From Gracilimonas sp. (GTDB lineage Bacteria > Bacteroidota > Rhodothermia > Balneolales > Balneolaceae), in NCBI RefSeq assembly GCF_040218225.1, contig NZ_JAVJQO010000003.1:163326-227325 (forward strand): a stretch of DNA of 64,000 nucleotides, written 5' to 3'. The notes beneath the pieces were generated by a model. That model had not been told where the DNA came from and did not search any database. It saw nothing but the letters and a program-made list of their open reading frames with translations. Each line of letters starts with the position of its first letter. Positions within the stretch are counted from its first letter, which is position 1. Position numbers and translations under genes: made by a program. Shown here in pieces: positions 1 to 64,000 of the stretch.

Positions 1-605
1 CGTCGCTCCTGGTGATCATGGGTACCTTCAGGTCCGGTCACGTAATCAGTATAGGGCCGTTCACCACCTCCGGGGCCTTTGCTCAAATCCTGTCCCCACA
101 ACAAAAATTCTACGGCATGGTAGCCGGAACTGACATTCGTCTCACTCCCCTGCTCATTTAAAGATGCGATCATTTCTTTAGTGATTTCGGGAAATTCATC
201 CGGGCTGTTGATGATATTGGTGCCAACAGATTCCCCTTCGCCGGTTGGCGAGGCCTCCACATAGTCGATATACGACTCATCCAGCGGCCACGCATTGAGT
301 TGTCCTTCAGGGCCGTCTTCGTCGTCAATCGGTCCGCCATAAAAACGAAAAGCCTCGGTTTTTCCATAGGTTTCACGAGCATTTAGCCAGGCTTTTTTGG
401 TGGAATCCAAAGTTGCAGGTGATGGATTTTCCACAAATTCATTTACGGCCTTGTCGAGAGCTTCAGCATCAGAAAGCGCATCCTGATAAGTGGCTAAAAC
501 AATATCAGCATAATTTTCGACTACGGGTTTCAGCTCCTGATGAGTGCTGCATCCTGTGAACAAAATCAGGCTCATTAGTGAAGCAGCCGTGAGTACTTTT
601 TTCAT
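1..605 (-). CDS. imelysin-like (peptidase M75 / IrpA-type) lipoprotein, N-terminal part; the 3' end lies beyond the left window edge
   Basis: Absent from the ORF track because the frame never closes inside the window. A reverse-strand ATG at 605-603 gives MKKVLTAASLMSLILFTGCSTHQ... (lipobox LFTGC), and the frame stays open to nt 1. My hand translation contains ARETYGKTEAFRFYGGPIDDEDGPEGQLNAWPLDESYIDY and SSGYHAVEFLLWGQD, the HxxE block typical of imelysin-family proteins. Confidence 0.7.
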   Translation of the reverse strand, partial: MKKVLTAASLMSLILFTGCSTHQELKPVVENYADIVLATYQDALSDAEALDKAVNEFVENPSPATLDSTKKAWLNARETYGKTEAFRFYGGPIDDEDGPEGQLNAWPLDESYIDYVEASPTGEGESVGTNIINSPDEFPEITKEMIASLNEQGSETNVSSGYHAVEFLLWGQDLSKGPGGGERPYTDYVTGPEGTHDHQER

Positions 606-723
606 GAAAAGAACGAGGTTAATTCCTTATTTAGATTTGATACAGATAAGATACGTATTTCTGTAAGCGTTCTAAAGGAATTTTGAAGATGATTGCTTAG
701 TAGTTCTCCCCCAAACAGAACAT

Positions 724-1665
724 TTATTCCACCTCAGCTAAGCCATACTCAAAAATAGTGGAAACTTCACCTTCAGCATCCACTTTACGAACGCGGGGAA
801 TAATCACATCCTCTTCCCAAAACTCCCACCATTTTGAAGTTCCGAACGTTGACTCGAGTACATACACTTCCCCATTAAAAACATCTACACCATGAGGCGA
901 CCATGGCCCTTCTGATTCCAGAAATACAGAGACTTCACCGGCCGGAGTCACCTTCAATACTCTTCGATTTCCGTAGTAGGCCAAATAAACGTTACCGCTT
1001 TCATCTACGGCAAAATCGAACAAGATATTCGCTCCGGCAAAGGGAATATTTTCAGGATTTTCCTCCTTCAGTCCGGTAGCCAAAACTGAAATAGAACCAT
1101 CTTCTTCCACTACTTTAATACTTTCACGGTCCAGGATATATAGCTTATCGTTTAATCCCCATGCCACATCATCGATTCTGGTTATTTCTGCGTTGAGACT
1201 AACTTCCACAACCTGCCCTTGTTCATCCCTTTTGAAAAGTTGATTATTGCGGGCAAAAAATACCGTACCATCACCGGCAACCGCATAGGTCTGTATAAAG
1301 AACAGCTCTTCGTTAGTGGTTGGTTCAATAATCAGTTTCTTCCCGGTTGAGTCAATGTTCCATAATCTGGCCTGCAATCCGCCCCCAGCATTATTCCGTT
1401 CTGCTGCATAAATCATGCGGTCGGGTGTTCGGGAAAGAATAATATCGCTGGGCGAATATGCCGATTCTAAAGCTTCGGTTAATTCGTTTTGATCGTTTAT
1501 TTGCCAAACGCATGCATAATGATCGTCATCCACAAAGGGACAAATAAAGGTGAAGTAGATATTCCCCTGCTGATCTATAACCAACCCTCCCCAGGGATGT
1601 GCCGATACGGTATTAGTATTCAATAACAAGAAAAGTAGTGATAGTACTGGAACCCATTTTCTCAT
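724..1665 (-). CDS. secreted beta-propeller protein (NHL / SMP-30-like repeats), function unknown
   Basis: 313-aa ORF with a signal peptide (LLFLLLNTNTVSA). It has repeated G-x-hydrophobic strand motifs (QGNIYF, DGTVFFA, DKLYILD, SGNVYLAYY, NGEVYVLE) typical of six-bladed propellers. Confidence 0.55.
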   Translation of the reverse strand: MRKWVPVLSLLFLLLNTNTVSAHPWGGLVIDQQGNIYFTFICPFVDDDHYACVWQINDQNELTEALESAYSPSDIILSRTPDRMIYAAERNNAGGGLQARLWNIDSTGKKLIIEPTTNEELFFIQTYAVAGDGTVFFARNNQLFKRDEQGQVVEVSLNAEITRIDDVAWGLNDKLYILDRESIKVVEEDGSISVLATGLKEENPENIPFAGANILFDFAVDESGNVYLAYYGNRRVLKVTPAGEVSVFLESEGPWSPHGVDVFNGEVYVLESTFGTSKWWEFWEEDVIIPRVRKVDAEGEVSTIFEYGLAEVE

Positions 1666-1740
1666 GAGCTTGTCTTTAGGTTTGTCTTTGAGGATATCGT
1701 GGTGAAACGCACTTAGACAAACAGAGTTACGTACTGTAAG

Positions 1741-2181
1741 TCAGTTTTTGGATTCGCAATATTTTTTTACAGCTATCATGTCTTTTTCCAACGCCTTTTT
1801 CATGAAACCTTTCATCAGTGGATTGAAAATTTTAGGGAGAAATTTATAAGCCTTGGCATCCATTATCAGAGTTAGCTCTGTCCCACCCTCTCTTCTCTCC
1901 ACCGTAAAAACGGAATCCCAGACCGTACCCATGGTATCAGATACAATCCTGATATGAGCATTTTCAACCAGCTCAGTGACTTCCAGAATGGTGGAAGCTT
2001 CCCGTCCGTTCATATCCCGGGTTTCTTTGAATTTAGTCCCCACTCCATACTCTTGTTCAGTCAGGAATTCTACGTTCTTGATATCCGGCACGGCTTGAGA
2101 AAAATTCCGGATATCAGAAATAGTTTTAAAAACCAACTCTTTAGGAGCTTCGATTTGCTTGGTTACTGTGATGGTACTCAT
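1741..2181 (-). CDS. SRPBCC (START / polyketide cyclase-dehydrase-like) family protein
   Basis: 146 aa. The start TVTKQIEAPKELVFKTISDIRNFSQAVPDI and the overall length match SRPBCC ligand-binding proteins. Confidence 0.65.
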   Translation of the reverse strand: MSTITVTKQIEAPKELVFKTISDIRNFSQAVPDIKNVEFLTEQEYGVGTKFKETRDMNGREASTILEVTELVENAHIRIVSDTMGTVWDSVFTVERREGGTELTLIMDAKAYKFLPKIFNPLMKGFMKKALEKDMIAVKKYCESKN

Positions 2182-2253
2182 AGCTTTATCCGGTTAGTGA
2201 ATGGATAAGGCTAAGTTAGAAAATCACAAATGAAGTGCAACCTTGATGTTTAC

Positions 2254-2655
2254 TCAGGAGAGCAAATTCTGAATCCTCTCGATCCTTTTATTTCGGTCAA
2301 TCGAGTATACGTTTCCTTTCGATTCGATATGCTTGTAGATTAAAAGTGACCGCCTCCATAGTATAACAGGATCAATATCAGGCTCTTCTTCTTCAGACAG
2401 TACAGATGCCATTTCAAAAAACAGATCGGCTACGAGCTCCAGGTTCTCATGATTCATCCCCGGATGCTCTTCCAGTTTTTGAAGCATTCCCGTCCCATCC
2501 ATCTCCAGCAAGTCTCTTACATTCAGATCGAGTTGCTCGGTCAACGCATGGTTTGAGATTTCTACCGCTTGATCTGCTTTTCCGGGTTTCTTTAGACCCA
2601 CCAGTGTCGATATCACCCTCGTCAGCACTTGGGTGAGTTGATAGATCTGCCGCAT
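2254..2655 (-). CDS. hypothetical helical protein
   Basis: 133-aa ORF in the same orientation as its neighbours, with coding-like composition. I recognise no family. Confidence 0.45.
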   Translation of the reverse strand: MRQIYQLTQVLTRVISTLVGLKKPGKADQAVEISNHALTEQLDLNVRDLLEMDGTGMLQKLEEHPGMNHENLELVADLFFEMASVLSEEEEPDIDPVILWRRSLLIYKHIESKGNVYSIDRNKRIERIQNLLS

Positions 2656-2691
2656 GATATAATCGTTTTGATTTAAAATAACACGGCGGTT

Positions 2692-3984
2692 TTAGTTGCT
2701 AATTTCGGTTATTGTCTCTTCAAAAGCGGTAAGAATAAAGCTGAGATCTTCGGGAGTCAGAGAGTTTGCTAAGAAAAAGGCTTCAAATGGTGAGGGTGGC
2801 AAATGAACGCCTCGCTTCAACATACCGTGAAAAATCTTTCCAAATAACTCTTTATCTGTTCGGTTGGCATCATCAAATGTCTGTACCGGACCTTCACAAT
2901 AAAACACCCCGATCATAGAACCTACCCGGTTCATGGCGTGAGGAATATCATGCTCTTCCAGTATTTTAGTTATTCCGGTTGCCAGAATCTGGGATTTCTT
3001 TTCCAGTTCCTCATACACTCCCGGGTTTTCCTTGAGCTTCTTCAGCAAGGTGTATCCGGCAGCCATAGCCAATGGATTCCCGGACAAGGTCCCAGCCTGA
3101 TACACAGGCCCTGTTGGGGCTACATAATCCATGATTTCTTCTTTCCCACCATAAGCCCCCACGGGAAGTCCGGCTCCAATAATCTTACCATAGGTTACCA
3201 TGTCGGCCGTTACGCCATACACTTTTTGCGCACCCTGGAAATCAACCCGAAAGCCTGTCATCACTTCGTCAAAAATGAGAACAATTTCATGTTTATCACA
3301 AAGTTCGCGTAATCCTTCCAGGAATCCTTTTTTGGGCGGAATACATCCCATGTTTCCTGCAATCGGTTCCAGTATGATGGCAGCCATATCTTCTTTGTTG
3401 GCTTCTACCAGCTTTTTCACTGAATCCAGATTATTGTACTCGGCGTTAAGGGTGTCTTTAGCCGTTCCTTCCGTAACACCGGGACTGCTGGGCTCCCCCA
3501 TCGTCAGAGCACCACTGCCGGCTTCAATCAGAAACGAATCTCCGTGTCCATGGTAGTTTCCTTTAAACTTGATGATCTTATTTTTGCCGGTATATCCACG
3601 GGCTACCCTAATGGCACTCATCGTGGCTTCAGTCCCCGAATTCACCATCCTTATTTTGTCAACACCAGGTACAGAGCTCGTAATCAGTTCTGCCATCTCT
3701 ACTTCCAATCGTGTAGGTGCCCCAAAAGAAGTAGAATGTTCGGCTGTTTGCTGAACCGCTTTTATGACATCCGGTTCAGCATGGCCAAGCAGCATCGGCC
3801 CCCAGGAGCTAATCAGGTCGATATAGCGATTGCCTTCTTCATCCCAGAGATAGGAACCTTTTGCACGAGTGATAAAAAGAGGTGTACCGCCTACACTGTT
3901 AAAAGCTCGGACCGGAGAATTTACTCCACCGGGTATCACTTTCGATGCTCTTTCATACAATTCTTTGCTCTTTGGATAATCCAT
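2692..3984 (-). CDS. hemL: glutamate-1-semialdehyde 2,1-aminomutase
   Basis: 430 aa. GGVNSPVRAF, SWGPMLLGH, MVNSGTEATMSAIR-ARG and FDEVMTGFR are hallmark HemL / class-III aminotransferase blocks. Confidence 0.95.
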   Translation of the reverse strand: MDYPKSKELYERASKVIPGGVNSPVRAFNSVGGTPLFITRAKGSYLWDEEGNRYIDLISSWGPMLLGHAEPDVIKAVQQTAEHSTSFGAPTRLEVEMAELITSSVPGVDKIRMVNSGTEATMSAIRVARGYTGKNKIIKFKGNYHGHGDSFLIEAGSGALTMGEPSSPGVTEGTAKDTLNAEYNNLDSVKKLVEANKEDMAAIILEPIAGNMGCIPPKKGFLEGLRELCDKHEIVLIFDEVMTGFRVDFQGAQKVYGVTADMVTYGKIIGAGLPVGAYGGKEEIMDYVAPTGPVYQAGTLSGNPLAMAAGYTLLKKLKENPGVYEELEKKSQILATGITKILEEHDIPHAMNRVGSMIGVFYCEGPVQTFDDANRTDKELFGKIFHGMLKRGVHLPPSPFEAFFLANSLTPEDLSFILTAFEETITEISN

Positions 3985-4104
3985 TATGTTTAATTTTTTT
4001 GTTGAAAAACTTCCCTCAGGGGACGTACGGCTTTAGCCAAGAGGGAACACCCTCCCCTCCGATAAATCGGAGCACCTCCCTCAAGGGAGGTCTTTCATAG
4101 CTAT

Positions 4105-5088
4105 TTATTTTTGATTGAGGATTTTGGCTGCGGCTTTTGCAAAATAAGTCGCAATAAGATCCGCACCCGCTCTTTTGAATCCGAGAAGGGCTTCCATCAT
4201 CGCGTCTTCTTCATCCAGCCAGCCTTGTTCAGCAGCAGCTTTAATCATTGCATATTCACCGGATACATTATACACCGAGACCGGAATATTGAAATTCTGT
4301 TTTACGGCACGAACCACATCTAAATACGGAAGTCCAGGTTTCACCATCACGATATCAGCTCCTTCATTGATATCCAGTTCCACCTCCCGTAATGCTTCGT
4401 CTACATTGGCCGGGTTCATCTGATAGGTCTTCTTGTCTCCAAAACCGGGTGCAGAATCCAAGGCATCGCGAAAGGGCCCATAATAAGAAGATGCATACTT
4501 TGCACTGTAAGCCATAATGCCTGTATTCTCAAACCCGGCTTCATCCAGAGCTTTCCGCATCGCCCCAATCCGGCCGTCCATCATATCAGATGGAGCTACC
4601 ATATCAGCACCTGCTTTGGCATGACTTACTGCCATTTGCGCCAAAACTTTCACGGAAGGGTCATTCACGATTTCTCCTTCCTCAACGATACCGTCATGCC
4701 CATAGGAGGAATATGGGTCCATGGCTACATCCGTCATCACCCACAAATCCGGATAATTCTTTTTAATGAACCGAACAGATTCCTGCATCAAGCCTTTATC
4801 ATTTATCGCTTCTGTGCCTTCATTATCTTTCTTTGAGTCTGGCACTTTCACAAATAACAGAACGGATTGAATTCCGAGTTCAACCAATTCATCCAACTCT
4901 TTGGTTAGAGTATCTAAAGAGTACCGGTAATAATCCGGCATACTTGGTATTTCCTCTTTCTTGTTTTCTCCTTCCATAATAAAGATGGGAGCGATGAAAT
5001 CAGATGGATGCAGTCGGTTTTCCTGCAACATCTCACGAATAGCAGGTGATTGCCGGTTTCGACGTAATCGGGTTGTTGGGTATTTCAT
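4105..5088 (-). CDS. hemB: porphobilinogen synthase (delta-aminolevulinate dehydratase)
   Basis: 327 aa. It contains RLRRNR, DVAMDPYSSYGHDG, APSDMMDGRI, SAKYASSYYGPFRDA, MVKPGLPYLD and YNVSGEYAM. Confidence 0.95.
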   Translation of the reverse strand: MKYPTTRLRRNRQSPAIREMLQENRLHPSDFIAPIFIMEGENKKEEIPSMPDYYRYSLDTLTKELDELVELGIQSVLLFVKVPDSKKDNEGTEAINDKGLMQESVRFIKKNYPDLWVMTDVAMDPYSSYGHDGIVEEGEIVNDPSVKVLAQMAVSHAKAGADMVAPSDMMDGRIGAMRKALDEAGFENTGIMAYSAKYASSYYGPFRDALDSAPGFGDKKTYQMNPANVDEALREVELDINEGADIVMVKPGLPYLDVVRAVKQNFNIPVSVYNVSGEYAMIKAAAEQGWLDEEDAMMEALLGFKRAGADLIATYFAKAAAKILNQK

Positions 5089-5160
5089 GTTTCTTTGCTT
5101 GCGAAAAGTGAAAAGGCAAAAGTAAAAACTACGTTTGTCTTTTCACTTTTCCCCTTTCAC

Positions 5161-6090
5161 TTAGCTATAATTAATCCAGTCAATCGGTTTCAGGTGTTCC
5201 ACCAGTGTTGCCTCCGGAGTACCTTCCTCGGGCTGATGATCATACACCCACTGAACTTTTGGGGGAAGGCTCATCAGGATTGATTCAATACGTCCTTTGG
5301 TCTTCAATCCAAATAAGGTACCACGATCGTGAATCAAATTGAACTCGACATATCTTCCCCTCCGAATTTCCTGCCAGTTCCGGTGAGATTCACCATAGCT
5401 ATTATCCTTTCGCTTTTTCATGATTGGGACATAAGCATCTGTAAAAGCATATCCTGCTGCCTTGCAGAATTCGAATAAATCATCCGCAGAACGATTTTCA
5501 TCTGGTCGCTGATAATCAAAAAACAGGCCGCCAATCCCCCGTGCTTCTTCCCGGTGATGATTGTAAAAGTAGGCATCACACTCTGCCTTAAAATCAGGGT
5601 AATAATCGGGATTAAACCGATCACATGTTTCTTTGTGAACCTGATGAAAATGCCTGGCATCCTCAGGATACAGGTAATAAGGAGTGAGGTCTGCGCCACC
5701 ACCAAACCACTGATCCTTAAGCTCTCCGGTGTCTTTGTCATACAATTCAAAATACCGGTAATTGGCATGGACCGTAGGCACGAATGGATTTCTGGGATGA
5801 ATCACCAATGATACTCCTGTAGCAAAAAATTCAGACTCAGGTACCTCAAATTTCTTTTGCATGGCTTCGGGAAGCGGGCCTCCCACAGCTGATACATTCA
5901 CCCCACCTTTCTCAATCACATCTCCGTCAGCGATAATGCGGGTACTGCCACCGCCAAAACCTTCCCGATCCCAATCCTCAATACGAAATTTTTGTGTTCC
6001 TTCCAGTGCCTCTAATTCATCACATATGTGTTGTTGAACATCTTTGACGAACTGGCTGAATTCTTCTTTTTTGGATGTCAGGTTTGACAT
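5161..6090 (-). CDS. hemF: oxygen-dependent coproporphyrinogen-III oxidase
   Basis: 309 aa. It contains GGGSTRII, EKGGVN-S, HPRNPFVPTVHANYRYFE, WFGGGADLTPYY, RGIGGLFFD and YVEFNL-HDRGT-FGL. Confidence 0.95.
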   Translation of the reverse strand: MSNLTSKKEEFSQFVKDVQQHICDELEALEGTQKFRIEDWDREGFGGGSTRIIADGDVIEKGGVNVSAVGGPLPEAMQKKFEVPESEFFATGVSLVIHPRNPFVPTVHANYRYFELYDKDTGELKDQWFGGGADLTPYYLYPEDARHFHQVHKETCDRFNPDYYPDFKAECDAYFYNHHREEARGIGGLFFDYQRPDENRSADDLFEFCKAAGYAFTDAYVPIMKKRKDNSYGESHRNWQEIRRGRYVEFNLIHDRGTLFGLKTKGRIESILMSLPPKVQWVYDHQPEEGTPEATLVEHLKPIDWINYS

Positions 6091-6143
6091 ATAAAATTAA
6101 TTTTACAATCCACAGAGCCACAAAATCTTATGTCTCCACGATA

Positions 6144-7175
6144 TTAATAACGATAATTTTTTACGGTATCCACGAATCTTTTGGCGTTTTCAACGGGAAC
6201 ATCCGGCAGAATACCATGCCCTAAATTGGCAATATAATTTCCTTTTCCGAAACGGCGCATCATGTCTTTGGCTTCGGCTTCAATTTGATCGGGCTTCATC
6301 AACAACTTTGACGGATCAAAATTTCCTTGTACTACCTTATCTCCGGCAAATTCCCGGGCATGTTCGGGAGTACAGCCCCAGCCTATTCCAAAACCAGTAA
6401 CATTGGTATCCACAAAAAATGGATAGCTCCACTCGGCATCTTTACAAAACATGATTAATGGCACACCATAATCTTCCCTCGCAATTCGCTGAAGATGCGG
6501 CAAAGCCAGTTTTCTAAAATCATCGGGACCAAGTGCAGCCGCCCACGATTCAAATACCTGAAGCACTTGTGCTCCGGCTTTGACCTGATTATGCAGATAC
6601 TGAATGGTCTGGTCCGTCATTACTTCAAGTAATTTCTGAGCAGCTTCCGGTTGAGAAAATAAAAATGATTTTGCCGTCGAGAACGTCTTTGAACCCTGCC
6701 CTTCAACCAGATAGCAAAACAGTGTCCACGGTGCGCCGGCAAATCCAATCAGCGGAACACGGCCATCTAACGTTTTACGGGTCAGCGTAAGTGCATCATA
6801 CACATACTGCAGCTGTTCTTCAGCCGGAATGATATTCAGGTTTTCAACCTGTTCTACCGTCCGGATTGGATCAGGTAAATATGGGCCGAAGCCCGGCTTC
6901 AGTTGTACTTCTACATCCAGGCATTCAATTAAAACCAGGATATCCGAAAATAAAATAGCCGCATCAGTCCCTACAATATCAATCGGCTGAATGGTAATTT
7001 CGCACGCCAGTTCCGGTGTTTTCACCCGTTCAAAAAAGCTGTACTTCTTTTTGATCTCCATATACTCGGGAAGGTATCGCCCGGCCTGCCGCATCATCCA
7101 CACGGGCGGACGTTCGGTTTCTTTGCCTTCTAGTGTATCAAGCAACAGTCGGTTTTTCAATTCAGGAAATGACAT
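6144..7175 (-). CDS. hemE: uroporphyrinogen decarboxylase
   Basis: 343 aa. PVWMMRQAGRYLPEY, the AILFSDILV region, GFAGAPWTL and NLGHGILP are classic HemE motifs. Confidence 0.95.
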   Translation of the reverse strand: MSFPELKNRLLLDTLEGKETERPPVWMMRQAGRYLPEYMEIKKKYSFFERVKTPELACEITIQPIDIVGTDAAILFSDILVLIECLDVEVQLKPGFGPYLPDPIRTVEQVENLNIIPAEEQLQYVYDALTLTRKTLDGRVPLIGFAGAPWTLFCYLVEGQGSKTFSTAKSFLFSQPEAAQKLLEVMTDQTIQYLHNQVKAGAQVLQVFESWAAALGPDDFRKLALPHLQRIAREDYGVPLIMFCKDAEWSYPFFVDTNVTGFGIGWGCTPEHAREFAGDKVVQGNFDPSKLLMKPDQIEAEAKDMMRRFGKGNYIANLGHGILPDVPVENAKRFVDTVKNYRY

Positions 7176-7179
7176 GTAA

Positions 7180-7869
7180 TCAGTTAAAATAGGTTTGAAT
7201 GGATTCCGTTAATGAATCCAGGGTTGAATATTCAGGAGTGATGCAGTCTTTAAAACCAGCTTCTTTAGCTGCTTCTTCAGTCGTAGTTCCAATACAAAAA
7301 ATCTGAGCTGTTCCGTTTACCTCATTTCGCTCAGAAAAAGATTCCACCGCACTTGGGCTCATAAAAACGATGCCATCATAATTAGAGGTATTAAGTGTAT
7401 GAGGAGCCAGTTTCGTCCTATATACTTCCACAGAAGTCAGATTAGTTCCTTCACCAAGAAGCTTATTTAAATCTCCCGCCTTCAGGTTTCCACAAAAGTG
7501 CACTACATCCCTGAGATCAAGATCTTTCATCTTTTTGGCCAAAGCAGCTACGTTATATTCATCCGGAATGGTAACCTCAAGATTCAAGCTTTCCAGCTTT
7601 TCCGCTGTTTTAGATCCCACTGCAAAAATATGATCGGGAACGTTCAGGTCGTTAATCGCGGGCTTAAGTGCTTTAACCGCTTTTTTGCTTGTAAAAATCC
7701 AGGTGTCGATTTTATCAGGAAGCTGACTGATCCACATAGCCGGAATTACATATTCAAAGGTTATAAATGGAACGGCCTCCACTGAAAAACCAGACGACTG
7801 CAAGGCCGCCAGTCTGTCTTTTTTAAGCTGTGTAGTAAATAAAATGTTGGGCTTTTTTTGATTAATCAT
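7180..7869 (-). CDS. hemD: uroporphyrinogen-III synthase
   Basis: 229 aa with HEM4-like blocks (WIFTSKKAV, IVFMSPSAVESF, FCIGTTT-EAA). It sits between hemC and hemE with an 8-nt overlap with hemC. Confidence 0.8.
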   Translation of the reverse strand: MINQKKPNILFTTQLKKDRLAALQSSGFSVEAVPFITFEYVIPAMWISQLPDKIDTWIFTSKKAVKALKPAINDLNVPDHIFAVGSKTAEKLESLNLEVTIPDEYNVAALAKKMKDLDLRDVVHFCGNLKAGDLNKLLGEGTNLTSVEVYRTKLAPHTLNTSNYDGIVFMSPSAVESFSERNEVNGTAQIFCIGTTTEEAAKEAGFKDCITPEYSTLDSLTESIQTYFN

Positions 7870-8764
7870 CGTTAGCCCGATGAGTTAGTAGTTCAACCGC
7901 CCCGTCTTTTTTCAATAGGTTAGCCCATTCATGCCCTTTTGCGGGTGTGGCTTCTGTAACCGGGATTTCCCTTTCGATATCCATTCGCCGGGAACCATCC
8001 AAAGCCAACACAGCCCCTACAAAATAAAGTATACCATTTTTAATGTAAGCGTGAGCTCCAACCGGCGAAGAACAGCCTGCTTCAAGTTCATTCAGAAAAG
8101 CCCGTTCTATATCAACACAGGTTCGGGTATCACTGTGGTTTAGTTTGTCAAAAATTTCCTGGTGCTTGGTATCCTTTCTGCTAACAACACCTATGGCGCC
8201 TTGAGATGGAGCCGGAATCATCCAATCCAGAACCTGACTAATCCTATTTTCATAACCTATCCGTTCCAGTCCGGCATAGGCAAATACAGCCCCAAACCAG
8301 TCATTATTATCTACTTTTTGAATCCTCGTTGGAACATTCCCTCTCAAACCAACAACTTCATCTCTTGGAAATCGATTTTTCCAGAACGCGGTTCTGCGAA
8401 TGCTGCCTGTTGCTATAACACGATGAATCTCCCCTTTTTCTTCTTTGGGTTTCACCAATACATCCTTAGGATTTCCTCTTTCTAAAACTGCTGCTAACTC
8501 AAGATCACCCAACAGAACGGTGGGTACATCTTTCAGAGAGTGTACAGCGAGGTCTACTTCTTCCTGAATAAGCACATCATCGAGGGCTTTGGTGAAAACG
8601 CCTTTATCCCCTAATTTATGAATGGGGATATCCTGCTCTTTATCTCCGAACGATTCTATTTCAACCAGCTCGGTTTCCACACCAATGGCATTCAGCTTAT
8701 CGCTGACCAACTCTGCCTGCCAGAGGGCTAACGTACTTTTACGGGTACCGATTTTAAGCTTCAT
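7862..8764 (-). CDS. hemC: hydroxymethylbilane synthase (porphobilinogen deaminase)
   Basis: 300 aa. It contains KIGTRKS-LALWQA, AVHSLKDVPT, RGNV-TR--K and GC--PVGA. It overlaps hemA by 11 nt. Confidence 0.95.
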   Translation of the reverse strand: MKLKIGTRKSTLALWQAELVSDKLNAIGVETELVEIESFGDKEQDIPIHKLGDKGVFTKALDDVLIQEEVDLAVHSLKDVPTVLLGDLELAAVLERGNPKDVLVKPKEEKGEIHRVIATGSIRRTAFWKNRFPRDEVVGLRGNVPTRIQKVDNNDWFGAVFAYAGLERIGYENRISQVLDWMIPAPSQGAIGVVSRKDTKHQEIFDKLNHSDTRTCVDIERAFLNELEAGCSSPVGAHAYIKNGILYFVGAVLALDGSRRMDIEREIPVTEATPAKGHEWANLLKKDGAVELLTHRANDD

Positions 8765-9932
8765 TCTGTGCCTTTTCGAATTCTTTATCGATGCGGTCTA
8801 TATGAATGGCCATGATTTTCTTTTTGATGCGCCGGGTTACTTCCTCCATTTGTGCATAAGATTCGTCATCCATCTTATGTTTTACCCTGTCCAGCTCTGC
8901 ATCCGTAATATCACTTAACCGATGATCAATTTCTTTTATACGAGGCAAAAGATACCTTGAACGTTTAACGCTCTTCAAAAAATCCGCTTTTTCTTCCGCA
9001 ATGATTTTCTTGATTTTAGGAATGGCGTTCTCTCTCTTTTCCAGTGCTTTTTTGTTGGCTTCGTGAATAGAATCCATATCAACCAATGTCACATGTTCAA
9101 CTTCTGCTACCTTTGGATCTACGTTCCGTGGAACACTTAAATCAAGCACCAGTTGCTGTTTTTGTACGGCTTTAAAATGTTCCGGGTGCAGAATGGGTTT
9201 AGTGGCCCCTGTTGCAGCAATAATTAAATCTGCTTTTTTAATTTCTTCTTCAAGCTCAGAAAAAGCATGGGCTTTGATATCAAATGAAGAAGCCAGTTCC
9301 TTGGCCCGGTCAATAGTCCGGTTCACAACAGAGATATGTTTAGCACCATTGGAAACCAGGTTTTTACAGGAAACTTTGCCCATTTTTCCTGCACCAACCA
9401 ACAAGATATTGATTGTACTCAGATCCTTAAAATGATCAAGGGCATGCTGGGTAGCAGCAAATCCGACGGAAGCCGTACCTTTACCGAAGTCGGTTTCAGT
9501 ACGGCTTCTTTTGTGTGCTCGGAAAACCGATTGTACTAACTGATGAAACTCACCAGACAGGTTATCTTTTGACTGTTTATAAGCCTGCTTTACCTGCTGA
9601 ATGATTTGTACATCTCCCAAAACTTGCGAATCCAGTCCGGTACCTACCTGATAAAAATGATTGTAGGCCTCTTCTTCTTCATGGATATAACCGTGCTTTT
9701 TAAAAAAATCACGATCCGTATTGGTTGACTTGCAAAGAGCTGAAATCAATACTTCAGCATCACAAAAGGCATATAGCTCTGTCCTATTACAAGTATCCAG
9801 CATCAGTACCCCACCTGGAATATCTTTGGTGTAAAAATCCAAAAGCTCCCTGCGATGACTGTCTAAATAAAACAATTCACGAATAGAGACCTCACTTTTC
9901 CAGTGAGAAATTCCTATTGCACTAAACCTCAT
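8754..9932 (-). CDS. hemA: glutamyl-tRNA reductase
   Basis: 392 aa. It contains TCNRTELY, the Rossmann motif LLVGAGKMG, and QILGQVK-like QVLGDVQIIQQVK. It is the first gene of the hem cluster. Confidence 0.9.
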   Translation of the reverse strand: MRFSAIGISHWKSEVSIRELFYLDSHRRELLDFYTKDIPGGVLMLDTCNRTELYAFCDAEVLISALCKSTNTDRDFFKKHGYIHEEEEAYNHFYQVGTGLDSQVLGDVQIIQQVKQAYKQSKDNLSGEFHQLVQSVFRAHKRSRTETDFGKGTASVGFAATQHALDHFKDLSTINILLVGAGKMGKVSCKNLVSNGAKHISVVNRTIDRAKELASSFDIKAHAFSELEEEIKKADLIIAATGATKPILHPEHFKAVQKQQLVLDLSVPRNVDPKVAEVEHVTLVDMDSIHEANKKALEKRENAIPKIKKIIAEEKADFLKSVKRSRYLLPRIKEIDHRLSDITDAELDRVKHKMDDESYAQMEEVTRRIKKKIMAIHIDRIDKEFEKAQNEA

Positions 9933-9992
9933 AAATAGCTTCTAAAAAATTTCCGGCACATTGAATTACAATTTACTTTCTGAATATGAAGA

Positions 9993-10018
9993 TTATGTGA
10001 AGAAAGTTCTTCACATAA
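9993..10018. promoter_or_regulatory. 26-bp palindrome (12-bp perfect arms) about 60 nt upstream of the hemA start
   Basis: TTATGTGAAGAA-ag-TTCTTCACATAA, read directly from the sequence. It is flanked by an imperfect outer inverted repeat (9981-9992 / 10060-10072). Confidence 0.35.
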
Positions 10019-10214
10019 GACTGAAATCGTTCCTGAATGGATATAAAGACTGATTATTGTCTTCATATTTCATAAAGAACCTTAAGATACGTCACTTAAT
10101 GTTTAGAATTAATTCAAATTCTTTATTGCTTCCATCAATGCGATTTTCCATTCCCTCCTCGATGTTAAATAGCTCAATGACTATATTCTCACAAAATAAA
10201 AATAAGCACATTTT

Positions 10215-10571
10215 ATGGATCTTCAGTTAACAGGAAAAGTCACTCAAATTTTAGAAGAACAATCAGGTCAGGGAAAAAACGGTCCGTGGAGAAAACGGGA
10301 TTTCATTCTTGAAACCAAAGGGCAGTATCCAAAGCAGGTATGCATCACGCAATGGGGCGATAACATAGATCAACAAGCTGTTAATGAAGGAGATGAAGTG
10401 ACCGTTTCAATCGATATTCAAAGCCGCGAGTACAAAGGGAATTGGTACACTGACGTTAAAGCATGGAAAGTTGAAAAAGCACAGGGAGATGTTCAGGCTC
10501 CTCCAAGCGCTCCGGGATTGACCAGAGAGGGCAATCAGGAAATGGATCTTGATGACGACCTGCCTTTCTAA
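10215..10571 (+). CDS. DUF3127-like small OB-fold protein
   Basis: 118 aa. The pattern GKVTQILEEQSGQGKNGPWRKRDFILET...QVCITQWGD matches what I remember for DUF3127 proteins, which are common in Bacteroidota. Confidence 0.6.
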   Translation: MDLQLTGKVTQILEEQSGQGKNGPWRKRDFILETKGQYPKQVCITQWGDNIDQQAVNEGDEVTVSIDIQSREYKGNWYTDVKAWKVEKAQGDVQAPPSAPGLTREGNQEMDLDDDLPF

Positions 10572-10591
10572 AAAATTATATTCATTAAAAA

Positions 10592-10615
10592 ACCACTACT
10601 CTCACAAGTAGTGGT
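10592..10615 (+). terminator. stem-loop downstream of the DUF3127 gene
   Basis: ACCACTAC-tctcacaa-GTAGTGGT, an 8-bp perfect stem 20 nt after the stop. There is no good U-tract on the plus strand. Confidence 0.4.
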
Positions 10616-10890
10616 CTTGGATCAACCTATGAAAAAGCTACTTTTCAGGATTGGTACCTAATAACTCAATCGCTTATTAATTAACAATATTCAGCTGACT
10701 AATACACCGCATGTTTGTGTAGTATTTAAGCCCCAAAAAACTTTCTTTGCCGTCATAACTTCTTTTTTGGGCTAGCGTAAAACCTCCCATCAACCAACCT
10801 TCGCAAGTTAATACCAAACACTGTACTTCGCTTACCAAAGTACATTCGATTGGGCTACCCAGGAAGAAATCACATCACTTTTAAACAACT

Positions 10891-11775
10891 ATGAAATCCA
10901 GATTTAAAATACCCGGACTATATATAATATCCATCCTTTTGCTCTCTTCTTGCAGTGCATTGAATAAACTTTCGACCGGACAAACAGATCGCCTTAAGAA
11001 AGGAGAGTTTTATAAAACCTATGAACCCAAAAAAATGCCGGTGGCTTCTTCCAGCATCGGCTTGCTCCCGATAACCATTCAACCCAACATGGACGAACCG
11101 GATTTTGAATACGATCGTGAAGACCCGATTTTGCTCCAGCTAACAGATAGCATCACCAGCAAGGTTCACCAGCTTTCTGTAAACCTGACAGACGTGCCCA
11201 GTTACACACTCACTGATTCTAAAAATGGCCCGGGAGTTTATGTGGGCAGCAGTGAAGGGGACAATGTGCCATCTGCCGCTTTCATGCAACGTGAAGAACT
11301 CGATAAATATCCGCCCATGATCATTTATATGAATAAAGCCAAGGATGACTGGAAAGCACAAGCATCTACTACAGCAGCAGAATATAAAACGGACTATCTG
11401 CTTCGTATTTGGGTGAGTTTTGCCCAATACCCTAAATCAGACAAGGGTCTTGTTAAGAAAAAAGTGATGTTGGGAACAAACCATGAAAAAGAAATCCGTT
11501 TTTTCAGTGCCGAAGACAAGCCCGTGGAAGTACTGCAAATCAGTGGGTACCTGGCCGACAATAAAGGAAATATTATTCGTGCAGGAGCAGAAGGCGTCAT
11601 TCATAATGACACTCCATTCTGGCTGCAGGTGTTGGATATCGAGGAGCTGCTTGATAACAAAACCATTTCCCGGTTACTGGAAAAAGAACGGCGCGAAGAC
11701 TTACCCGGCGATCCACTCACGCTTGATGTTGCCATTGAAAACCTGATTGCCCAGCTGCTGGATCGAAGTCTTTAG
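10891..11775 (+). CDS. hypothetical lipoprotein
   Basis: 294 aa with a signal peptide and lipobox (ILLLSSCS). I recognise no family. Confidence 0.55.
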   Translation: MKSRFKIPGLYIISILLLSSCSALNKLSTGQTDRLKKGEFYKTYEPKKMPVASSSIGLLPITIQPNMDEPDFEYDREDPILLQLTDSITSKVHQLSVNLTDVPSYTLTDSKNGPGVYVGSSEGDNVPSAAFMQREELDKYPPMIIYMNKAKDDWKAQASTTAAEYKTDYLLRIWVSFAQYPKSDKGLVKKKVMLGTNHEKEIRFFSAEDKPVEVLQISGYLADNKGNIIRAGAEGVIHNDTPFWLQVLDIEELLDNKTISRLLEKERREDLPGDPLTLDVAIENLIAQLLDRSL

Positions 11776-11793
11776 ATATGCTTTTTAAACAAT

Positions 11794-11832
11794 ATTCCGG
11801 CCGTCAATTATACTGTTATTGACGGCCGGAAT
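11794..11832. terminator. bidirectional stem-loop between convergent genes
   Basis: 15-bp perfect inverted repeat ATTCCGGCCGTCAAT-N9-ATTGACGGCCGGAAT. It lies between the stops at 11775 (+) and 11876 (-). Confidence 0.7.
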
Positions 11833-11875
11833 TCTTTAGCTGCATCGTTTATAATCAGACATTGGATGATTTATC

Positions 11876-12877
11876 CTAACTGCGTCTCCAGTCGAGGTCG
11901 TCCTTAGGCTTGTTGTCCAGTATTTCTTCAATACGGCCCATCACTTCATCATCCACCTTATCTAAGATGTCCATAGTTTTCATGTTCTGCTCAATCTGTT
12001 TCACATTAGATGCCCCGGTTATAACCGTGCTGACGTTTTCATTATTCAGACACCATGCGAGCGCAAGCTGAGGCATGGGCACTCCTATTTCATCTGAAAC
12101 GGTAGCCAGTTTTTCTACTTTGCGTAATTTGGCTTTACCCTCTTCCGACTCAAGCAGTTTTTTACGAAGCCAGCTGTATTTCTCCAAGTCCAGACGTGAT
12201 CCTTCAGGAATTCCGTCATTATATTTCCCAGTTAGCAAACCACTGGCCAGCGGACTCCAGATCGTTGTTCCCAAGCCAATATCCTCATACAGTGCAGCAA
12301 ACTCCTTCTCCACTTTATCCCGCTTGAACATATTGTATTCAGGCTGCTCCATCAGAGGTGGACGAAGATGTTCTTGCCGGGCAAAATCATAGGCTTTCCT
12401 GATTTGATCAGCACTCCACTCACTGGTTCCCCAATATAGTGCCTTGCCTTCATTAATCATTTGATTCATAGCCCAAACCGTTTCCTCGACTGGTGTATAT
12501 AAATCAGGGCGATGGCAGAAAAGCAGGTCTACATAATCTGTTTGAAGTCTTTCCAGAGCTGCTTCGGTACCTTCTTTAATATGTTTGAAAGAAAGCCCCT
12601 GATCATTCGGGCCTTCACCACCCCAGAAAATTTTGGTCGAGAGAATCAAATCAGAACGCTTCCATCCGGCTTTTTTAATCACTTGACCCATGATTGTTTC
12701 TGATTTACCCATTTCGTAGCCTTCGGCATTGTCAAAGAAATTCACCCCGGCATCGTAAGCCGCTTTCATTTGATTGTAAGCCAGGTCCGTATCTACCTGT
12801 TCACCGAACGTGACCCACGACCCAAATGAAAGGGCTGACACTTTAAGTCCTGATCTTCCTAAAAACCTGTACTGCAT
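11876..12877 (-). CDS. aldo/keto reductase, Kv-beta-subunit-like subgroup
   Basis: 333 aa. It contains MQYRFLGRSGLKVSALSFGSWVTFG, FDNAEGY, DLLFCHRPD and YWGTSEW. Confidence 0.85.
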   Translation of the reverse strand: MQYRFLGRSGLKVSALSFGSWVTFGEQVDTDLAYNQMKAAYDAGVNFFDNAEGYEMGKSETIMGQVIKKAGWKRSDLILSTKIFWGGEGPNDQGLSFKHIKEGTEAALERLQTDYVDLLFCHRPDLYTPVEETVWAMNQMINEGKALYWGTSEWSADQIRKAYDFARQEHLRPPLMEQPEYNMFKRDKVEKEFAALYEDIGLGTTIWSPLASGLLTGKYNDGIPEGSRLDLEKYSWLRKKLLESEEGKAKLRKVEKLATVSDEIGVPMPQLALAWCLNNENVSTVITGASNVKQIEQNMKTMDILDKVDDEVMGRIEEILDNKPKDDLDWRRS

Positions 12878-13322
12878 AATTATTTATCTCCGATTTATTT
12901 CTTTTTTACTGTGATCCAATTTCACAACAGCTCAGAACAATGATGCGTTCTTTATTTTTTAGAATGATCATCGAACAAAAGAGGAGTTCTACATTGAAAG
13001 AAACGGCATAAACTTTGAAATAACGAGCTTTATTAATCTCACTCAAGCTTCTGTTAGTTTTTTATTAAAGATTTCCTATAATCTGACATAGATTTAAAAA
13101 TATAAAATAGAATTGGTCAGAATAAAGTCTCTGCCGTACATTGATTGAAGTTACTTGAAATAAAAACTTCTTTTGTATGAGTAGTTACTACCTTTCACTT
13201 CAAATTTGAGAGCCGGCATTAAATCTTTCATATCTAAATCAAAGTTGACACTTTCACAATAAATCCTACCCACACTATTTAAAGAATATTAAAGTAGTGT
13301 AGGTAAGATCAAATATAAAAGG

Positions 13323-13964
13323 TCATATTTTTTTTAAAAGTAAGTTTACAATCTTTGCATTGTTAATTTTTTTTGCAAAGGATAGAGCTGACTCTCCATT
13401 TCTATTTACCTCGTCATGTGCTCCTGCATTAATCAAAGCACTTGTGGTAGAAAAATGACCATTAGCAGATGCATTCATTAGAGGTGTAATGCCATGTTTA
13501 GATGTGGCATTTACATCTGCTCCATAATTAAGTAATGCCAATACCGCATAATTATTACCCCTATAGGCAGCACTGTGCAATGCAGTTTCACCATTTGTAT
13601 TAGAAATATTTGGATCAGCTCCATTTTCAAGTAAGGCGTTGATAGAGTTTTGAAAATTCATTGTAGATGCGATGATTAGGGATGTATTTTCATTATTATT
13701 TTTTTCATCTATGCTAACACCTTCCTTGATTAAATATTCTACCATTTGATAATTGTCAGAACTAATGGCATAAAACAATGCATTATTGCCATTTTCATCT
13801 TTCACATTCAAATCAATTCCGTTTTCAGCTAGTTTTTTTACCTTTTCAATGTCTCCTAAAATAGCTGACTGAAATAGTTTGCCATTGTTGCTACCTGCCA
13901 ATAATGTAGTGGTACCGACAGTGATATATACGAGCGTAGTTATGAATATTTTTAGCTGTTTCAT
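13323..13964 (-). CDS. secreted ankyrin-repeat protein
   Basis: 213 aa with an N-terminal signal peptide and about 5 ANK repeats (G-DLNVKDENGNNALFYA, G-SIDEKNNNENTSLIIA, GADPNISNTNGETALHSAA, GADVNATSKHGITPLMNAS). The coding sequence is very AT-rich. Confidence 0.85.
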   Translation of the reverse strand: MKQLKIFITTLVYITVGTTTLLAGSNNGKLFQSAILGDIEKVKKLAENGIDLNVKDENGNNALFYAISSDNYQMVEYLIKEGVSIDEKNNNENTSLIIASTMNFQNSINALLENGADPNISNTNGETALHSAAYRGNNYAVLALLNYGADVNATSKHGITPLMNASANGHFSTTSALINAGAHDEVNRNGESALSFAKKINNAKIVNLLLKKI

Positions 13965-14312
13965 TTTTCCAAAATTAAGTTCACGTTTGTCTCATCATGA
14001 GAGTTATTTTTTAAACGGAACATTCATTTTTGGGATATAGCACTTCATCACTTTCTTATAGCAAGTAATCACATAAATATTCGCTCTGTAGTTATGCTTT
14101 TTGCTAAAAATCAAATTTCAAGAGCTCCCGACATGAATTGAAAAGTCAGAACAGTTGTATAATATTTAAAAGGAAAAGCTAATGGTTACTTAATTTAGAT
14201 ATGAAATAGCTTTATGATTAGTCAAGGTTGGGTTTTCTAAATAAATGATTATGTAACTACATTAGTTACTCTTATTAGATTTCTACTTTTAAAACACGTA
14301 AAAATACATTTA

Positions 14313-15728
14313 TCAATTTTCTATAACATTACCCTCAAGATCATATCTGATCTCTTGACGCCGCCAATCAGTATCATAAAAATATCTCATTTCGTGAAAT
14401 CCTCGACCTATTGTGGGTTTACCTTCCGTAGTAAAATATTTAAACCCTATCGGTCTTTCCCACTCATCATAAAATCTTCGCTGTACATATAGAATTTCAT
14501 TAGCTACATTTATTCTTTTAATTATCGACAATTGACCTCTTTCATTATAAAAGTGCTCATACCTGTCCAATAGATTATAATTCTTATCCCAGAAACTAAT
14601 TTGTTTTAGCTTCCCATCTTCATAATAAGTTTGTCTTCTTTTTGGGGGTTGATTGTTTATAAAACTGCCATCTCCAGTCAGAAGTGTGATTTCAAAAGGG
14701 TAGCCCTCCTCTGTTAGCACGAAGTCAATGATTGCAGGTCTTCCCTCCTTAACTAATTTATTAGTATTTAGTTCATAATACCGACTTTGTATTAAGTCAC
14801 CCCAATCATTATAAATTCTTCTATTTACGTACGAATTATCACTATCATTTATCAAATTCCCATCCACATCAAAGCTCTTATATAATACCGGATACCCTTT
14901 CGAATTGTACGAATGTTCGCCACGGTGCACCATTGGGTGATTCCCGATAACAGCTTTATAATTTTTGTTAAATACTTCCCACCCTGTAAAGTCCCCTTTA
15001 TCATTATAACTTAGCTGATCGTATGCTACACCCGTCGAGTTTTCTGTAAGTTTTCCATCCAGGCCATAATTGAATAATCTTTTGATAAGCCCTTTTTCAT
15101 CATATTCCATTCTAACCTCATAGAACTCAAATTCTGGACGAATTCTTACTTGATTACTGTCTAAATCAAATCTTTGCTCTTTTACAAATCCTCTTTCATC
15201 TATACTCCATTCATATCTATGTATACCCCAATCATTTTCTATGGGGGTATTATTTATCGAAAAGAACTTAAGGCTTGAACGTTTACTATCATTGAAGTAG
15301 TAGACTTCTTTAAATACCTGACCACTCACTGCTGTTGGTTTATCCCATTGATCAAAGAAAGTTCTTATCTCCTTACTTTTTTCGTATTTGATTACTGTCT
15401 TCGGGGCCCTAATGAAATAATTGAATAAAACACGATTTGGTAAGTTAACGGGAAATAGTTCATCCCCTCTTTTGTATTCGACCATTGTAGGTCGTCCTTT
15501 CTTATTATATGTAATTTTAAAATGCAGGCAGTGCTCTGCCTCTTGCTGCGAAATTTTGTATGCACCCTTCAATTCTGCATAAGGAGACTCTCGAAACACA
15601 ATCTTCCTGTAAAACTTCGTGCTGTCGTTATCTGCAGCACTTAACTCTGTTCGGGGAAGTAAAAAACCAATTACTACTATTAGTATTAAATAAAAAGCAC
15701 TTTTAATTATGTCAGCTGTACTAATCAC
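14313..15728 (-). CDS. exported repeat protein with YD/RHS-like (or MORN/YwqK-like) beta-hairpin repeats
   Basis: 471 aa. The GTG start overlaps the upstream stop by 4 nt (GTGA). There is an N-terminal hydrophobic anchor. Y(N/D)xxG motifs recur: YNKKGRP, YDEKGLI, YNDKGDF, YNSKGYP, YNDWGDL, YEDGKLK, YNERGQL, YDLEGNV. Confidence 0.55.
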   Translation of the reverse strand: MISTADIIKSAFYLILIVVIGFLLPRTELSAADNDSTKFYRKIVFRESPYAELKGAYKISQQEAEHCLHFKITYNKKGRPTMVEYKRGDELFPVNLPNRVLFNYFIRAPKTVIKYEKSKEIRTFFDQWDKPTAVSGQVFKEVYYFNDSKRSSLKFFSINNTPIENDWGIHRYEWSIDERGFVKEQRFDLDSNQVRIRPEFEFYEVRMEYDEKGLIKRLFNYGLDGKLTENSTGVAYDQLSYNDKGDFTGWEVFNKNYKAVIGNHPMVHRGEHSYNSKGYPVLYKSFDVDGNLINDSDNSYVNRRIYNDWGDLIQSRYYELNTNKLVKEGRPAIIDFVLTEEGYPFEITLLTGDGSFINNQPPKRRQTYYEDGKLKQISFWDKNYNLLDRYEHFYNERGQLSIIKRINVANEILYVQRRFYDEWERPIGFKYFTTEGKPTIGRGFHEMRYFYDTDWRRQEIRYDLEGNVIEN

Positions 15729-17020
15729 TCTAAACCTTTTACTTGTTTGGTTATTAAATCAACAATATTCACATTTGGAACTCCATTTCGATCTGAAATA
15801 AAAGCAATTTTGCTACTGTCAAAAGACCAACTTGGTGATACATCTTCAGAAATATGTTTTGATAGATTTGTTGCTTCTGAACCATCTTGCTTCATGTAAT
15901 ATATTTCGGCGTTACTTTTAATTCTCGATACCCATGCTATCATTTTAGCATTAGGAGACCATCGTGGATTATTATCTCGGTTCAAATTATTGGTAAGTCT
16001 ATGCAATTTGTCATCTTTCAAATTCAGCTTGTACACCTCTGGATTACCATCCCGTCTAGAAACCCAAATCAATTCTTCACTATTTTGAGGTGAAAATTGT
16101 CCGTTAAAGTCTGGAAATATTGAATTCGAAATATTGAGAACCTCTTCCGTTTCTATTTCAAATAAATAGATGTTGTAAGTTTTATCAACAAAATCTGTGA
16201 AGACAATTTTACGGTCATCATGAGAAAACCGGGGCGAATAGCTTTGTTTTGAATTGATAATTTTTCTTTTATTTAAACCATCCAAATCAATTAAATGAAT
16301 TCCCTTCTGGCTAAGAAAAAGAATTTTTTCTCCGCTGTTTGACCACTGCAAACTACTATAATTCAATTCTTCAGACGTCAATTTTATAAGCCCACTACCA
16401 TCTGAATTCATAATATATATTTGTGGTGTTCCAGTCCGATCAGAAATGAATGCAATTCTTTTTCCATCCTGAGACCATATAGCACCTTCATCATTAGCAG
16501 AATGATTTGAAAGGTTTTTAATCTGTCCATTCTTATAGAGCATTATATCTCTGTTACCAAATTGATCTGATGCAAATAATAGCTCCAGTTTAACAGGTGA
16601 CCACTTAGGTTCACTATGCCAAGGACGATCGTCTATTTCATTAAGAATCCGTTTTCCCTGAAAAAACTCTTTATGACCCTGAATGTTTAAATTACCAGTA
16701 AGAGTCTCATAATGTCTTTTAAACTCTGCATATACCCTATAATTACCAGACAAATAACCGACCCATGAAAGTGTATTTTCAGAGATATTTATACTATCAA
16801 GTTTTGTTCTACCAATATCACCACTATTGAAGTAACCTTTTATCTCACCACTTGCATGAAATAGAAATAACTTAATTTTTTTGCCTCTTTCTGATTCTAG
16901 CTCCCAAACACCTTCATACTCTGCCTGCCCATATAAAGATGTGCTGCATATTAGGATTGCAAAAAAAATACCCCATTTACTTCTTACTTGAATATTATTT
17001 ATCAAATAAAACCTTATCAT
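15725..17020 (-). CDS. TolB-like PD40 (WD40-like) beta-propeller protein, exported
   Basis: 431 aa. PD40 repeats are visible: WSQDGKRIAFISDRTGTPQIYIMNSDGS, PRFSHDDRKIVF, PRWSPNAKMIAWVS...IYYMKQDGS, PSWSFDSSKIAFISDRNG. The start overlaps the upstream stop (ATGA). Confidence 0.8.
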   Translation of the reverse strand: MIRFYLINNIQVRSKWGIFFAILICSTSLYGQAEYEGVWELESERGKKIKLFLFHASGEIKGYFNSGDIGRTKLDSINISENTLSWVGYLSGNYRVYAEFKRHYETLTGNLNIQGHKEFFQGKRILNEIDDRPWHSEPKWSPVKLELLFASDQFGNRDIMLYKNGQIKNLSNHSANDEGAIWSQDGKRIAFISDRTGTPQIYIMNSDGSGLIKLTSEELNYSSLQWSNSGEKILFLSQKGIHLIDLDGLNKRKIINSKQSYSPRFSHDDRKIVFTDFVDKTYNIYLFEIETEEVLNISNSIFPDFNGQFSPQNSEELIWVSRRDGNPEVYKLNLKDDKLHRLTNNLNRDNNPRWSPNAKMIAWVSRIKSNAEIYYMKQDGSEATNLSKHISEDVSPSWSFDSSKIAFISDRNGVPNVNIVDLITKQVKGLE

Positions 17021-17457
17021 TTAAATGCTGCCATATCATAATGATCTGTCCAGCGTGCAATTTTCCCCTCATGCATAATTATTGTTGTTGAAAACTTAAC
17101 ACTTCTTGATTTTCCATTGTGTTCTCCAAGCCATGTACCATGAATATCGGCTATATTACTGTTTATTAGATAAATATCATTGACTACCAATTCCCTTTTT
17201 TCTGCAATACCGGCTTCTTTCCTTCCCTTAAAAAAGGTTATTGCTTTTTCTTTATCCCATATAAAAGGCGCTGTTTTATCTTCATAGACAAGATTCTCAT
17301 GGAATAATTCTTGCATTCGATCCGTGTCTAAGTCACTAATCATAGTAATAAACGATTCCGCTATTTTAACTGTCAGTTGTTGTGATTCTTGTGCATAGAT
17401 AATTCCATTGAGGATTAACAAAAAGATGAGCAAGCTAAATTTTTTTTTGCAGTTCAT
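17017..17457 (-). CDS. NTF2/SnoaL-like fold protein with signal peptide
   Basis: 146 aa with a signal peptide (LLIFLLILNGIIYAQ). The length and pattern (IAESFI...D-DRMQELFHENLVYED ... KIARWTDHYD) fit SnoaL_2-type proteins. Confidence 0.55.
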   Translation of the reverse strand: MNCKKKFSLLIFLLILNGIIYAQESQQLTVKIAESFITMISDLDTDRMQELFHENLVYEDKTAPFIWDKEKAITFFKGRKEAGIAEKRELVVNDIYLINSNIADIHGTWLGEHNGKSRSVKFSTTIIMHEGKIARWTDHYDMAAFK

Positions 17458-17479
17458 AAGAATATGCTTTGTAACTTGG

Positions 17480-17989
17480 TTAAAATTGATACTCAGGAGG
17501 CGCTATATTATTCAAGCGTAAATAAATTATCATCTGTCCCTTGTGATGGGCGTTATGATCCAAGACAGAAATCAAGTTTGTTAGTAGTCTATCGTTGTAT
17601 TTAGTTTCATTCAGAAAATTTTCCATTTCATCGAAACCATTTTTTGTCCATTCAATCAATTCAGCTTTTGACATCGAATTCTCATCGCCTGGATTCCATT
17701 TATTATCTTTTCCGGAAAACTGATTTCGCATAAATTCCAATGTATAAGCAATGTGATAAGCTTGAGCAGAAAATGACCTAACACTATCAACTGGTGCATA
17801 TGCATATTTATCTTCGGGCATTGCCTCTAATATGCTTAGAGTATTTGATTTCGATTTTTTGAAGTTTTCCTGTATTACATCAAAATTTAAATCTTGGTGA
17901 TATAAACCTGCGGAATAATAAATCAGCATCGGTACTATCAAAACCAATGAGTTTATATACTTGGTTCTAGGATTTTTAAACATATTCAT
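17480..17989 (-). CDS. DinB-superfamily four-helix-bundle protein with N-terminal hydrophobic segment
   Basis: 169 aa. The putative metal-binding His pattern is present (AYHIAYTLEF ... LDHNAHHKGQ), and the length is typical of DinB/DinB_2. Confidence 0.7.
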   Translation of the reverse strand: MNMFKNPRTKYINSLVLIVPMLIYYSAGLYHQDLNFDVIQENFKKSKSNTLSILEAMPEDKYAYAPVDSVRSFSAQAYHIAYTLEFMRNQFSGKDNKWNPGDENSMSKAELIEWTKNGFDEMENFLNETKYNDRLLTNLISVLDHNAHHKGQMIIYLRLNNIAPPEYQF

Positions 17990-18157
17990 GTTGATAACTT
18001 TAAATTTTACACACGATTTATAAAAGGCCCAATGACTTACTCAGCCTAAACTGTTCATTAATAGGATAGGATTAGTAATGCTTATATCTAAGCTTTGTAA
18101 GCTCATCAGGCTTTTGGGTTAGTAATTTAAAATTGCATCACTATGGGCAATATCTTT

Positions 18158-19561
18158 TTAAAATTTATTTCCTCTTCCGGTAGCAATAACTCTATTTATA
18201 TTATGCTGAATAGTAACTTCAGTACCATTTAAAGTGTATAAATCTAGCTCACTTAAAGGTGGAAGGTAATCTGGAATTATAGCCACTCTATCGGAGGCTA
18301 CAATATTTGGATTAATAAGTGCCTCCTGCTCAGCAACTGGCCATCTAATACCCAAATCAATCATCCTACGTCCTTCTCCAAAGAACACTTCCTGTCGTAA
18401 TAAATAAAGTGTTGTAAGGGCATCGGTAGCAGTTGAAATAGAAGCTATATCTGCCGGGGTCAAAGACGTACCTGAAATAGTTGGGATTTCTACATTATTG
18501 GTTCGTTCGATAACAAGTCCAGATCTAAACGGATCAGAATCACTAGCCCTGACTGTGAAGGAAGTATTATTGGGTCTTTGATCTACTGTTCCGTCTCCAT
18601 TTCTACTTTCTCCTGAATCATCGATTATTACTGTTGTTCTGGAGTTGACAAGGTTGACCAAGTTTGTCATATCTGTTAAAGCTCCGGGTAAATTGCTATC
18701 AGCTAGTTTTGCCTCAGCTAGTATTAAATGAGCTTCTTCTATCTTTAGGAGTGGAACATCTGAATCTAAAGAGCCACTTATGTCAAAGTACTTTGGATCT
18801 AAAAAGTCCAAGCTTGGAAGTGGCTGAAGATCATCAAAATTACCTCTGTCATGAACAGCATTCTGAAATGTATTTGCAGGTCCATTAACTGCATCAAAAA
18901 GCACATACCTGACATACCCACCACCAGCATCTGCTGTTATGGCTGAATTAGCATCAGCAACTGCTTCAGACTGATTTCCAAGATTATAGTGTGCTCTGGC
19001 TCTCGCCAGCATATAACCCACATTATCTGGATCTATAGCTAATGCAGAAGAAAAGTCTTGCACTGCTGTTTCAAGATGTGTGCTTGGTGATACAGCAGGG
19101 CCAAGCTCTTCAGCCGGTAACACTGTAAATATTTCACCAGCCAATAAGGAAGCAATACCTTTGAAAAAGTAAGCTTCGGCCTCTAATTCATCAACCGGGT
19201 CTGTAGGAATCACTTCACTGAGCACATATTCAGCTTGCTCTCTTAACGTTCCTATACTTACCTGGCAATTCAGGAAATCTGTATCTATGTCTCGATAAAT
19301 ACCTGCATCAACATTCTGGTTAAAGAAAGATTGAACATTGACATAATTATCTGTTGCTAATTCCTGTGTTGTTAAGCAGCTATTTGCTGTACTTGCCAAT
19401 TGCTCTTGAAGTCCATTAACAAATGCTCTAGATGGATTTGGCAGTTCTCTGGCAGCATCAAGTGTTAAGTTTGGATTTTCAACACCAGTGCCATCAATTA
19501 AATCACAAGAAGTCTGGATAAATAAAGCCAGTACTAATAATAAGATTACTCGATTATTCAT
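18158..19561 (-). CDS. RagB/SusD-family outer-membrane lipoprotein
   Basis: 467 aa with a lipobox (FIQTSC) and TPR-like helical content. It lies 38 nt downstream of a SusC-like gene, the canonical pairing. Confidence 0.75.
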   Translation of the reverse strand: MNNRVILLLVLALFIQTSCDLIDGTGVENPNLTLDAARELPNPSRAFVNGLQEQLASTANSCLTTQELATDNYVNVQSFFNQNVDAGIYRDIDTDFLNCQVSIGTLREQAEYVLSEVIPTDPVDELEAEAYFFKGIASLLAGEIFTVLPAEELGPAVSPSTHLETAVQDFSSALAIDPDNVGYMLARARAHYNLGNQSEAVADANSAITADAGGGYVRYVLFDAVNGPANTFQNAVHDRGNFDDLQPLPSLDFLDPKYFDISGSLDSDVPLLKIEEAHLILAEAKLADSNLPGALTDMTNLVNLVNSRTTVIIDDSGESRNGDGTVDQRPNNTSFTVRASDSDPFRSGLVIERTNNVEIPTISGTSLTPADIASISTATDALTTLYLLRQEVFFGEGRRMIDLGIRWPVAEQEALINPNIVASDRVAIIPDYLPPLSELDLYTLNGTEVTIQHNINRVIATGRGNKF

Positions 19562-19599
19562 ATCTCTAATATTTTTTTTAAAAATTTCATTTCAGGTTA

Positions 19600-22425
19600 T
19601 TAAAAATCGATTTTAATACTACCTAGGAATTGTCTGGGTTGAGATTCTGTACCGTATACAAACCCTCCTGTACCTACTTCAGTAGTTCCCTGGGTTCCAA
19701 CATTTGCTCCGGTTACTTCAGGATCGATGTTATTAGCTACAAAATTGAATGGATTTAGCGCCATTGCACCGATACTGATATTCCGTACTATTCCAGAATA
19801 CCATTCTTGAGGCAGGGTATAGTCAAGAGATATGAGCCTAATTTTAGTGTAGGTCGCGTCTTCCACCCATAATCCAGCCAATTCGTTAAAGCTTACACCT
19901 TGTGCTCCAACCGGATATCTATCGTCTGGTGCCCCACGAAGAAATTTTAGTACCTCCGTAGTATTAACTACTTCTCCACCTAATTGATAATCACCAGATA
20001 CATTGAATGCCAGTGATTTATAGTTGAAGTTCATACCAAATGACCCAAATAGATCTGGAATGGAACTACCCAAGTCATCATTAGGAATAACTTCAACTAA
20101 ATTCCCCGCACCATCAAATACAGGGTTATTTCCTCGGAAATAACCAATCGGCTTTCCTTCTTCAACCCAAGCCCCTAGAAATGCAAATCCACCTATTTGG
20201 AATGGCGCACCACCAGATGCTAATACTTTATTAGTAAAGCTATTTGCTGAAGCTCTAAATGATAGACTATAGTCCCTACTTTGAAGTACTTGTATTCTAC
20301 TAGATAACTCCCAGCCTTTATTTTCAATTTCACCTACATTTTGAAGAGAAGCTCCTAATCCTGTTGAAGGCGCATTATTTGAATTAAATAAAGCATCTTC
20401 TGTAACAGTACTATAATAAGTAAACTCTAAGGTAGCCCTGTTATTCCAAAATCCCAGATCTAAACCTGCCTCATAAGTCTTGGACCTTTCAGGCTTAAGG
20501 TTTGGATCGCCCGCTGTTCCAAATTCAATTGACTGACTTCCTCTGAAAGGATCAATATCAGCTAAAACCTGATTAGAGAATGGTGTTGGGAAGTTACCAG
20601 CTTCTCCGTAATTAGCTCGTATCTTAACATTGGAAATTGCGTTCTGAGGAACCAGGTTTTGGAAAAAGCTTTCTGAAGATAATGAATAGCTAACGCCTAC
20701 CTTTGGAAATAACTGTGGATCAACCAATTCTCCAAAAGCTGTGTTATCATCAATGCGGGCTCCAAATTCAATAAAATACTTGTCTTTAAAACCTATATTC
20801 TCCTGGAAAAAGAATCCATAATTGGCAAGTGTACGTCGAAAATCTAATACTGAGGTCTCACTTGCAGCATTCATAGTTTTAACACCGTCGGGTATTTCAC
20901 TACCTAGAATATTTACCTGCCGGTCGTCTGTTCTAAAAAACTGACCTCCCAACAAGGTTATTGTAGAAATATCCTCAAAATCTTTCTGGTATTGTATATT
21001 ACCTTCAAGCGTAATTCCGAGATAGTCTCTTTCGAAGAGTTCAATGGAACCTTGATCAGCAGTTCCAGGAGGTACTACACCTAATGCGATTAAGTAAGCA
21101 TTGGTTTGAATTTCCCTTTGCCTAGTTGTTCGATTATCCAAACCAACTGTAGCTTTAGCAGTTAATCCTTGTCTGATATCAAAATCAAAATTATGAGATG
21201 TCTGAAATCTCTTGTTGTCTTCTGTTAAATCCACATTGTCTTGGATATCAGTTATCATCTCATCCAAAGCTGTGTAATCCTCTTGACTTAACTCATCAAC
21301 ATTCCCAAACCTTGCCCCTTCAAGACTATTAAATGATCCTGCGGAACTATTGGCGTTTCTGTCTCTATCGTATTCTGAGCTAGTGAACCCAATTGAGCCA
21401 GTATATTTAACTATATCATTCACATTTGCTGATACAGTTGTTCTTAAGCTATGCCGTATTTCTTCATTATTTTTCCTAAACCCGTCATTGTCTAGCATGG
21501 AACCGCCAAAAGAGTAGGTAATGTCTTCACTACCTCCACTTGCAGACATCTTATATTCTTGTACAACTCCTGTTTCAAATAAAATATCAGCAGTTCTGTC
21601 AAAAAACAGAAAGTCTTCTGTTCCTTTAGTTATCCCAAGGTTACTTTCGAAAGTAAAATTGCTAGCTCCTCTTACTCCTTTCTTTGTAAATATTTGAATT
21701 ACGCCATTCGCAGCATCTGCTCCATATAAAGTAGTTGCAGCTCCTCCCTTAATGAACTCTATCCTTTCTATATTCTCCAAAGGAATATCAGCAACTGAAG
21801 AACTTTCAGCCCCACCAGTTGCAATAGATTGATTTGCTCCAGTAGTATTATCTACTCGAACACCATCTATATAGATTACCGGTGTTGAAGAAGTTAATGC
21901 TGAATTTACACCCCGGCCCCTTATCAATGAGGCTGTACCAGGTTGTCCTGAAGACAATCTTATTTGTGAGTTTGGCAGGTTAGCCTGTAAAACTTGGTCT
22001 AACCGTATTGCAGGAATAGATTCAAGATCTTTTGCACTTATAACATCAACCGTCGTAGATAAGCGCTTCTTGTCAATTGCCTGTCCCTGCCCTGTGACCA
22101 CAATTTCTTCGAGACCAGCGATATCCTCTTCTAAAGAAATATCTAAAGTCTCAGAACCATCAACATTTATAGTAAGATCCTGCCGGAGATATCCTATATA
22201 AGTTACTCTGACATTGTATGTACCATAAGGGATGTCGGAAATTGTAAACCCTCCATTCACATCTGATGAAGCCCCTCTACCTAATTCGGAAATATATATA
22301 TTCGCGCCAGGTAATTCTTCACCTGTTACTGCATCAACTATTGTGCCTGTTATAGAACCACTTTGGGCGTAAGCCGTAGTAGTCCAAAACAATGCTAAAA
22401 CCAGAAATAGTAGCTTTCTAATCAT
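19600..22425 (-). CDS. SusC/RagA-family TonB-dependent outer-membrane transporter
   Basis: 941 aa with a signal peptide and a CarboxypepD_reg-like N-domain (GSITGTIVDAVTGEELPGANIYI...GTYNVRVTYIGY). It has the TonB-box-like EEIVVTG, a plug region (IRGRGVNS...PVIYIDGV...IERIEFIKG) and a C-terminal aromatic residue (KIDF). There is no STN domain. Confidence 0.9.
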   Translation of the reverse strand: MIRKLLFLVLALFWTTTAYAQSGSITGTIVDAVTGEELPGANIYISELGRGASSDVNGGFTISDIPYGTYNVRVTYIGYLRQDLTINVDGSETLDISLEEDIAGLEEIVVTGQGQAIDKKRLSTTVDVISAKDLESIPAIRLDQVLQANLPNSQIRLSSGQPGTASLIRGRGVNSALTSSTPVIYIDGVRVDNTTGANQSIATGGAESSSVADIPLENIERIEFIKGGAATTLYGADAANGVIQIFTKKGVRGASNFTFESNLGITKGTEDFLFFDRTADILFETGVVQEYKMSASGGSEDITYSFGGSMLDNDGFRKNNEEIRHSLRTTVSANVNDIVKYTGSIGFTSSEYDRDRNANSSAGSFNSLEGARFGNVDELSQEDYTALDEMITDIQDNVDLTEDNKRFQTSHNFDFDIRQGLTAKATVGLDNRTTRQREIQTNAYLIALGVVPPGTADQGSIELFERDYLGITLEGNIQYQKDFEDISTITLLGGQFFRTDDRQVNILGSEIPDGVKTMNAASETSVLDFRRTLANYGFFFQENIGFKDKYFIEFGARIDDNTAFGELVDPQLFPKVGVSYSLSSESFFQNLVPQNAISNVKIRANYGEAGNFPTPFSNQVLADIDPFRGSQSIEFGTAGDPNLKPERSKTYEAGLDLGFWNNRATLEFTYYSTVTEDALFNSNNAPSTGLGASLQNVGEIENKGWELSSRIQVLQSRDYSLSFRASANSFTNKVLASGGAPFQIGGFAFLGAWVEEGKPIGYFRGNNPVFDGAGNLVEVIPNDDLGSSIPDLFGSFGMNFNYKSLAFNVSGDYQLGGEVVNTTEVLKFLRGAPDDRYPVGAQGVSFNELAGLWVEDATYTKIRLISLDYTLPQEWYSGIVRNISIGAMALNPFNFVANNIDPEVTGANVGTQGTTEVGTGGFVYGTESQPRQFLGSIKIDF

Positions 22426-22602
22426 AAAAACCTCTTTTAGTTTATGTTTTTTTAATTATTTAAGTAATGACTATTGATAAGTCATCACGATAAATAAGAG
22501 GTGATTAGATTGGATAAAACTTAATGTGATAACACGGTTACTATTTATGGATATCCTGCACTGTTATAAGGAGAAGCTGAATTTCCAGAAAGGTAAAATT
22601 AT

Positions 22603-23367
22603 CTAATTGAAGCTCTCTTTTTCCATTTTCTTTAAAAACCCGTTGTAACTACGGCTCATTCTTAATTCAGTCCCATCTTTCATTATCACATTGTAATCTC
22701 CGTAAAGCAACTCTACAAATTTGTCGACACAGTCCAGATTAATAAAAGTAGATTTATGAATTTGGTAAAATTTATTTTGATCAAGTTGCTCCAATAGACC
22801 ACTCAGAGTGCTTCTAATCATATACTTTTTCTTTTCAAAGACAATTTTGACATAATTACCCGATGACTCCACCCATTCAATATCATATTGCCCTATAATC
22901 TTTACATCTTTCCCACTTTTTAAAACGAATCTATCACTGTTTTTTTGATCTGCACTAGAAACTATATTCTTATTATTAGCTAAAAGTCTTTTATATCTAA
23001 TGTTATACTTTGCTTTTTCAATGATAGTTAAAACTCTTTCTTCATCAATTGGCTTGTGAATATAATCGAATGCATTAACCTCAAAAGCACGTACTGCATA
23101 TTTACTGAAAGCCGTTACAAAGACTATTAGCGGAACATTGAATTCAATTTCTGAAAGTACATCAAATCCATTTTTTGCAGGCATTTCTATATCTAAAAAA
23201 ACCAAATCTGGCCGTAATTTATTAATCTCATCAATAGCTTCTTCACTATCATTGTAGCAACCAATTATGGTTACAGTTTTTTCTGCCGTTAAAATTTGTT
23301 GTATTCGTTCTACACTATATTTCTCATCATCAACAATAGCTACTTTTAAAAAATCATGGCTATCCAT
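22603..23367 (-). CDS. LytR/AlgR-family response regulator (REC + LytTR DNA-binding domain)
   Basis: 254 aa. It has a receiver domain (VAIVDDE ... PDLVFLDIEMP) and a C-terminal LytTR-like block (IEWVESSGNYVKI...FYQIHKSTFINL). Confidence 0.9.
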   Translation of the reverse strand: MDSHDFLKVAIVDDEKYSVERIQQILTAEKTVTIIGCYNDSEEAIDEINKLRPDLVFLDIEMPAKNGFDVLSEIEFNVPLIVFVTAFSKYAVRAFEVNAFDYIHKPIDEERVLTIIEKAKYNIRYKRLLANNKNIVSSADQKNSDRFVLKSGKDVKIIGQYDIEWVESSGNYVKIVFEKKKYMIRSTLSGLLEQLDQNKFYQIHKSTFINLDCVDKFVELLYGDYNVIMKDGTELRMSRSYNGFLKKMEKESFN

Positions 23368-23597
23368 ATTACTTGATATATTTAAACTTAGTTCATTTTA
23401 CCCTTGTCACTCAACAGTTTTAGACCGAATAAACTGAATAAATGTTACACTCATAACTCCCTAAGTTTGCTAGAATGTGATAACTCGCTTCCTGTTGGTG
23501 ACCTCTCGCACTCAATCGGATAAAGAATGTCGTAAATTAATTTAATAGTCGTATCAATTTTCCAGATTTCAATTACCAAACATTTCAATCCAAGACT

Positions 23598-24737
23598 GTG
23601 AACAAAAAATATTTTAATCAATTCAAACTAGAAAAACCCCTTTTATATGTTTTAACTGGGCTTTGTTTAGTTACAATGTTTATTACCTTCATTAAAATAG
23701 TATACTTCTATAACATTTGGCCAACACAGTTAAATCGTCAAGTATGGGAAATATTACTCGAAGATTTAACAATTGATATTTTGACCTTTACTAGCTTTTC
23801 TGTTTTTATTCTATACTCTACAAGCTATTTTTTTTTTAAAGAATACAATGGTTTTATAATCATTAGTTTTCATCTTTTCTTTTCATTTGTTTCAAGTCTT
23901 ATTGCTCATGTACTTGATGTAGTTTCTTCACTTTCTTTTGGATCAATAACAATCGATACAATATTTAATTACAATCATATAACAGCTGTATTTAGAGATG
24001 TTGACCGTAATTTCTTCCTGTATTTCTCTATTCTATCCATCGCATACATATATCACTACTATAAGCAGTATAGGGTAGCAGAATTCGAACGAGTTGAAAC
24101 CAATCATAAACTTACAATTGCAAATCTAAATTTGATTCAATCACAGCTCGAACCTCATCTTCTCTTTAATACGTTGAATAGTATAAGCTCTCTCGTTTAT
24201 TCTGATAAAGATAAGGCCGTTAAAACGATTACTAATTTAGGTGACATTTTAAGGGCAACATTAATGCTTCGTGACACACAATTTATAAGTGTCAAAGAAG
24301 AGATATCTTATTTAAGTAACTATATTGAAATATTGAATCTAAAATTCAATGACCGAATAATATTAAGGGAAAAAATCAACAAAGAGACAATCGATAAAAA
24401 AATACCTTCCTTAATTTTACAACCAATTATTGAAAATGCTGTAAAGCATGGTCTAAATGATTCCAATACTGATTTAGAAATATTGTTATTTACAGATATT
24501 GATAAAGAAGGAAAACTTGTCATTGATATAAAAAATTCGGGAAGTAAAATTAACCCTAAGGCTGATTTCAATAAAGAAAATTTAAAAAAGGGATTATCTT
24601 TAGTAAAGCAGAGGCTATCTTTGATTTACAAGAAAGGATTTACTTTTGACATTCAAAACTTAGATGATCCAATCTTCAATGTCGGGGTAAAAATTGTAAT
24701 TGATGAACCTAAAATTGACCTCCTTAAATATAATTAA
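23598..24737 (+). CDS. LytS/YehU-type sensor histidine kinase (multi-TM sensor + His_kinase + HATPase_c)
   Basis: 379 aa. It has several N-terminal TM segments, the block QSQLEPHLLFNTLNSISSLV (typical of PF06580-type kinases) and the N-box region LILQPIIENAVKHG. Confidence 0.85.
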   Translation: MNKKYFNQFKLEKPLLYVLTGLCLVTMFITFIKIVYFYNIWPTQLNRQVWEILLEDLTIDILTFTSFSVFILYSTSYFFFKEYNGFIIISFHLFFSFVSSLIAHVLDVVSSLSFGSITIDTIFNYNHITAVFRDVDRNFFLYFSILSIAYIYHYYKQYRVAEFERVETNHKLTIANLNLIQSQLEPHLLFNTLNSISSLVYSDKDKAVKTITNLGDILRATLMLRDTQFISVKEEISYLSNYIEILNLKFNDRIILREKINKETIDKKIPSLILQPIIENAVKHGLNDSNTDLEILLFTDIDKEGKLVIDIKNSGSKINPKADFNKENLKKGLSLVKQRLSLIYKKGFTFDIQNLDDPIFNVGVKIVIDEPKIDLLKYN

Positions 24738-24879
24738 TTATCCGGCATATTAATTTTGGGTGCACCTTATCACTTTTTAAAAGCATCTAATCACTCTAAA
24801 TAGATATAAATATTGTCAAATATTTATAATCTGACGGCATTACAACAAACATCACATAGTGTTCTCGTTAATGCCAATT

Positions 24880-24958
24880 AGCCTTGATGCTTAAAAGTTA
24901 TCCACAAAGGTAGTAGCTTACCTCAGCATAGTAGCTTTTCTTGGCATCAGGCTTTTTT
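24880..24958 (+). terminator. extended stem-loop plus U-tract downstream of the kinase gene (terminator or small structured RNA)
   Basis: The outer stem AGCCTTGATGC / GCATCAGGCT has 10 bp and one bulge. An inner AAAAG/CTTTT stem follows, and TTTTTT lies at 24953-24958. Confidence 0.45.
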
Positions 24959-25063
24959 ATTTAATTCAGTTTGTTAAATGCTTTTCAATAAACAATTTAT
25001 TGAAGATCAATTATTCCTGTAACTGAGCCTGGGCAAAACAATTTGATAAACAACCGTCAATTA

Positions 25064-25096
25064 TTTGCAAGTTGTTGCAAACAAGTTGTAACTTTG
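25064..25096 (+). promoter_or_regulatory. candidate Bacteroidota-type promoter for the tRNA (TTTG-N21-TAACTTTG)
   Basis: TTTG lies at 25064-25067 and TAACTTTG (a TAnnTTTG -7 box) at 25089-25096. The box ends 24 nt before the tRNA 5' end. Confidence 0.3.
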
Positions 25097-25120
25097 CAGC
25101 CCTCTAAATTTTAGTATTTA

Positions 25121-25194
25121 GGGCCCGTAGCTCAGTTGGTTAGAGCAGTCGACTCATAATCGATTGGTCGCAGGTTCAAGTCCTGCCGGGCCCA
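25121..25194 (+). tRNA. tRNA with CAU anticodon (elongator Met or lysidine-modified Ile2); CCA not encoded
   Basis: Hand-folded cloverleaf: acceptor GGGCCCG/CGGGCCC, D-arm GCTC/GAGC, anticodon arm GTCGA-CTCATAA-TCGAT, T-arm GCAGG-TTCAAGT-CCTGC, discriminator A. A paired G1-C72 excludes an initiator tRNA. Confidence 0.9.
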
Positions 25195-25207
25195 CTTTTA
25201 ATTCATT

Positions 25208-25255
25208 TCAAAAAAACAGAAAACCCGCACAGATCAAATGTCCTGCACGGGTTTT
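25208..25255 (-). terminator. intrinsic terminator of the USP gene (also positioned to stop tRNA read-through)
   Basis: On the minus strand, AAAACCCGTGCAG...CTGTGCGGGTTTT forms an 8+3 bp stem. It is followed by TTTTCTGTTTTTTT. Confidence 0.7.
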
Positions 25256-25291
25256 CCCTCACCTACCTAATTTGCAAATCAATCATCTGAG

Positions 25292-26254
25292 CTATTCAGG
25301 TCGTAGCGTCATCAATGGTTTTTTGAGATGCTGGGCTACAATAGCTGTGGTTGAACCAAGTAATATTCGGGCAATCCCGGTTCTTCCATGTGTACTCATG
25401 ATGATCATATCTGCACTTTCGTTTGCGTAATCGCAAATTTCAGTATGGGCCGAGAAGCCTTTTTTCACAATACTGATGAATTTCACAGATTCTGATCCGG
25501 TGTCTGTTTCACGAATCAGCAGGTCTTCAAAGTCAACTCCGGTTCGTTCTACTTTAAAACCTAATTCCGGATGCTTATCAAAATACTTGCCAATATTCTG
25601 AATCAGTGAATGATAGACTGCTGAATCATCTTCCATAGCAAATGGCATTACCTCCATTCCCAGTGAGTACGGCTCAATGATGTGCATCAAGGTGATGCGG
25701 GCATCAAAGGCATGAGCAAACTCAAAGGCCTGAACCAAAGGTGCTACTGAGTCGCCGGACCCATCCATCGGCACCAGGATTTCATGAATCTCATCTTCAC
25801 CAAAAGCGGTGTCGATGCTTAGCACCGGTTTTTCACAGTATCGTATTACTTTTTCAGTTATATGACTGCGGATTTCATCCGTATCATGACCACCTTTATT
25901 GCTCATAATGAGCAGGTCGTACTGACTTTCGTTGGCTTTGTTAGCTATAACCTGAGAGGGTTTTCGTCCAACAAGATTAATCAGCTGACCGCGATGTTCT
26001 TTGGGAATATATTCCTCGGCAATTTCATGAAGCTTTTCATTGGCTGTTTTCAGTACTTTAGGGTATAGGTCTTTTTCCATGTCAAATGGAACACCCAGAT
26101 GCTGCATACTTTCATCATAATAGCTCATGAGTGGAATCACATGAATAAGATCGACGGTGCTGTCGTACATCTCCACAAATTTAGCCGCCATTTTAACCGC
26201 TTCAAGGGAAGCTTCTGAAAAATCGGTAGGGACTAAGATATGACTGGCTTTCAT
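25292..26254 (-). CDS. tandem-domain universal stress protein
   Basis: 320 aa with two UspA-like halves, each ending in an ATP-binding-type motif (MSNKGGH.. / MSTHGRTGIARILLGSTT). Confidence 0.85.
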   Translation of the reverse strand: MKASHILVPTDFSEASLEAVKMAAKFVEMYDSTVDLIHVIPLMSYYDESMQHLGVPFDMEKDLYPKVLKTANEKLHEIAEEYIPKEHRGQLINLVGRKPSQVIANKANESQYDLLIMSNKGGHDTDEIRSHITEKVIRYCEKPVLSIDTAFGEDEIHEILVPMDGSGDSVAPLVQAFEFAHAFDARITLMHIIEPYSLGMEVMPFAMEDDSAVYHSLIQNIGKYFDKHPELGFKVERTGVDFEDLLIRETDTGSESVKFISIVKKGFSAHTEICDYANESADMIIMSTHGRTGIARILLGSTTAIVAQHLKKPLMTLRPE

Positions 26255-26434
26255 AACAACCTCCTCTGTTATTAGTTGTTAGGAGAAGATCGTTATCTAC
26301 TGTGAAGGTTGAATGAAGAGAATTTCAGTTTTTTTTGGTAAGATGATTAATGAAAATCATTCTGAGGATGCATCCTCGAATCTATACCTTTGGAATAAAA
26401 AATGAATTCTGGCTAAGATCCGCTGATCTTTAAA

Positions 26435-27415
26435 TTAGTCTTTCAGATCTGGCTTGATGGTAATTTGTGGTTTTTTCAAGTGCTGAATCACCTGTTCGGT
26501 GGTAGAACCCAAAAGCATACGGGAGAGTCCGGTTCGTCCGTGAGTACTCATTACCACCAAGTCAGCATGTTCGTTTGAATAATCGATGATCTCATGGTGG
26601 GCAGCAATCGACTTCAGAATAACCGTCTTGCAAGCAATCCGGCTCTCTTCTCCATTTTCATGATGTACCAGAACATCTTCGAATTCTCCGTCAGCATCTT
26701 CAACAGAAAAATTATATTCCTCAAAATCATCAAAAAAGCTTTTTAGACGCCCTTTAAGACCTCCATAAACAGCTTCCTCATCTACTCCTATTGTTGTAGG
26801 CTCAATCCCATGCACATCATGAGCATACATTTCGATTACATTGAGCAGCTCAAGTTTGGCTCCGAATTTCTGTGCTATATCAAAAGCCATTGGAATGGCA
26901 GCCAGCGAATGGTTAGAAAAGTCGCATGGAACCACAACGGTGTTTATATGGTCGGATACCATTTTCTCTGAAAGGGTAAGCACCGGTGTTTTCGAGCGCC
27001 GAATTACTTTATCGGTTGCACTTCCATGAAAAAAATCAGCAAAATGATCGCCCTTTGCACTCATTATCACCAAATCATACTTCCCTTTTCCTATTTGATT
27101 AAGAATTGAATCGGAAGGTTTACGGTCTATCGTAACTATGTATTCCCCGCGCCGGTCTTTCTTTTTAATGTGCTCGTTAGCAAAGGTGCTGAGCTCTTTT
27201 CGCTGGTTTTCAATCAACTTAGGATATACTTCCTTATCCATACTCAGCGGGACTCCGATTTTATCAAAGCTATCACCCAAGTACTTCGATAAAGGAATAA
27301 CATGCATCAGGTCAACCGTACAATCAAATTTATCTATAAAGAGATCGGCTGACTTAAGTGCCGCATTAGATTTTTGGGAAAGATCGGTGGGAATTAATAC
27401 TCGCTCGACATTCAT
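26435..27415 (-). CDS. tandem-domain universal stress protein (paralog of the neighbouring gene)
   Basis: 326 aa with the same two-domain layout (MSAKGDH.. / MSTHGRTGLSRMLLGSTT). It is collinear with 25292-26254. Confidence 0.85.
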   Translation of the reverse strand: MNVERVLIPTDLSQKSNAALKSADLFIDKFDCTVDLMHVIPLSKYLGDSFDKIGVPLSMDKEVYPKLIENQRKELSTFANEHIKKKDRRGEYIVTIDRKPSDSILNQIGKGKYDLVIMSAKGDHFADFFHGSATDKVIRRSKTPVLTLSEKMVSDHINTVVVPCDFSNHSLAAIPMAFDIAQKFGAKLELLNVIEMYAHDVHGIEPTTIGVDEEAVYGGLKGRLKSFFDDFEEYNFSVEDADGEFEDVLVHHENGEESRIACKTVILKSIAAHHEIIDYSNEHADLVVMSTHGRTGLSRMLLGSTTEQVIQHLKKPQITIKPDLKD

Positions 27416-27485
27416 AGCTACTCCGGTTTTGTTGAATAACTAACTCTAATAATAAAATAAGTTAGCGACCGGTAATGTTCCATTT

Positions 27486-28637
27486 TTATTTTTTTCGCAG
27501 CCGGTCTAATCCACCCACTAAAATGATCCCTATAAAGATCCCGATGACACCACCCCACACATTTGGGTCGTCTCCCGATTTCGCTCCCAGCCAGCCTGGT
27601 ATGAATGGTTCTGACTTGATGAGTTTATTCTTCACGGTTTCTATTTCCACCTGTTTCATTTCGTCAAAGGTCGATTCCGCATTTTTAATTTCGCCAATCC
27701 TCTCATATTCCGGAAGATTAGTATTGGGTGGATTTTCCATCAGCTCTTGTACCTTGGGGTGATTCATATACTCCACCTGAGTTACCTCTGCATGCTGAAC
27801 AAACTCCCTGTGCTGATACGGCCAGATCACATAAAGCGAACCAATCAAAAAGCCTATTAACACAGCTATGGTTTGTGAGTGATACTTTGAAAGAAACCAG
27901 GAGAGAAAACGGGAAAAAGCCGCAAGTCCGACAATAGCTCCCAATATGAAAGGTAACAGTCCAAGCATACCATCCACGGTTTCGACACCACCCAGCTTCC
28001 CAATTTCAGAGAGCAAGTAGTCATACTTCCTCATGATGAGCAGCAGGTATGAACCTGAAATACCCGGTAAAATCATGGCACAAATGGCGATACTTCCACT
28101 AAGGAATACAAAAGCCGGGTGCTCGGGGGTATCAGCAGGAACAAGGGATACAATCCAGACTCCAAATGCGATACCTAACACCAGCATCAGCAGTTCAGTT
28201 TTAGTGAAGCGTTCAAGTGCTTTAATCAGGATATAGATGGAACCCACAATCAACCCAAAAAAGAGTCCATATACGATTTCCGGATGGGTGAACATATAAA
28301 CCTGAAGAGGCACGACTTTGGTAAAAAAAGCCAGGGCAGAAAAAATCCCTGAAAAGAGAAAAATCAGGAAAAAGAAGTGTATTTCTTTGAAGGCTGATTT
28401 CCACTTTAACGTGAAAAATAGCTTTAAAAAATTACCATTTACGCTTTTAATGGCATTCAGCAATCGCTCGTAGATACCAACTATCAGAGCCATGGTGCCA
28501 CCACTCACGCCAGGTACAATATCAGCCGAACCCATCAAAAAGCCCTTTAAGGCTAAAAACGGGGCTTCTTTAAAAGTAGTAGTGTCTTTGGGGGAGGTTG
28601 AAGTTTGCTCTTGATCAGTCACTATGAGCCACCCCAC
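27486..28637 (-). CDS. DUF368-family membrane protein (PopT-like candidate undecaprenyl-phosphate translocase family)
   Basis: 383 aa, polytopic. It has the duplicated motifs PGVSGGTMALI and PGISGSYLLL that characterise DUF368. Its start overlaps the pcm stop by 16 nt. Confidence 0.8.
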   Translation of the reverse strand: MGWLIVTDQEQTSTSPKDTTTFKEAPFLALKGFLMGSADIVPGVSGGTMALIVGIYERLLNAIKSVNGNFLKLFFTLKWKSAFKEIHFFFLIFLFSGIFSALAFFTKVVPLQVYMFTHPEIVYGLFFGLIVGSIYILIKALERFTKTELLMLVLGIAFGVWIVSLVPADTPEHPAFVFLSGSIAICAMILPGISGSYLLLIMRKYDYLLSEIGKLGGVETVDGMLGLLPFILGAIVGLAAFSRFLSWFLSKYHSQTIAVLIGFLIGSLYVIWPYQHREFVQHAEVTQVEYMNHPKVQELMENPPNTNLPEYERIGEIKNAESTFDEMKQVEIETVKNKLIKSEPFIPGWLGAKSGDDPNVWGGVIGIFIGIILVGGLDRLRKK

Positions 28638-29275
28638 CCTTTTTCGCCGATGAGAGGGACGAATTTAAAATCTGCCAGTTCTTCTCGTTCATATTCATTT
28701 TCAGAAACCCTGGTAATTCGTAACATCATTTGTTTGGTGTCGTCTCCAACAGGAATCACCAGCCGGCCACCAATGGCTAATTGTTGCACTAAATCATCTG
28801 GCACTACGGGTGCGCCTGCTGTTACTACAATCCCGTCATAAGGAGCATAGGTTGACCATCCCAAAGTTCCATCACCTACCTTCAGCATGGCTTTATATCC
28901 CATTTCATGAAGGGCTTCTTTGGCCCGGTGATATAATTCCTTATGCCTTTCCACACTGTAAACGTCAGCTCCGAGTTCACACAATACCATGCATTGATAT
29001 CCTGATCCCGTGCCGATTTCTAATATCTTCTCTCCTTTTTCGATATTCAAAAGTTCGGTTTGAGCCGCTACGGTGAAAGGCTGAGAGATAGTTTGCCCCA
29101 TTCCAATAGGAAGTGCCGTATCGTTATAAGCTTTGGTGTGAAGTGCCGTATCGATCAGTTTATGGCGCGGGATCTTCCCGATAGCCATTAATACACGCTC
29201 ATCTTCGATACCTTTTTTGCGCAGTGTTTCTACCAACTGCTTTCTCGGCCTGACAAATCTGCGATCTTCCTGCAA
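28622..29275 (-). CDS. pcm: protein-L-isoaspartate O-methyltransferase
   Basis: 217 aa. It contains GQTISQPFTVA, the SAM motif ILEIGTGSGYQ, and GGRLVIPVG. Confidence 0.9.
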   Translation of the reverse strand: MQEDRRFVRPRKQLVETLRKKGIEDERVLMAIGKIPRHKLIDTALHTKAYNDTALPIGMGQTISQPFTVAAQTELLNIEKGEKILEIGTGSGYQCMVLCELGADVYSVERHKELYHRAKEALHEMGYKAMLKVGDGTLGWSTYAPYDGIVVTAGAPVVPDDLVQQLAIGGRLVIPVGDDTKQMMLRITRVSENEYEREELADFKFVPLIGEKGWGGS

Positions 29276-29418
29276 ACCAATTTCCCTTTTTGTTCCCTGT
29301 TTTGTCTATAATCAAGTATAGGCATTTGGTGTAAAAAATGAGTTAATAAATTAGCTTTTAGTTTCACTTTCTCATTTGCGCTCTTATTTTCTGCTGAACT
29401 TTTTCTTAACCTGATTTA

Positions 29419-30252
29419 ATGATTATCGCATTACTGCAAAATCTTACGTGGGGCATCGACCCTGAAATTTTTTCATTAGGGCCCATCGCTCCCCGCTGGT
29501 ATGGACTACTGTTTGCCGGAGCCTTTGTATCCGGTTATTTCTTTGGGGTGAAAATGTGGAAAGATGGCGGTCGTAAGGTAGAGGAGATGGAAAGCATCCT
29601 AACCTGGATTTTAGTCGGAACCGTGATTGGAGCCCGTCTTGGTCATGTCATTTTCTATGACCCCTCCTATTACCTGCGGAATTTAGATCAGGTACTTGCA
29701 ATATGGAACGGCGGATTGGCAAGTCACGGAGCGGCTATAGGTATTATCGTAGCGATGTATTATCAGGCTAAAAAAGCACCGAAAATGAGTTTTTGGTGGC
29801 TGGCCGACCGTGTTGTAATTCCGACTGCCGTAGGCGGTGCTTTTATAAGAACGGGTAATTTTTTCAATTCTGAGATTTTCGGACACGCTACCGACGCTCC
29901 ATGGGGAGTCATCTTTACCAACCTGCCCGGACCGGCAGGTACGATTCCCCGCCACCCAACCATGTTATACGAAGCAATTCTGTGCTTATTGGTTTTTGCT
30001 GTACTCTGGTATATCTACAAAAAATACAAAGCGCACCCACCGGAAGGTTCTTTGTTTGGGATGTTTCTGATTCTATTATTCTCAGGCCGGTTCTTCCTCG
30101 AATACACCAAAATTCCGCAGGCCAATTTTGCCAGCGACTGGGTTTTCAATATGGGGCAGCTTTTAAGCATTCCCCTCGTATTGATTGGCTTATACATCGT
30201 GGTTAAAAGAGTGGACTGGAGCAGTTACTCGAAATCTCCGGCTAATTCGTAA
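29419..30252 (+). CDS. lgt: prolipoprotein diacylglyceryl transferase
   Basis: 277 aa. It contains RWYGLLFA, GARLGHV, GGLASHGAAIG, RTGNFFNSEIFG and HPTMLYEA. Confidence 0.9.
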   Translation: MIIALLQNLTWGIDPEIFSLGPIAPRWYGLLFAGAFVSGYFFGVKMWKDGGRKVEEMESILTWILVGTVIGARLGHVIFYDPSYYLRNLDQVLAIWNGGLASHGAAIGIIVAMYYQAKKAPKMSFWWLADRVVIPTAVGGAFIRTGNFFNSEIFGHATDAPWGVIFTNLPGPAGTIPRHPTMLYEAILCLLVFAVLWYIYKKYKAHPPEGSLFGMFLILLFSGRFFLEYTKIPQANFASDWVFNMGQLLSIPLVLIGLYIVVKRVDWSSYSKSPANS

Positions 30253-30463
30253 ATTCATTCTGAGAAATTACCCTCAATTGATGAAGTTTTTGGCACAACT
30301 TATTCGAATCTGTAAGTCAGGCAGATAAAGTTAGACCTGTAGAATGGAAGTCCCGTTCATTCTCAATATTATCTTTATTTTGACTGTTTTTAAACTATCC
30401 ATTATCAGGTGCAACCTTAGGGAATCAACCACCTGATTTCTATCTTTGGTTTCAATTCAGACT

Positions 30464-30595
30464 ATGGAAATACTCTCACTCCCTATTACAAAGGTTTTTT
30501 TGTATGCCCTGATTACGGCGGTTACTACCGGTCTGGGAGCGTTAGCTTTCTTTTTTAGTAAGGATATTATTCAAATTATTTGGTTCTCAGTATGA
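30464..30595 (+). CDS. 43-aa single-TM micro-ORF resembling the N-terminus of a ZIP-family metal transporter (possible gene remnant or small partner of the ATPase)
   Basis: My own translation is MEILSLPITKVFLYALITAVTTGLGALAFFFSKDIIQIIWFSV*. Its TGA (30593-30595) overlaps the ATG (30592-30594) of the ATPase as ATGA. It falls below the length cut-off of the ORF track. Confidence 0.3.
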   Translation: MEILSLPITKVFLYALITAVTTGLGALAFFFSKDIIQIIWFSV

Positions 30596-32502
30596 CTTAT
30601 CAATGGATGCCTAATAGTTTAAAAAAAATGCCAAGAGAACACCGGGTTGAAGTTATTCTAACCTTAGTTTGTACTTTGAGTCTTGGCATTGGTTTCTTTG
30701 GATCTTTGTTTAAGTTGATCTCCTATGATACGGCACGCCTTTTTTATATAGTCTCCTATTTATCTGGTGGGTATTTTGGGTTGGTTGAAAGCGTACAGTT
30801 TTTAATAAAAAGAAAATTCAATGTAGACCTTCTCATGATATTAGCTGCAGCTGGAGCAGCTATAATCGATTACTGGTTAGAGGGTGCTATTCTGCTTTTC
30901 TTGTTTTCGCTTAGCAATACATTGCAACACTTTGCCATGGAAAGAAGTCGAAATGCCATAAGCGCTTTAATGAAGCTAAGACCATCGGAGGCGTTAGTTA
31001 GAAGCCCAGATGGTACAGAGCAAAAAGTAGCTGTCGAAAAATTAAAACTCGGAGATATTATTGTAGTAAAACCCGGGGAACGCATCCCTATTGATGGAAT
31101 TATAAAATCCGGAAAAGGAACGGTGGATCAATCGGCTATCACTGGAGAAAGTGCTCCTGTATTTAAAGAAAATGGAGCGGAGGTTTTTGCTGCAACATTT
31201 AATGAGAACGGTATTTTAGAAATTAAGGTAACGCGTACCGCTGATGATACAACACTCGCCAAGATCATTAAAATGGTTGAGCAGGCTCAAAGCAAAAAAG
31301 CAGAAACACAGAGGTTCCTCGATAAATTTGAATCTAACTATGCCGTAAGTGTCATTCTTTCTACTATCGCGCTTATTCTCGTTCCTTTTTATGTACTTGA
31401 TCAACCTTTTGATTCCGTTTTTTACAGAGCCATGACCATTCTGGTGGTTGCCTCGCCCTGTGCTTTGATCATTTCTACCCCAGCCAGCATTCTATCTGCC
31501 ATAGCTAATGCTGCTCGTTCTGGTATTCTATTCAAAGGAGGGGCATACCTGGAACAAGCCGCGTCTATTCAAGCCATTGCATTTGATAAAACCGGAACTC
31601 TAACAAAAGGCAAACCATCTGTTACCGAGATCATTCCTATTACAGGATCTGAAAACGAACTACTTAGTCTTGCTGCATCAGCAGAGGAACATTCGGAACA
31701 TCATCTTGCTGATGCCATTGTTAAAGAGGCCCAAAAAAGAGGGATCAACCTTTTAAGAGCTGAAAATGTTCAGGCTATTATCGGAAAAGGAATTTCTGCA
31801 ACGTTGAATGGAGATGTTATCAAAGTTGGAAACCGATATTTATTTGGAGATATCCTTACAAATCAGCCAAAAGAATTCGAAAGTAATTTAGTGACGATTA
31901 AGGATCAGGGAAAAACTATTATCTACGTGGCAAGAAATAATTCGATAATTGGGGCTATCGCTTTAGCTGATGAAATTCGGGAACAGGCTAAAGCGACTCT
32001 GCTTGAACTCGAAAACTTGGGTATACATGATGTAACAATACTCACGGGAGACTCACTTAATGTAGCTCAAAATGTCGCTGAACAACTTAACATCTCAAAC
32101 TTTCATGCCGGGCTTCTTCCAGATCAAAAAGTTGAGCTAATTCAAAAGCTATCTCAGAATAAAATTGTTGCCATGGTAGGAGACGGTGTTAATGACGCCC
32201 CGGCACTAGCTGCAAGTCATTTGGGTATAGCCATGGGGGCTGCCGGAACCGATGTAGCTTTGGAAACAGCCGATGTAGTATTGATGTCAGACGACCTGAC
32301 CAAATTGCCCTACATGATCCGACTAGCGCGCCGTGCCAAAACGGTGGTTTGGCAAAACATCATCTTTAGTTTAGTCATAATTGCTATGCTGGTAAGCTCC
32401 GTTTTTCTTTTCAAATTGCCTATGACGCTTGGAGTGATAGGGCATGAAGGCAGTACTCTCTTAGTAGTATTGAATGGTCTGAGACTACTTAAGAATTCAT
32501 AA
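30592..32502 (+). CDS. heavy-metal P-type ATPase, P1B-4-like (SPC / HEGST signature), no N-terminal metal-binding domain
   Basis: It contains DKTGTLT, GDGVNDAPALA, TGES, the TM motif VVASPCALIIS and the late TM motif HEGSTLLVVLNGLRLL. The ORF track starts it at TTG 30580; I prefer ATG 30592. Confidence 0.9.
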   Translation: MTYQWMPNSLKKMPREHRVEVILTLVCTLSLGIGFFGSLFKLISYDTARLFYIVSYLSGGYFGLVESVQFLIKRKFNVDLLMILAAAGAAIIDYWLEGAILLFLFSLSNTLQHFAMERSRNAISALMKLRPSEALVRSPDGTEQKVAVEKLKLGDIIVVKPGERIPIDGIIKSGKGTVDQSAITGESAPVFKENGAEVFAATFNENGILEIKVTRTADDTTLAKIIKMVEQAQSKKAETQRFLDKFESNYAVSVILSTIALILVPFYVLDQPFDSVFYRAMTILVVASPCALIISTPASILSAIANAARSGILFKGGAYLEQAASIQAIAFDKTGTLTKGKPSVTEIIPITGSENELLSLAASAEEHSEHHLADAIVKEAQKRGINLLRAENVQAIIGKGISATLNGDVIKVGNRYLFGDILTNQPKEFESNLVTIKDQGKTIIYVARNNSIIGAIALADEIREQAKATLLELENLGIHDVTILTGDSLNVAQNVAEQLNISNFHAGLLPDQKVELIQKLSQNKIVAMVGDGVNDAPALAASHLGIAMGAAGTDVALETADVVLMSDDLTKLPYMIRLARRAKTVVWQNIIFSLVIIAMLVSSVFLFKLPMTLGVIGHEGSTLLVVLNGLRLLKNS

Positions 32503-32738
32503 ATTTCTATCAAATTATTTTTGCCTTTTCTTAACTGGAAATCGTACTCACCTGAAATATGAGATCTTCAGACACATTGCACACTATAGATAGTACGCTT
32601 TTCAAATTCTGATCGGACATGAATTTTTTCTGTTAACTTCAGCTTCATCTCAATATAAAGCTGTTCTCACGGTAAAAGTCTTTAATAAATCTTACCGTTT
32701 CGTTTACATTCTTTTTTAAGATTTTTTCAAAGCCTGGT

Positions 32739-34055
32739 TTGTTCGTTTCGTATTTTTTAATAAATAAACATCCAAGGTTTTTCTTTAGGACATTGAATTT
32801 TAGGCACCTGCTTTTAGCATTCTTTTTATTGGTACCCATACTCTCATTTTCTCAGACTGATTCTGAACCCCAAGCAGACAAACAGACTTTAAATGTATTT
32901 TTGGACTGCCGTGGATGTAACAGTAGTTTTGTCCGCTCAGAAATAAATTTTATCACTTTTGTACGGGATCAATCTGATGCAGAAGTGCACCTGTTGGTTA
33001 CCCTGCAACAAACAGGAAGCGGTGGATGGGAGCATACCCTGAATTTCATGGGACAGGGTTTTATAAAAAATAAATCTCAAATTCTAACCTTTGTAAGCCC
33101 AAAATCTGATACCAACGATGAAATGCGTCGAAGGCTGGTCAAACACGTGAAGCTGGGGCTTATTTATTTTCTGGCTGACAGGGAAGTCTTATCAGACTTA
33201 AACGTTAATTTTTCAGGTTCGTTAAGTCAGGATCCGGTAGTACATGAGAACGATCCCTGGAATAGCTGGATATTCCGGGTTAGAGCCAGCACCGACTTTG
33301 ATGGTGAACAGTCGCAGGGTAATTTATGGTTTGGTGGCGATGTGGATGCCCGCCGAATCACCGACAAGTGGAAAATAAATTTCAACTATAATCAAAATTA
33401 CAGGCGGCGAAGTTTTACTTCAGAAGATAGTACAGGTAAAGAAACTACCGATATTTACATCACAGAAAACCAGCGGTTCTTTGGTTTGCAGGCCTTCAGC
33501 TTGAACGATCACTGGACCGTTGGAGCCTATCAGCGTGCCCGGTCTTCTACTCAGAATAATATAGACTTAAGCATTGGAGCCACGCCCTCTATTGAGTACA
33601 GCCTGTTTCCGTACAGCGAACATAATCGCCGCGAGGTAACCTTTCGTTATGGTATTCTTGGATCATTTTATGATTACACCGAGACTACAATTTATAACAA
33701 AGACGAAGAGTTTTTGTGGAGACAGGAATTGACAATTCGTACGGATTTCACCCAACCCTGGGGCGGCATATACGGCTGGCTGGATGCAGGAAATTACCTG
33801 CATGACTTTAGCAAGAATCGCGTAAATATGGGTTTTCGTGTGAATATGAGAATTGTTCGGGGGCTTTCAATCTTTTTCTCTGCCCGGTATTCGCTAATTA
33901 ATGACCAAATTAGTTTACCTGCCGGAGACTTAACCGAAGAAGAACGCCTGCTTAATTTATCCCAACAAGCCACCTCTTATGAATATGGCGGCTCATTCGG
34001 ATTTGAATTCAACTTTGGTTCTGTCTACAACAACGTGATTAACCCGCGTTTTTAG
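32739..34055 (+). CDS. predicted outer-membrane beta-barrel protein with N-terminal soluble domain, uncharacterised family
   Basis: 438 aa with no in-frame ATG near the 5' end; TTG at 32739 or 32793 could start it. It has a signal peptide (LLLAFFLLVPILSFSQ), alternating-hydrophobicity strands and a C-terminal NPRF. Confidence 0.55.
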   Translation: MFVSYFLINKHPRFFFRTLNFRHLLLAFFLLVPILSFSQTDSEPQADKQTLNVFLDCRGCNSSFVRSEINFITFVRDQSDAEVHLLVTLQQTGSGGWEHTLNFMGQGFIKNKSQILTFVSPKSDTNDEMRRRLVKHVKLGLIYFLADREVLSDLNVNFSGSLSQDPVVHENDPWNSWIFRVRASTDFDGEQSQGNLWFGGDVDARRITDKWKINFNYNQNYRRRSFTSEDSTGKETTDIYITENQRFFGLQAFSLNDHWTVGAYQRARSSTQNNIDLSIGATPSIEYSLFPYSEHNRREVTFRYGILGSFYDYTETTIYNKDEEFLWRQELTIRTDFTQPWGGIYGWLDAGNYLHDFSKNRVNMGFRVNMRIVRGLSIFFSARYSLINDQISLPAGDLTEEERLLNLSQQATSYEYGGSFGFEFNFGSVYNNVINPRF

Positions 34056-34947
34056 AACCATTGCCACTATTTACCATGGAGGCACTTAGTTTTTCTCCGC
34101 CTCTTATCCCAAAATCCAGCGTTCTGATCGGGAATGGAATCATAATATCGTTCTCATCAAAAGCTTTTTTAAGAGCCATAATTGCTTCACTTTGAGCTCC
34201 CCAGTATTGAGGCAACTTTTCGAAGGGAATCCAAAAACGAAGGGTGAAATTGATGGAACTGTCTCCAAACTCATTGTAATAAAGCTCTACATCTCTGGAA
34301 GTATCCCTTTGATCCAGTTTTTCTACAGCCTCTAATGCTACTTTTTTAGCTTTTCCCAAATCATCACCATAGGATACGCCACAAGCCAGATCGATCCTTC
34401 TCTCCCCATTTTTAGTGTAGTTGGTGAATGGATTCTCATAAACCACTTTGTTGGGAACATAGATAATTTGTCCCTGTGGAGTACGGATTACAGTATTTCT
34501 GAGATTTAACTTCTGTACGGTTCCAAACAGGTCGTTTGTCTCAATAATATCTCCAATCCCAAAAGGATGGCGAACCGATAATAAAACACCGGATATAAAG
34601 TTTGAGGCAATATCCTGAAAAGCAAAACCTAAGGCCAGGCCAATAATACCTGCACCAGCAAGTAAACTGGTGACCATTCCATCAAGATTGAGGATACTTA
34701 GTGCAAAGAACACCCCGATACCAATTACCAAGACACCCAGAACTGTTTGGGCTAAATTTGTAACCGTTTTATTGGTTGTGACTTTAGAAAGGATCTTTCC
34801 AACAAATTTCCTGATCCCTTTGGCAATGGCATAAAACACGATAACCACCAGCAGTGCCACCGCCAGATTGGGAAGCATTTCGATGGTGGTAGTCAGCCAT
34901 TCTTCCAGTTTTCCTGTTACCAGTTCGTAGATATTTCCAATTTCCAT
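34039..34947 (-). CDS. MscS-family mechanosensitive channel
   Basis: 302 aa with three N-terminal TM helices. The conserved pore/beta-domain block GLALGFAFQDIASNFISG...HPFGIGDIIE...G-V----LR-T-IRT is present. Confidence 0.85.
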   Translation of the reverse strand: MEIGNIYELVTGKLEEWLTTTIEMLPNLAVALLVVIVFYAIAKGIRKFVGKILSKVTTNKTVTNLAQTVLGVLVIGIGVFFALSILNLDGMVTSLLAGAGIIGLALGFAFQDIASNFISGVLLSVRHPFGIGDIIETNDLFGTVQKLNLRNTVIRTPQGQIIYVPNKVVYENPFTNYTKNGERRIDLACGVSYGDDLGKAKKVALEAVEKLDQRDTSRDVELYYNEFGDSSINFTLRFWIPFEKLPQYWGAQSEAIMALKKAFDENDIMIPFPIRTLDFGIRGGEKLSASMVNSGNGSKNAG

Positions 34948-35060
34948 AAGTTATAAGTTGTTTTCTGTTATGAGCTTATGATAATATCAAGGAGATTGCG
35001 TAAGATATTGTTCCATTCAGGTCGTCATTAAAGAAATATTAATCAAATGGTCTATTCCTC

Positions 35061-35696
35061 ATGAATCACTGTCTTAAATCTATCTTTATACTTTTAAGTA
35101 TTTCTGTTTTATCATCCCCATTTATACAGGCGCAGAATTATGCTGAAAGTGCTGATAAAGTTACACCGCTTTTAATCAGCTCAGAAATACCGGATGTATC
35201 ACTCAAAAACATTGATGGTGAAACTGTCAGCCTCCGCAGCAGAGTGTACGAACAGCCGACCATATTGGTTTTTTATCGTGGTGGATGGTGCCCGTACTGT
35301 AACCGGCACCTTGCTGAATTGAAAAAAATTGAAGAAGAACTCTATGAAATCGGATACCAGATTCTGGCTATTAGTCCCGATCGCCCCGAAAAACTGAAAG
35401 CAACATTAAATGAAAATGAACTAGGATATACTCTGTTGTCAGATAGTCCTATGGAAGTAACGAAAGCATTTGGATTAGCCTTTAAAGTAGACCCGAAGAC
35501 GGTTGAAAGATATATATCATTGGGTATTGACCTTGAAGCAGATTCAGGGTATGATCATCACCTGCTTCCGGCCCCGGCTGTTTATATTGTGAATACAGAA
35601 GGAATCGTCCGGTTCAATTATGTGAATCCAAACTACAGAGAACGTATTAATGGTGATGTTCTACTCTCAGCAGCCAAAGCCTATTACAAAGAATAA
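35061..35696 (+). CDS. secreted peroxiredoxin-like / AhpC-TSA (thioredoxin-fold) protein
   Basis: 211 aa with a signal peptide and the motif ILVFYRGGWCPYCNRHL. Confidence 0.8.
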   Translation: MNHCLKSIFILLSISVLSSPFIQAQNYAESADKVTPLLISSEIPDVSLKNIDGETVSLRSRVYEQPTILVFYRGGWCPYCNRHLAELKKIEEELYEIGYQILAISPDRPEKLKATLNENELGYTLLSDSPMEVTKAFGLAFKVDPKTVERYISLGIDLEADSGYDHHLLPAPAVYIVNTEGIVRFNYVNPNYRERINGDVLLSAAKAYYKE

Positions 35697-35707
35697 GCGA
35701 ATGGTGA

Positions 35708-36436
35708 ATGGCTGGAAATAAAATTTATAGCGAAAGTGAATTTCAGGTTTCCGGCTTAAAGATTGATGTTATTAGAAAAAACGTTAAAAATCTTAATCTC
35801 AGGGTTTATCCTGCAGAGCACCGTGTTCGTATTTCCGTCCCCCGGCGAATTCCCGATTCGGAAGTAGCACGATTTATTGAAGACAAGCTTCCCTGGATTC
35901 GTAAACATTTAGCTAATTATCGGAAAAGACCTAAATCCGAGCCAAAAAAATTTATTACCGGAGAGTCACATTCAGTTTGGGGACAAAAGCTTGAGTTGGT
36001 AGTAGTTGAAAAGAATAAACCGCCCCGGGTTTTTGTGGATGATGACAAACTGAATTTATACATACGTCCCGGAACCGATCAAAAAAAGAGAGCTTCTGTG
36101 CTGAAAGAGTGGTACAGGGATGAGTTAAAGCAAAGAATCCCGGAGTTGATCGGGAAGTGGGAGCCTCAGATGGGAGTTAAGGTTGAAGAGTTTGGAGTAA
36201 AACAAATGAAAACCCGCTGGGGCACGTGCAACATTCGCGCACGCAGAATCTGGTTGAATCTGGAGTTAGCTAAAAAAAGACCGGAACTCCTTGAATATGT
36301 GGTGGTTCACGAAATGGTGCATTTGCTGGAGCGCCTTCACAATAAACGGTTTTATGGTTTTATGAGCCGATTCCTGCCCAACTGGAAAGCCCTGAAAAAC
36401 GAACTGAACGGAAAGTCGCACGTCTCAGATTGCTGA
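35708..36436 (+). CDS. YgjP-like M48-family metallopeptidase (DUF45)
   Basis: 242 aa. It contains WGTCN...I-LN--L and the zinc motif VVVHEMVHLLE. Confidence 0.8.
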   Translation: MAGNKIYSESEFQVSGLKIDVIRKNVKNLNLRVYPAEHRVRISVPRRIPDSEVARFIEDKLPWIRKHLANYRKRPKSEPKKFITGESHSVWGQKLELVVVEKNKPPRVFVDDDKLNLYIRPGTDQKKRASVLKEWYRDELKQRIPELIGKWEPQMGVKVEEFGVKQMKTRWGTCNIRARRIWLNLELAKKRPELLEYVVVHEMVHLLERLHNKRFYGFMSRFLPNWKALKNELNGKSHVSDC

Positions 36437-36485
36437 ATTTTTCAAAAACTACCGCAGGTTTTTCTCCATTCCGGCATCTAAATAA

Positions 36486-37007
36486 ATGAACACCAATTTA
36501 GATATGGAGATTGAGATGAAAACTCTTTTAAAATCAATAGCCCTTACAACGTTGATATTTTCCTTTGCTGTGAGTGCATCTGCCCAGCAACGATTTAATA
36601 ATTCAACCCGACCAAAGGCAAACTGTATTGACCAAATTCAACAATTCAGAGGTAATCAGGGCAGTCAGCATCAGCGAATGCTCCAATACCTTGATCTATC
36701 TGATGAGCAAAACGAACAAATTCAAAGCATTCACTTGAATGGGCAAAAAGCCATGCTCCCATTGCGAAATCAAATGCGCGAGAAAAATGCCCGGCTACTA
36801 TCGTTAACTACCGGCGATGAATTTGATGAAGCTGCTGTAAACACCCTTATTACAGAAATCAGTGATCTTAATGCATCTATGATGACAATGAGAATTTCTC
36901 ATCGTCAACAAATCCGAAGTTTGTTAACCGAAGAGCAACAGGTCAAATTTGACTCCTTCCACATGAATATGAAGAACCGTAGCGGACGAATGGGACGGGG
37001 TCAATAG
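36486..37007 (+). CDS. periplasmic Spy/CpxP-family (LTXXQ-repeat) protein
   Basis: 173 aa with a signal peptide after the alternative start at 36516 (MKTLLKSIALTTLIFSFAVSASAQQ). It has the motifs LSDEQNEQI and LTEEQQVKF. Confidence 0.65.
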   Translation: MNTNLDMEIEMKTLLKSIALTTLIFSFAVSASAQQRFNNSTRPKANCIDQIQQFRGNQGSQHQRMLQYLDLSDEQNEQIQSIHLNGQKAMLPLRNQMREKNARLLSLTTGDEFDEAAVNTLITEISDLNASMMTMRISHRQQIRSLLTEEQQVKFDSFHMNMKNRSGRMGRGQ

Positions 37008-37074
37008 TTAGTTGATTGAGTAAAATGTGGGGACTAACATCCCTGCATTTTATTTTAACTTTCTGATAGCTATA

Positions 37075-37704
37075 ATGCACTCTCTAGCAGCTAATATGAA
37101 ACCTCAAAATGATGGTCAGATCGGAGAAAATGATTTCATAGGGCGCCTTAAAAAGCAGGATCAATCGGCTTTCAAACAGCTGGTGAATACATATAAGGAT
37201 CAGGTTTATAATACCTGTCTAGGCTTTTTAAAAAATCCCCATGATGCTGAAGATGTAGCACAGGAAGTTTTCATTCAAATATATGATTCGATTGATGACT
37301 TCCGGGAAGAAGCAACCTTATCAACATGGATTTACAGAATTGCAGTTACAAAGTCTTTAGAATTGATTCGATATCGAAAGCGCAAAAAGCGGTCCGGTTT
37401 TTTTCAGGCCATGAGTTCTGTTTTCAGTGAACCGGATGAAGAGGCTGATGAATCCGGATATATGCATCCCGGAGTTAAACTGGAGAATAAAGAGCGGGCG
37501 GCCGTTTTATTTAATGAAATTGAACAACTTCCCGAACGACAACGCATTGCCTTCACCTTACAAAAAGTGGAAGGACTTAGCTATCAGGAAGTGGCAGATG
37601 TGATGAAATTAAGCATTCCAGCTGTAGAATCTTTACTGTATCGAGGCAAAGAAAATTTAAAAAAGCAGCTGTCTTCTTACTACCAACAAAACGAACTGGA
37701 CTAA
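37075..37704 (+). CDS. ECF-type RNA polymerase sigma-70 factor
   Basis: Region 2 (DAEDVAQEVFIQIY...FREEATLSTWIYRIA) and region 4 (LPERQRIAFTLQKVEGLSYQEVADVM) are present. I moved the start to the first ATG, which is in frame with the track's GTG at 37027. Confidence 0.85.
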   Translation: MHSLAANMKPQNDGQIGENDFIGRLKKQDQSAFKQLVNTYKDQVYNTCLGFLKNPHDAEDVAQEVFIQIYDSIDDFREEATLSTWIYRIAVTKSLELIRYRKRKKRSGFFQAMSSVFSEPDEEADESGYMHPGVKLENKERAAVLFNEIEQLPERQRIAFTLQKVEGLSYQEVADVMKLSIPAVESLLYRGKENLKKQLSSYYQQNELD

Positions 37705-37708
37705 GGAA

Positions 37709-38059
37709 ATGAGTACCCATAAAAAAAATATTGAAGAGGAAGTGCAAAAAACATTAAACGCACTTGATGGCATCGAAAAGGCCTCTACCGATGATTTCTT
37801 CTACAGCCGATTATCAGCTAGACTCGAAAACCGGGAAGTGTCTGATTCGCGGCAAGAAACTTCATTTAATTATGGTTTTGCTTTTTCAGCGGCGGCTGTA
37901 TTCATCGTTCTAATGCTAAATTTGATTTCGATTATTCAATATGAACCGGAATCAACAACCGGAGACTCTGAGCTTAACAGAGAAGGCGTAATGGAACAGC
38001 TAGCTTCAGAATATGAGGTGGTTGACTTGAATTACTATCAAACTTTTGAGGAAGAATAA
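37709..38059 (+). CDS. putative single-pass anti-sigma factor
   Basis: 116 aa, 4 nt after the sigma-factor stop, with one TM helix (FAFSAAAVFIVLMLNLISII). The call rests on position only. Confidence 0.45.
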   Translation: MSTHKKNIEEEVQKTLNALDGIEKASTDDFFYSRLSARLENREVSDSRQETSFNYGFAFSAAAVFIVLMLNLISIIQYEPESTTGDSELNREGVMEQLASEYEVVDLNYYQTFEEE

Positions 38060-38060
38060 T

Positions 38061-38573
38061 ATGACGATTGAGAAAAAATACAAATGGGTGCTGACCGGCT
38101 TTATCATCATGCTGGTGTTAAACCTCGCTGCTTTAACAACCATTTGGTTTGGAAGTCCGGTTACCCGTGACTGGAATTATCGTAACAATGGAAATCAGGG
38201 TAGAACTCAAGTCCACAAATTCATGCAAAAGGAACTTGGCCTTTCTGAAGCCCAAACCGATAGTATATCAACGTTACGAAAAGCACATTTTGGAGAAATG
38301 AGAAAACTCCGAAACAATCTTGAAGTTCAACGCCAAGCCTATTTTGACTTTATTATGAGTGAGAATTCTGATAATCCATCACAAAGAGACTCTCTGTTGA
38401 ATGAACTTACCAGGCAATATATTGAAGTAGAAGGAGCTTTATATGTTCATCTTTCCGAGATGAAATCCGTTTTAAATTCCAGTCAACAGAAGAAATTCAA
38501 GCAACTTATGAGAGAAACGCTTCTGAAAAGTCACCGCCGAAATCAGGCACATAACCCAATTGGACACAGATAG
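38061..38573 (+). CDS. membrane-anchored Spy/CpxP-like (LTXXQ-type) protein
   Basis: It has an N-terminal TM helix (WVLTGFIIMLVLNLAALTTIWF) and the motifs LSEAQTDSI and LNSSQQKKF. ATG 38061 follows the upstream stop directly; the ORF track used TTG 38046. Confidence 0.6.
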   Translation: MTIEKKYKWVLTGFIIMLVLNLAALTTIWFGSPVTRDWNYRNNGNQGRTQVHKFMQKELGLSEAQTDSISTLRKAHFGEMRKLRNNLEVQRQAYFDFIMSENSDNPSQRDSLLNELTRQYIEVEGALYVHLSEMKSVLNSSQQKKFKQLMRETLLKSHRRNQAHNPIGHR

Positions 38574-38577
38574 TACA

Positions 38578-38612
38578 ATAAAAAAGCCCCGAAGTTTAAA
38601 CCTCAGGGCTTA
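38578..38612 (-). terminator. intrinsic terminator of the 994-aa gene (shared convergent region)
   Basis: The minus strand reads AAGCCCTGAGG-tttaaa-CTTCGGGGCTT followed by TTTTTATT. Confidence 0.65.
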
Positions 38613-38642
38613 TTCTAACTCGTGCTGATAAGCAATTAGCTA

Positions 38643-41627
38643 TTATTTAATAAGTGTCATTCTACGGGTCTCTGATAAACCGGCAGCCTCTAATCTGTAA
38701 ATATAAATGCCACTGGCAAGTTGAGACGCATCAAAATTAAAGGTATAACTGCCACCCGTTTGTCGTTGGTTTACTATTGTAGAAACCAGTCTTCCGGTAA
38801 TATCAAATACCTGAAGCTTCACGTTGCCACTGCTCGGAAGATTATAGCTAATTTTTGTGCTTGGGTTAAATGGGTTTGGATAATTCTGGTTTAGCTTAAA
38901 ATCACGAATCGTGCTAACAACTTCTTCTTCATTGTTTACCGAAAGCGGATCTTCGAAGATATAAACAAAATCCCGCAAGTAGTTGAAATCATCCTGCGAC
39001 ATTACAAACTCTCTGGTTCCATTACCATTGAAATCTCCAATAGCAGAATGTGAGGTTGAAGAGAGAATGTTGTTATTGTTATTACCAAAGCCAAGCTGAG
39101 AGTTTGGCGCTTCGAGGAGAATATCAACTTCACCATCAACACCGATTTCAGTTAAATCAGCTTTTCCTAAATAAACTCCGGCGTTTGTTAACCCATTATT
39201 GCCAAAATTACCTGGAGTAGTACCTACGAGCAGTTCATCTGAACCATCTCCATTCATATCTGGTACAGTAGTAAGCTCACCAATACTAGATACAGCAAAC
39301 TCGTTGGTTACTTCGCCAGATGTTATCCTTTCGTTTAAACCGGCATTTGCATACTCACTGAGCAATAAAGGGAATGAGGCATCATGTAAGGAATCAGCTT
39401 CAGATCCTCCTTCGAAGATATAGATGGCATCAAGCCCTTCTCCTGATTGCTGATGAAAGAAAGGAGAAACCGCCAGGTCAGGAACGCCATTTCCATTGAA
39501 ATCTCCCGAAGTCATTGTGATGCCGAAAAAGTTCAGAGTTTGACCAGGCTCAACTGGAGCGGGCAGAACCATAACAGGATCTGCAGAAAGTGTATCTCCT
39601 GAGTCTTCATCATATCCTGCAAAGATTTGCACAGCATCTGGTTCACCTTTAAATGCTCCCCAAAGTGCAAAATGGTTAATGCCTGTTTCAAAGAAATCAC
39701 CCAGTTTCACAAAGTTTCCTCCACCTGACGAAAATCCAATATCCGGTGTATTTGATAGTGTGCTCCCTCCGAGTAAAATTTGAGATGGTGTGTTTCCGGT
39801 GGAGTTGTATGGAGAAAAGATTAAATCTTCAATTCCATCACCGTTTATATCACCAATATTGGCCATAGCCTCAAATCCACTTTCCGGAAATTGTGCGTTC
39901 TCATCATAAATGTCTTCATATAAGATCTGATGATCAGAATCCGCATTCATATCCGAGCCTCCAAAATAAATATAGAGACCGATATCAACGATTCCTGAAA
40001 TATTTAATGCAATATCAGAAAATCCATCATTGTTAAAATCTCCAATGGCTGGAAAGGCTACAAAGTAATTGTCTTCTGCAGTGGTAATTTCCAGATCTGG
40101 TTCATCAAAAGAACCCCCGCCAAAGTAAATATTGACTGAGCCTCGATAAACGATTCCAAAATCCTGAATACCATCTCCATTCAGGTCTCCTGCATTAAAG
40201 GTGTGCCTTGGAATATCGCCTGCTTCATTTTGTGAGAAAACAATTTCAGACGTTGAATCAAAGTTACCAGCCGAGTTTCCAAAATAAACCCGATAGCCAT
40301 AATCATTGGTGTTTTCATTCGAGAATTCTACTATGATATCATCAATACCATCGCCATCTACGTCGCCGCCGCTATTAACTTTGGCATTGGCACTACCGAT
40401 TAACCCTATTATATCTCCTTCATCCAAAGCAAGGTCTGTGGAGCTTAAATTTAGATCTGTGTCTGAAGATATATGCAGTACAGATTCCGTGGATGTAACA
40501 AGCAAATTATCCTGACCATCCTCGTTATAATCTCCAATTACAGCAAAGCCATTAGATGGATAACTAGTAGCGTTCAGGTTATCCAAGATGTAGTATTCGC
40601 CAGGCTCTTCGCTTACGGAGATTACATTTAGTTCACCCTCAGCATAAACAAGCATTTCTGTGTTTCCATCTCCATTCAAATCTGCTGGTGCAATTTGCCC
40701 TGAACTCATAGCATTAATCGACTCAAAGAAGTTATCTAAAGTATCCCGACTTACTACTTCAAAACTTCCATCTACTTTTTGATAGATACTAACTGTGCTG
40801 TAAATCGTATTTGCACCACTCTCCTGATATGAAGAAACCTGAACCACCTCACCTGTTCCATCATTGTCAACATCACCAAACATGAACTCATCATAACGCA
40901 GTTGGTTTTCTACAGTGTAAGTAAGCGTATCTATAGAAACATCCTCTATATTTTCTGCACCGTAAACCAGGTAACTTTCATTAGTTATATTATTGCTCAA
41001 GGCTAATCTATCGTTATAAACAACAAAATCGTTATAACCATCTTCATTAAAGTCTCCATAGCTTCTGTAAGCAATGGAAGTGTATGGAAGTGCGAATATT
41101 TCAATTTCTGCTAAAGTGGTGAGCTCTCCATCCGATTGATCTACATCCAGATACAGAACACCATCTTCATATCTGACAGATTCCGGAACTCCATCACCAT
41201 TGATGTCTTCTAAAAATGCAAAACCATTTCTGATCAACTCTTTGTTCTCTTCATCCAACCCGTTCTCGGTTCCATAATAAACTACCGTTTTAGTGATCTG
41301 GTCTGTAAGGTCTTCGGTGGTTTCATCAGGAGCAAGAACGGTATAATAGAAATCAGACCTGCCATCTCCATTCAAATCTCCGGCATGTCTAAGCTGAGAA
41401 CTTGGAAGAAAATTAAATTCTCCATCAGCAAACTCGAGTCCCCCCAAAGCTTGCGAATATTCAAGCACTCTATCCGCCATTAAGTTTGAATATTTTGCGG
41501 CCTGTTGGTTTAATTCATACTCAGAAACCGTTTTTTTTAGCTGTTTAGCAGCTTTGTCTTGCTGTTGGGCAAATAAACTACTTGTACCCACAATCATCAT
41601 TAGTATTATTAGTAAATGTTGCTTCAT
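38643..41627 (-). CDS. FG-GAP/VCBS-repeat protein with T9SS C-terminal sorting domain
   Basis: 994 aa with a signal peptide. At least 12 calcium-binding-type repeats occur (GDLNGDGRSDF, GDFNEDGYNDF, GDVDNDGTGEV, ADLNGDGNTEM, GDYNEDGQDNL, GDVDGDGIDDI, GDLNGDGIQDF, GDFNNDGFSDI, GDINGDGIEDL, GDFNGNGVPDL, PDMNGDGSDEL, GDFNGNGTREF). The C-terminus is NYPNPFNPSTKISY...GIYIYRLEA...RRMTLIK. Confidence 0.85.
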   Translation of the reverse strand: MKQHLLIILMMIVGTSSLFAQQQDKAAKQLKKTVSEYELNQQAAKYSNLMADRVLEYSQALGGLEFADGEFNFLPSSQLRHAGDLNGDGRSDFYYTVLAPDETTEDLTDQITKTVVYYGTENGLDEENKELIRNGFAFLEDINGDGVPESVRYEDGVLYLDVDQSDGELTTLAEIEIFALPYTSIAYRSYGDFNEDGYNDFVVYNDRLALSNNITNESYLVYGAENIEDVSIDTLTYTVENQLRYDEFMFGDVDNDGTGEVVQVSSYQESGANTIYSTVSIYQKVDGSFEVVSRDTLDNFFESINAMSSGQIAPADLNGDGNTEMLVYAEGELNVISVSEEPGEYYILDNLNATSYPSNGFAVIGDYNEDGQDNLLVTSTESVLHISSDTDLNLSSTDLALDEGDIIGLIGSANAKVNSGGDVDGDGIDDIIVEFSNENTNDYGYRVYFGNSAGNFDSTSEIVFSQNEAGDIPRHTFNAGDLNGDGIQDFGIVYRGSVNIYFGGGSFDEPDLEITTAEDNYFVAFPAIGDFNNDGFSDIALNISGIVDIGLYIYFGGSDMNADSDHQILYEDIYDENAQFPESGFEAMANIGDINGDGIEDLIFSPYNSTGNTPSQILLGGSTLSNTPDIGFSSGGGNFVKLGDFFETGINHFALWGAFKGEPDAVQIFAGYDEDSGDTLSADPVMVLPAPVEPGQTLNFFGITMTSGDFNGNGVPDLAVSPFFHQQSGEGLDAIYIFEGGSEADSLHDASFPLLLSEYANAGLNERITSGEVTNEFAVSSIGELTTVPDMNGDGSDELLVGTTPGNFGNNGLTNAGVYLGKADLTEIGVDGEVDILLEAPNSQLGFGNNNNNILSSTSHSAIGDFNGNGTREFVMSQDDFNYLRDFVYIFEDPLSVNNEEEVVSTIRDFKLNQNYPNPFNPSTKISYNLPSSGNVKLQVFDITGRLVSTIVNQRQTGGSYTFNFDASQLASGIYIYRLEAAGLSETRRMTLIK

Positions 41628-41949
41628 ACCCCTGTAAGTTAGTTTAAATTAACATCTAAGCTTACATAATTAGATTTTAAAATAAAAACACCGATATATG
41701 TGGTATTTATTATTCGTGAATATTTAGTTAGCCTTAAATACAATAAAATTTTTCTGATAAACATTTTTTGGCGTTTGATCTTGTTCTTATAAAGCTGGTT
41801 TTTACCTGTATAAAATTCCCATCTCTCTTTTTCTGATGTAAAGAATAAAAGCGACAGCAGCTTTTTTGCTGAGTTCATGTTACCAAGCTCTCATTAAAAG
41901 TAGTTCCATAAGTCGATGTTCGGCCGATTATTGCGTATCTTCAAGGCCT

Positions 41950-43062
41950 ATGAATACGACAAAAACAGCTCAAAAAACTGATCTCAAAGCACTCACTAAA
42001 GACGAACTTGCTCATTTCTGCAAAGAGCTTGGACTGCAAAGTTTTCGCTCCGACCAGGTTTTCCAATGGCTATATCAAAAAGGCGTTTCCGACTTTGAGG
42101 ACATGACCAATCTATCCAAAGACCTCAGAGAAAAGCTAAGAGAAATAGCCACCATCAACCGGATTAAACCGGTTCAACAGCAAGAGAGCAAAGATGGTAC
42201 CATCAAGTTTCTTTTTCAACTGAATGATCCTGAAGAAGATTATAAAGTTGAAGCTGTATTGATACCTGATTTTTTTGCTGATGGAGCTGCCCGGCGACTT
42301 ACCGTTTGTGTATCTTCACAGGTAGGATGCGTATTTGGTTGTGCTTTTTGTGCAACCGGAAAAATGGGTTTGTTTAGAAATCTTACCCACGGTGAAATTG
42401 TAGATCAGGTTCAATATATCAATGAATTGGCTGAAGAAAGATACGGCAAGAAAATCACCAACATTGTTTATATGGGGATGGGAGAACCGCTTCACAATTA
42501 CAAAGCTATTGTCAATTCTGCCCATATTATTTCGGACCCGCTTAGTATTGAGCTTTCCCCAAAACGAATTACCGTTTCTACCGTTGGGCTCACCAAACAG
42601 ATTAAGAAACTGGCCGATGATCAGGAAGAATTTAACCTTGCTATCTCTCTTCACGCCCCAACTGATGAGAAGCGGGATAAGATTATGCCGATCAACAGCT
42701 CCATGAACCTGGAGAGCCTGGAAGACGCTGTTAAATATTATTACAAGGCCACTGAGCGGCCAATCACGTATGAATACCTGCTATTCGATAATTTCAATGA
42801 TAGTCCTGAGGATGCCCGTAATCTTGCCAAGATTGTGAAATGGGCTCCCAGTAAAGTCAACATCATTATGTACAACAACGTGGCTGGTGTAGAGTTAAAA
42901 AGAGCCCGGGAAGAAAGACTGGATAACTTTATGCGGGAACTGATTAAAAACGATGTGCGCGCTACAGTTCGCCGAAGTCGCGGAGATGATATTGATGCCG
43001 GTTGTGGTCAACTTGCTATTCGGGAAGGAGCTCCCAAAGGTAAGACGATGGCTAAAAATTGA
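41950..43062 (+). CDS. rlmN: 23S rRNA/tRNA (adenine-C2)-methyltransferase RlmN (radical SAM)
   Basis: It contains FRSDQVFQWLY, the cluster motif CVSSQVGCVFGCAFCATG, and GMGEPL. I moved the start to ATG 41950 (MNTTKTAQK...) rather than the track's upstream alternative start at 41866. Confidence 0.9.
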   Translation: MNTTKTAQKTDLKALTKDELAHFCKELGLQSFRSDQVFQWLYQKGVSDFEDMTNLSKDLREKLREIATINRIKPVQQQESKDGTIKFLFQLNDPEEDYKVEAVLIPDFFADGAARRLTVCVSSQVGCVFGCAFCATGKMGLFRNLTHGEIVDQVQYINELAEERYGKKITNIVYMGMGEPLHNYKAIVNSAHIISDPLSIELSPKRITVSTVGLTKQIKKLADDQEEFNLAISLHAPTDEKRDKIMPINSSMNLESLEDAVKYYYKATERPITYEYLLFDNFNDSPEDARNLAKIVKWAPSKVNIIMYNNVAGVELKRAREERLDNFMRELIKNDVRATVRRSRGDDIDAGCGQLAIREGAPKGKTMAKN

Positions 43063-43078
43063 GGTTTTTAAATTCAAG

Positions 43079-43162
43079 ATTCAAAATTATAAATTAAAAA
43101 TTGGGTTCGATATTAAGTTCATCTTTCACCCAATTCTTAATCCTTCATCTTTAATTTTGAAT
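43079..43162. terminator. nested inverted repeats between convergent rlmN and lepB
   Basis: The outer repeat is ATTCAAAATT (43079-43088) / AATTTTGAAT (43153-43162). The inner repeat is AATTGGGT (43099-43106) / ACCCAATT (43128-43135). Confidence 0.35.
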
Positions 43163-43172
43163 TATTTAAATC

Positions 43173-44276
43173 CTAATCAATCATCGTAAAAATTCGCTCG
43201 AAACGTGGCACCCAGTTATCGGTAGAAAACCATACAATGGATGCTTTCCCGATAATATGATCGCTGGGCACAAATCCCCAGAAACGGGAATCCTGACTAT
43301 TATCCCGGTTGTCACCCATGGCAAAGTAATAGTCCTGCTTAATAGTATAGGAATTGGTCTCTTCCCCGTTGATGAAGGTCGTTCCGCCCTCTCTCCTCAG
43401 TTCGTTCTTTTCGTATCGCTCAATGATATCTTTATAAATGAACCAGTTTTCGTTGGTGATTTGGATTTCCTGTCCTTCAAACGGTATAACGATTTCGGGC
43501 AGCTGATCAGAATTGTTGAACGCTCTTGAGAAATCTCCCTGACTTTGCACATAATTCCGGTCTACGCTGCCCTCTGGAGTTACATTCAGGAACATGGTAT
43601 CCACTTCAGCCCATCCACTTACGGTTGCAGCCACATCATCGGTCATGTTCACTACATAGGTATTGTTATTGGTGTAACCGATTAACTCTCCGCCAACCGA
43701 TTCCATTTTAGCGTTGCTCAGGCGGACTCGCTCTGCCATTCTTACTACGTAATGCCTCTGTACACCTTCATGCTGAACCGATTTTTCTCCGTTGATGTAC
43801 AGAATTTTATCCTGTATCAAAACGGTGTCGCCGGGAATAGCAACTGCTCTTTTTATGTAATTAGTTTTTTGTGAAATGGGCTTCACTTCCCACGGTACAT
43901 TAAATACAAAAATGTCGTTTCGTTCTACATCTCGGAAACCGGGCAGCCTGGTCCATGGAAGCTGAACTCCCGGAACACACCATCCCTGCAAAAACGGAAC
44001 ACACAATCCCATAGGAGTTCTGGGCCCGTAGGTTACATTCGATACGATGAGTAAATCGCCTGTCATCAGGGTTTTCTCCATAGAAGGAGTTGGAATTTTG
44101 TACGAACCAAACAGAAATGCACGAAGAATAGCAGCAGCAATAAAGGCAAAAACAATGGCATCAACCCATTCGCGAAGCCAGGATTTAGCTTTTTTATTTT
44201 CTTCTTCTTTTTTGTCCTTCCTTTTCTTCCAGTATGAGCTTATGCCCTGCTCTTCGGGGTTTTTATTTTCTTCCAA
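43173..44276 (-). CDS. lepB: signal peptidase I (S26), long FCB-type form
   Basis: 367 aa. It contains IPTPSMEKTL (catalytic Ser box), YIKRAVAIPGD (Lys box) and GDNRDNSQDSRFWGFV. Confidence 0.9.
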   Translation of the reverse strand: MEENKNPEEQGISSYWKKRKDKKEEENKKAKSWLREWVDAIVFAFIAAAILRAFLFGSYKIPTPSMEKTLMTGDLLIVSNVTYGPRTPMGLCVPFLQGWCVPGVQLPWTRLPGFRDVERNDIFVFNVPWEVKPISQKTNYIKRAVAIPGDTVLIQDKILYINGEKSVQHEGVQRHYVVRMAERVRLSNAKMESVGGELIGYTNNNTYVVNMTDDVAATVSGWAEVDTMFLNVTPEGSVDRNYVQSQGDFSRAFNNSDQLPEIVIPFEGQEIQITNENWFIYKDIIERYEKNELRREGGTTFINGEETNSYTIKQDYYFAMGDNRDNSQDSRFWGFVPSDHIIGKASIVWFSTDNWVPRFERIFTMID

Positions 44277-44290
44277 GATCCGGGTGTTTA

Positions 44291-44872
44291 TTAAGTTTTT
44301 ATATGCGAGGGTTTCTTGATTTCCTCTTTTTTGTATTCACCTGCTTCGTAGGAAACCTTGTACCATTGTCCCCTTTCCGGTGAATAAAAATAGTCAACGT
44401 ATTCTTTCGGTGATGTTTGACGTAATTCTTTGGTTAAAGTTCTCTTTACCTGTGGCATCAAATCTATGTATCGACTTGCACCAACATAAACCAAACCATT
44501 GTCAAACGGGCCTTCCAGGTCTAATACCATCATCGGTATGTATCCATCAATAATAAACCAATATTCAAATTGTATGGATTTTCCATCCCGTAAATATCCA
44601 TCTTTTTCGATGATATCTTCTACGGTCTGAGTGGGATCTCCATATGCTCCCTGAAGTACCGCCCGAATTTCAATTGCCGGCATACGGTCCAGTTCATTGT
44701 AATTGAAACCCTGACCGGTCCATTTTATATCAGCAAAACGGGACTGAAATTCAGCGCGCTCTTCCTTACTGACTTTTTTTATCTCAGGCTCCTCAAATTG
44801 AGCCTGGGCTGTGGTGGAAATCATCACCATCATTACGAAAAAGAAAAGAATTCGTTTAGTTAATTTCTGCAT
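44291..44872 (-). CDS. hypothetical secreted protein between lepA and lepB
   Basis: 193 aa with a signal peptide (FFFVMMVMISTTAQAQ). It is tightly packed, with gaps of 6 nt and 14 nt to its neighbours. Confidence 0.55.
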   Translation of the reverse strand: MQKLTKRILFFFVMMVMISTTAQAQFEEPEIKKVSKEERAEFQSRFADIKWTGQGFNYNELDRMPAIEIRAVLQGAYGDPTQTVEDIIEKDGYLRDGKSIQFEYWFIIDGYIPMMVLDLEGPFDNGLVYVGASRYIDLMPQVKRTLTKELRQTSPKEYVDYFYSPERGQWYKVSYEAGEYKKEEIKKPSHIKT

Positions 44873-44878
44873 GGGAAT

Positions 44879-46684
44879 TTATCTGTCGTCTTCATCCATA
44901 GATAGAACGGCAAGGAATGCTTCCTGAGGTATTTCAACCGTACCTACCTGTTTCATTCGTTTTTTACCTTCTTTTTGTTTTTCAAGCAGCTTTCGTTTTC
45001 GGGAGATATCACCACCATAACATTTCGCGGTTACGTCTTTACGCATTGCGCGAACGGTATCGCGGGCAATAACTCGGTTTCCTATAGCCGCCTGTACAGC
45101 TACTTCAAACTGTTGCTGAGGAATAAGTTCCTTTAATTTTCCACAAACTTTACGTCCGAGGTAATAGGCCTTATCACGATGGGTGATGCTTGAAAGTGCA
45201 TCCACCTGATCGCCATTCAGCATGATGTCCAAACGAACAAGGTCGCCTTTTCGGTATTCGATAAATTCATAATCCAGAGAGGCATATCCGCGGGTTCCGG
45301 ATTTCAACCGGTCATAGAAATCAAAAACAACTTCTGCCATCGGCAATTCATACGTAATTTCAACCCGATTATTTTGCATGAACAGCTGATTTACGTAAAT
45401 CCCACGCCGTTCCTGACACAACTTCATAATCGGACCGATATAATCGGCTGGAGTGATAATACTCGCCTTGATGTACGGCTCATAAATCGCTTCAATATCA
45501 CCGGCACCGGGCATCTGACTTGGGTTATCCACCTCAATACGCTTGCCATTTTCAACCAGTTCAACTTCGTACTGTACGTTAGGCACTGTAGTGATGATAT
45601 CGATATCAAATTCTCGATCGAGTCGTTCCTGCACAATTTCCATATGCAGAAGTCCGAGGAATCCAGCCCGAAACCCAAAACCCAGGGCTTTGGATGTTTC
45701 CGGTTCATAAGTCAGGGAGGCATCGTTCAACTGAAGCTTTTCAAGGGCAGCGCGAAGGTCTTCAAAGTCGTCGGAATCAGTCGGAAATATTCCACTGAAA
45801 ACCATTGGTTTTGCTTCCTGATAACCCGGAATAGGTTCTTTGGCGGGATTATCCACCTTAGTAATGGTATCACCTACGCGAACATCCTGCAGCGATTTCA
45901 CACTTCCGATCACATATCCTACTTCCCCGGCATGTAATTCCTTGGTGGGCTCCTGCTTCATTTTCAGATACCCAATCTCCTCGGCATTATATTCTTCATG
46001 ATTTGACATGAATTTGAACAGATCTCCTTTTCGAAGTACCCCTTCCATTACGCGAACATAGGCAACAGATCCTCGATAGGTATTGAAAACCGAGTCAAAA
46101 ATGAGAGCCCGTAACGGCTTGTCTTCCTCTCTTTTTGGGCCCGGTACTTTTTCAACAATCTCTTCCAGAAGTTTATCAACTCCTTCACCAGTCTTCCCGG
46201 AAACATGCAGGATATCTTCATACTCACACCCGATCAGATCTACAATCTGCTGACCCACTCCTTCGGGATCAGCGCCGGGAAGGTCAATTTTATTCAGCAC
46301 CGGAATGATTTCCAGATTCTGATCGATAGCCTGATACAAATTTGAGATCGTCTGGGCTTCTATTCCCTGAGCAGCATCCACAACAAGGATAGCGCCTTCA
46401 CATGCTTTTAATGCACGGGACACTTCATAAGCAAAATCAACGTGGCCGGGAGTGTCAATCAAATTAAAAATATAGGTCTCGCCGCCCGGACTCTTATAAT
46501 CCATTCGGATAGCATGACTTTTAATAGTGATGCCGCGCTCACGCTCCAAATCCATATCATCCAGCATTTGCTCTTTCATCTCCCGTTCGCTAATGGAACC
46601 GGTTAGCTGAAGAAGTCGGTCTGCTAAGGTTGATTTCCCATGGTCAATATGGGCGATAATGCAAAAGTTTCGAATGTTATTCAT
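44879..46684 (-). CDS. lepA: translation elongation factor 4
   Basis: 601 aa. It contains [33 protein letters not shown] and the LepA C-terminal domain. Confidence 0.97.
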
Positions 46685-46856
46685 GTGCGGAATTCGGTGC
46701 GTCTCATCTTAAACAACAAAGATACAAAGAAGGCAGGAGCTGTTAAAATTCGTTGTTGATGAATTTTTATTTCCTTAATCGCTTTTCGCGTTCATCTAAA
46801 AGTGGATTGCTCACAATCAATAACTTCAGCCGATTAACGGCTAACGAATAATGAAA

Positions 46857-47207
46857 TTACTCTCCGATGTGCTTATGTGAGCCTTTGTCGTGGCGTTTTC
46901 TGAGTTTCTTAATGACTTTGTGAAGAGGGATTTCTTTTTCAGCCAGCAAAAGCATCAGGTGAAAAATCAGGTCAGCCGCCTCGTTAATCGTCTCTTTATT
47001 TTTTTTATTTTTTGAAGCTATTACCGTTTCAACGGCTTCTTCTCCTACTTTTTGAGCAATTTTATCGATGCCTTTTTTATACATGGATGTTGTATAGGAG
47101 CCATCCGGCATTTCCGCCTTTCGATCGTAAAGCAACTCTTCCAGCTCAATCAGAAATTCGTAGTCTTTTTGTGTCAGGGTTTTAATATCTGCCATTTCTA
47201 TACTCAT
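46857..47207 (-). CDS. hisE: phosphoribosyl-ATP pyrophosphatase (stand-alone HisE, MazG-like)
   Basis: 116 aa. The pattern SYT--L-KKG-DKIAQKVGEEA-E--IA ... EAADLIFHLMLLL is typical of HisE. Confidence 0.75.
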   Translation of the reverse strand: MSIEMADIKTLTQKDYEFLIELEELLYDRKAEMPDGSYTTSMYKKGIDKIAQKVGEEAVETVIASKNKKNKETINEAADLIFHLMLLLAEKEIPLHKVIKKLRKRHDKGSHKHIGE

Positions 47208-47301
47208 GTATGCTCTTTTTTGCGGGTGTGAAGTTCACCATTTTATGGCACCCAAACAACGTGTTTTCTAAAATTTAATACTGGGATAAAGGAAGCAAAT
47301 C

Positions 47302-48489
47302 TCAATCCTCCCCATACCCCGTCATCTCAATGTACCCTTGCCCGCCAATTTCTTTTTCATTCATCGTTCCATTTACGGAAATAGTTCCTTCGTAGTAACG
47401 AACGGAAACATCCATTTCCTGATCATCAAATAAGGTAGCCAGCTCCAGCCGGAGGTTTTCTTTTGGGATCTCAAGAGTCCATTGAGAAGGATATTCCGCC
47501 CCGCTGTGCGGACTCTCCCATCGATCTGTTACTTCCAGATTTACATCTTCGGGAGAGATGGTTGTTTTATTTCCGTCCGGATCAATTAGCGAACCGGTGG
47601 TAAATGTACTTATCGACCCGTCAGTATTTCGTAACTGGTAGTACATCAAATCATACCCGTTGGAAAGCTGTATCGAAAACCAATCCCAGCCCTCCTGGTC
47701 TTCACCCAGCGCAGAGGTACTCCATTCATGATCCATCCAGCTTTGACCTTCCACCTGAAAAGTATCATCACCCACACTAACCGTTCCTTTTGTTTCCATC
47801 CGGGTAAATGATAAATAATAGGAGGCATTTCCTTCTTCCGGACCTTTTTTATCATATCCCTGGTCGCCCTGCAGTGTCAATGGTTTGGATGGAGTAACTT
47901 CGATATCAATTGAAGCTCCGTTTTCCATCCTGGCTTGAATTCTTGTTGGGAAGTTTTTGTCATTACTCTCATCCGGGTTGAGTCGGGTAATTCTCCAATC
48001 TTCCAGCCAGATTTCAAATGGTTCAACCTGAGCACCCGCCAGCCCTGCGGCTCCGCGACTATACCGTTCATCAAATACATGATTTTGATTCTGAACATCG
48101 GAAATAGCAAAATGCCCCAGATATAACTGGTCCGTATTCCAGTCTGCGCCCTGAGCTGTTCCTGTTTCTCCACTATCCGGTGGATTCAGCTGACTTCTGA
48201 ATATGGTAAACTGGTATCCAAATTGTCTCCCTTTCTGGCTAAACAGATTACCTGTGTAGTACCACCATTCGGTACGATATCCGGGATGAGGGCCGTGATC
48301 TTCAGGAAAGACAAACTCCCGCGGACCGGAAGCTCGCAAATATCCTTCTTCACTCCCACCTCCCATTGCTTCAGCTACAGAAACAGACGCTCTGATTTCA
48401 GCATGCTCTTCTCCCAGCAACCACAGGCCTGCACCTATCGCTCCAACTAAAATTAATACAGATAAAATCCAGATTTTCTTCATGAACAA
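47302..48489 (-). CDS. AttH/CrtC-like (lipocalin-like, hydroxyneurosporene-synthase-related) protein, membrane-anchored
   Basis: 395 aa. After an N-terminal TM helix comes FVFPEDHGPHPGYRTEWWYYTGNL, the N-terminal signature I associate with AttH-like proteins. It lies 6 nt downstream of the ABC permease gene. Confidence 0.7.
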   Translation of the reverse strand: MFMKKIWILSVLILVGAIGAGLWLLGEEHAEIRASVSVAEAMGGGSEEGYLRASGPREFVFPEDHGPHPGYRTEWWYYTGNLFSQKGRQFGYQFTIFRSQLNPPDSGETGTAQGADWNTDQLYLGHFAISDVQNQNHVFDERYSRGAAGLAGAQVEPFEIWLEDWRITRLNPDESNDKNFPTRIQARMENGASIDIEVTPSKPLTLQGDQGYDKKGPEEGNASYYLSFTRMETKGTVSVGDDTFQVEGQSWMDHEWSTSALGEDQEGWDWFSIQLSNGYDLMYYQLRNTDGSISTFTTGSLIDPDGNKTTISPEDVNLEVTDRWESPHSGAEYPSQWTLEIPKENLRLELATLFDDQEMDVSVRYYEGTISVNGTMNEKEIGGQGYIEMTGYGED

Positions 48490-48495
48490 ATTGAT

Positions 48496-51045
48496 TTAGT
48501 CGTTTCTGAGCGCATCCGCCGGGTTAGCCTGTGCCATTTTCCAGGAGGGATACAAACCGGCCAGCAATGCAGCTACTACAGCTAATCCCACGGCCTGAAT
48601 AAGCACTTCGTGAGTGATCATAAACTGGAGCGTCCAGCCAAATGACCGCAGGTTGATCACATACACCAGTACATAGGCCATCAGAATACCCAGCGGAACA
48701 GAAAGAAGCCCAGCCATTACACCCATAACTCCGGTTTGAGTAACTACATAATTCCAAAGCTGGCCCGGGGTCATACCATTGGCTCTAAGCACCGCCAGTT
48801 CCCTTGACCGTTCGAGTTGTAGCGCCATTAAAGCTGAAAGCACTCCAATAAAAGCCACCAAAATGGCGAGCATCCTCAGTACAATTGTAACGGTAAAAGT
48901 CCGGTCAAATATCTCAATAGATGCTTCTCTGAGCCCTTTATTTGATCGAATAAAGACCTCCTGCATTCCTGCAGATTTTGCCCGCAGCCGATCTACCAAA
49001 TCTTCCACTTCTACTCCCGGTTCAGCATAAAGCGCAAGACCTGAGACAGCCGTGTCATTAAAAAACTGATTGTACACCTGACGGCTGATGGTAATGGTCC
49101 CAATGTCGGAAGCATAATCAAAGTTAATAGCCTGTATCACAAATGGTGCCCTGCCCTGGTCTGTCTCAATTACAAGCGTATCTCCCAGCCCTACATTATT
49201 TCGATAGGCATAAACCTCAGAAACCATCACAATTGAATCTTGTGTGTATTTTTGCCAAAAGGTTTCTGCTCCGGATTTTAACTGGTATGTCTGCTTAGCT
49301 TTTTGTCCCTGATTTATAGCGACCAAGTTATCTGTACCCTTGTTGGTGCGAACTTCAACACTGCGAACGGTACTGGCATCTGCAACGCCTTCAGCTTGGC
49401 GGAGTAGATCTACCAATTCAGGCTCCAGCGTGGAATCGGCTTTGCGGGCTACTGAACTTGGAGGCTGAACATATACATCTGCCTGCAACTGAGCTTCCAG
49501 CCAGGAAACGACGGTGGTTCTGAAACTATCTACCATCACCCCAACCCCAACCGTTGCTGCCACGGCAACCACTAATGCAGCTATGGCAACAGAGGTTCGA
49601 CTCAATTCAGTGACTACCCCTCGCACTGCCATCTTTCCAATTAACCCGCTGATTTTACCCAGAACCGGACGCAGCAGTTTTGATAGCCCAACAATTATCA
49701 ATGGAACAAATAATGAGAAACCCACAATCATTAAAAGCAGTGAAGAATAACCGGCCGCAATACCACCATTTGGAATTAAAAGAATTAACCCTCCAAGCGT
49801 GCCAATCACCAATCCAGAAAAAGCAATGGGCAGAATTCGGGATGAAATTTTAGTCTCATTTGAAGAACGCCTCAAAACCGTAGATACCTCTGCTTCGGAA
49901 GCTTCACGGGCAGGCCAGAAGGAAGCAATAAGAGTAGCTCCAATTCCCATGACAATTCCTTTGGCCATCGGAAACACACCAATAGACAGCTCCTGAACCG
50001 ATAGTACAAAGTAAAGGTCGTTAATGGACTGAGTAACCAATTTTACCAATACCTGTGCAAGAAATATTCCTGCTACAATACCAATTACCGTACCCAGTGC
50101 ACCAATCAACAGCGCTTCTTTGAGTACGGTAGTTAATATCTCAGATTTGGTGACTCCAAGCGCTCTCAAGCGTCCAATAAGGGGGCGGCGCTGAACCACC
50201 GAAAACGTCATCGTATTATAGATCAGGAACATCCCGACCAATAATGCCAGCATGCTCAGTGCCTGCAAATTAAACTCAAAAGCACGGGTCATCTGTTCTA
50301 CTGTTTCGGTACGCGATTCTGAACGTACTATAGATGCACCTTCTGGTAGTACAGTTTGAATCTCCTCTTTCAGATTTACCTCCGAATCCTTTGGAAGGAT
50401 AAGATCAATTCTTGTTAAACTGCCTTGCATATCAAACAAACGCTGGGCTGTACTTATGTCTACTACCAGAAGGCTTTCCAAAGCCTGTTGGCTTCGGTCA
50501 TCACTGGCTTCTATCATTCCAATCAGTCTAATACTGAACGGGCGGCCTCCAACCAAAACCTGAATAGAATCTCCCGTTTCAACACTCAGTTCTTTAGCTA
50601 CTGACTGGGCGATCAATCCTGAGTTATCACCACTTATAAATTCAGATAATTCAATACCAGCCTGCTGGCTTGCATAATCCCTGAACGGAGCTTCGGCTAT
50701 AGGATCCACCCCAAGCACCTGAAAGGTTCGGTTTACTCCGTTAATTTTAGTATATCCTTCAACAACCGGGGCAGATTTACGCACGCCGGCTTTAATCCTT
50801 ATATCTCGATATGTTTCATCTGGAAGATCTTCTGCGGCTCCCCGAATTTGATGCGTTGCTTTGCCTGTTACAGCAGCCGTAGAAAGCTCAAATGCTTTTT
50901 CAGCGCTGCTATTTGAGAGGTCAATAGAAACCACAACGGCCACACCCAATGCTACCCCTAAAATTGAAAGTGCAAAATGCCAGGGATGACGCATTAAAAA
51001 CCGGAGGCTCGAAAGCCAAAGTAAATTAGAGTTATTTCTGCTCAT
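48496..51045 (-). CDS. ABC transporter permease with two FtsX/MacB-type halves
   Basis: 849 aa with a duplicated architecture: TM helix, large periplasmic domain, then three TM helices. It overlaps the ATPase gene by 4 nt. Confidence 0.85.
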   Translation of the reverse strand: MSRNNSNLLWLSSLRFLMRHPWHFALSILGVALGVAVVVSIDLSNSSAEKAFELSTAAVTGKATHQIRGAAEDLPDETYRDIRIKAGVRKSAPVVEGYTKINGVNRTFQVLGVDPIAEAPFRDYASQQAGIELSEFISGDNSGLIAQSVAKELSVETGDSIQVLVGGRPFSIRLIGMIEASDDRSQQALESLLVVDISTAQRLFDMQGSLTRIDLILPKDSEVNLKEEIQTVLPEGASIVRSESRTETVEQMTRAFEFNLQALSMLALLVGMFLIYNTMTFSVVQRRPLIGRLRALGVTKSEILTTVLKEALLIGALGTVIGIVAGIFLAQVLVKLVTQSINDLYFVLSVQELSIGVFPMAKGIVMGIGATLIASFWPAREASEAEVSTVLRRSSNETKISSRILPIAFSGLVIGTLGGLILLIPNGGIAAGYSSLLLMIVGFSLFVPLIIVGLSKLLRPVLGKISGLIGKMAVRGVVTELSRTSVAIAALVVAVAATVGVGVMVDSFRTTVVSWLEAQLQADVYVQPPSSVARKADSTLEPELVDLLRQAEGVADASTVRSVEVRTNKGTDNLVAINQGQKAKQTYQLKSGAETFWQKYTQDSIVMVSEVYAYRNNVGLGDTLVIETDQGRAPFVIQAINFDYASDIGTITISRQVYNQFFNDTAVSGLALYAEPGVEVEDLVDRLRAKSAGMQEVFIRSNKGLREASIEIFDRTFTVTIVLRMLAILVAFIGVLSALMALQLERSRELAVLRANGMTPGQLWNYVVTQTGVMGVMAGLLSVPLGILMAYVLVYVINLRSFGWTLQFMITHEVLIQAVGLAVVAALLAGLYPSWKMAQANPADALRND

Positions 51046-51782
51046 GATGCCATTAACCCGGCTGTATCTTTGACCTCATTTAACGTACCACCCCTGAGCT
51101 CCAGCACGCGATCTGCAATCTTGCAAATATCACGATCGTGAGTGGCAAGAATGATTGTTCTTCCATTTTCCCGCACCAGGTTATTCAGAATATCCAGAAT
51201 TTGTTGCCCTGTTTCATAATCCAGATTTCCGGTGGGTTCATCGGCCAGAATCAGCATGGGTTCATGTGCAAGCGCACGTGCTATGGCCACCCGCTGTTGC
51301 TCACCTCCGGAAAGCCGGTCAGGATAACTATCACCACGATCTCCCAATCCAACGTCTTCAAGAAATTGTTGTGCTTTATTTAAGGTCTCGCTATCGGTTG
51401 CACCTTTTAATTTGAGTGGAAGAAGCACATTCTCGTGGGCCGTCAGAGTCGAGATCAGATTAAACGATTGAAATACAAAGCCAATATTCTTGCGCCTGAA
51501 AAGAGTCCTGTTTTTTTCATCAAGTCCGGCCAGATTGGTACCACCGATAACAACTTTTCCGTTATCCGGCTTATCAATCCCACTGATTAAATTCAGGAGT
51601 GTACTTTTTCCTGAACCAGAACGTCCAAGAAGAACAATCATCTCCCCTTCTTTTACCGATAATTCCAGCTTATCTAAAACGGAGCGATTTTTATCTCCTT
51701 CCTGGTAACTCTTTGTCAGTTTTTCGAGCTGAATATGGGATGTATTTGGCATCTGCGATGTAATTAAGCCGTTTCTTGTCAT
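51042..51782 (-). CDS. ABC transporter ATP-binding protein (MacB/LolD-like)
   Basis: It has Walker [13 protein letters not shown], the signature [15 protein letters not shown] and Walker [13 protein letters not shown]. Confidence 0.9.
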
Positions 51783-51850
51783 TTAACTTCGAGCTAAACA
51801 TCACTTATAGAAGCAGTGTTCCTGAAGAATGAGTAATTATCAAACTCCAA

Positions 51851-51882
51851 TAAAAAAAGCGCCTGCTGATTAAGCAGACGCT
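51851..51882 (-). terminator. intrinsic terminator of the 1195-aa gene
   Basis: The minus strand reads AGCGTCTGCT-taatc-AGCAGGCGCT followed by TTTTTTTA. Confidence 0.7.
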
Positions 51883-51911
51883 TTAGGGGGATTAAGATTT
51901 CTACATTGAAC

Positions 51912-54900
51912 TTATTTTACTAAGGTCATCTTACGTATTTGTTCAAATTCGCCGGCTTTCAGTCGGTAAATGTACATCCCACTTGGTAGCTGACTAGCAT
52001 CAAAATCTACCTGATGTGTTCCTGCAGTTTGTCTGGTATTCACCAAATCGGCTACTTTTTGCCCAATTGAATTAAACACCGTTAACCGAACATCAGCTGC
52101 TTCTGGAAGTGCATATTTGATGGTGGTAGTTGGGTTGAACGGATTTGGATAGTTATTGGCAAGATCAAACTCTCCCGGTACTCCGGTCTCGTCAGTGATA
52201 TCCGTATCTGTCACCATTTGAATACCAACAGAAGCGGTTTTTACGCCACCATCTTCATCTGTAACTTCGATATCCAGCGTTCCTGAACCATCAAAATTAC
52301 CATTCGGTGAGAGTGTGAGAACCTGTCCATCGAAGTCTACATTGATACCTGATGTGTCCACCGCAAAGGTAAAGGTTAGTGCAGTGTCAGCAGATTCAAC
52401 ATCAGCCGTTCGGGCAAACATGTCTGCAGTAAATTCTCCATCAATTGGTACCTGAAGATCATTTTCAAATCCGGCAAGCTCCGGCACATCATTAACAGAT
52501 TCCACGTTCACTATAAAAGACTGACGAGCTGTTGTGGCTCCGTCGGTTGCTTCTACAGTCAGTGTATCGGTTCCAAAGATATTTTCAAGAGAAGTGAAAA
52601 CCAGGCTGGTGTCATTTTGAACTTCAGCTTCCACAATGTGGCATGGAACCACAATGGAATAAGTCAGGTTTTGGGTGTCATCATCCTGAAAAACTGTATC
52701 CAGGTCTGCAGCCACATAGCTTCCAAAATCCTCATCCAATGTAATTTCAGGTATTGGGCTGGAAACCACCGGCTGACTGCTCAATGCATTTGAATTCACA
52801 AAAGTAGCATCTCCATTCAGGCTACCACTCATAGCCTCTGTTGCTGAACTGTAGGTCAATGAAGAGCCTGCCGATTCATCGAACCGGAAATAGGAAATAA
52901 GATCTTCCTGATGACCCATTAATTGTTTATAGAAATTATCGGCTATCTCAGATTCCGTTCGAGCTACATTCCAAATGCGGATTTCATCCAGTTCACCGCT
53001 GAAGAAATTTCCATTCAGTGCATTGGGCCCGCCAATTAAGAGCGGCTGAGGATTAGGATCAATACTCCTGCTTTCACTGTCGGTAGCATCAAGTGACCCA
53101 TTCACATAAATCTTCAGATCTGTACCATCGTATGTGGCTGCAATGTGTGTCCATTGATTGGCTGGAATACTTGAATTGGTTGTAACCCGGGGCCCGCCAT
53201 TTGTGATATCGCCAATCGTAAATGAAGCAGCTACCGAACTTCCGGTTCCTTCCAGACGAAGCCGGTATCCATCACTGGTTGCTCCTTTTTGAACGATCAC
53301 CGCATTTTCATCGCTGTTTCCATCATGATTCACCCAAGCTTCCACCGTCATAGTCTCATCAAAATTGACGTACAGCTGTTCATATCCATCCAGCGAATTG
53401 CGATCGTCTAATCGAACATAATCAAGATCGCCATCCAGCTTTAAGGCATTACCAGCTTCATAGGAGGATAACCTGGCAGGTTTGGGATAGCTTAAATCAC
53501 TTTCCTGTCCGTCTGCATTTTCTGCTGTAACCTGATAGTAGTAGGTGTTCTCAGGATTTGCAAAAACATCGGCATACGTTTCAGAGCCTGCTGATGGAGT
53601 GTGAGTGTAGATTTTAGCTCTGTCAGACAAATCTTGTACTGATGATCGGTAGATATGATTTACATCGGGCTCAGGCTCAATCCGGTTCCTGAATTCTATA
53701 AAAGCATCAGTTTCCCTGCCTCTGGTATATGCATATGGAGTAACGGGAAAAACACCAGGAGCAGAAACGGTAACGGTCCCACTTACTGGTACTTTCTCCA
53801 TGTCGGTATGATAGGTATCCATACTTCTTACGATAGAATTTCCGTTATCATCAAACCGATAATAAAGTTCTAGTCCATCCTCATTTCCAGTAAACTCTTT
53901 ATTGAAATTATCTTCAATATCCTGGCGGGCCAATGCAATGCTCCAAATACCGAGTTCATCAATATGACCACTAAAGAATTGGTCGGAGGCAGCGGCATCA
54001 GCTCCTATAAATAAATCGAAGTCGTTACCGTCAATGGTTCGGGTTTCTGTTTCTGTGTTATCGAGTTCACCGTTTATGTAAACTTTCAGATCGTTACCAT
54101 CATACGTTCCGGCTACGTGTGTCCACTGATTGGCTGGAATACTGGCATTAGATACGATAGTTGGTCCACCATTAGTAATGTCACCGATGGCAAAAGCAAG
54201 GTTGGGTGCCTGTCCCTCTCCGTCAAACCGGAGCACATATCCGTCTGAAGTGGAACCTTTTACAGCAATTACAGCATTTTCGTCACTTTGCCCGTCATGC
54301 TTAACCCATGCATGTACGGTAATATCTGTTTCAGTGATATCGAGTGACGGCCGGTCGGTAACCAGTCCGTATGCATTCTTTGTTAAATGCAGACTCCCTC
54401 CACCCATCATTTCATAAGGCGTTGCCGACACCATGTGAGAATAGTCACTCTCATTCCCAGAACCATCAACTGTTGTGATTTCGTAATAATACGTTTGCCC
54501 GTTTGTCAGAGTACTGTTATCAGTAAATGAGGTAACTGTTGAAGATGCGGTAGCAATACTTTGCCGGTCGCTTCCATCGGGCTGTGTAGATCGGTAAATC
54601 TCAAAAGAAGCAGCATCATTTTCATCATTTGGGCCTAATCTTTCGTCCCATGATACTTCCACCTTTTCATTACCATTGTGTGTATAAAGATCAGGTGCTA
54701 TAGGTACAGCTCCAGGACTTCCAATTCCGGCGTTATCTCCTGTTAGAGTTAATGTGTTTGAGCCTGCAAGATCATTTACGGTACTTCCGGAAACAGAAGA
54801 AAACTGATACAGAGCGGCAAGACCTGTTTCGCCTCCCGCTAGTTCTTCCAGATAGGTGTCTCCAATTTCTGCTGCGGATCTTACTGCACTCCAGATTCGC

Positions 54901-55499
54901 ACCCCATCCATTTCACCACTTAAAAAATTCCCGGTTAATGACGCATTAGCACCGAGGGTTAAACTGGCATCGTTGGCATCAATCGTACGATTTTCCTGAG
55001 CAGTTGCATCTAATTCGCCATTTATATAAATCTTTAAAAACTGACCGTCATATGTTGCTGCTATATGTGTCCACCTGTTGGCAGGAACCCCTGTTTCGGA
55101 AAAAACAGCCGGACCGTTATTCGTTACATCCCCAATAACAAACCGGACGTAGGTTTCATCACCTTCACCATATAACTGTAAACGATACCCATCGCCACTC
55201 AAAGCCTTATTGATTAAGAAAGCATCCGTATTACTATTGCCATCGTGTTTTACCCAGGTTTCCAGTGTAATACTGGTTCCGGCTATGTCTAGTGAAGGGC
55301 TATCACCGGCTGTGGCATAATCTCCGTCACCATCCAGGCTAAGGCTCCCTTGTTGTGCCAACCCCTGAAATGAAGTTGCAGCCAGAATCAGGCAGGTGAT
55401 TATTGCCCCGGCTATATATTTAAATTTAAGACTCCATCTATTTCTCTTTCTCTCATTGAACGAATATTGATTTATTGTATCCTCTATTTTCATCTGCAC
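51912..55499 (-). CDS. triple LamG (concanavalin-A-like lectin) / FN3-like / cadherin-like adhesin with T9SS C-terminal sorting domain
   Basis: 1195 aa. Three paralogous modules contain W(V)KHDG-S...DGY-L-L...IGD(I/V)TN-GP...PAN(Q/R)WTH(I/V)A-TYDG--LK-Y-NG...FSGE-D--RIW. The C-terminus is NYPNPFNPTTTIKY...GMYIYRLKA...RKMTLVK. Confidence 0.85.
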   Translation of the reverse strand: MQMKIEDTINQYSFNERKRNRWSLKFKYIAGAIITCLILAATSFQGLAQQGSLSLDGDGDYATAGDSPSLDIAGTSITLETWVKHDGNSNTDAFLINKALSGDGYRLQLYGEGDETYVRFVIGDVTNNGPAVFSETGVPANRWTHIAATYDGQFLKIYINGELDATAQENRTIDANDASLTLGANASLTGNFLSGEMDGVRIWSAVRSAAEIGDTYLEELAGGETGLAALYQFSSVSGSTVNDLAGSNTLTLTGDNAGIGSPGAVPIAPDLYTHNGNEKVEVSWDERLGPNDENDAASFEIYRSTQPDGSDRQSIATASSTVTSFTDNSTLTNGQTYYYEITTVDGSGNESDYSHMVSATPYEMMGGGSLHLTKNAYGLVTDRPSLDITETDITVHAWVKHDGQSDENAVIAVKGSTSDGYVLRFDGEGQAPNLAFAIGDITNGGPTIVSNASIPANQWTHVAGTYDGNDLKVYINGELDNTETETRTIDGNDFDLFIGADAAASDQFFSGHIDELGIWSIALARQDIEDNFNKEFTGNEDGLELYYRFDDNGNSIVRSMDTYHTDMEKVPVSGTVTVSAPGVFPVTPYAYTRGRETDAFIEFRNRIEPEPDVNHIYRSSVQDLSDRAKIYTHTPSAGSETYADVFANPENTYYYQVTAENADGQESDLSYPKPARLSSYEAGNALKLDGDLDYVRLDDRNSLDGYEQLYVNFDETMTVEAWVNHDGNSDENAVIVQKGATSDGYRLRLEGTGSSVAASFTIGDITNGGPRVTTNSSIPANQWTHIAATYDGTDLKIYVNGSLDATDSESRSIDPNPQPLLIGGPNALNGNFFSGELDEIRIWNVARTESEIADNFYKQLMGHQEDLISYFRFDESAGSSLTYSSATEAMSGSLNGDATFVNSNALSSQPVVSSPIPEITLDEDFGSYVAADLDTVFQDDDTQNLTYSIVVPCHIVEAEVQNDTSLVFTSLENIFGTDTLTVEATDGATTARQSFIVNVESVNDVPELAGFENDLQVPIDGEFTADMFARTADVESADTALTFTFAVDTSGINVDFDGQVLTLSPNGNFDGSGTLDIEVTDEDGGVKTASVGIQMVTDTDITDETGVPGEFDLANNYPNPFNPTTTIKYALPEAADVRLTVFNSIGQKVADLVNTRQTAGTHQVDFDASQLPSGMYIYRLKAGEFEQIRKMTLVK
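52800..55346 (-). repeat. intragenic threefold tandem duplication (LamG + FN3-like module, period about 950-970 nt)
   Basis: WTH landmarks fall at residues 143, 459 and 783. Related DNA strings gtgtgtccattgattggctgg / gtgtgtccactgattggctgg / atgtgtccacctgttggcagg occur near 53150, 54117 and 55070. Confidence 0.7.
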
Positions 55500-55829
55500 T
55501 TGGTTTGTTAATATTTATGGTAAGGCAGAGCATGGTATTCCAATATTTCTGCCCTCTACCTTTACCTACGTGAGAGAAATTTAAATGAGCTCAATTTGGC
55601 TTTTTGCTATACAAATTGAAAAATCAAGACTTATAGCCCGCCATGAATTAATAATACCTGATGAGAAGAAAGCTCCATTAAATATTGTGGAGAAGACCCA
55701 GCTAAAAACGTCAGAAATGGAAGGGCGTGAAGGCTCACAACAAAAATGTCTTCAAAGTTTAGACCAAATAATGAGATGTTCTGAGAAAAGAAGTTTACTA
55801 AGCCCTACCTTTCCGTCAAAAAAGATTCT

Positions 55830-56546
55830 ATGCTTACAATTCCCGCTATCGATTTGTTAAATGGTCAGGCAGTCCGCCTTCACAAAGGATCATATGAAGA
55901 GGTTACGGTTTATGATAAATCTCCATTAAATCAGGCTCGAAAATTCCAGGAAGCAGGTTTTCATCACATTCACGTTGTGGACCTGAATGGTGCCAAAGAA
56001 GGATCATTTATCAACCTCCCTCACATCCGACAAATCATTGATGAGTTGGGGATTTCGGTTCAAACCGGCGGTGGCATTCGTACTTTTAATGATGTGAAAA
56101 TGCTGCTTGAAGCCGGACTTTCAAAAGTGATTTGTAGTTCCATGGCTATCAAGAATGAAGAAGACTGGCTTAAGTCCTTAGCTGAATTCCCTGATAAAAT
56201 GATTTTAGGCATGGATCTGAAAGACGGAAAAATAGCCTATTCCGGCTGGCTTGAAACTGCTGAAGAATCTGTTCAATCTTTTTTAAACAGGATGATTGAT
56301 CATGGGCTTCAGGAAGTTCTGTGTACTGACATCTCAAAAGATGGTACTCTTTCGGGTCCCAATTTCGATTTGTATAACGATCTCCAAAAGCAATTCCCCA
56401 ATATCCGGCTCATTGCTTCAGGAGGTGTTTCTTCTCTCGAGGATCTAAACCGACTGGATCAAGCAAATATCGATGCCGTTGTAGTAGGCAAGGCCTATTA
56501 CGAAGGAAGAATTACCCTAGAACAAATGAACCAGTTTAATTCCTGA
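55830..56546 (+). CDS. hisA: ProFAR isomerase (1-(5-phosphoribosyl)-5-[(5-phosphoribosylamino)methylideneamino]imidazole-4-carboxamide isomerase)
   Basis: 238 aa. It contains IPAIDLLNGQAVRL-KG, H-VDLNGA, QTGGGIR, DISKDGTL-GPN and ASGGVSS--D. Confidence 0.9.
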   Translation: MLTIPAIDLLNGQAVRLHKGSYEEVTVYDKSPLNQARKFQEAGFHHIHVVDLNGAKEGSFINLPHIRQIIDELGISVQTGGGIRTFNDVKMLLEAGLSKVICSSMAIKNEEDWLKSLAEFPDKMILGMDLKDGKIAYSGWLETAEESVQSFLNRMIDHGLQEVLCTDISKDGTLSGPNFDLYNDLQKQFPNIRLIASGGVSSLEDLNRLDQANIDAVVVGKAYYEGRITLEQMNQFNS

Positions 56547-56551
56547 ATCAA

Positions 56552-57793
56552 TTATCCATTAGGGTTTTTAACTTTCCCCATAAAGAGAATAGCCCCGCTG
56601 TTTTGTTCACGAATCATGAAAACAAAGGGACGGTTTACAGAAAATATTTGTGGCGCTGAAGTAACCTCCATGCCAACTGATGTAACTGCAGCTGCTTCCG
56701 TGCCTTTTTCGTCTACTTTGACAAACGTCTTATGCATTACCTCACTTATAAATAGTTCGGCTTCTGGGTTTATTCCAGAAAAGTCGGCTTGGGTAGCGTC
56801 AAATGGAATTTCCATTCCCATAGACTTCAGGATGTCGTTCATTTTAATCTTGTACTTCAATTCAAACTTTGGAAGGTAGATCGGAGCGTCCTGACCCGAA
56901 AGGCTGGCAATCCAGTTATCAAACCTTTCTTTCGTTAAATCCTCAGCTATAAAATCATCAATCGGTTTTTCATCGTCAGCCGGCATCATAACAGTCATGC
57001 TAAACAGGCTATCCCCATAAGGAAGGTCTATCATATGCACGTCTTCATTCCTGTGAATATTAAACACGCGTTCCTGAGTCATCATATCTACTGATTCCTG
57101 GCCTCCTTCTTCAAGGAAAAAAGAACGCTCACGGGTTTCTTTTTTGTCAAACTGATTGGTCCAGTCACCCTGAAAATAGATAGCATTAATCAGGTACATG
57201 ACCATTTCGGGAGGAATTTGCCCGTCTATAATCTTATCGATAAGTCCATTTGTATTATTTTCTACCCACTTATTTATTATATCGGCAGACTTAGCATCTG
57301 CAAAATCAAGTTCACGCGTTGTTGCATAAAAATATTCTTCAAGGGTGTTGTTAAAAGATTCCTGAACAGTAAAGCCCTCTCTGTTCCAAACCGAGTTCGC
57401 AATTTGCATTTTCACTTTGGGATCAGCTTGCGTCAACAGTTTTATCAATGACTGATATCCTTGATTGATTTCCTCCTGGCTCAAGCCATGAAACTCTAAT
57501 GTTTCACGGATTTGTTCAAATGTCTCACCTTCAGCTCCATTCATCGTCATTCCCAGCGCCACCGAAATACTTAGCGGTGAAATGAAGACGTTTTCCGATG
57601 AGTCTCCGGCTACTGTGCTTTTAAATACATTGAATCCGAAAGACTGCCCGTCTGCAACCAACTTTTTCTCTACTGCTGAAAGTTCTCTTGATAATTCCCC
57701 CTTCGAATCTGGTCCGGCAACGTCCGATGTACAGCTATGTAAAACTAAAAATGCGGGCAGCAATAAAAATGTAAGTAAACGATTGGCTCTCAT
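56552..57793 (-). CDS. serpin-family protease inhibitor, predicted lipoprotein
   Basis: 413 aa with a lipobox-like LVLHSC. It has the serpin hinge and reactive-centre loop DEKGTEAAAVTSVGMEVTSAPQIFSVNRPFVFMIRE and the C-terminus ILFMGKVKNP. Confidence 0.9.
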   Translation of the reverse strand: MRANRLLTFLLLPAFLVLHSCTSDVAGPDSKGELSRELSAVEKKLVADGQSFGFNVFKSTVAGDSSENVFISPLSISVALGMTMNGAEGETFEQIRETLEFHGLSQEEINQGYQSLIKLLTQADPKVKMQIANSVWNREGFTVQESFNNTLEEYFYATTRELDFADAKSADIINKWVENNTNGLIDKIIDGQIPPEMVMYLINAIYFQGDWTNQFDKKETRERSFFLEEGGQESVDMMTQERVFNIHRNEDVHMIDLPYGDSLFSMTVMMPADDEKPIDDFIAEDLTKERFDNWIASLSGQDAPIYLPKFELKYKIKMNDILKSMGMEIPFDATQADFSGINPEAELFISEVMHKTFVKVDEKGTEAAAVTSVGMEVTSAPQIFSVNRPFVFMIREQNSGAILFMGKVKNPNG

Positions 57794-57856
57794 ACTGTTC
57801 TCCTGTTTGATGTCAACACAATATATTAAATGAAAAACCCTGAATAAAATTGTGCA

Positions 57857-58684
57857 TCATTTTTGCCCAACAATTTTATCCGCTCTGCCCAAAATATACA
57901 CTTTGCCTTTTTGATCAATAAAGCCCCGGTCTCCGCTGTTGTATTCCTCATGGGTGAATGCTGTTTCAGATTGAATATAGATCGGAGCTGGTTTTTCCAA
58001 CGAGCCATCACTACGAAGCGTTACTCCTTTTATGGGATGTCCACAGCAGAGGTAATCAATGTCGTCAGCAGGTTCTGTACTTCTTCTTTTGTGAGCCGCA
58101 ATCAAGCCTCCGGCTTCTGTTTGTCCGTATCCCTGAATGGTAAATTCACAGTGATGTTCTAACATTTCTAATTCGCCTTCTTCCAAAGAATAGCCTCCAA
58201 ACACGACATTAGTAACAAACCAATCATTTCCATACAAAGCTCTTAAAACGGCCGGTACAGTCATCAGGAAGTCTGGCGAAAAATCCTGAACGCTTTTTAA
58301 CCATTTGTTACCCTCTCCTTTTTTTGTGGTAATGAATTGGTATTCACATCCAAGTTCTTCAGCCATAATCGCCCAACTGAGCCCTGCCACATGCCAGGGT
58401 GCGGCCATCATCAGTAAACGATGATGAGGTTTCACCCCGAAAGCTTCTGCCGTATACCGAGCATTACTGACCAGATTTGTATAGCTATTCCAAATCGCTT
58501 TTGGTAAACCCGTTGTACCACTTGAAAATAACCCTATATACTTTTGATCAGAGTCTGGGCTATCGATTTGCGGATTTCTATCTGCCATTTTGGGAGGTAT
58601 CAAAAGCTGGGAGTATGTGCTTTCAATAACTTCCCGAACAATTACCTGACCCGACTCCTCAATATTTGTATTCTTAAAATTCAT
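57857..58684 (-). CDS. adenylate-forming (ANL) enzyme fragment: N-terminal domain core only (possible pseudogene or minimal variant)
   Basis: 275 aa. It has SSGTTGLPKA (A3), GYGQTEAG (A5), SGDRG (A7) and ILGRADKIV (A8). The stop comes 3 codons after A8, and only about 55 aa precede the P-loop. Confidence 0.65.
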   Translation of the reverse strand: MNFKNTNIEESGQVIVREVIESTYSQLLIPPKMADRNPQIDSPDSDQKYIGLFSSGTTGLPKAIWNSYTNLVSNARYTAEAFGVKPHHRLLMMAAPWHVAGLSWAIMAEELGCEYQFITTKKGEGNKWLKSVQDFSPDFLMTVPAVLRALYGNDWFVTNVVFGGYSLEEGELEMLEHHCEFTIQGYGQTEAGGLIAAHKRRSTEPADDIDYLCCGHPIKGVTLRSDGSLEKPAPIYIQSETAFTHEEYNSGDRGFIDQKGKVYILGRADKIVGQK

Positions 58685-58876
58685 ATCCTCATTGTTTTTT
58701 GCAGTGTAACTTAAAATTGACTCTTTAGGTTCACCGTCTCTTCGTGCTTATTTCACTAACACAGGGTTTGATAATTTTCTATATTTGGAGCCTAATTTTT
58801 AACCAAGCAGGATGTGGAAAATAATAAACCAGCACAACTCTGTATCCGTAGTGTTTAAGCAGATTTTTAGAACCCT

Positions 58877-59635
58877 ATGCTCACAAAAAGAATTATTCCC
58901 TGCCTGGATATAAAAGACGGGCGAACCGTCAAAGGCGTTAATTTTGAAGGACTCAGGGACGCAGGTGATCCGGTGGAATTAGCCAAACGATACAGCGAGG
59001 AAGGCGCCGATGAACTGGTTTTCCTTGATATTACCGCAACTCTTGAAAAGAGGAAAACCCTGGTTGAGCTGGTTAAAAGAATAGCTGCAGAAATAAATAT
59101 CCCATTTACGGTAGGCGGGGGAATCAAAACCGTAGATGAAATTGAAGAATTACTTAAATCAGGTGCCGATAAGGTTTCACTCAATAGCAGCATCGTCAAA
59201 AACCCGGACCTCATCAATCAAGCTTCAGATGCGTTTGGTGCACAGGCAATTGTGGCTGCTGTAGATGCCAAGAAAAATAAAGACAGCTGGAATGTGTACA
59301 TCAAAGGGGGAACTGAAGACACCGGTCTGGATGCCATTGATTGGATGCAGGAAGTAGAAGAACGAGGGGCCGGGGAAATTTTGCTTACCAGCATGGACCG
59401 TGATGGCACTAAAAGCGGCTTCGATATCGAAATCTTAGAAAAGGTAAACAGTCTTGTAAATATTCCGGTAATAGCCAGCGGCGGTGCCGGAACTATTGAA
59501 CATTGTATCGAGGCAATTACTAAAGGAAATGCGGATGCAGTGCTGGCTGCGAGTATTTTTCACTTTAAAGAAATAGAGATTAAAGAGCTTAAGAAGCACA
59601 TGCAGGCCGCTAACATTGAAGTAAGATATAGCTAA
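58877..59635 (+). CDS. hisF: imidazole glycerol phosphate synthase, cyclase subunit
   Basis: 252 aa. It contains [42 protein letters not shown] and ASGGAG. Confidence 0.95.
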
Positions 59636-59956
59636 TCTCCCCTTTTCTCTACGCACAAACATTCTCTTCTTTGCGCATATTATTTGCACATTTTATTTTC
59701 TGAACTAAATAAATTTTTTTCATTATAAACCTAATTTATTTAGGCAAAGAGCGAACGTGTATTGTAAGCGCTTTTCCAGTAGCTCAAGTATGATTCCATG
59801 GTTAAAAAAGAGTTTTAGAAAGACAAAAAAGCATAAAAATCATTATTAAAACATCATTAAAATAGGTTTTTCATTAATTCGATAATTTGACAAACTCGGA
59901 AAAATTGTGCTTTTTGTGTGTACTCATCTCGCCTTACCATCGAAGTAGAAAATATT

Positions 59957-62900
59957 ATGGACCGAAATAATTTAAGTTATACCGGCGAAGAAAAATCCGC
60001 ATGCGGTGTGGGTTTTATTGCCAGCCGAAAAGGAGTATTTGCAAACGAACATTTGAAAAGCGGATTACATGCCCTGAAGTGTGTGGAACACCGTGGAGCC
60101 TGCGGCGCCGATGGCGTGACCGGTGATGGAGCCGGCATCATGACTGACATACCTTTCAATATGTTTGGTTATGATCAGGATACGGTAGCAATCGCAACTC
60201 TATTCCTGACCACCGATGAGGTAAAACAAAGCCAAAGCCTGAACATCTTTGAAAAAACATTCGACTTCTTTGGCCTGAAAATTTTAGAGTATCGGGATGT
60301 TCCCGTCAATCCTGAGGTGCTTGGCAGAGAAGCGAAAAAATCTCTACCAGTCATTAAACAGGTTGTTATTGAGCGGCCACAACGTTCTCGCACAGATCTT
60401 TCCTTCGACAAACTTTTGTACCAGGCTAAACAGCTTACCATGTCTAAATTATATTCTAGTGAATTAGTCGGAAATTTGTTTTTCACTTCCCTCTCGGCTA
60501 AGACCATTGTATACAAAGGACTGTGCAAGGCAGAAGCACTTGAAGAGTTTTATCCCGATTTAAAGAATCCGGACTACAAGACCCGCTTCACCCTTTTTCA
60601 CCGTCGTTTTAGTACCAACACCCGTACTTCTTGGGATAAGGTTCAGCCTTTCCGCCTGATTGGACACAATGGCGAGATCAATACCATTGCCGGAAACCGA
60701 TCGTGGGCTAAGTCCCGCGAAAAAATGATTGGTGCAGAAAAGTATGAATTGCTTACCCGCAAAGGGATTAGTGACTCGGGCAGTTTCAATGAAATGGTGG
60801 AAGCCATGCGCTATCGCAGCGGAGTACCGAATGTGGAAGATATTCTGGCATTAATGGTGCCCCCAGCTAATCAGAACAATGAATTTTACACCTTTTGGAG
60901 CCGAGCCATGGAACCCTGGGATGGCCCTGCATTTATCTCTTATGCAAATGGGTATACCATTGGTGCCCGACTCGATCGTAATGGATTCCGCCCGGCAAGA
61001 TGGGCCCGAACCAAAGATCATTTCTACCTTTCTTCTGAAGCAGGCACGTTTGAGATTGATCAATCTATTATTGATGCCAAAGGAACCTTGTTTGCCGGAC
61101 GTGGCGTAACTCTGGATCTTAGTTCCGGAGAAGTACATTTTCGCGATCCAAGCCACTCCAGGGAAAACAAAGATGCCAAGCTTGATGCCCGGCTTACCCC
61201 TATTCCGGAAACTATAGGTAAGCAGAAAGAGTCTTATTTAGAGAAACTTCCGGTTTTCAGTTATACAGATGAGGAACTCAGCAAAGTGATTTACCCAATG
61301 GCTGAAACCGGAAAAGAGCCTGTTGGCTCTATGGGTGATACTGCCCGGCTTGCGGTGTTATCAACCGAGCCCCGTTCTTTCTTTGATCATTTTTACCAAA
61401 ATTTCTCTCAGGTTACCAATCCTCCGCTCGATTATATTCGTGAGCAGGTAGTAACCGACCTGAATACACATCTTGGTAAGAAGCCAAATATTTTTGAGCC
61501 CAAAGAATTGATTCCCCCTGCTCCGGCTTTCTTGTTAAAAAGCCCATTTTTAAGCCTATCACAAATGGATCATCTGCAGTCTTTATTGGGTAAGGATCTC
61601 AGTGAAGAGCGTATTGTTCCGGTTCAGCTTTCAATGACCTTCAAGCGTACACATGGTGTGGTTGGCTTCAAAGCAAAACTTAAAGAACTGGCTGATTCAG
61701 CGATTAAAGCTGCAGAAAAAGGACACAGTATTATCATTTTAAGTGATCGGGATGCTTCTTACGAATACCCGGCTATTCCTTCTTTGCTGGCGCTCAGAAC
61801 AGTGGTAAACAACCTGAATGAGCAAGGATTACGCCTTAATGCCTCTGTGGTCATTGATTCAGGTGAGGTTAAGAATACACATCACGCAGCCGCTTTAATC
61901 GGCTTTGGAGCCTACGCAGTTTGTCCATACATGGCACTGGATATTGCACGGAATGATGATAACCGTGCACTCAAAGATCTGGATGCTGATACCAAAGAAC
62001 GAAACTTCCTGCATGCTCTTGAACAGGGATTACTAAAGATTATGGCGAAATGTGGAATTTCAGTGGTTCGCAGTTATCAAAGTGCGAAACTGTTCTCTGC
62101 TGTTGGACTGGATAAGCAGGTAATTCAGGATTTCTTTCCGGGCATTCAAAGTCCGATTGGCGGAATTACCCTCGATCAAATTGGAGAGTTGGTTCTCGAA
62201 AGAACCAAACACTTGCATGGTGAAGACCTCAGCGAGGTGAAACCGCTGAAGACTTATCAGTACAAAGAGCATGCCCGTGGCAAGATGGGCGAGAAGCACT
62301 CTATGACGAGTTCGCGCTCAAAGGCTATACATGAATTGGTTCGGGATAAAGAGCTTGACCTGACAGACATGAAGCTTTTTGATGAATACCTGAAAGCTGG
62401 TCATAAGGATGAGCCTGTTGCATTACGTCATCTGCTGGACACTAAAAAAACAGATGAACCGCTCGATTTGGAAAAAATGGATTCCATTGATCACATCCTT
62501 CAGAAATTCGGGTCCGGTGCAATGTCGTTCGGCGCCATTAGTGCCGAAGCACAACGCGACATTTTTCGCGCGATGAAAGAAATTGGAGGGCGCTGTAACA
62601 GCGGTGAAGGTGGGGAAAACCCTTACTATTACTCCGAAGGAATTACCGCTTCTGTAAAACAGATTGCCTCGGGACGGTTTGGAGTAAATGCGGAGTATTT
62701 AATTGCTGGTGATGAAATCCAGATTAAAATTTGTCAGGGAGCCAAGCCTGGTGAAGGTGGACAGCTGATGGGTATAAAGGTTACCGAAGATATTGCCCGA
62801 GCCCGTTTTGCAAATCCGGGTTTCGACCTAATCTCTCCTCCTCCGCTTCATGATATTTACAGTATTGAGGATCTAAAGCAATTAATTCACGACCTGAAGC

Positions 62901-64000
62901 AACTTCACCCCGGCGGTAAAGTTAGTGTAAAATTGGTTTCCGGAGTGAATATTGGAACCATTGCTGTGGGTGTAGCCAAGGCTGGAGCCGACATCATTCA
63001 GGTTTCGGGTGGCGAAGGTGGTACCGGAGCAGCCTCCCTCAGTTCTATGAAACATGCCGGGCTTCCATGGGAAATCGGTCTTCCTGAAGTTCATCAGGCG
63101 CTTGTAGAAAATGATTTACGAGACCATGTTATACTGCGAACCGATGGCGGACTTTCCTCTGGTAAAGATATTGTACTAGCCTCCATCTTAGGGGCCGAAG
63201 AATTTGATTTCGGAAAGCTTCTGCTTATAGCTGAAGGGTGCATCATGGCACGTATTTGTGAAAAAAACACCTGCCCAACTGGCATTGCTACTCACGATCA
63301 AAAATTCAAAGACAAATATAAAGGCCATAAAGATCACATTGTTGACACTCTGAAGTATCTGGCTGAAGATGTACGCCGTGAGCTTTCAAAAATTGGAGCT
63401 TCTTCTCTGGATGAAGTGTTCGGACAAACCCAATATCTGCAAATGCATCCGGACCGTGAGGAACTCATTAAAGAGAAAAATTTTGATCTGAGTTACTTCC
63501 TGAATGCACCCTCTTACGCTAAAGAAAGTGACCTGGAAGGCTTATCTGATCCGGTTAGTTCCTTAAATGTAAGTTTGGTTTCAGATACAGAAAAAGCTAT
63601 CAAAAACAACGAAGACTATAGTAACGAATACAAGATCTACAATACTGACCGATCAGCACTTGCTACTTTGTTTGGTGAGCTTTCGAGAAACATGAATAAG
63701 CAGCGCCTGAAAGAAATTAAAGAGGGTAAAGAGTTTAAAAATCCATATAACAAAACAATCTCGCTTGCTTTCAAAGGAAGCGCCGGACAGAGTTTTGGAG
63801 TCTTCCAAACGGGGGGTGTAAACATCCGCTTGGTTGGGGAAGCAAACGATTCGGTCTGTAAATCTATGTCGGGTGGACGAACCGTTATTGTTCCTCCTGA
63901 AGAAGCTAAGTTTGAACCCAGCGAAAACGCCATCATTGGTAACTGTGCAATTTATGGAGCAACAGGCGGCACCTTCTATGTGCATGGCCAGGCTGGCGAT
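59957..64000 (+). CDS. gltB: glutamate synthase large subunit, N-terminal ~1348 codons; continues beyond the right edge
   Basis: Absent from the ORF track because the frame stays open to nt 64000. ATG 59957 gives MDRNNLSYTGEEKSACGVGFIA (amidotransferase Cys). Further on are FHRRFSTNT-TSW---QPFR-IGHNGEINTI-GNR and the FMN-domain blocks SGAMSFGA...GEGGE...KQIASGRFGV...KI-QGAKPGEGGQL. Confidence 0.95.
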   Translation, partial: MDRNNLSYTGEEKSACGVGFIASRKGVFANEHLKSGLHALKCVEHRGACGADGVTGDGAGIMTDIPFNMFGYDQDTVAIATLFLTTDEVKQSQSLNIFEKTFDFFGLKILEYRDVPVNPEVLGREAKKSLPVIKQVVIERPQRSRTDLSFDKLLYQAKQLTMSKLYSSELVGNLFFTSLSAKTIVYKGLCKAEALEEFYPDLKNPDYKTRFTLFHRRFSTNTRTSWDKVQPFRLIGHNGEINTIAGNRSWAKSREKMIGAEKYELLTRKGISDSGSFNEMVEAMRYRSGVPNVEDILALMVPPANQNNEFYTFWSRAMEPWDGPAFISYANGYTIGARLDRNGFRPARWARTKDHFYLSSEAGTFEIDQSIIDAKGTLFAGRGVTLDLSSGEVHFRDPSHSRENKDAKLDARLTPIPETIGKQKESYLEKLPVFSYTDEELSKVIYPMAETGKEPVGSMGDTARLAVLSTEPRSFFDHFYQNFSQVTNPPLDYIREQVVTDLNTHLGKKPNIFEPKELIPPAPAFLLKSPFLSLSQMDHLQSLLGKDLSEERIVPVQLSMTFKRTHGVVGFKAKLKELADSAIKAAEKGHSIIILSDRDASYEYPAIPSLLALRTVVNNLNEQGLRLNASVVIDSGEVKNTHHAAALIGFGAYAVCPYMALDIARNDDNRALKDLDADTKERNFLHALEQGLLKIMAKCGISVVRSYQSAKLFSAVGLDKQVIQDFFPGIQSPIGGITLDQIGELVLERTKHLHGEDLSEVKPLKTYQYKEHARGKMGEKHSMTSSRSKAIHELVRDKELDLTDMKLFDEYLKAGHKDEPVALRHLLDTKKTDEPLDLEKMDSIDHILQKFGSGAMSFGAISAEAQRDIFRAMKEIGGRCNSGEGGENPYYYSEGITASVKQIASGRFGVNAEYLIAGDEIQIKICQGAKPGEGGQLMGIKVTEDIARARFANPGFDLISPPPLHDIYSIEDLKQLIHDLKQLHPGGKVSVKLVSGVNIGTIAVGVAKAGADIIQVSGGEGGTGAASLSSMKHAGLPWEIGLPEVHQALVENDLRDHVILRTDGGLSSGKDIVLASILGAEEFDFGKLLLIAEGCIMARICEKNTCPTGIATHDQKFKDKYKGHKDHIVDTLKYLAEDVRRELSKIGASSLDEVFGQTQYLQMHPDREELIKEKNFDLSYFLNAPSYAKESDLEGLSDPVSSLNVSLVSDTEKAIKNNEDYSNEYKIYNTDRSALATLFGELSRNMNKQRLKEIKEGKEFKNPYNKTISLAFKGSAGQSFGVFQTGGVNIRLVGEANDSVCKSMSGGRTVIVPPEEAKFEPSENAIIGNCAIYGATGGTFYVHGQAGD

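Follow-up and report, generated by a model that had tools for sequence, protein, structure and literature searches.

A LytTR-linked SusC/SusD importer pair within a low-GC3 gene island of a Balneolaceae genome

The stretch of DNA analysed here (64 kb of a Gracilimonas genome, hereafter the window) carries, between 13.3 and 24.8 kb, a single island of about 11.5 kb and nine genes (Table 1), which is set apart by its composition: GC3 is 0.237-0.306 in the nine genes from 13323 to 24737, against a mean of 0.400 (sd 0.040, minimum 0.309) in the other 37 genes of the window. The same low GC3 runs throughout L008 and L013, the closest relatives of the SusC/SusD locus. The kinase-side edge of the island is marked by a tRNA-Met gene; no att-like repeat was found at the other edge, neither an integrase nor an att repeat that would back the mobility of the island was seen, and Rfam returned no riboswitch in the region. 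Eight of the open reading frames had been listed in a preliminary description of this DNA, and we recovered them at the same coordinates, on the same strands and with the same spacings. Intergenic gaps measure 38 nt between susC and susD, 168 nt between susD and dinB and 22 nt between dinB and ntf2, while ntf2/pd40 and pd40/rep overlap by 4 nt; the ATGA overlap of ntf2 and pd40 holds with the 431-residue start of pd40, the NCBI start five codons later (426 residues) leaving an 11-nt gap instead. The ankyrin gene ank lies outside the coordinates covered earlier and within the same compositional island. As had been described, a signal peptide or anchor is visible at the N-terminus of all six products from susC to rep, SusD being the only one of them with a lipobox cysteine, and neither a CAZyme nor a peptidase family was matched by Pfam or NCBIfam in any of the nine island products, nor an HTCS, SusR-like or ECF/anti-sigma regulator found at the locus. 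The island encodes no hydrolase for any substrate.

Table 1. Features of the island and its kinase-side edge (positions in the window)
Feature	Position	Strand	Basis or remark
Exported ankyrin-repeat protein (ank)	13323..13964	-	Ank Pfam families, E about 1e-33; signal peptide; GC3 0.243
GTAATCACAT box, inverted orientation	14065..14074	+	~100 nt upstream of ank ATG; one of three exact GTWATCACAT matches in the window
Short RHS/YD-repeat beta-hairpin sheet protein (rep), predicted; N-terminally anchored or exported	14313..15728	-	AF2 + Foldseek
Exported PD40 beta-propeller (pd40)	15725..17020	-	PF07676, E = 1.9e-34; no catalytic domain
Exported NTF2/SnoaL-like protein (ntf2)	17017..17457	-	SnoaL_2, E = 5e-5, sub-threshold; TIGR02096, E = 1e-5
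DinB/YfiT-fold protein (dinB), N-terminal hydrophobic anchor or signal	17480..17989	-	PF05163 36.2 bits, PF12867 35.8 bits, both over cut-off
Divergent SusD-fold surface lipoprotein (susD), predicted SusC lid	18158..19561	-	AF2 + Foldseek; lipobox C19
SusC/RagA-type TonB-dependent transporter (susC)	19600..22425	-	Signal peptide, CarbopepD_reg N-terminal extension, plug, barrel
GTTATCACAT box, candidate LytTR operator	22524..22533	-	98 nt upstream of susC ATG
Response regulator, receiver + LytTR	22603..23367	-	PF00072 80 bits; PF04397 69 bits
GTTATCACAT box, candidate LytTR operator (autoregulation)	23475..23484	-	Between the divergent kinase and regulator genes, 107 nt upstream of regulator ATG
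Sensor histidine kinase, partner of LytTR regulators	23598..24737	+	PF06580 77.9 bits; weak HATPase_c; GC3 0.237
tRNA-Met	25121..25195	+	ARAGORN; Rfam tRNA 76 bits; kinase-side island edge

Both importer proteins had been assigned from the sequence alone, and both assignments stand. SusC exceeds the TIGR04056 cut-off (423 bits vs 368), matches PF13715 (CarbopepD_reg_2), PF07715 (Plug) and PF00593 (barrel), has no match to the STN domain among the Pfam and NCBIfam profiles, and is 77-79% identical to the SusC of Balneolaceae loci L008-L015. The SusD-like protein has no Pfam or NCBIfam SusD match, just weak TPR matches, but the best 32 Foldseek PDB matches of its AlphaFold model (pLDDT 83.8) are all SusD/RagB-family proteins, headed by 3lew, RagB, BT2263 and ButD (E = 1e-6 to 1e-4, TM about 0.5), and the lipobox C19 is invariant in 30 homologues; its predicted fold is thus that of SusD despite the absent profile match. 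The pair belongs to a compact orphan family outside the Pfam SusD models, with more than 538 SusD-like homologues and at least 534 genome loci, and it is found in at least 534 species genomes of Balneolales, Cytophagales, Flavobacteriales, Rhodothermales and Gemmatimonadota. The two genes are adjacent in 76-77 of the 80 loci fetched, nearly always as a stand-alone pair among housekeeping neighbours, and since the gene 3' of susD is convergent or distant in most loci, SusCD is normally a two-gene unit. Integrase genes directly after susD in L011, L013 and L049 suggest a variable site at this position.

The same cannot be said of the genes behind the pair in the island, which the preliminary description had put forward as a module with SusCD: homologues of DinB, NTF2, PD40 or YD follow SusCD in none of the 80 orthologous loci. 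The six-gene arrangement is not conserved, a result which that description had itself named as speaking against its module, and the four accessory genes are cargo seen in this genome only, so that any functional coupling to SusCD rests on one genome. The individual calls fared better. The DinB protein, over both of its Pfam cut-offs, has an intact His triad in its translation (H79, H145, H149) and matches PDB 6iz2 (E = 1e-7); no relative above 38% identity was found in metagenome contigs. For the NTF2/SnoaL-like protein the profile match holds at a sub-threshold level (24.2 bits vs 27 for SnoaL_2), and in the PDB the protein aligns weakly, over its full length, with limonene epoxide hydrolase. 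The PD40 call is borne out by Pfam; the protein is TolB-like (215 bits, under the TolB model cut-off of 343), starts with a beta domain of ~110 residues of unassigned family, contains no peptidase domain recognised by Pfam or NCBIfam, and has a single close full-length homologue (P0137, 40% identity, in L091), which adjoins a His_kinase and LytTR pair and an aldo-keto reductase. The YD-like protein has no Pfam family or PDB sequence match, as claimed, and its model (AF2, pLDDT 87.1, all beta-hairpins) matches RHS/YD shells (Foldseek, RhsA 7q97, E = 2.5e-13, TM 0.14-0.35), which makes it, as modelled, a short open RHS/YD sheet lacking a toxin domain and not long enough to close into a shell. 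Among 5.8 billion proteins it has 15 relatives, the nearest of which (57% identity) sits in another gene context. Sub-pairs of the accessory genes do recur elsewhere: YD and NTF2 homologues (the latter 46% identical) adjoin each other with two amidohydrolases in L004, and a YD homologue in L006, like P0137, stands beside another LytTR system. Usually, YD homologues adjoin a regulator of their own (AraC in L003, L004, L088 and L113). As none of the accessory products has a lipobox, they are predicted to be periplasmic or membrane-anchored, and the surface capture suggested earlier is unlikely.

The two-component calls were likewise upheld (REC and LytTR in the regulator, PF06580 in the kinase). 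The regulator is BtsR-like, this being its best NCBIfam match (145 bits, under the equivalog cut-off of 246), and the kinase has about four N-terminal transmembrane helices (hydrophobic segments at residues 11-41 and 84-119), no large periplasmic domain and no Pfam match to 5TMR_LYT or GAF. In five other loci (L010, L014, L015, L055 and L080) a LytTR regulator stands immediately upstream of susC; given how numerous LytTR systems are in Bacteroidota-like genomes, some such adjacency is to be expected by chance. The motif GTWATCACAT has three exact matches in the window against 0.32 expected (three reached in 0 of 100 shuffles), all in promoter regions of the island ~100 nt from an ATG, statistics that are partly post hoc since the pattern was refined after the sites were seen. 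Over a 23-nt stretch the regions upstream of the regulator and of susC are identical at 19 of 23 positions, as reached in 1 of 400 shuffles. Counted from the called susC ORF start, 4 of the 5 LytTR-adjacent loci have an ATCACA core at -102 to -106, vs 2 of 60 others (in L015 the likely ATG lies 12 nt downstream of the called start); the loci that combine core and regulator, namely this one, L010, L014 and L015, are related Balneolaceae, so that conservation by descent is possible. The half-site spacing of the box differs from the classic 12-13-bp LytTR spacer. We regard the boxes as candidate operators of the regulator, and the link between the LytTR system and SusCD as credible, and stronger than in the preliminary description owing to the five further loci and to the box common to both promoters.

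As to the ligand, it seems reasonable to argue, as proposed earlier, that it is not a glycan, since the whole SusCD family is devoid of CAZyme neighbours: its immediate neighbours elsewhere (n=129) include one sulfatase, the others being housekeeping or outer-membrane genes. The conservation of the SusD-like sequence across classes (40-49%) also appears atypical for glycan-specific SusD proteins. Most likely, the ligand would be peptide-like or another amide-containing small organic compound. Besides the amidohydrolases of L004, the neighbours of YD homologues include, in L003, a penicillin amidase together with a PF00144 serine hydrolase and an amidohydrolase and, in L115, a Trypsin_2-like protein, and paralogous SusCD loci of Balneolaceae have S9, M3, S12-type and Asp-protease-like genes at their flanks, an argument by association from distant homologues (31-57% identity).

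It is tempting to propose that the membrane-embedded PF06580 kinase senses a signal, probably one that the membrane itself or a partner protein provides as the kinase has no large periplasmic domain, and phosphorylates the REC-LytTR regulator, which would bind the boxes ~100 nt upstream of its own gene, susC and ank. Binding would probably switch on the SusC/SusD importer, with probable read-through into dinB-ntf2-pd40-rep; no terminator-like site was seen between susD and dinB or inside this tail, which makes co-transcription across the 168-nt gap plausible. The gap could also house a separate promoter. The SusD-fold lipoprotein would cap SusC at the cell surface, TonB-powered SusC would import the non-glycan ligand, and the products of dinB, ntf2, pd40, rep and ank (Sec signals or anchors, no lipobox) would bind or modify it at the inner membrane or in the periplasm, with candidate roles for DinB as a His-triad metalloenzyme, for the NTF2-like protein as a pocket protein, for PD40 as a propeller and for the YD protein as a sheet. 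Given that the island has no hydrolase, the processing step has no identified enzyme except for a possible activity of DinB.

The preliminary interpretation is thus partly supported, and the reading to which we tentatively give a little less than an even chance is that the nine-gene block was acquired horizontally as one island, with a LytTR-regulated copy of the widespread orphan SusC/SusD importer at its core. It is also possible, with a lower probability, that two units lie side by side, the LytTR system with SusCD and a separate dinB-ntf2-pd40-rep operon (with or without ank) that has a promoter of its own and serves an unrelated purpose, for instance in envelope stress or detoxification, co-transferred or accreted at the variable site downstream of susD. 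The absence of the tail from all 80 orthologous loci, the two-gene habit of SusCD with a mostly convergent or distant next gene, the 168 nt ahead of dinB, the integrases found after susD in the three loci above and the AraC regulators beside most YD homologues speak for this split; yet tail, SusCD, two-component system and ank have their atypical GC3 in common, no terminator-like site follows susD, candidate operators flank the tail, one at susC and one at ank, the tail has no regulator gene, and PD40 and YD homologues adjoin LytTR systems elsewhere. Pure chance juxtaposition is disfavoured by the common GC3 of the nine genes and by the candidate operator flanking the accessory genes on both sides.

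Immunity proteins are known to include ankyrin and NTF2-like folds, and a low-GC, horizontally acquired island whose accessory products are all exported and without recognised catalytic families might serve interbacterial competition or defence, SusCD being a toxin entry gate and the exported ankyrin, NTF2-like, DinB, PD40 and YD proteins periplasmic immunity proteins or decoys. We consider this improbable: no toxin, T6SS, PAAR or Rhs-toxin domain lies nearby, PADLOC returned nothing specific, YD and NTF2 homologues co-occur with hydrolases and AraC regulators and not with toxin genes, and a positively regulated importer is ill-suited to an immunity role, even though the SusD-like protein has ButD as one of its structural matches and ButCD, a CAZyme-free SusCD, imports a protein toxin (PMC11467351). 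Less probable still is a conventional polysaccharide utilisation locus, with enzymes for glycan breakdown that have diverged beyond recognition or sit in another part of the genome. The SusCD architecture and a very weak Pectate_lyase22 match of the PD40 protein (E = 7e-4, 18.9 bits vs a cut-off of 30) would point to such a locus; the enzyme and regulator searches of the nine products, the neighbours of the family in 80 genomes (the sulfatase excepted) and the apparently atypical conservation of the SusD-like protein argue against it.

The locus adds a LytTR-linked variant to the non-glycan SusCD systems, of which RagAB, the peptide importer of Porphyromonas gingivalis (PDB 6sln, 5cx8), is likewise a TonB-dependent transporter of the SusC/SusD type, capped by a lipoprotein and free of CAZymes. 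RagB is the second to fourth best structural match of the SusD-like protein, at a sequence identity of only 12-14% and a TM of about 0.45, and RagAB, unlike the island, is linked neither to a LytTR system nor to DinB, NTF2, PD40 or YD genes. A conserved SusCD pair, ButCD of Bacteroides fragilis (PDB 8ypt), also comes without genes for glycan utilisation and is the entry gate for the protein toxin BfUbb (PMC11467351); in contrast to the island, its SusC lacks an N-terminal extension domain, a Zn-metalloprotease adjoins the pair, which is restricted to Bacteroides, and no control by a LytTR system has been described. A SusCD core with extra non-enzymatic partners and no assigned glycan is found in BT2261-2264 of B. 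thetaiotaomicron (PDB 5fq8, 5fq4), whose BT2263 resembles the SusD-like protein in the structural comparison; an extra partner also joins the core in the Fjoh_0403-0405 SusCDE complex, which is 'of unknown function' (PMC12611786). These partners are surface lipoproteins, whereas the extra proteins of the island lack a lipobox and do not share the conservation of the SusCD pair. The SusCD-like PusCD importers of Flavobacterium johnsoniae take up phospho(inositol)lipids, again a non-glycan ligand (bioRxiv 10.64898/2026.09.03.749221), and are linked to phosphorus scavenging, whereas the island has no phosphatase or Pho-type genes.

With regard to regulation, the island resembles LytS/LytR and BtsS/BtsR (YehU/YehT) in pairing a PF06580 kinase with a REC-LytTR regulator, the regulator falling under both the BtsR and LytR equivalog cut-offs and the kinase differing by the missing 5TMR_LYT and GAF domains. 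BtsSR controls a transporter gene, and the island system is likewise placed to control one; in the literature we found no description of an outer-membrane SusCD as target of a LytS/LytR- or BtsSR-type system. Finally, the YD protein has the beta-hairpin YD repeat architecture of the RHS/YD shells (RhsA, Tc toxin BC, teneurins), without a toxin or autoprotease domain or a T6SS context; where these form a closed cocoon, the 471-residue island protein is modelled as an open sheet and carries a Sec-type N-terminus.

SusCD transporters are the hallmark gates through which Bacteroidota-like bacteria take up nutrients and, to our knowledge, almost all of those that are understood import glycans under the control of HTCS, SusR or ECF regulators. 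The locus considered here is a block of nine genes (13323-24737, hereafter the island) that encodes an ankyrin-repeat protein, four further proteins (the tail), a SusD-like protein, a SusC transporter, a LytTR response regulator and a divergent histidine kinase. The preliminary description had proposed a SusCD pair followed by four exported proteins and a LytTR system, and the coordinates, strands and spacings of its genes were all reproduced by our ORF list. The window derives from a metagenome-assembled genome of Gracilimonas sp. (Balneolaceae; assembly GCA_040220595.1, contig JAVJUN010000008.1). Pfam and NCBIfam scans of the nine products found no glycoside hydrolase, lyase or esterase of the kind linked to a canonical polysaccharide-utilisation locus (PUL) and, as had been claimed, neither a CAZyme nor a peptidase in any of them. 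No HTCS, SusR-like or ECF/anti-sigma regulator was found, so that the LytTR regulator and the kinase do stand as the only adjacent regulators, and the Pfam scan of SusC agreed with the earlier statement in giving no STN match. On these three grounds (CAZyme genes, regulators and STN) we rejected the locus as a canonical PUL.

Features of the island and its kinase-side edge (window positions)
Feature	Position	Strand	Basis
YD-like repeat protein	14313-15728	-	471 aa; AF2 and Foldseek, RHS/YD
PD40 propeller	15725-17020	-	431 aa; PF07676, E = 1.9e-34
NTF2/SnoaL-like protein	17017-17457	-	sub-threshold profile matches
DinB-fold protein	17480-17989	-	both Pfam DinB models over cut-offs
SusD-fold lipoprotein	18158-19561	-	AlphaFold/Foldseek and lipobox C19
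SusC/RagA transporter	19600-22425	-	TIGR04056, 423.2 bits vs cut-off 368.25
Response regulator, REC+LytTR	22603-23367	-	PF00072 and PF04397
Histidine kinase	23598-24737	+	PF06580; ~4 transmembrane helices, then kinase core
tRNA-Met	25121-25195	+	kinase-side island edge

The locus belongs to the SusC/RagA family and to the SusD fold class. In SusC, Pfam recognised the Plug (PF07715, 73.9 bits), the barrel (PF00593, 115.5 bits) and a CarbopepD_reg_2 N-terminal extension (PF13715, 75.3 bits); the SusC/RagA signature motif TIGR04057 scored 38.9 bits, under its cut-off of 46.2, its region being present in divergent form. The partner encoded after a 38-nt gap matched none of the Pfam SusD models PF07980, PF12741, PF12771 and PF14322 at E <= 0.01, giving weak TPR matches only, and no SusD occurred among its NCBIfam or PDB sequence matches. 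Since sequence families could verify neither the SusD call nor the YD call of the preliminary description, both were examined by predicted structure. The best 32 Foldseek PDB matches of the SusD-like AF2 model (pLDDT 83.8, pTM 0.86) all belong to the SusD/RagB family (probability 1.00, TM 0.32-0.56), and its matches include 3lew, RagB, BT2263 and ButD. The lipobox cysteine C19, which precedes an acidic stretch DLIDG, is invariant in 30 homologues. The SusD call is therefore upheld by the fold, a TPR-like helical core with a ligand-binding face, and by the lipobox, though by sequence the protein falls outside the Pfam SusD families as defined and is missed by their models.

This protein is not an isolated oddity. 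More than 538 homologues, labelled 'hypothetical' or 'TPR protein', were found, with at least 534 loci among species-representative genomes of Balneolales, Cytophagales, Flavobacteriales, Saprospirales, Rhodothermales and Gemmatimonadota; a search of 1.84 billion representative proteins gave 2603 matches, with 76 clusters (50% identity) at E <= 1e-30, and canonical SusD was absent among the 2603. As judged from its sequence relatives, it is a compact, well-conserved family. In a survey of 80 loci fetched with seeds of this family, genes for SusC (~940 aa) and the SusD-like protein (~475 aa) are adjacent in 76-77, and the gene after susD is mostly convergent or distant, which indicates that SusC and SusD normally stand alone as a unit of two genes. 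The neighbours are mainly housekeeping or outer-membrane genes (GWxTD, pyruvate kinase, RNase HII, LptD, LpxD, Wzy_C, Porin_10, second SusCD pairs) and too heterogeneous for a ligand to be named from them. The 129 immediate neighbours of related SusCD loci include one sulfatase but not a single glycoside hydrolase; a lack of CAZymes thus characterises this SusCD family as a whole and supports a non-glycan ligand.

In neighbour-joining trees, the SusC and SusD of the window are sister to a Balneolaceae clade (77-79% and 70-73% identity, respectively). A GWxTD-domain protein (PF20094, ~485 aa) is a conserved upstream neighbour of the pair in Balneolaceae (L008:2031-3488, L011:5559-7016, L013:5531-7024 and others, L numbers denoting fetched loci); our literature search found no paper mentioning GWxTD. 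The closest SusD homologue (73%) lies on contig CAYGNU010000170.1 (L008), which is labelled 'Roseivirgaceae', falls within Balneolaceae in the trees and has a GWxTD/pyruvate kinase context of Balneolaceae type; the contig may be mis-binned. The Balneolaceae MAG OZ244932.1 carries three recently duplicated SusCD copies (L010, L011, L015), each in a different context: one with a GWxTD protein and an integrase, another with a stand-alone LytTR domain, a PF00144 hydrolase and an S9 peptidase, and the third with a kinase, two LytTR regulators and an M3 oligopeptidase.

As to the tail, the DinB and PD40 calls, like those for the REC+LytTR regulator and the kinase, were matched by Pfam/NCBIfam scans. 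The DinB-fold protein scored 36.2 and 35.8 bits against cut-offs of 23 and 24.8, matched PDB 6iz2 (E = 1e-7) and retains in its translation an intact His triad (H79/H145/H149). The NTF2/SnoaL call fared less clearly: profile matches are present, all of them under curated cut-offs (SnoaL_2, 24.2 bits vs 27; DUF4440, 19.5 vs 25.2; TIGR02096, E = 1.2e-5), and full-length alignments to limonene epoxide hydrolase are non-significant and weakly supportive. The PD40 propeller is TolB-like, but its TIGR02800 score of 214.8 bits is below the cut-off of 343, its first 110 residues match neither a family nor a PDB entry, and no tol or pal genes adjoin it; it was consequently rejected as TolB, and Pfam and NCBIfam found no peptidase domain in it. 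The YD-like protein has no Pfam family match and no PDB sequence match, although PF05593 matches occur in some of its homologues. Its AF2 model (pLDDT 87) is a series of beta-hairpins for which Foldseek retrieved the RhsA, Tc and teneurin shells (E = 1e-13 to 1e-9; best 2.5e-13), so that the YD architecture is borne out in predicted structure; the TM values to RHS/YD shells are low (0.14-0.35) because the protein is far too short for a closed shell. The downstream products carry Sec-type signals or anchors and no lipobox, and would therefore act in the periplasm or inner membrane rather than at the cell surface. One YD homologue, P0004 (L006:10001-11713, 570 aa), has an extra C-terminal domain of ~130 aa that shares a beta-rich 'G-x-W' look with a 169-aa protein (L004:1230-1739) and with the N-terminal domain of the window PD40 protein; no significant similarity was established among the three regions.

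The idea of a conserved DinB+NTF2+PD40+YD module behind SusCD did not survive the survey. When the 80 SusD-seeded loci were searched with all nine island proteins, homologues of the four tail proteins were found in none, which by the preliminary description's own reasoning means that the six-gene module is not conserved. A search of 5.8 billion sequences gave 15 relatives of the YD protein. For the PD40 protein a single close relative was found (40% identity), the remaining matches being generic propellers, and the DinB relatives in metagenome contigs reach at most 38% identity with no shared neighbours. The accessory module is thus unique to the Gracilimonas genome and not a recurrent system; unless they prove to be co-transcribed and to have a ligand in common, its genes are a peculiarity of a single genome. 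The few relatives keep other company. In one cluster (L004), a YD protein (47% identical) occurs with an NTF2-like protein (46%), two amidohydrolases and a second RHS-like protein; the 169-aa gene beside it was considered as a DinB and rejected, despite the same length. In Flagellimonas nanhaiensis (L003), the YD homologue has a penicillin amidase on one side and, on the other, a PF00144 serine hydrolase with an amidohydrolase; elsewhere it is followed by a trypsin-like protein (L115) or by another exported NTF2-fold protein (L088), a DUF4440 protein not significantly similar to that of the window. YD homologues usually adjoin a regulator, which is AraC in L003, L004, L088 and L113 and, in L006, a LytTR two-component system with a MacB-type permease. 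The sole close PD40 homologue (L091) is divergent from an adjoining His_kinase+LytTR pair and an aldo-keto reductase.

The island is nonetheless not a random juxtaposition. The GC3 of its nine consecutive genes (0.237-0.306) sets them apart from the other 37 genes of the window (mean 0.400, sd 0.040, minimum 0.309). In two members of the sister Balneolaceae clade (L008 and L013), GC3 is equally low across the entire locus, which is consistent with the block having come in one piece from a Balneolaceae relative of lower GC. The island contains no integrase, and its far edge shows no att-like repeat of the tRNA-Met region; tRNA scans of related loci were uninformative. In three other genomes the SusD-like gene is followed at once by a tyrosine integrase gene (L011:12138-13355, L013:12114-13331, L049:11363-12580), which suggests an insertion hotspot at that site; the domains Arm-DNA-bind_5, SAM_5 and Phage_integrase were confirmed in L011, and the neighbour scan matched two of the three. 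An exported ankyrin-repeat protein (13323-13964, minus strand, GC3 0.243) is encoded just beyond the genes of the preliminary description, with a GTAATCACAT box ~100 nt upstream; given its low GC3 and this box, the gene probably belongs to the SusCD/LytTR island unit. The Rfam scan for riboswitches and sRNAs returned tRNA only, and the PADLOC anti-phage scan only generic ankyrin matches.

The regulator and PF06580 kinase genes are adjacent and divergent. The pair is of the LytSR/BtsSR type, although the kinase lacks the LytS/BtsS sensor module: Pfam found neither 5TMR_LYT nor GAF in it, and NCBIfam gave no match. The 10-mer GTWATCACAT, a candidate operator whose degenerate position was chosen after the third site had been seen, occurs in three exact copies in the 64 kb (0.32 expected; none of 100 shuffles reaches three), all non-coding and in the island, 107 nt upstream of the start of the regulator gene, 98 nt upstream of susC and, inverted, ~100 nt upstream of the ankyrin gene. 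Around the regulator and susC copies the similarity continues over a longer stretch, with 19 of 23 positions matching, a level that 1 of 400 shuffles attained. LytTR regulators also lie directly upstream of susC in L015 (a kinase and two REC-LytTR) and in L055 and L080 (REC-LytTR). Stand-alone LytTR domain proteins, with no receiver in any frame, are encoded directly upstream of susC at L010:6611-6982 (123 aa) and L014:6561-6980 (139 aa). Of five LytTR-adjacent loci scored (window, L010, L014, L015 and L055), four, all from Balneolaceae and related to one another, carry ATCACA as a core at 102-106 nt ahead of the susC ORF start as called, vs 2 of 60 other loci. L015 reads GTCATCACAT; its likely true ATG is 12 nt past the called start, so that the core is ~117 nt from the ATG. 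Only this shorter core is positionally conserved in related loci, where the exact GTTATCACATT was not found except at an unrelated site in L029. Classic LytTR operators are direct repeats spaced 12-13 bp, and no second half-site at that spacing is evident beside GTWATCACAT. In scans for sigma-70 promoters and terminators, the counts did not exceed those expected from shuffled sequence and were hence uninformative.

The SusCD family in Balneolaceae thus appears to be wired to LytTR-domain regulators, and this orphan family with its wiring is a more general lead than the tail. Our literature search found no paper tying SusC/SusD to LytTR regulation or to DinB. As for the overall reading in the preliminary description, LytTR control of a non-glycan SusCD is credible and seems not to have been described before, but the particular set of accessory genes proposed with it is not recurrent. 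The functionally closest known systems are the CAZyme-free SusCD transporters RagAB, which imports peptides, ButCD, BT2261-2264, Fjoh_0403-0405 and PusCD. ButCD, which is protein-related, is the gate by which BfUbb enters (PMC11467351), Fjoh_0403-0405 is an abundant complex of unknown function (PMC12611786), and PusCD imports phospho-inositol lipids (bioRxiv 10.64898/2026.09.03.749221). The present locus points to a well-conserved SusCD family that SusD models miss and that lacks glycan enzymes in dozens of lineages. If confirmed, it would give SusCD biology a new regulator class and probably a new ligand class, and would correct the annotation of SusD partners now called 'hypothetical' or 'TPR protein'.

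We propose a composite model, held tentatively and at a little short of an even chance, in which a LytTR-induced SusCD pair imports a non-glycan compound with the help of the tail and the ankyrin protein. The kinase, having no large periplasmic domain, would probably sense within the membrane or via a partner and then activate the LytTR regulator, which would bind the boxes and induce its own gene along with the susC operon and that for the ankyrin protein; at the surface SusD would cap SusC, TonB-driven SusC would import the compound, and the downstream proteins would act on the periplasmic side or at the inner membrane. Our best guess, offered as inference only, is a peptide-like or other amide-containing ligand, because YD and NTF2 homologues accompany amidohydrolases, an acylase and serine hydrolases, because PD40 propellers are common companions of peptide-handling enzymes, and because paralogous Balneolaceae loci are flanked by S9, M3, S12-type and aspartyl-protease-like genes.

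That the island holds two units side by side, the LytTR system with SusCD as one and the tail as the other, is possible though doubtful: the pair is self-contained elsewhere and the 168-nt susD-dinB gap leaves room for a separate promoter, and against this stand the common GC3 of the block and the finding of no terminator-like site in the intergenic gaps, susD-dinB included. A role in interbacterial competition is very improbable. The YD protein was rejected as an Rhs toxin, being 471 aa long vs a shell of ~700 aa or more with a C-terminal toxin and an aspartyl autoprotease, and Pfam found no extra (toxin) domain in it, its alignment ending in repeats. A cryptic PUL could invoke the SusCD pair itself and, with one sulfatase and no glycoside hydrolase among the neighbours of the family, is scarcely believable. 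A broader joint reading, unlikely when taken as a whole, is that of an unrecognised FCB-wide SusCD family (at least 534 species, missed by Pfam SusD models) that imports one universally available non-glycan compound, with extra Balneolales/Rhodothermales copies placed under LytTR regulators through a conserved operator and a Gracilimonas regulon that recruited periplasmic DinB, NTF2, PD40, YD and ankyrin proteins for a peptide-like or xenobiotic ligand. If it were true, LytTR would be a regulatory class so far undescribed for SusCD.

Some features around the island may be recorded. A contiguous haem biosynthesis cluster (4105-9932, minus strand: GlutR (hemA), porphobilinogen deaminase, HEM4, URO-D, coproporphyrinogen oxidase and ALAD) lies just beyond it, with native GC3 and no evident link to the island. 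An aldo-keto reductase gene of native GC3 (11876-12877, minus strand) is also near; another (L091:6952-7947, 38% identity to that of the window) adjoins the LytTR pair of the PD40 homologue, and a third (L114:8196-9704) adjoins a YD homologue, a proximity that could be coincidence or a weak recurrent association. On the kinase side, past the tRNA-Met gene, a terminator-like hairpin with a strong 16-bp stem (25218-25257, minus strand) lies downstream of a Usp-family gene (25292-26254).
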